A stretch of 19,667 nt of DNA from NCBI GenBank assembly GCA_041739675.1, contig JBGSNL010000043.1, positions 1 to 19,667 on the forward strand, written 5' to 3'. The position numbers were made by a program, and so were the translations under genes. Of this stretch, positions 1 to 19,667 are shown piece after piece. The notes under the pieces are model-generated. The model was not told the origin of the DNA, searched no databases, and saw nothing but the letters and a program-made list of their open reading frames with translations. How positions within the stretch are numbered: position 1 is the stretch's first letter; every line of letters starts with the position of its first letter. Source of the stretch: a bacterium. GTDB taxonomy: Bacteria > UBA10199 > 2-02-FULL-44-16 > DYJF01.

Positions 1-1
1 G

Positions 2-355
2 GCTCCGGCGGCAGCTTCTTCAGGGCAGGCGTCGGGCGGGATATCCTGGGGTCTGCCGGCGCTGGGTGGGGCAATTGCCTCCGGCATAACGTATTATGCT
101 GAAACCGCATCGGAATGGTTGTCCGGTTTCGAGTGGCACACGTCGACCGTGACGGGACTTCTCGAGACAGACGAAACCAGCGGCACCTATCGGGGCGACT
201 ACGCCTATGATCATGCATCTGTTCATGCCTCACAGAGGAACGCATTTCACGTCCGGGCGTCGGCAAACTTCATAAATCGTCCGGGAGCTCGATTTATGGG
301 CCGTGGAAGCACCGTTTTTGCCCCAGCCGCGCGACCTTTTGTCCCCGCACACTAA
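2..355 (+). CDS. 3' end of hypothetical protein (5'-truncated by window edge); array member 1 with C-terminal STVTGLLETDETSG motif and Arg-rich tail
   Basis: Frame 2 is open from base 2 to TAA at 353-355 (APAAASSGQASGGISWGLPALGGAIASGITYYAETASEWLSGFEWHTSTVTGLLETDETSG...). The 119..355 ORF call is only its distal part. Motif at 143-184 matches the three downstream genes. Confidence 0.8.
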   Translation, partial: APAAASSGQASGGISWGLPALGGAIASGITYYAETASEWLSGFEWHTSTVTGLLETDETSGTYRGDYAYDHASVHASQRNAFHVRASANFINRPGARFMGRGSTVFAPAARPFVPAH

Positions 356-367
356 CAAAAAAATGTG

Positions 368-395
368 AGCAACTTTTCCGGGCCACAGCCGATTA
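368..395 (+). promoter_or_regulatory. Putative alternative-sigma promoter (GCAACTTT-N11-GCCGATTA) upstream of array member 2
   Basis: AGCAACTTTTCCGGGCCACAGCCGATTA. The -10-like box is 7/8 identical to the sigma-28 consensus GCCGATAA. The same motif and spacing recur at 1806-1833. It ends 29 nt before the ATG. Confidence 0.55.
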
Positions 396-424
396 GAGGG
401 CGAAGTGTACCCTTTTGAGGTTTT

Positions 425-1798
425 ATGGTGGTTGGAGGTCCTCATTTCAGAATTTCCGAGGCACCTATCGCCGTGGACTGGCAGTTACCGGTCCGCGACC
501 ATTTGCCGCGTGAAATGCATATATACGACATCGACGCCTATTTTGCGGGCCTCGCGATGCAGTATGAGGACGTGTGCGGCGAATCCATGGGGCTCTTCAC
601 GGACATGGAACGGGAACTCAGAATCATGAGACCCGATGTCGGGAGGCGCTTTGCCGTCAGCGCCGGAGAGTATTTGAAAAACCACCCTATGCGTCCGGGA
701 GCCACGATGGCTGAAGTGGCAGGGGGTTATCGAAATCATCTTGGTGACGGCAGGATTTGTCCCATTGAGTCGCCCACGGCCATAAGGCACGTACTGGCCG
801 ACCAGATATGGAACGCGGGCGCGAACATGACGCTCAAGAAACAGAATGTGGATACGCTTCTTTCCGGGCGGGCGGCTCATCTCACTCCTTTCATAGCAGC
901 CGGCGTCAGATCGGGAAGGCTCAGTGAAGATGAAGGTGCGTACACGATTATCCTGAAGTTTCTCGCCCATACCAATCCGATCTATCGCAGTTTTGCTCTC
1001 AGATTGATAACTGAGGTCGACAAGGACACCCTGTCCGAAACCTATTTGAGTCTCTCCACACGGCTCAAGTTGTTTCTCTTTCTGTTCGAGCAAATGAGAT
1101 CGACAAAAGTTCCCCCGGAAATCAAAGGTGTCTGGTGGAACGCTGTGAGCCGCGTCATCGCGGTGGCCAACACGCGCAGTCTCAACGGTGTCCGCCTGTA
1201 CTATCTTGAAAAAGTGTTCGGCGAGATGCTCATCTTTCTCGATGCGGTGGAAGTGGGTAAAAAAGAGTTCAAAAAAAGTGCGCTGGGCGGACGCAGGAGG
1301 GGACCAAAAATTCTGCCGATCGAATTGCGCATGAAAGAGGTGCTGGAGAGGGATCTCGCGATAATTGAAAATCCTCATTATGCCGAGTTCATGGATTTTG
1401 CGGCCGAGTTCTTCCGCAGTGATATCGAGTCGGCGATCGAGTTATGCAATTCGCTGATCTCCAAAGAGGAGCAGAAAAAAAGAAGCACTCCGCCGAAAGG
1501 GTCTGGCGCCCCGCCCGCGCCTGTGACCCCTGAAACATTGACCGGCGGGACATCAGGCGGAGTTCCTCCGCCTGCGCAAAACACTTCAACGGTTACGGGG
1601 TTGATTGAAACCGGCGAAACGAGCGGCGGTCACGGTTATGTCGCAGACGAGAGCCTTGTTGAGACACGGAACGCGCAAAGGGCCGGCGTGCACCTTTTCA
1701 GACCGCAAATAAGATCAAGAATACCGGTCCAAAACCTGGGTGCGAGAGTATTTGTCGGGGCGCCTGCGGCCCGAATTCTCACGCCGGCAATGCCTTGA
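425..1798 (+). CDS. Hypothetical protein (457 aa), array member 2 with C-terminal STVTGLIETGETSG motif
   Basis: Long ORF with GAGG at 417-420 before ATG 425. No recognisable family or signal peptide. Pro-rich linker, motif at 1586-1627, 56-aa tail. Confidence 0.85.
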   Translation: MVVGGPHFRISEAPIAVDWQLPVRDHLPREMHIYDIDAYFAGLAMQYEDVCGESMGLFTDMERELRIMRPDVGRRFAVSAGEYLKNHPMRPGATMAEVAGGYRNHLGDGRICPIESPTAIRHVLADQIWNAGANMTLKKQNVDTLLSGRAAHLTPFIAAGVRSGRLSEDEGAYTIILKFLAHTNPIYRSFALRLITEVDKDTLSETYLSLSTRLKLFLFLFEQMRSTKVPPEIKGVWWNAVSRVIAVANTRSLNGVRLYYLEKVFGEMLIFLDAVEVGKKEFKKSALGGRRRGPKILPIELRMKEVLERDLAIIENPHYAEFMDFAAEFFRSDIESAIELCNSLISKEEQKKRSTPPKGSGAPPAPVTPETLTGGTSGGVPPPAQNTSTVTGLIETGETSGGHGYVADESLVETRNAQRAGVHLFRPQIRSRIPVQNLGARVFVGAPAARILTPAMP

Positions 1799-1805
1799 TT
1801 TTCTT

Positions 1806-1833
1806 AGCAACCTTTTTTGAAGGGCGGCGATAA
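1806..1833 (+). promoter_or_regulatory. Putative alternative-sigma promoter (GCAACCTT-N11-GGCGATAA) upstream of array member 3
   Basis: AGCAACCTTTTTTGAAGGGCGGCGATAA. Same boxes and spacing as 368-395. It ends 25 nt before ATG 1859. Confidence 0.55.
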
Positions 1834-1858
1834 GGGAACACATTCGTGGGAGGTTGGT

Positions 1859-3718
1859 ATGCCGGGAACAAATGGAAACCGTCCTATAGGCGCCTACTCG
1901 GGCGAGGACCCTCTTGTTACGATGATAGATGCGGTCAGACTCTTAGAAACGAAGAGGAACGCACCCGTCAAAGCGGAGGAGCTTCAAAGATGGAACGAGA
2001 TCTACATACGCGTTGAAAAGGAAAGACAGAGGTTTTTTGTCTTCAGATTCGCCTCAGTGCTTCATGACTGGGCGGAACAGATGAACGGATGCGATGCGGA
2101 TCCCGAAGCCTCGTTCGAAGAGTACGTCTCGAAACTTGAGAGTCGCGAGGATCTGCAAGGTGTTTACACGGCCATTGCCGGAGGTCTTGAAAAGGCAGCA
2201 GAGGGGAGGTCTCCTCACGAGGCCAGCGCGTCTCAATATCTGGCCCTTCAGGCGCGGAGGGTGGTGGCTACAGTCACCCTGAGCAACTACTTGACCGAGG
2301 ACAACGTCGCTGCGCTCTCCGCCATCGCGGAGATGTTGGGTTCGTCGTTTGCCCCCGTGCGCGAGACAGGCAGAAGACTTCTGGCCGTAATCCCCCGCAA
2401 CGAACAGGGTCTTCTTGAGATGCCTCTTTTCATGAGGTCTCTTGTCAAGGCGTTTCTCTTCAGTGGGCAGCTTTCTGCGGAACTCACGCTTCGCGATAGT
2501 TTTCAGGAGTGGAGAGAATATCTTCAATCGAAAACCAGCGAGACGATAAAACCGCCAGCGTTTGGTTCGGATGTTACGGAAGATTATACCGTTCAGATGC
2601 AGAGACAAATCGGCGAGTTCGCCGACAAAATAATCGCCGAGCTTGGTGGGCAGGCGGAGACTTCGATTGTGCAGTCGCTGGCAGTTCTTCTTGACAGGGG
2701 AGACGTGGTGCTTGCGAGCGATTTTATCAGGGTGTTCCACGACTTCACAGGGCGTGTCTTTCCGAAGAACGTCTTTGCGCTTCTTTTGATCTCCGCTGCT
2801 CGCGAGAACGTGAGCTTCGAGCGTGCGATGCTCACTGAAGACGCCGTGCGATTGGCGGTAAAGGCCTCCGCGATTTCAAACGGGCAGCTGAGAAACGGCA
2901 TCCTTCCTTTGCTCGTCGCATATATAAGTGGTTCCGACACCCACAAAGAAGTTGACGGGTGGCTTAGCCGCCTCATCGAACGCTTATCCGCACCGGCGCT
3001 TTTTCCCTCCGAGTATGAAGGGGCGCGAGAAGCGGGGAGGCCGTTCGACATCGGTGACGCCGATGCATCGGAATTCATGGATGCGTCCGACCTTGAACTT
3101 CTCGTTTACCATTTTCTCAACAACCTCGTGCATCATTGGAACGTCACAAACTCGTTGGCCGCCCGGCTGCTGAACGCCGCCGGAAGGGATATTCTCAACG
3201 GTGCACGAATCTGGTTGATCAGCAAAGCGCTGTATCAGGACATGCTGCAGGGTACGCGGCATTTCGATCAGGCGAAGTTGAACAGATATTTGGCCCCGCT
3301 TCTCGACGAGGATCCTCGGGTGCAGAATCTTATCGAATCCTCAAGGTTTAGGCGAAGCGGCCCCAACAACGAATTTTTTGAGTCGTATGACGCGGTAGTG
3401 CGCGCCCGCCAAAGTGGAGCCGTTGCGCCGGGCGGCGCCTCCGTTCAGGCTGCCGAAGAACCGGAAGAGCTGGCAGAGCTTCCCGTGCTGACCATGGAAG
3501 ACGATCCAAGCACGGTGAGGGGCCTTGCCGAGACCGGCGAATCAAGCGGAGCGGCTTCAAATAGTGCACCGGCTCGTGCCACGCGTCGGGCGAGGCGCAG
3601 CAACGTGCAACATCGCCAGACGACTCTGTTCGGGGCGGGCGCGGCAGTGCAAAGAGGCGCGCTGAGAACGTTCGGTGTTCCATTCGCACGTACGCCGGTC
3701 CGAACGCCGGGCCGTTAA
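1859..3718 (+). CDS. Hypothetical protein (619 aa), array member 3 with C-terminal STVRGLAETGESSG motif
   Basis: Start moved to ATG 1859 (MPGTNG...), which follows GGGAGG at 1848-1853. Motif at 3509-3550, 55-aa tail. Aligns by eye with member 4. Confidence 0.85.
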   Translation: MPGTNGNRPIGAYSGEDPLVTMIDAVRLLETKRNAPVKAEELQRWNEIYIRVEKERQRFFVFRFASVLHDWAEQMNGCDADPEASFEEYVSKLESREDLQGVYTAIAGGLEKAAEGRSPHEASASQYLALQARRVVATVTLSNYLTEDNVAALSAIAEMLGSSFAPVRETGRRLLAVIPRNEQGLLEMPLFMRSLVKAFLFSGQLSAELTLRDSFQEWREYLQSKTSETIKPPAFGSDVTEDYTVQMQRQIGEFADKIIAELGGQAETSIVQSLAVLLDRGDVVLASDFIRVFHDFTGRVFPKNVFALLLISAARENVSFERAMLTEDAVRLAVKASAISNGQLRNGILPLLVAYISGSDTHKEVDGWLSRLIERLSAPALFPSEYEGAREAGRPFDIGDADASEFMDASDLELLVYHFLNNLVHHWNVTNSLAARLLNAAGRDILNGARIWLISKALYQDMLQGTRHFDQAKLNRYLAPLLDEDPRVQNLIESSRFRRSGPNNEFFESYDAVVRARQSGAVAPGGASVQAAEEPEELAELPVLTMEDDPSTVRGLAETGESSGAASNSAPARATRRARRSNVQHRQTTLFGAGAAVQRGALRTFGVPFARTPVRTPGR

Positions 3719-3743
3719 TTTTATACTATCTAAGGAGGATAAT

Positions 3744-5780
3744 ATGTCGGGAGGAGAGAGTACGGTTCGGAGCGGCAGCAGAGAGGATATTCCACTTTAC
3801 GGACGTCGACAGAGATTCAGCCAGACGAGGGAGTTCAGAAAAATAGGAGGGGCGATGAGGGCCGCAGAGGAAGCGCTGAGGCCCACTATGCCGGCAGATG
3901 CATTTGTCCGTTTCGACGTGAATGATTATGCAAATCGTTTTCGTGATGTCACGGGTTTCACTCCGTTGGCTCGCCATCCGTCGGCTAACGCATTCGCCGA
4001 TTCCCTCTTCGGGTGGGCGAGTAATCGCCCCGGGGTAAGGGGAGCGACCTCGGCGGAGAGGAGCCGGAATGCGCTCGACGTTTACGAAACATACCTTCGT
4101 GTGCATGTTCCGCCGCGCCTTGTGGTAATTTTAAGAGAGAGACTCGCAGAGAGGTTCAACCGTTTTGCGGACAGTTTTCATCGCACGGCCACGGCGCTCA
4201 AGGATTCGGAAGATCCTGCCGATCAAAGAGAGGAGATACGTCTACTGACTCTCTCCGCTCAGAGCCGTGCCATAGTGCACGCCCTTTACAACAATGGAGT
4301 GGATTTCAGGAATCTTCAGTTGCTGGATCAAGTCATGAAGATGATGTTCGACGCGCGAACCGCCGACATCGGTGACGGTCTCATTTTGCTCGTCTCGAAA
4401 GACAATGAAGGCCGTCTTCGTTTTCCGGACCGCTTCGGTTCGCTCGTTAGTCTGGCCTTATCTCAGGGTGAGGCGATCACGGAGTGGAGATCCGAATTGG
4501 TGAACCACTTCGGTGACAATAGAGTTCAAAAATACATGTCGAGGTGGGGTGGGGAGAACGGTATTGCCGCCGGAGTCACTAACTGGTTTCTTATTCAGGG
4601 TGGAGATGTGATAAACATTTTTTCCCGGCTTATGCGTCAGGCACCTCGAGCGGTGAGAAGGTCGGCGGCGGTTCAGGCCGATATTTCGATCCTTGCTCTT
4701 CTCGAGATGGGCGAAGCGGGTCTTGCCCAAAAATTTCTTGCTACAATTGATACATATAACGAGATTTTGCAGACTGCAGGATACACGTCGGCCAAGTTGA
4801 GCCGTGCTCTTCATCTGCGCGATGTCGTCTACGGCCTGATGAATACGGCCGTCTCTCAGAGAGAGATGACCTATGAACGCCGGAACCTTCTTGAAAGATC
4901 TCTTGAATTGATGAAAAACGGCGGGACCCTTGTTTCCGGCTTTCGAGGCGAGGTGATCCCGCAAATGGTGATCGCGCTTTTGGGATACCGGCAGCTGGAT
5001 CCGGCCGTCGAGCGGCAGCTTGTGGGATTATTCGACGAGCTTTTGAACCCGTTTTCAGGTGTTATTCTGGAAATGTGGCAGACGGAAATAGAGACCGGAA
5101 CGTCCACAATGCGCACTCTTGTCGTAGGCGTTCTGAAAGATCTTCTGTATATGCAGCGTGAAATAGGCAAGGCCGCTCTGCCCGAAGATCAGCAACAATA
5201 CCTTTTCTCAAATTCGGTTGCAGCAAAAGTATTGAGCATAGCTCAGACGCATAAGCTGAATGCCGCCCGTATCATCATGATGATCAATGCGCTGGATGCG
5301 CACGAGCGGGGAAATCAAACGGAGGCCGAATACTACATGAAGCCGCTCCAGGATTCTTCGGCCGATATTCAGACGTGGATCGATAATTTATCAGGAGTGA
5401 CATTCGAGACGATCGATGTTGCTCTTGAGGAGAGATACTACAGCCTCACGGAAACGACGTTCGGCGGGACGACACCTGCAGCGTCAGGTTCATCGGCACC
5501 GCCGGCACCTGAGGCGCCGCCCGCTCCGGCTGCGCCGGCCGAGGGCGCAGAAAACGGTGCTTCATCCGTCACCGGATTGGCTGAGACAGGCGAGACAAGC
5601 GGCTCTTCAGTTGCAAGTGGGGCAAATCCTGCAGGACATGTGGCGCGGGCAGGCAGGTCCGGAAGTAGGCGCAGCGTTCATGCCGACGTGAATCGCCAGA
5701 TCATCCGGCCGCGGCGCGAATTGCAAACCTTCAGGCCGGTGGCTGTTGCGCGGCCGGTTGTGCCGACGAGGGTGCGCTAG
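3744..5780 (+). CDS. Hypothetical protein (678 aa), array member 4 with C-terminal SSVTGLAETGETSG motif
   Basis: Start moved to ATG 3744 (MSGGES...) behind a strong TAAGGAGG RBS at 3731-3738. Pro/Ala linker, motif at 5562-5603, 58-aa tail. Confidence 0.85.
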   Translation: MSGGESTVRSGSREDIPLYGRRQRFSQTREFRKIGGAMRAAEEALRPTMPADAFVRFDVNDYANRFRDVTGFTPLARHPSANAFADSLFGWASNRPGVRGATSAERSRNALDVYETYLRVHVPPRLVVILRERLAERFNRFADSFHRTATALKDSEDPADQREEIRLLTLSAQSRAIVHALYNNGVDFRNLQLLDQVMKMMFDARTADIGDGLILLVSKDNEGRLRFPDRFGSLVSLALSQGEAITEWRSELVNHFGDNRVQKYMSRWGGENGIAAGVTNWFLIQGGDVINIFSRLMRQAPRAVRRSAAVQADISILALLEMGEAGLAQKFLATIDTYNEILQTAGYTSAKLSRALHLRDVVYGLMNTAVSQREMTYERRNLLERSLELMKNGGTLVSGFRGEVIPQMVIALLGYRQLDPAVERQLVGLFDELLNPFSGVILEMWQTEIETGTSTMRTLVVGVLKDLLYMQREIGKAALPEDQQQYLFSNSVAAKVLSIAQTHKLNAARIIMMINALDAHERGNQTEAEYYMKPLQDSSADIQTWIDNLSGVTFETIDVALEERYYSLTETTFGGTTPAASGSSAPPAPEAPPAPAAPAEGAENGASSVTGLAETGETSGSSVASGANPAGHVARAGRSGSRRSVHADVNRQIIRPRRELQTFRPVAVARPVVPTRVR

Positions 5781-7204
5781 GAGAGAGCTTTCCGCAATCC
5801 GGATTGGTGGCTTTCTTCAAGAAATGTGATGAGTTCTTCGCCGCCCTTTGAAAGAAGGGCGTCGCATACGGAGAAGATGACGGGATCGGAGTGAACTCCG
5901 ATCCCTTTTGTTTTGCCCAGAATTTTCTTTAGCGTGCCCACCGCGTTCTTCAGATATTTCTCCCCGGCAAACGGTTCGTTTTCGAAAGGCGTCATAGGCT
6001 TTGGCACAAAAGGTGTTATCGTCAAAGTCACATTTGTTGCGCGAGAGCTTTTCGGCGCGCTCTTGTGAATTGCCGCCTGGACGCGTTTTGAAAGATCGGC
6101 GATCGCCATGATGTCTTCTTGAGTCTCTCCCGGCAGCCCGATCATAAAATAGAGGCGGAGTGACGTGATCCCATGTCTTGCCAGAGACTCTGCGGCGCAA
6201 AGGATGCGTTCGCCGGGAAATTTTTTTCCAATCGAGCTCCGCAAAACGTCGGTCGCCGCCTCCACGCCCAGACTTATCGATTTATGTCCGCTCCGTGCCA
6301 GAAGTGCCGCCACGTTGTCGTCGATCTCGTCCACGCAAAGAGATGACGGCGAAAACGTGGCCCCGCATTCGTGTATGGCGTTCGCGACATCGACAAAGGC
6401 CTTGTGGCTCAAAAGATCCGAACCGATGAGGCCGAAGCGGTTCCGATAAGGAAGACCGCATCTAACCATTTCAATCAGCGCATCGAAACTTCTCATCCGC
6501 AAGGGCTCGTAGAGGCGCGGCGTCACGCAGAATTTGCATTTCCTTGGGCAGCCGCGCCCGGTCTCTATGAGATGCATGTCGGAAAATTCGCTCTGCTTCG
6601 TATAAATAACGGTCTGGGTCTGCCACCTGTTGAGATCACGGACCACACGCCTCGTGCCAAGCACTCCTTCAAGTCTTTCACCTTTGGTTAAAAGCTGCGC
6701 GATTTCTCCTACCGCCTCCTCTCCCTCACCTATCACGAATGCGTCAAAGATCTTCGCGAGTGGGCGGTGGTTTATCGTCACGGCTGCGCCGCCCGCAATG
6801 AGAAGTGGGTGGTCTTTTTTTCGTTCACTTTTGAGATGGGGGATGGAGCATAGTTCGAGTATCGGCAAAATGTTTAGAAAATCGTTTTGAAACGAGATCG
6901 AGAACGCGATCGCGTCAAATTCGGAAAGAGGGCGCTGTGTTTCGAGGGAGAGTATGGGTGTTTTGGTGCGCTTGTGTTCCTCGAGAGTTTTAGGATCGGG
7001 AAGGAACGCGCGTTCGCAGACGATTTGCGGGTTGTCGTTGAAAAGTTTGTAGATCGTGTGGACCGCAAGATTGCTCATCCCCACATAATATGTGTTTGGA
7101 TAAACCAGCGCGACGGAGGTCTTGCCGCCCCAATTTTTGATGATAGGTCCGGTTTCTTCCGAGAGGACGTGCCGCTGGTTCTTGGCTGCCTGCCACATGC
7201 CCAT
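5777..7204 (-). CDS. Radical SAM protein with B12-binding-like N-terminal domain (uncharacterised COG1032/TIGR03960-like family)
   Basis: CxxxCxxC motif in ETGRGCPRKCKFC, N-terminal YPNTYYVGMSNL, plus IGEGEE, YFMIGLPGET and PFVPKPMTPF motifs typical of this family. Confidence 0.85.
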   Translation of the reverse strand: MGMWQAAKNQRHVLSEETGPIIKNWGGKTSVALVYPNTYYVGMSNLAVHTIYKLFNDNPQIVCERAFLPDPKTLEEHKRTKTPILSLETQRPLSEFDAIAFSISFQNDFLNILPILELCSIPHLKSERKKDHPLLIAGGAAVTINHRPLAKIFDAFVIGEGEEAVGEIAQLLTKGERLEGVLGTRRVVRDLNRWQTQTVIYTKQSEFSDMHLIETGRGCPRKCKFCVTPRLYEPLRMRSFDALIEMVRCGLPYRNRFGLIGSDLLSHKAFVDVANAIHECGATFSPSSLCVDEIDDNVAALLARSGHKSISLGVEAATDVLRSSIGKKFPGERILCAAESLARHGITSLRLYFMIGLPGETQEDIMAIADLSKRVQAAIHKSAPKSSRATNVTLTITPFVPKPMTPFENEPFAGEKYLKNAVGTLKKILGKTKGIGVHSDPVIFSVCDALLSKGGEELITFLEESHQSGLRKALS

Positions 7205-7274
7205 TGATACTAAACGTTTCTTGCATTAAAGGCCAATTTTATATTAGTGGCACCGAGGGGTACGGAGGGTTTCG

Positions 7275-7610
7275 ATGGATTTTCTTCCGGCGGTGCGGAA
7301 AAAATTGATGCGGAAAAGGACTCAGAAATTCCTGGAGGGTGGGACGAATTCGTCCGCTTTGGCCGTGCAATGTCTTGAGCTTTCAATCGAGAGTTTCATC
7401 GGCAAAAAACTGGAGCATTTCTTCGAGCGGCTGGGTTCGCATGACGCGCAAGGGCTCCACGAAACGGTGATGGCACAGGTGGAAAAGCCAATGATAGAAA
7501 AGGCGCTCGCATGGGCCAAGGGAAACCAGCTCAAGGCCGCGCGCGTTTTGGGGATGAGCCGGAACACTTTGCGCGCAAAGATGCGCGCCTTGAAAATTCA
7601 GACGAAGTGA
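7275..7610 (+). CDS. Stand-alone Fis-family helix-turn-helix protein
   Basis: VEKPMIEKALAWAKGNQLKAARVLGMSRNTLRAKM matches the Fis/NtrC-type HTH. GGAGG RBS upstream. No AAA+ or receiver domain. Confidence 0.85.
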   Translation: MDFLPAVRKKLMRKRTQKFLEGGTNSSALAVQCLELSIESFIGKKLEHFFERLGSHDAQGLHETVMAQVEKPMIEKALAWAKGNQLKAARVLGMSRNTLRAKMRALKIQTK

Positions 7611-7619
7611 GGAGGCGAT

Positions 7620-8261
7620 ATGGATCAGGCTCGCATCAGCGGTCTTTATGCAATCGCGGACATGAACTTCAACCCGTGCTCTTCGCTGCCGGAGCTCATT
7701 GGCAAATTCCTCATGGGAGGCTGCAAGATTGTGCAGCTTCGCATGAAATCCGCAAATGTCAGACCTTCGCTCTGGAACGACGAAGTTTTCGAGGCTGCAA
7801 AAGAAGTGATGGCCTTCAAGAAACATTTCGATTTCACGTTTATAATAAATGACTACGTCGACGTTGCGGCCGAGCTTAAGGCCGACGGCGTCCATGTCGG
7901 AAAAAACGACATGCCGGTCGAGAATGTCCGCAGCCGCGTGGGCAACCGGCTCCTGGTCGGCTATTCCTCCCACTCTCTTGAGGAGGCCGTGGCCGCAGAA
8001 AAATCCGGAGCCGACTACGTGGCGCTCGGCGCAATCTATCACACGAAGACGAAGGGGCCGGGCCATCCGATTGTGGGGTTGGAGACGCTCAGACAAGTGA
8101 CGCAAACTCTAAAGGTCCCCGTGGTCGCCATCGGCGGAATCAAGCGCGAAAATTACAAGGAAGTTTTGGACGCCGGCGCCTCCGCTGCCGCTATGATTAC
8201 CGCTTTAACTATGTCGAATGATATTGCCGGTGAAGCGCGCTGGTTTGCAGAGAACCGTTAA
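7620..8261 (+). CDS. thiE: Thiamine-phosphate synthase
   Basis: VQLRMK, FIIND, ADGVHVG, GADYVALGAIYHTKTK and PVVAIGGI motifs. GAGGAGG RBS. Confidence 0.95.
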   Translation: MDQARISGLYAIADMNFNPCSSLPELIGKFLMGGCKIVQLRMKSANVRPSLWNDEVFEAAKEVMAFKKHFDFTFIINDYVDVAAELKADGVHVGKNDMPVENVRSRVGNRLLVGYSSHSLEEAVAAEKSGADYVALGAIYHTKTKGPGHPIVGLETLRQVTQTLKVPVVAIGGIKRENYKEVLDAGASAAAMITALTMSNDIAGEARWFAENR

Positions 8262-9038
8262 ATGGAAAAGACAGTCCTCACTATTGCGGGTTCGGATCCG
8301 TCCGGCGGCGCCGGTGTCCAGGCGGATCTGCAGACGTTAGCGCATTTCGGCGTGACCGGCCTGTCGGCTATCACCGCGATCACGGCGCAAAACGCGGAGG
8401 CGGTTCTGGCGATCCATCCGACCCCGGCGGACGTTTTGACCCAACAGCTCTCCACCGCGTGCAAAGGCGTGAATCTCGATGCGATAAAGATAGGGATGGT
8501 GGCCACACAAGCCAACGTGAAGGCGCTCGTCTGGTTTTTGCATCACACGCCGTCGGATCAAATCGTGATAGATCCTGTTTTCCACTCGTCTTCCGGAACT
8601 CCGCTTCTCGAGACGAAAGCACTTGCCATTTTCAAACAGCAGCTTCTGCCTTTGGCCACGGTTATCACGCCCAACCTGCAGGAGGCCGGTGTGCTTGCGG
8701 GCATGCAGGTCGCCTCTCTCGATACGATGCGCCGTGCCGCAGAGACGATCCATCTTGAAACGATGAGATTTCGCGGAGACATCGAAAAACCCTTGGCCCT
8801 TCTGATCAAGGGCGGTCATCTTGAAGGGGACGCAGTGGACGTTCTTTATGACGGCGAAAAATATTTTTCCTTCCCCGCAAAAAGGATCGCCGGTCCGTCG
8901 CCGCGCGGTACGGGCTGCAGATTTTCATCGGCCATTGCGGCATGCCTGGCTTTGGGGGATGATTTGCAAACTTCAATCAGGAAGGCGAAAGAGTATCTTG
9001 CAAATTACATAGCGGGAACGAATAAATGGGCGAACTGA
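8262..9038 (+). CDS. thiD: Hydroxymethylpyrimidine/phosphomethylpyrimidine kinase
   Basis: VLTIAGSDPSGGAGVQADL, IKIGM, VIDPV, TPNLQEA, KGGH and GTGC motifs. Abuts thiE. Confidence 0.93.
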   Translation: MEKTVLTIAGSDPSGGAGVQADLQTLAHFGVTGLSAITAITAQNAEAVLAIHPTPADVLTQQLSTACKGVNLDAIKIGMVATQANVKALVWFLHHTPSDQIVIDPVFHSSSGTPLLETKALAIFKQQLLPLATVITPNLQEAGVLAGMQVASLDTMRRAAETIHLETMRFRGDIEKPLALLIKGGHLEGDAVDVLYDGEKYFSFPAKRIAGPSPRGTGCRFSSAIAACLALGDDLQTSIRKAKEYLANYIAGTNKWAN

Positions 9039-10732
9039 TTTTACGAGATGTTCTGGTCATCTTTCTGGTGGCGATACCGATTGTTCTCATCGCGCACCGG
9101 ATGAATTTGCCTTCCATTGTCGGTTTTCTTCTCACGGGAATCATCATAGGCCCTGAAGGGTTGGGGCTCATAAGCGACGCCGCCAGGATCGATATTTTGG
9201 CGGAAGTCGGAATCGCACTCCTTCTTTTTCACGTCGGTCTCGAATTCTCGGCGGGAAATTTAAGAGGGCTAAAAAAAGTTATCCTGGGAAGCGGCCTCAT
9301 CCAGCTCGTCGTCACCATTTGCGCGGGAATGGCGCTCGGTTTCGCTGCCGGCTGGCCTTTCACGCACGGCATTTTTTTCGGCTGCACCGCGGCGCTTTCA
9401 TCCACCGCAATTGCGCTCGCCTTCATGTCATACAAGAGATGGCTCGATTCGCCGGCGGGCAGGATATCGACAGGGATTCTCGTTTTGCAGGACCTTGCGG
9501 TCGTTCCGATGATTATCCTCATGCCTTTCATAGCGGCCGGCGCGGCGACATTCAGCGCGCGGACAGTTCTTCTCATACCGGTCTTAAAGATCGTCGCCGT
9601 TTTTGCGATTCTCTGGTTCGTCTTCAGGTTTATTTTGGGCTATCTCCTGCATCAGGTCGCGCACGTCGGGAGCAAGGAGCTCTTCATTATAGTTCTCGTC
9701 GGCATGGCGCTGGGCGTTGCGTGGTTCACGCAGCGGCTGGGCCTCTCTTTCGCGCTCGGCGCGTTTCTTTCCGGCCTCATGATCTCGGCTACGCCTTTCC
9801 GTTTTCACGCGCTCTCCGAGATGGGCCCGTTCCGGGCATGCGTGAGCGGCCTGTTCTTTGTCTCCATCGGGATGCTTATTTCTCCAACCTTCATCGCGGA
9901 AAATCTGGCACAGGTCGCGGCGCTTGTCGCCTTCGTCGTCATCGGAAAAACGGTAATAGCTGCGGGCTCCGTCTTGATCATGGGTTATCCTCTGGGCGTT
10001 GCGCTGACCGTGGGAATGCTTTTGGGACAGATGGGGGAGTTTTCGTTTTTGCTCACGCGCGTGGGATTTCGTGCGGGGATAATCGGCAGCGATCTCTACC
10101 AGCTCCTGATCGCCACGGCCGGCGTCACGATCGTCTTCTCGCCCATCATGATGGAGATCTCCGCGTTTGTAGGGCCGGCCCTCGGCCGCTTTTCGCCGCG
10201 GGGCTTGAGGCGCGCGGACGATCTCTTCGGTGTGCCGGGTGACGCAGCCCGCATGAAGGACCACGCGATCATCTGCGGGTTCGGGCCATTGGGAGAGACG
10301 ATCGGCCATCTGCTGAAAAAAAGCGGAATCTGCTACGTCGTCCTGGAGCTCAATCCGAAAACGGCCGAAAAGCTCAAGAAAGCGAAGTGCCCGGTCTACA
10401 TAGGGGATGGGGCCTCCGCGGAGCTTCTGTCCCATTCAGGAATTGAGAGCGCCAAACTTCTGGCGATTGCAGTTCCGGATTATGTCAATTCGCTTGCGAT
10501 CATAAGACAGGCGCGCCGATTGAATCCGCAGATCACGATCATCACGAGATCCAAATACCGCGACCACGTCGAAGACTTTTACGACGCCGGCGCCGATATA
10601 GTCGTATGCGAGGAGCTGGAGGCGGGTGTTGAAATGGGGCGGTACGTCCTTTTGGAGTTGGGCATCAAAGAGGAAGACGCTCGCCAGTTTGTCTCGGAAG
10701 TGCGCGCCTTCGGAAGTGCGGATTTCTTCTAA
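9026..10732 (+). CDS. CPA2-family cation:proton antiporter (Kef/YbaL-like) with C-terminal TrkA-N (KTN) domain
   Basis: Many hydrophobic segments, with GLEFS, LSSTA, ILVLQDL, LGAFLSG and GEFSF motifs. C-terminal Rossmann-like HAIICGFGPLG and YIGDG. Confidence 0.92.
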   Translation: MGELILRDVLVIFLVAIPIVLIAHRMNLPSIVGFLLTGIIIGPEGLGLISDAARIDILAEVGIALLLFHVGLEFSAGNLRGLKKVILGSGLIQLVVTICAGMALGFAAGWPFTHGIFFGCTAALSSTAIALAFMSYKRWLDSPAGRISTGILVLQDLAVVPMIILMPFIAAGAATFSARTVLLIPVLKIVAVFAILWFVFRFILGYLLHQVAHVGSKELFIIVLVGMALGVAWFTQRLGLSFALGAFLSGLMISATPFRFHALSEMGPFRACVSGLFFVSIGMLISPTFIAENLAQVAALVAFVVIGKTVIAAGSVLIMGYPLGVALTVGMLLGQMGEFSFLLTRVGFRAGIIGSDLYQLLIATAGVTIVFSPIMMEISAFVGPALGRFSPRGLRRADDLFGVPGDAARMKDHAIICGFGPLGETIGHLLKKSGICYVVLELNPKTAEKLKKAKCPVYIGDGASAELLSHSGIESAKLLAIAVPDYVNSLAIIRQARRLNPQITIITRSKYRDHVEDFYDAGADIVVCEELEAGVEMGRYVLLELGIKEEDARQFVSEVRAFGSADFF

Positions 10733-10832
10733 AAAGTCCCAAAAAATCACGCTTTACAACAATGTGTTCGCGGTGATATTCGGGCGCTCATCCAAGATGT
10801 TTTCAAACAGAAACTTTTTTAAGGAGGCGACT

Positions 10833-12089
10833 ATGCCTGAAGAGAAACTCAACCCGTTCAAGATTGCGCAGCAGCAGCTGGACGAGGCGGCAAAGATTCT
10901 GGGGCTCGATCCCGGAACGCACGCGGCCTTGAGGGAACCGATGCGCGAGCTCCACGTGTCGCTTCCGGTCCGTATGGACGACGGTACGGTGAAAGTCTTC
11001 AAGGGATTCCGCGTACAATATAACGATTCACGTGGCCCCACGAAGGGCGGTATACGCTTCCATCCGGAAGAGACGATCGACACGGTCCGCGCACTTGCGG
11101 CGTGGATGACGTGGAAGACGGCAGTGGTCGATATCCCGCTGGGCGGCGGCAAGGGCGGCATCATCTGCAATCCCAAAGAGATGAGCCCCAGCGAGATTGA
11201 AAGACTCTCGCGCCAGTACGTCCGCCAGGTCGGCAGGATCATCGGCCTCGAAAAGGACGTTCCGGCACCGGACGTCTACACCACTCCGCAGATCATGGCG
11301 TGGATGATGGACGAATACTATTGGCAGAAGGGTTACAACGAACCGGGAGTTATCACCGGCAAACCGCTTTCGCTCGGCGGCTCAAAGGGAAGAAACGACG
11401 CCACGGCGCGCGGCGGTGTTTATTGTGTGCGCGAAGCTGCAAAGAACCTTGGAATCAATCCTGCGAACACAACCTACGCGATTCAGGGTTTTGGAAATGC
11501 GGGCCAGTATGCTGCAACGCTCATGAACGAGATCCTGGGATCCAAGAAGCTTCTTGCAGTTTCCGATTCGAAGGGCGGAGTTTACAATCCTGAGGGAATC
11601 GATCCTGCAACGATCGTGAAATACAAGCTCGAGACCGGCGAAGTCAAAAATTTCCCGGGAACGAAGCCCATCACCAACGAAGAACTTTTGGAACTCAAGG
11701 TGGACATCCTCTTCCCGTCGGCGCTTGAGAACGTGATCACCGCGAAGAACGCGGGCAACATCAAGGCGAAGATCGTGGCAGAGCTCGCGAACGGCCCGAC
11801 AACCCCGGACGCGGACAATATTCTCTATAAGAACAACGTCTTCGTAATTCCCGATTTCCTGTGCAACGCGGGCGGCGTGACGGTCTCCTACTTCGAGATG
11901 GTGCAGAACAGCTACAACTTCTACTGGGAGCTGCCTGAAGTGCACGCGCGTCTGGATGAAAAGATGACAAAGGCCTTCACGGACGTTTACAAGATGCACA
12001 AGGATCGCAAGATCCACATGAGGTCCGCCGCGTACCTCGTCGCGGTCCAGAGAGTCGCCGAGGCGATGCGCTTCAGAGGCTGGGTATAG
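10833..12089 (+). CDS. gdhA: Glu/Leu/Phe/Val dehydrogenase, probable glutamate dehydrogenase (418 aa)
   Basis: Start at ATG 10833 after AAGGAGG. Motifs RGPTKGGIRFHP, GGGKGG, DVPAPDV, ITGKP, IQGFGNAG, ELANGPTT and NAGGVTVSYFE. Confidence 0.93.
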   Translation: MPEEKLNPFKIAQQQLDEAAKILGLDPGTHAALREPMRELHVSLPVRMDDGTVKVFKGFRVQYNDSRGPTKGGIRFHPEETIDTVRALAAWMTWKTAVVDIPLGGGKGGIICNPKEMSPSEIERLSRQYVRQVGRIIGLEKDVPAPDVYTTPQIMAWMMDEYYWQKGYNEPGVITGKPLSLGGSKGRNDATARGGVYCVREAAKNLGINPANTTYAIQGFGNAGQYAATLMNEILGSKKLLAVSDSKGGVYNPEGIDPATIVKYKLETGEVKNFPGTKPITNEELLELKVDILFPSALENVITAKNAGNIKAKIVAELANGPTTPDADNILYKNNVFVIPDFLCNAGGVTVSYFEMVQNSYNFYWELPEVHARLDEKMTKAFTDVYKMHKDRKIHMRSAAYLVAVQRVAEAMRFRGWV

Positions 12090-12093
12090 AAAG

Positions 12094-13851
12094 ATGGATG
12101 TCATAGGCGGCGGGCATATAGGCGGGAAGGCCAAGGGCTTCCTGCAGGCCAAGGATATATTGAGCGGGGGAAGGGCTCTCGAGCGCTTCCCCCGTGAAGT
12201 TCCTCTGCTGCGTTTTCCGGCCACGTTTTGCATCGGCACGCGCGTCTACGAGGATTTCATAAGCCGAAACAATCTCGAAGACGTCATCGCGCGCGCAAAA
12301 AATTCCATCGAAGACGAAGATTACGAACGCTTGAAGCAGCGCTTCTTCGCCGGCACTTTTCCGCAATCTGTCGTCAAAGAGTTGTCAAAACTTCTTGGTG
12401 AGATCACGTATCCCTTGGCCGTGAGATCGTCTTCCGTGCTGGAAGATCAGCCGGGCACCTCTTTTGCCGGAAAATACGACACGGTCTTCATAAGCAACCG
12501 CGGAACGTTAAACGAGCGCGTAGAGCAGCTTTTATCCGCCATCAAGGACGTCTTTGCCTCCACGTACAATCCGAGTGCGGTCAAGTATCGGGTGAAACAT
12601 CATCTGACGGAAGATGACGAGAAGATGGCGATCCTCCTTCAGGAGGCGATAGGTCTTGAGTTCGAAGGGTACTTCATGCCGCTCATGGCGGGCGTTGGAT
12701 TTTCCCAGAACGGTTACTGCTGGAACAAGGAAATCAGAAAAGAGGACGGGCTCGTGCGGCTGGTCTTCGGTCTCGGCACAAGGGCCGTGGGGCGCGGCTA
12801 CGCGAGACTCTTCTCGCCTAAAAAGCCCCTTGCGCGCCCGGAAGGCACGGATGTCCGCGAGATCGACAAGTTTTCGCAGGCGACGATCGACGCGCTGGAT
12901 CTCTCCGCCAACCGCATAGTCTCTTTTCACTTTTCAAAATTGGTGAGAAGCGGGCTCGATTCCTATCCGTGCGCCGAACGTCTCTTTTCGCTGCGCGACG
13001 CCAATCATCTTTACAGCCCTGTCACAAATATATGGAACCCGGAACACAAGCCGGTCCTCACGTTCGATCCGATCCTCACCAGCCCGTGGTGCGGTCTTTA
13101 TCTTCCCTCGGCCATGGATGCGGTCTTCAAAGCCCTTGAAGAGGGATTCGGTTTCCCGGTGGACGTCGAATTTGCCGTCCGCGTCGACGACAATCTCAAA
13201 GAGGCGCATCTTTATCTTGTTCAGGCCAGGCCCCTTTCCCAGCGTTCGTCGATGGCCCCCCATCCCATCCCGTATGACGTGGCCGAAGCCGACAAACTTT
13301 TTTCGGCAATAAAAAACATTCCTTCGGCCGTCATCCATAACATCGAATACATTGTCTATGTCGATTCGTTCCAGTACAACAAATGGCCGGTGGACGACAG
13401 ATATGAGGTGGCCAGAGTGGTGGGCAGGATCAACAGGCTCCTTGAGGGAAAGATTTTCATGCTCATGGGGCCGGGCCGGTGGGGATCGGCCAAAGTGGAG
13501 CTGGGCGTGCCTACAAAGTATTCGGAAATCTCAAATTGCGCGATTCTTGTGGAGATTGCGCGAAAGATGGAGCAGTACGTCCCCGAAGTCTCCTTCGGGA
13601 CGCATTTTTTTCAGGATCTGATCGAGGATTGCATCGTCTACATGCCGCTCTATCCGGACGAGCCCAATATCATCTTCAACGAGGAATTTTTGGCTAAACA
13701 TAACCTCTTCCGCGAGTTTTTCCCCGACGAATATCACGCCGCGTACGAGTCGCTCGTCCGCGTCATCCATATCCCGCAGGTGGCCAACGGCAGATTCGCT
13801 CAGGCCGTGCTCAACGGCGAAGCGGAACAGGCGCTGATTTATTTAAAATAA
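12094..13851 (+). CDS. PEP/pyruvate-binding (PPDK_N, ATP-grasp-like) domain protein with no evident phospho-His domain
   Basis: GGKAKG, AVRSSSVLED, SFAGKY, GLGTRAV, DVEFA and LVQARP motifs, then GPGRWGS and SFGTHFFQDL. No TSHAA(I)-type motif seen. Confidence 0.85.
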   Translation: MDVIGGGHIGGKAKGFLQAKDILSGGRALERFPREVPLLRFPATFCIGTRVYEDFISRNNLEDVIARAKNSIEDEDYERLKQRFFAGTFPQSVVKELSKLLGEITYPLAVRSSSVLEDQPGTSFAGKYDTVFISNRGTLNERVEQLLSAIKDVFASTYNPSAVKYRVKHHLTEDDEKMAILLQEAIGLEFEGYFMPLMAGVGFSQNGYCWNKEIRKEDGLVRLVFGLGTRAVGRGYARLFSPKKPLARPEGTDVREIDKFSQATIDALDLSANRIVSFHFSKLVRSGLDSYPCAERLFSLRDANHLYSPVTNIWNPEHKPVLTFDPILTSPWCGLYLPSAMDAVFKALEEGFGFPVDVEFAVRVDDNLKEAHLYLVQARPLSQRSSMAPHPIPYDVAEADKLFSAIKNIPSAVIHNIEYIVYVDSFQYNKWPVDDRYEVARVVGRINRLLEGKIFMLMGPGRWGSAKVELGVPTKYSEISNCAILVEIARKMEQYVPEVSFGTHFFQDLIEDCIVYMPLYPDEPNIIFNEEFLAKHNLFREFFPDEYHAAYESLVRVIHIPQVANGRFAQAVLNGEAEQALIYLK

Positions 13852-13868
13852 CCGTTTTAAGGGCCTTA

Positions 13869-13897
13869 TTGACAAGTTCCCGTTAAGACCATAGACG
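13869..13897 (+). promoter_or_regulatory. Possible sigma-70 promoter for hrcA (TTGACA-N17-TAGACG)
   Basis: Perfect TTGACA at 13869-13874 in the short intergenic gap. The -10 box is weak. Confidence 0.35.
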
Positions 13898-13908
13898 TAG
13901 GTCCCGAT

Positions 13909-14940
13909 ATGGCAGAACCCCTTTCAAAAAGAGATCAGGAGATCCTGGATATTCTCATATCCGACTATATCTCAACGGCCGCCCCGGTTGGTTCCAAGAC
14001 GATTGCCGGAAAACACAACGCCAATCTCTCTCCCGCGACGATAAGGAGCGTGATGGCCGATCTTGAGGAAAGGGGTCTTTTAAAGCAGCCCCATACGTCG
14101 GCGGGGCGCGTGCCCACTGCGGAGGGGCTCCGCTATTACGTCGATTGTCTTCTCCGTTGCCACGATCTTTCCAGAGATGAGCGCGAAAAGGTGAGAAGGT
14201 TCTACAATTCCAATGAACTCTCAGTCGATGAAGTGATCGGCCGGACCTCCAAACTTTTATCCACCATCTCCAACTATGTCGGCCTGATACAGACACCGGG
14301 CTGGGACAGAATCGTCTTCAAACAACTGGAATTCATCGCGTTATCGCGCGGCAGACTTTTGGGAATTTTTGTCTCGCAAGAGGGATTCGTCCAGAACAGG
14401 GTGATCGATGTCTCGGAAGAATATTCCTATCCCGATCTTGAAAGGATCAATCGTTATTGCAACAGCGCGTTTCTGGGCCTCACTCTGGAGGATGCGCGCG
14501 CCAAAATAGCAAGCGAGCTGGAGATCGCCAAAAGAGACTACGACCGACTGCTCGCCCGCGCTCTCGTTTTTTCGCAGGAGGTTTTTTCCGGCGTTCCGGA
14601 TTCGGATATCATAGTGGAGGGAGAAGAACACCTGATGGATTCGCCCGAATTTTCGGATACGGGAAGGCTCCGCGAACTCATCGAAGTGTTTGAAGAGAAA
14701 AAGGAGCTTTTGCATCTTCTCGACCGCTGCCGCGAGGTTGACGGCGTAAAAATTTTCATAGGCGCCGAGGCGGGCGGGGTTGCCGCTATGGAGCAGGTGA
14801 GCGTCATAACCGCGCCCTACAGGAAAGACGGCCACGTCATCGGGACCATCGGTGTAATAGGGCCCACCCGCATGGATTATTCGCGCGTCGTTCCGATCGT
14901 GGATTTCACCGCAAAAGTTTTGGAGGATATCTTAAATTGA
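13909..14940 (+). CDS. hrcA: Heat-inducible transcription repressor HrcA
   Basis: YISTAAPVGSK, LSPATIRSVMADLEERG, QPHTSAGRVPT, GLRYYVD and GVIGPTRMDY motifs. Confidence 0.97.
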   Translation: MAEPLSKRDQEILDILISDYISTAAPVGSKTIAGKHNANLSPATIRSVMADLEERGLLKQPHTSAGRVPTAEGLRYYVDCLLRCHDLSRDEREKVRRFYNSNELSVDEVIGRTSKLLSTISNYVGLIQTPGWDRIVFKQLEFIALSRGRLLGIFVSQEGFVQNRVIDVSEEYSYPDLERINRYCNSAFLGLTLEDARAKIASELEIAKRDYDRLLARALVFSQEVFSGVPDSDIIVEGEEHLMDSPEFSDTGRLRELIEVFEEKKELLHLLDRCREVDGVKIFIGAEAGGVAAMEQVSVITAPYRKDGHVIGTIGVIGPTRMDYSRVVPIVDFTAKVLEDILN

Positions 14941-15542
14941 ACATGAAAAAACCGACATCGAAGGTTGACGAGCTTCGGGATGCGCTGAAGGCGAAGAAAG
15001 ACGCGGAGGCGAAGGCCAGGTCCGAGGCCAGGGTTGAGGGCGAGGCCAAGGTTGAGGCCGAAGATCTTTCGGCTTCTATCAGGGCGGCCGAGCAGGAGGC
15101 GAAGCAGCACTACGACAAACTACTGCGTGTGATGGCCGAGTTTGAGAATTTCAAAAAACGCGTTTCGCGCGAGCATGAAGAAAAGTCAAAATACGCGAAT
15201 GAAAAGCTCATCGTCGAGATTCTTCCCGTGCTCGACGATTTTGACCGCCTGACCGATCACATCCCCGAAGATGCTCCGCAAGACGTGAAGGCAATCGCTG
15301 ACGGGGCCAATCTCATAAGAAGAACGCTCTTCAACGCTTTGGCAAAGTTCGGGGTCGGCGAGATCGATGCGCAGGGGAAAGAATTCGATCCCCAGTTGCA
15401 CGAAGCGGTTTCCTGCATCACGGACAACGAACACGGGGACAATCACATCATCGCCGTGCATCGCAAGGGTTATAAACTTGAAGACAGGGTTATAAGAGCG
15501 GCGCAGGTCGTGGTAACAAAGAAAGGTGAGTCCGATGCGTAA
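14937..15542 (+). CDS. grpE: Nucleotide exchange factor GrpE
   Basis: LRVMAEFENFKKR, ILPVLDDFDR, FDPQLHEA and KGYKLEDRVIRAAQVVV motifs. The start is TTG 14937 or ATG 14943. Confidence 0.96.
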   Translation: MNMKKPTSKVDELRDALKAKKDAEAKARSEARVEGEAKVEAEDLSASIRAAEQEAKQHYDKLLRVMAEFENFKKRVSREHEEKSKYANEKLIVEILPVLDDFDRLTDHIPEDAPQDVKAIADGANLIRRTLFNALAKFGVGEIDAQGKEFDPQLHEAVSCITDNEHGDNHIIAVHRKGYKLEDRVIRAAQVVVTKKGESDA

Positions 15543-17427
15543 AACTTGGTTGCTGCTGGGGGTGGTACTGGTTCTATGCGGTTGCGGCGGGATTGGCGGA
15601 CATCCCAGCTATCCAGATGCGCTTACACCGGAGAGCCAGCAGGTTTTCAATTCGGCCGAGGGACTTTACCAGGCGGGACGTTTCGACGAGGCTGACGCCG
15701 CGTACAAAAATTTCATAAACACTTTCGGTTACAACTCGCTGACGGATGATGCGCGCTTCAAACGGGGCGAAATAAGTTTCCAGAAGAAAAACTACGCTCA
15801 GGCGCTGGAGCTTTACAGACAGGCGTATTCGAACATTTATTCGCCGGCCGTTTCTCCGCGCGCGCAGTTCAAGGCGGCGTATTCATTATACCAGCTCAAA
15901 AAATTTGACGAGGCACGGCAGGAGGTTTTAAAAATATCGAGGCGCGACGCTTCGGCGGTTCTCCGCACGCGCGCCGACTCGCTGGGCGTTCTCTCGGTTC
16001 GTGCGGCCAAAGAGCCGGACGGGAACGCGATCCGTTTTTATCTCTTCCTGCTTGACGACTATGCGAACCTTTCCACGAACCGAGACGCCCTACAGGGTGT
16101 TCCCGACATTGTCTCCGAAGGGGAGGCGCTGTCCGCGGTGAGAAAATGGATAGGAGACGACAAGGTTACATCCGAACAGGTTGCCGCTCTTCCTCTCAAG
16201 GAATACAAAGGTAAAGTCTCCGGCGGATACGCGCAGTACAAGTATGGAAAGACCCTTAACAGGGAAGGCGATTTCGGTGGGGCTACGAAGGAGCTTAAAG
16301 GCTACGTCTCGGCATATCCCAAACACGAATATTATGATGCGGCAAAATCGCTTCTTGGAGAGACGGCAGGGCAGGCGGGAGAGGCGGCCGTGAAGGTGGG
16401 GCTCATTCTGCCATTGAGCGGCAAATACGGTATCTACGGCGAGTCGGTGGAGCACGGCGCGGAATGCGCCGCCGGAGTTTTCTCACCGTGCGAAGGGCCG
16501 GGAGGTTCGGCGCTCGTAATCCGTGATGCGGACGGAGATGCGGGGAGGATAGCCCAGGCGGTCGACGAACTTGTCGGCGCGAACGTCATTGCGATAATAG
16601 GTCCCATGCTCTCCTCGACCGTTGACGCCGCGGCAACAAGGGCGCAGCAGGTTCAAGTGCCCATGATCACGCTTTCCCAGCGCCCCGGCACGGCCGACAT
16701 CGGCGACTATATATTCAGAAACACAGTGGCGGCGGATTCTCAGGTTGGAACTATTGTGGATTATGCGGTCGGCAGGAAAAAACTGAAACGTTTTCTGGTT
16801 CTCTATCCGCAAAGCGAGCAGGGAAGGGAATACAAAGACCTCTTTGCGGACGCGGTGAGGCAGGCTGGCGGCAAAGTCGTGGCCGCGCACTCATATGCGT
16901 CGAGCCGGATCGAGTTCGCCTCCGACATAAGAACCCTTGACCTTGCGCCTAACGGCGAAAAGAATTTTGACGCGATTTTTATTCCCGACGCCTTTGGGCC
17001 CGCGGGTTACCTTGCTACAACTCTCGCGATGATGGGGATCGAAGGGGTGCCGCTTTTAGGAATCTCAAGATGGGACGATTCACGCCTCATAACCGCTGGC
17101 GGCAAATATGTCGAGGGAGCGGTTTTTCCGGAGGCGTTCTATAAGGGTTCGCAGGATCCGACGGTCCAGAGCTTTGTCAGCCAGTTCAATTCCGCGTACG
17201 GGATTGAGCCCACGCTCCTGGAGGCCCTGGGATACGATTCGATGAAGATGATTCTAGATGCGGTGAAAAACGGTGCGGCGCACCGCGAAACGTTGAAAGA
17301 TGCGCTGACCAGGATGTCCGACTTTCACGGCGTCACGGGCCGCACATCTTTCAACGCCAAACGCGATGCTGTAAGAGAGCTCCCGCTTCTGACAGTTTCA
17401 GGCGGGCAGATAAGACCGCTAAAATAG
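15535..17427 (+). CDS. Lipoprotein with N-terminal TPR-like repeats and C-terminal type-1 periplasmic-binding fold (LpoA/LppC-like PBP activator)
   Basis: Signal peptide MRKTWLLLGVVLVLCG|C with lipobox. TPR-like helices (A..Y..G.FDEA..AY). C-terminal KVGLILPLSG, AIIGP, FDAIFIPD and LGYDS. Confidence 0.8.
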   Translation: MRKTWLLLGVVLVLCGCGGIGGHPSYPDALTPESQQVFNSAEGLYQAGRFDEADAAYKNFINTFGYNSLTDDARFKRGEISFQKKNYAQALELYRQAYSNIYSPAVSPRAQFKAAYSLYQLKKFDEARQEVLKISRRDASAVLRTRADSLGVLSVRAAKEPDGNAIRFYLFLLDDYANLSTNRDALQGVPDIVSEGEALSAVRKWIGDDKVTSEQVAALPLKEYKGKVSGGYAQYKYGKTLNREGDFGGATKELKGYVSAYPKHEYYDAAKSLLGETAGQAGEAAVKVGLILPLSGKYGIYGESVEHGAECAAGVFSPCEGPGGSALVIRDADGDAGRIAQAVDELVGANVIAIIGPMLSSTVDAAATRAQQVQVPMITLSQRPGTADIGDYIFRNTVAADSQVGTIVDYAVGRKKLKRFLVLYPQSEQGREYKDLFADAVRQAGGKVVAAHSYASSRIEFASDIRTLDLAPNGEKNFDAIFIPDAFGPAGYLATTLAMMGIEGVPLLGISRWDDSRLITAGGKYVEGAVFPEAFYKGSQDPTVQSFVSQFNSAYGIEPTLLEALGYDSMKMILDAVKNGAAHRETLKDALTRMSDFHGVTGRTSFNAKRDAVRELPLLTVSGGQIRPLK

Positions 17428-17432
17428 AGGTC

Positions 17433-17522
17433 TTATCTTTTTTTCTTCTTCGTGGTCTTTTTCTTCTTCCTCTTCACGGTCTTTTTCTTTTTCTTCATGG
17501 GGCCGCACATTCCACAACTCAT
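17433..17522 (-). CDS. 29-aa Lys-rich small protein with CxxC (MSCGMCGPMKKKKKTVKRKKKKTTKKKKR)
   Basis: AAGGAGG RBS (17528-17534, minus strand) 5 nt before the ATG at 17522. TAA at 17433-17435. Fills an otherwise empty intergenic gap. Confidence 0.7.
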   Translation of the reverse strand: MSCGMCGPMKKKKKTVKRKKKKTTKKKKR

Positions 17523-17618
17523 AGTTGCCTCCTTGCCCGCTTGCCCGCCGACGTTTTGTGGCGGGCCGAAAGTTTGTCGTGGCGAGCTTTGCTTGCATAA
17601 TACTAAAAAGACATATAA

Positions 17619-18602
17619 ATGACAAATGACAAAATCCAAATGAGAAGAATTACCGAACAAAAACTCATCAATCTTCTGACCGAAGGTGTTCCCCGCGCGA
17701 AAGGAAATTTGAAAGTCGGCATCGGAGACGACTGCGCCGTTATAGAAAGCGACGGTTTCGACTGGCTCGTGACGACAGATTCGCTCTTTGAAGGAGTCCA
17801 TTTCGATTTCGAGTATACGGACGACAGACTCCTTGGCAGGAAATCTTTGAGCGTGAATTTGAGCGACATTGCGGCGATGGGGGGCGGGCCGCTCTTTTAT
17901 ACGGTGAGCCTCGGTGTTCCGCGGGACTTTCCCACCGAAAGGCTCGAAAAACTCTATCAGGGCATGAAGGAAGTTTCAGATAATGCCGGCACCATCCTTG
18001 CCGGCGGCGACACGTGTGCTTCAAAATCGGGCCTTGTCATTTCGATCACGGTGATGGGGCGCATAGAAAAAGAGAAAGCCTTGTTGAGGAGCGGCGCGAA
18101 ACCGGGCGATGCGATCTATGTGACGGGCACCTTGGGCGATTCCGCGCTGGGCCTTGCCTGTTTCAAAAAAGGAGTAAAGGGTGGGCGCTACGCATTCTTT
18201 ATGAATCGTTACAACGATCCTTCCGCAAGACTCGCGGAAGGTATGTGGCTTTCTTCTCTGGGCCTTGTCTCGTCCATGATCGATATCTCGGACGGGCTCC
18301 TTGCCGATCTCGGCCACATAGCCGATATGTCAAAAGCCGGCTTTGAGATCGACGGATCGTCTGTCCCTTTGAGCAAAGGGTTTTCAGAGGTTGCAGGGGA
18401 GCTTGGGCTTGATCCTCTGGAGCTTGCCTTGACCGGAGGCGAGGATTATGAGCTTGTGTTCACAGTTGCCGAAAAGCACATCGGGCAATTCGAAAAAGAG
18501 AAGTCCGGTCACATAGTGACGCGCATAGGCACCATAACCAAAAATCCGGGCGACAGGGGAAAGTTCCCGTTCGCGCGCACGGGTTTCGATCATTTTGCAT
18601 AA
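17619..18602 (+). CDS. thiL: Thiamine-monophosphate kinase
   Basis: GIGDDCAV, TTDSLFEGVHF, VNLSDIAAMGG, GGDT, RSGAKPGD, MIDISDGL and GGEDYEL motifs. The true start may be ATG 17640. Confidence 0.96.
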   Translation: MTNDKIQMRRITEQKLINLLTEGVPRAKGNLKVGIGDDCAVIESDGFDWLVTTDSLFEGVHFDFEYTDDRLLGRKSLSVNLSDIAAMGGGPLFYTVSLGVPRDFPTERLEKLYQGMKEVSDNAGTILAGGDTCASKSGLVISITVMGRIEKEKALLRSGAKPGDAIYVTGTLGDSALGLACFKKGVKGGRYAFFMNRYNDPSARLAEGMWLSSLGLVSSMIDISDGLLADLGHIADMSKAGFEIDGSSVPLSKGFSEVAGELGLDPLELALTGGEDYELVFTVAEKHIGQFEKEKSGHIVTRIGTITKNPGDRGKFPFARTGFDHFA

Positions 18603-18607
18603 ACAAA

Positions 18608-19597
18608 ATGGCATTCAGTCTTTTCATGTGTTTTGTTCTGCTTTGCTGCAAGATCTTTTTCGAATCTGCGGAGACGGCGCTCTTTTCCCTTTCGCGAGTC
18701 CAAATTCAGCGGTTTCGCGCGTCGAAAAGCGGTGCTGCCCAGAAAGTGGTCGAGTGCCTTAGAAAGCCCAGGGAATGGCTCGCCACGATTCTTTTGGGCA
18801 ACGAGCTCGTCAACATCAGCATCTCGATCATCGGGGCGTCGATCATAAGCCGCTATTTTTTTTATGATGTGAAAGTCCAGACGTTTATTGCCGTCATCGT
18901 AATCACTCCCGTCATCCTTCTGTTCGGGGAGATCATCCCCAAGAACGCCGCCATCCGTTTTTCTCCGGAGCTGGCCCCGAAAATGGTGGTTCCCTTGAGC
19001 ATCTTCCACAGGTTCATCAAGCCGTTTCGATTTCTACTCACCAAGATAGCCGACGGTTTTGTCATAATGCTGGGAGGCCATCCCGAAAAGGCGCAGCCGA
19101 TGATCGTCGAGGAGGAATTCAGGCGCCTTATCGATCTGGGGCGGCGCGAAGGGGTGATAGTCGAGGAAGAGCGGGAGATGATCCACAAAGTTTTTGAATT
19201 TACTGACAAGATCGTTTCCGGGATCATGACGCCGGCCGGGCAAATGTTTGCGCTGCCCGTCGATCTGCCCTACGAGAAAATGTTGGGGGAGATAAAGGAG
19301 ACGCAGTTTTCGAGAATTCCGCTCTATGAGAATGAAAAAGACAATATCGTGGGGATTTTGCACGTGCGCGATCTTTTTGCCTTCCACAGAAAACGCGAAT
19401 CCGGGGGCGATAAAAATATCAGGGCGATCATCCGCGAGCCGCTCTTTGTGGCGTCCGGCAAAAAACTCGAAGATCTTCTCCATGATTTTCAGCAGAGCGG
19501 CATACATATGGCGCTCGTCAAAGACGGGCATAAGCTGGTTGGTATCATAACGATGGACGACGTGCTGGAAGAACTTTTCGGCGAGATAGAAAAATGA
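18608..19597 (+). CDS. CNNM/DUF21 plus CBS-pair protein (CorC/HlyC/hemolysin family)
   Basis: FFESAETALFSL, TILLGNELVN, GEIIPK, FSRIPLY, GILHVRDL and GIITMDDVLEELFGEI motifs. Confidence 0.92.
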   Translation: MAFSLFMCFVLLCCKIFFESAETALFSLSRVQIQRFRASKSGAAQKVVECLRKPREWLATILLGNELVNISISIIGASIISRYFFYDVKVQTFIAVIVITPVILLFGEIIPKNAAIRFSPELAPKMVVPLSIFHRFIKPFRFLLTKIADGFVIMLGGHPEKAQPMIVEEEFRRLIDLGRREGVIVEEEREMIHKVFEFTDKIVSGIMTPAGQMFALPVDLPYEKMLGEIKETQFSRIPLYENEKDNIVGILHVRDLFAFHRKRESGGDKNIRAIIREPLFVASGKKLEDLLHDFQQSGIHMALVKDGHKLVGIITMDDVLEELFGEIEK

Positions 19598-19667
19598 GTT
19601 TGGGTCTAGTCATCATCATTCTGGTCGTCTGCCTTCTGCTTGAGGGATTTTTCTCGGGCTCGGAGAT
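19594..19667 (+). CDS. Start of a second CNNM/DUF21 hemolysin-family protein (3'-truncated by window edge)
   Basis: ATGA overlap with the previous stop. Translates MSLGLVIIILVVCLLLEGFFSGSE, the typical DUF21 N-terminal FFSGSE motif. Confidence 0.8.
   Translation, partial: MSLGLVIIILVVCLLLEGFFSGSE

Follow-up and report, generated by a model that had tools for sequence, protein, structure and literature searches.

A portable two-part C-terminal tag on unrelated proteins of one bacterial genus, and its possible link to a secretin-less type III secretion system

Why do four adjacent genes of an uncultured bacterium end in the same short motif, at nearly the same distance from their stop codons? 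The genes lie on the forward strand at the start of the window, by which we mean the whole stretch of 19,667 nucleotides that we analyzed. The first (2..355) is present as its 3′ part, 117 amino acids of which fall inside the window, and a 9-bp in-frame overlap of contig ends, together with synteny in the sister species (G001), places its 5′ part probably at the end of contig C21; its motif copy (STVTGLLETDETSG) occupies 143..184 and is followed by an Arg-rich, acid-poor tail of 56 residues (185..352). Gene 2 (425..1798) encodes a 457-residue protein with an orphan body, in which the motif (STVTGLIETGETSG, 1586..1627) is preceded by a Pro/Gly/Thr linker and followed by 56 residues (1628..1795). 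Gene 3 (1859..3718) encodes 619 amino acids from the ATG at 1859, most likely the true start because a TTG at 1817 falls within a promoter-like site; a variable linker (3411..3508), unalignable in a related strain, leads into a motif that is identical in a related strain (STVRGLAETGESSG, 3509..3550) and a tail of 55 residues (3551..3715). Gene 4 (3744..5780) specifies a 678-residue protein whose orphan body is predicted to be all-helical, with the motif (SSVTGLAETGETSG) at 5562..5603 and a 58-residue tail at 5604..5777. A radical SAM housekeeping gene on the reverse strand (5777..7204), a flank outside the system, bounds the inserted cluster. All four motif copies are in frame, at the coordinates and at the distances from the stop (56, 56, 55 and 58 residues) given in a preliminary description of this DNA, which had also placed a low-complexity linker ahead of each copy; this is so for three of them, the linker of gene 1 being less low-complexity.

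Alignments with related strains show that the parts of these proteins change in different ways, the linker being unalignable, the motif unchanged and the tail drifting. In gene 2 a diverged stretch ends where the alignment picks up again, at 1586 or 1605, and the Pro/Ala linker of gene 4 is 29 codons shorter in related strains. The tail of gene 3 differs from that of a related strain by nine changed and three silent codons, its last 45 residues gaining no Asp, Glu or Lys. As for ORF4, we found no homolog in a protein search or in the Atlas, and its structure model (pLDDT 62, pTM 0.44, all-helical) had no match in the PDB at E≤0.001.

The 14-residue regular expression put forward in the preliminary description for scanning the proteome matches just the four known copies among 36,375 six-frame ORFs. 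The module can be written as [ST]V[TAS]G[LIT]-x-E[TV]SG followed by a ~55-residue Arg-rich tail nearly devoid of Asp, Glu and Lys, and 43 proteins of the 1.9-Mb genome (G000) end in it. With a position-free two-block matrix (score ≥16), 36 of 37 matches to the motif start 60–85 residues from the C-terminus, and reversed ORFs used as decoys yielded none. By BLASTP, 40 tagged bodies fall into 30 mutually unrelated clusters, among them proteins with sacsin-like HATPase, SNF2 helicase, SpoT-like HD and B12-binding domains. The SNF2 homologs in two other genomes (G004 and G010) have no tail, and the G001 ortholog has one; in one block of paralogous genes (C36/C37), modules with 75–91% DNA identity are attached to bodies that are no more alike than background. 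The module is thus appended to unrelated bodies and has been shuffled between genes. Together with the strong positional constraint at the C-terminus and the lack of a match to a described domain, these many bodies support the proposal that unrelated cargo proteins carry a portable recognition tag, and none of the observations named beforehand as refuting it was made; the nature of the tag (translocon, protease or modification) is a matter of interpretation.

Another explanation would be that the motif belongs to the folded domain of one paralog family, or that it is a by-product of repeated DNA. ORF3 and ORF4 are indeed distant paralogs (21% identity, E 8e-6), with ORF2 unrelated to both by BLASTP; some modules have the high DNA identity noted above; and the motif of gene 3 shows zero synonymous changes in one related strain. 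However, besides the unrelated bodies, 40 of 67 same-residue codon pairs among the motif copies use different codons, as the preliminary description had noted, and the composition bias of the tail is present in the reading frame only. Module DNA has a median identity of 52% over 820 pairs, and the final 228 nt of the four tagged genes described above are just 52–59% alike, no more than unrelated sequence reaches in the same alignment. AlphaFold, moreover, predicts that the module is unfolded (pTM 0.14). This explanation is largely refuted by the unrelated bodies, the synonymous codon differences and the frame-specific composition, and we regard it as very improbable.

That the module is not a described domain was confirmed insofar as it has no match in Pfam, NCBIfam or PDB sequences, and no account of the tag came up in open-access full texts. 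A search of 5.8 billion proteins returned seven proteins among 8000 candidates scored, all attributable to the same species, which is weak evidence. An exact degenerate DNA pattern matched three loci in a genome collection and four in metagenomes, none of which proved on inspection to be a tagged gene (one metagenome match runs into a short unrelated frame). The tagged genes lie in 21 clusters dispersed among housekeeping genes, and the flanks of these clusters contain no dedicated reader gene and no peptidase gene. Their products are 22–59% identical to the G001 counterparts, compared with mostly 65–87% for flanking genes, and so evolve faster than most of their neighbors.

The motif is conserved in sequence, and the tail in length and composition only. 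In particular, from the anchor Glu to the C-terminus there are 54–68 residues in G000 (median 60, n=40), and the last 45 residues of tagged proteins contain 16.7% Arg and 0.3% each of Lys, Asp and Glu, against 6.1, 7.5, 5.2 and 7.0% for Arg, Lys, Asp and Glu in other genes. In 42 proteins these 45 residues have a net charge of +4 to +12, whereas the mean is +0.6. Selection acts on the composition of the tail itself, in the reading frame only, and the tail occurs without the motif in five of 27 tailed G001 proteins; neither point figured in the preliminary description. We found no amphipathic-helix signal above that of shuffled sequences (z 1.0 and 0.1), no support for an alternating β pattern, no RAPP/RAGP arrest motif in any of the 43 tagged proteins, and no hydrophobic segment in their last 75 residues (maximum KD19 1.23).

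Such a tail might do its work once the protein has been exported, guiding uptake or addressing within the target (the cytoplasm of prey or an organelle of a eukaryote) and being pulled by membrane potential in the manner of a C-terminal mitochondrial presequence. The tail is Arg-rich, acid-free and otherwise free in sequence, as mitochondrial presequences are; some bodies carry enzymes acting on nucleic acids or nucleotides (SNF2, HD); and nine of 39 tagged proteins start with Met-Gly, compared with 31 of 538. The shuffles described above speak against an amphipathic helix, however, and the motif has a species-specific dialect, by which 40/40 and 20/22 proteins are assigned to the correct species, that is at least as well explained by a reader whose gene lies in the same genome. 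We consider a post-export leader unlikely.

The sister species has a diverged version of the tag that is ~11 residues shorter, with 44–58 residues from the anchor Glu to the C-terminus (median 49, n=22) and a motif without Gly-Gly. Between the two species the tag has drifted in length as well as in sequence, an indication that it co-evolves with its reader. It was absent from the other genera sampled and was seen in one genus only, although distant organisms outside the class may also carry it. Whole-module HMMs fail to cross even between G000 and G001; since they overfit the tails, their blanks in other genomes are weak evidence, and for this reason we read samples of four further genomes directly (639 kb of G002, 235 kb of G005, 200 kb of G007 and 64 kb of G004), in which we found no protein of the tagged type.

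Could the tagged proteins instead stay in the cytoplasm, with the motif as a site for a protease, a transpeptidase or a modifying enzyme, or with the tail as a signal for degradation? The sub-sequences LAETG and LPSGE are similar to sortase motifs, as ETSGG is to double-glycine sites. Tails end in hydrophobic or Arg/Pro residues; the motif is rich in Ser and Thr, and the genome encodes Ser/Thr kinases and FHA proteins. Tripartite C-terminal sorting signals, of which the sortase type (LPXTG/LAXTG) is one, likewise consist of a short Gly-containing motif near the C-terminus with basic residues after it. Unlike these, the tagged proteins have neither a transmembrane helix nor an N-terminal signal peptide, their tails run to ~55 residues, and we found no sortase gene; the search for C39 peptidases or transporters gave only one stand-alone partial match. 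Furthermore, the spacer between the motif halves varies over a five-residue range, no Ser or Thr is kept in both species, and the missing Gly-Gly of G001 and the peptidase-free cluster flanks weigh on the same side. We therefore think a processing or modification site improbable.

Turning to export, 38 of 39 complete tagged proteins lack a hydrophobic N-terminal stretch and the single exception is a mis-called start, which is in line with the earlier remark that the three complete proteins described first have no evident Sec/Tat signal. Their N-termini are instead rich in Pro (9.0%), Ser (9.5%) and Gly (10.5%) and poor in Lys (1.7%), compared with 4.0, 6.2, 7.6 and 7.3%, a composition that is compatible with a type III signal without being diagnostic of it; Cys makes up 0.2% of tagged proteins. 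The preliminary description had suggested looking for co-occurrence with several secretion machines, of which a T3SS is present, and a T4SS, a T6SS and an eCIS were not found. SctV, SctR and SctN score above NCBIfam cut-offs, and U, T, L, Q, J and P-like genes were also found. There is no dedicated secretin SctC, the only two secretins lying in T2SS and PilMNOPQ-like pilus contexts, and the single flagellar family searched (the rod family Flg_bb_rod) is absent. We detected no VirB4, TraG-D_C or VirB11/TadA-type ATPase (P-loop TraG, 0/4 genomes; T4SS-DNA_transf, 0/2), no HlyD over its cut-off, no RTX match in tagged proteins, and no TssC or sheath genes. The secretin-less T3SS is the only non-Sec export machine found, and it shares its promoter type with the tagged genes. 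The co-occurrence of tag and T3SS is in itself uninformative because SctV is found in 91 of 93 genomes of the class and the tag in one genus. The block adjoining sctU is an insertion unique to G000, the needle-like and SctP-like proteins have no tail, and a search for the class I chaperone family PF05932 gave no match, its positive control being equally silent.

In principle the module could be a primary signal, read C-terminus first, for a machine other than the T3SS, such as a translocase that we did not recognize, a T4SS encoded in DNA missing from the assembly, or a T2SS or type IV pilus used piggy-back. T2SS and pilus genes are present, and the tail alone separates the 43 tagged proteins (leave-one-out scores 5–37) from the other 1163, only five of which score ≥5. 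Against this, none of the T4SS markers listed above, HlyD over cut-off, TssC or a sheath was found, in assemblies that are 94.6% (G000) and 83% (G001) complete; we hold a primary signal of this kind to be doubtful.

We trained a sigma-28-type promoter matrix on nine sites not assigned to tagged genes; it finds 58 sites of ≥20 bits in the genome and 0 in the reversed genome. A site of this type precedes 16 of 39 tagged genes, as opposed to 43 of 1166 other genes (p 2e-12). Two window genes are included, with predicted forward-strand sites 5′ of gene 2 (367..396, GCAACTTT...GCCGATTAG, 23.7 bits) and, weaker, 5′ of gene 3 (1805..1834, 16.2 bits). Without the C36/C37 block the count is 10 of 33 (p 5e-7), and in G001 it is 7 of 25. 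The remaining 23 of 39 have no site of their own at ≥15 bits (some sit downstream in clusters). The genome has a FliA-family sigma gene, and −10 boxes of the GCCGATAA type lie at the spacing expected of a promoter. The canonical TAAA/TTAAG −35 box occurs at 0 of 39 tagged genes, the upstream box being GCAACTTT, and neither sigma-54 nor sigma-70 patterns are clearly enriched upstream of tagged genes, one of these comparisons being at chance level. The T3SS operon itself encodes a FliA/WhiG-like sigma factor (the gene is split over two contigs, each half below the full-length cut-off), and the needle-like T3SS gene is preceded by a site of 30.5 bits. The regulon is broad: 57 genes at ≥18 bits include 13 that are tagged, 16 with hydrophobic N-termini, and smc. 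Because of this breadth, and because FliA of Bdellovibrio is described in PMC3627812 as a global attack-phase regulator, co-regulation need not imply co-export.

In our preferred reading, the final ~70 residues form a portable tag of two parts, common to 43 mostly unrelated proteins, which likely (at a probability of roughly 0.5) marks them as one class of cargo for the secretin-less T3SS. The tagged genes and the T3SS would be switched on together during a phase of contact or attack, and the disordered Pro/Ser/Gly-rich N-terminus would serve as an ordinary type III gate signal. The short β-prone motif (hydrophobic-x-Gly-hydrophobic...Glu) may be a dock for a chaperone or adaptor shared by many cargos, and the cationic tail of fixed length, without Asp, Glu or Lys, a thread for hand-over, for example through the outer membrane or on into a target cell, where this T3SS has no secretin to serve the step. 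Since untagged regulon genes encode N-termini that are equally Pro/Ser/Gly-rich, the module looks more like a second address than a primary secretion signal. Both export of the tagged proteins and the existence of a reader protein are inferred here. Tir-CesT offers a precedent for a type III effector with a chaperone site at its C-terminus (PMC6114900). Counted against the T3SS-cargo reading, the type III signals established so far lie at the N-terminus, as do most domains that bind chaperones (PMC13466201), and PMC3459982 argues that Myxo-type systems may be incapable of secretion outside the cell.

A more tentative extension, possible rather than likely, is a two-step route in which the T3SS crosses the inner membrane and a species-specific adaptor, reading the motif and measuring the tail, passes the cargo on to another conduit, be it the T2SS, the pilus or some unknown pore, that leads into prey or host. 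If that were so, a Myxo-type T3SS would for the first time have a defined effector arsenal, made up of these 43 proteins, and the tag would be an address that can be transferred. Three sources (PMC3459982, PMC12075869 and PMC12428579) leave the cargo of the secretin-less Myxo-type T3SS, and how it crosses the outer membrane, as an open question. The system described here occurs in nearly all members (91 of 93 genomes) of an uncultured class whose genomes are mostly small. The tag supplies a sharply delimited list of candidate cargo, amounting to 4.6% of the genome, along with a promoter and an element of 70 residues suitable for reporter fusions.

Several known systems resemble parts of this arrangement. 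The bipartite VirB/VirD4 T4SS signal of Bartonella likewise joins a conserved element and a cationic C-terminal tail on unrelated catalytic domains; the BID is a folded domain of ~100 residues (PMC6509941), whereas here a ~14-residue motif lies in a module predicted to be unfolded, with a tail of near-fixed length. Tagged proteins gave no Pfam match to a BID domain, and we detected neither VirB4 nor a coupling protein in this genus. In Tir-CesT, as set out in PMC6114900, a type III effector likewise carries, besides its N-terminal signal, a short β-prone motif close to the C-terminus on which a chaperone docks; that is one effector, whereas the present tag is found on 43 proteins, keeps a ruler-like spacing from the end and includes a tail selected for composition, and the likeness comes without demonstrated sequence similarity or a detected CesT-type chaperone. 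The 'needleless' T3SS* of Myxococcus and other Myxo-type NF-T3SSs likewise have an export apparatus and sorting platform without a dedicated secretin, their effectors being called potential or hypothesized in PMC3459982, PMC12075869 and PMC12428579; unlike those systems, the present one has no Tad/Kil-type ATPase, includes a needle-like gene, has scattered genes, encodes a FliA-like sigma factor in its operon and is accompanied by a large candidate cargo class with a common tag. Finally, in the Bdellovibrio FliA regulon (TTAAG-N16-CCGATA), the −10 box CCGATA likewise precedes many genes for uncharacterized or surface proteins (PMC3627812); here, by contrast, the upstream box is GCAACTTT, the search for a flagellar rod gene came up empty, and the gene for the sigma factor lies in the operon of a non-flagellar T3SS.

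All four motifs ascribed to the tandem tagged genes of the window (2..5780) are present in frame, at 143–184, 1586–1627, 3509–3550 and 5562–5603, and their distances to the stop are, as had been reported, 56, 56, 55 and 58 residues. The preliminary description had also pointed to synonymous codon differences among the copies; indeed, 40 of the 67 codon pairs at residues identical between copies differ, which excludes a DNA repeat. No Pfam or NCBIfam family scored above cut-off in any of the four window proteins. Tagged gene 1, truncated by the window start, probably continues in contig C21 of the same genome (G000). In the sister species G001 and in the relatives G004 and G005, genes of the C21 housekeeping block lie within a few kb after the radical SAM gene (5777–7204 in the window), so the four tagged genes are an insertion. 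In G001 the location of the window cluster is occupied by a large tailless protein with a phosphomannomutase domain (L073:3870–5642), and another large tailless protein, at L072:4315–9333, has glycosyltransferase and nucleotidyl transferase domains; the domains of both are those of sugar-nucleotide enzymes. The remainder of the window (5777–19597) is ordinary: radical SAM, Fis, thiE, thiD, a K+/H+ antiporter, a Glu/Leu/Phe/Val dehydrogenase, a PPDK-like gene, hrcA, grpE, a TPR/periplasmic-binding lipoprotein, a thiL-like gene and CNNM/CBS.

The module is almost certainly a portable tag. Starting from the four window copies alone, an HMM search of G000 converged at 28 members, and a two-block matrix built from 27 of these, run irrespective of position, gave 37 matches at a score of at least 16 (none in reversed ORFs). 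Thirty-six of the matches begin 60–85 aa from the C-terminus and one at 103 aa, bearing out the constraint on distance that had been proposed. With three HMM-only members and two proteins added from paralogy or tail composition, the tagged set comprises 43 proteins (one truncated by a contig start, one atypical), or 4.6% of the genome, encoded in 21 clusters flanked by housekeeping genes; left out were a gene truncated inside its motif where C54 ends, a C6 protein whose motif lies 125 aa before the C-terminus, and C86:8917, which has the tail only. By BLASTP, forty bodies fell into 30 clusters, in agreement with the earlier suggestion of a portable signal on unrelated proteins. Among the 38 proteins scanned from outside the window, Pfam matches over cut-off were found in three (sacsin/HATPase, SNF2 helicase and SpoT-like HD) and a weaker B12-binding match in one more, the others being orphans.

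Behind a variable linker come [ST]-V-[TAS]-G-[LIT] (the V and G of which were parse requirements) and, across a spacer whose length varies, an anchor Glu 54–68 aa from the C-terminal end, usually with [TV]-S-G after it. In the last 45 residues of tagged proteins Arg makes up 16.7%, versus 6.1% in 1164 other genes, and Lys, Asp and Glu 0.3% each, versus 7.5, 5.2 and 7.0%. This bias is confined to the reading frame, and composition alone tells the tails apart: the 43 leave-one-out scores range from 5 to 37, and 5 of 1163 other genes reach 5. We detected no transmembrane segment in the module, no amphipathic signal in the tails and no predicted fold (pTM 0.14), and, as the preliminary description had anticipated, the module matched no Pfam or NCBIfam family and nothing in the PDB.

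Two other studies provide contigs of related strains that span the window cluster. In one, the linker of gene 3 (3411–3508) is unalignable and the alignment picks up at 3509, the first base of the motif; all 17 substitutions of this contig lie downstream of the motif. Within the tail, 9 codon differences alter the residue and 3 are silent, and none introduces an Asp, Glu or Lys into the last 45 residues. The lack of silent changes in the gene 3 motif of this one contig could alternatively be caused by a recombination edge. The linker of gene 4 is 29 codons shorter in related strains, with alignment picking up at 5560. On C36 and C37 an insertion of ~20 kb of tagged genes separates a Ser/Thr kinase gene from sctU, whereas in G001, G004 and G005 these two genes stand back to back. 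In this block, modules 75–91% identical at the DNA level are joined to bodies at background identity, indicating that the module is shuffled.

Whole-module HMMs are species-specific: that of G000 gave 42 matches in G000 and none in 40 relatives, and that of G001 gave 23 in G001 and none in G000. Within the ~0.48 Mb of the 1.7-Mb G001 genome inspected, the motif takes the diverged form V-x-[VI]-x-G-L-[LM]-x-S-G-E-A-P, 44–58 aa from the end, in 22 of the 27 proteins identified as having acid-free tails; the selection is circular, since the 27 were chosen by eye with the tail visible. Two further checks are less circular. The top three G001 matches of the G000-trained matrix lie 58–79 aa from the C-termini of such proteins, though at scores of at least 9 only 8 of 36 matches fall at that place versus 10% expected. 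The listed G001 homologues of tagged genes all have acid-free tails. Within homologue pairs, the tails mostly resemble each other no more closely than tails paired at random (rank 1 in 2 of 18), and the SNF2 homologues of G004 and G010 are without the tail. No protein of the tagged type occurs in the samples of G002, G005, G007 and G004, so the tag has been seen in a single genus. The G001 SNF2 orthologue (L146:180–6398) has two tandem motif copies ahead of its tail, and two neighboring orphans of G002 (L206:7974–9458 and 11714–13123) have in common a different tag, NIVTDPQxSxW, after a Pro/Arg-rich linker.

Searches of G000 (94.6% complete) did not find VirB4, coupling proteins, VirB11/TadA, TssC, sheath, sortase, PCAT or, over cut-off, the T1SS protein HlyD. 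The genome contains a T2SS, a type IV pilus and a secretin-less, non-flagellar type III system (T3SS) with SctV, SctR and SctN over cut-off and further U, T, L, Q, J and P-like genes, scattered over C5:16261–20291, C87, C31:10248–13633 and C37:10355–11434; neither a flagellar rod gene nor a third secretin was found. The layout is that of Myxo-type systems (PMC3459982, PMC12075869, PMC12428579), and the gene ahead of sctJ is akin to Myxococcota clusters, in some of which 11% of the members are assigned to a needle family, a lead only. SctV is near-universal in the class (91 of 93 genomes), so T3SS presence is non-discriminating. Separately, a cluster for acidic proteins (C77:14009–19462), one with RTX repeats, is kept in G002, with no T1SS adaptor over cut-off.

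Taking the best explanation and two of its rivals jointly, the module likely serves export or delivery. The best single account, to which we assign a probability of 0.5, is that the tagged proteins travel through the T3SS, the module acting as a second address: the N-terminus would open the gate, as it does in known type III substrates (PMC13466201), the motif would dock a shared adaptor in the manner of the C-terminal CesT site of Tir (PMC6114900), and the cationic tail, with its set length, would serve hand-over. The closest layout is the Bartonella BID-plus-tail signal (PMC6509941); despite this likeness, the tagged proteins failed the tests for membership among T4SS substrates. The open-access full text searched yielded no published description of the tag, which we file among bipartite C-terminal cargo signals as an undescribed version; a new two-step delivery route, marked by the tag, is less likely than not.

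A search of upstream regions recovered GCAAC-N-CCGATA ahead of tagged genes. A promoter matrix trained on 9 sites, none assigned to tagged genes, found 58 sites of at least 20 bits in the genome versus none in the reversed genome, of the sigma-28-type form GCAACTTT-N11/12-GCCGATAAT. Sites of at least 15 bits precede 16 of 39 tagged versus 43 of 1166 other genes (p 2e-12), including window genes 2 (predicted at 367–396) and 3 (1805–1834); excluding the paralogous C36/C37 block, they occur at 10 of 33 tagged genes (p 5e-7). In G001 they occur at 7 of 25 tailed genes, and samples of G001, G002, G005 and G007 held 10, 18, 3 and 8 strong sites. A needle-like T3SS gene is preceded by its own 30.5-bit site, and a FliA/WhiG-like sigma factor gene lies within the T3SS operon, divided between C5 and C87. 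The −10 box here is identical to that of Bdellovibrio attack-phase FliA (PMC3627812); the upstream boxes are different. The regulon is large, in a genome in which no flagellar rod gene was found, and broad: of its 57 genes, 13 carry the tag and 16 encode hydrophobic N-termini, and the 28 untagged genes without such N-termini have a Pro/Ser/Gly-rich start in common with tagged genes and no tail. An N-terminal M-x(1,2)-G-[GA] (MLSGA, MQSGG, MFSGG), found in 11 of 39 tagged versus 11 of 538 other genes, is a candidate type III gate signal; it is shared by tagged genes and by orphans that lack the tag, and several of these belong to the same regulon. Two large untagged orphans of the regulon (C20:10249 and C25:17610) have a different C-terminal end in common, SLFGIF..ET...LELL.K...E.
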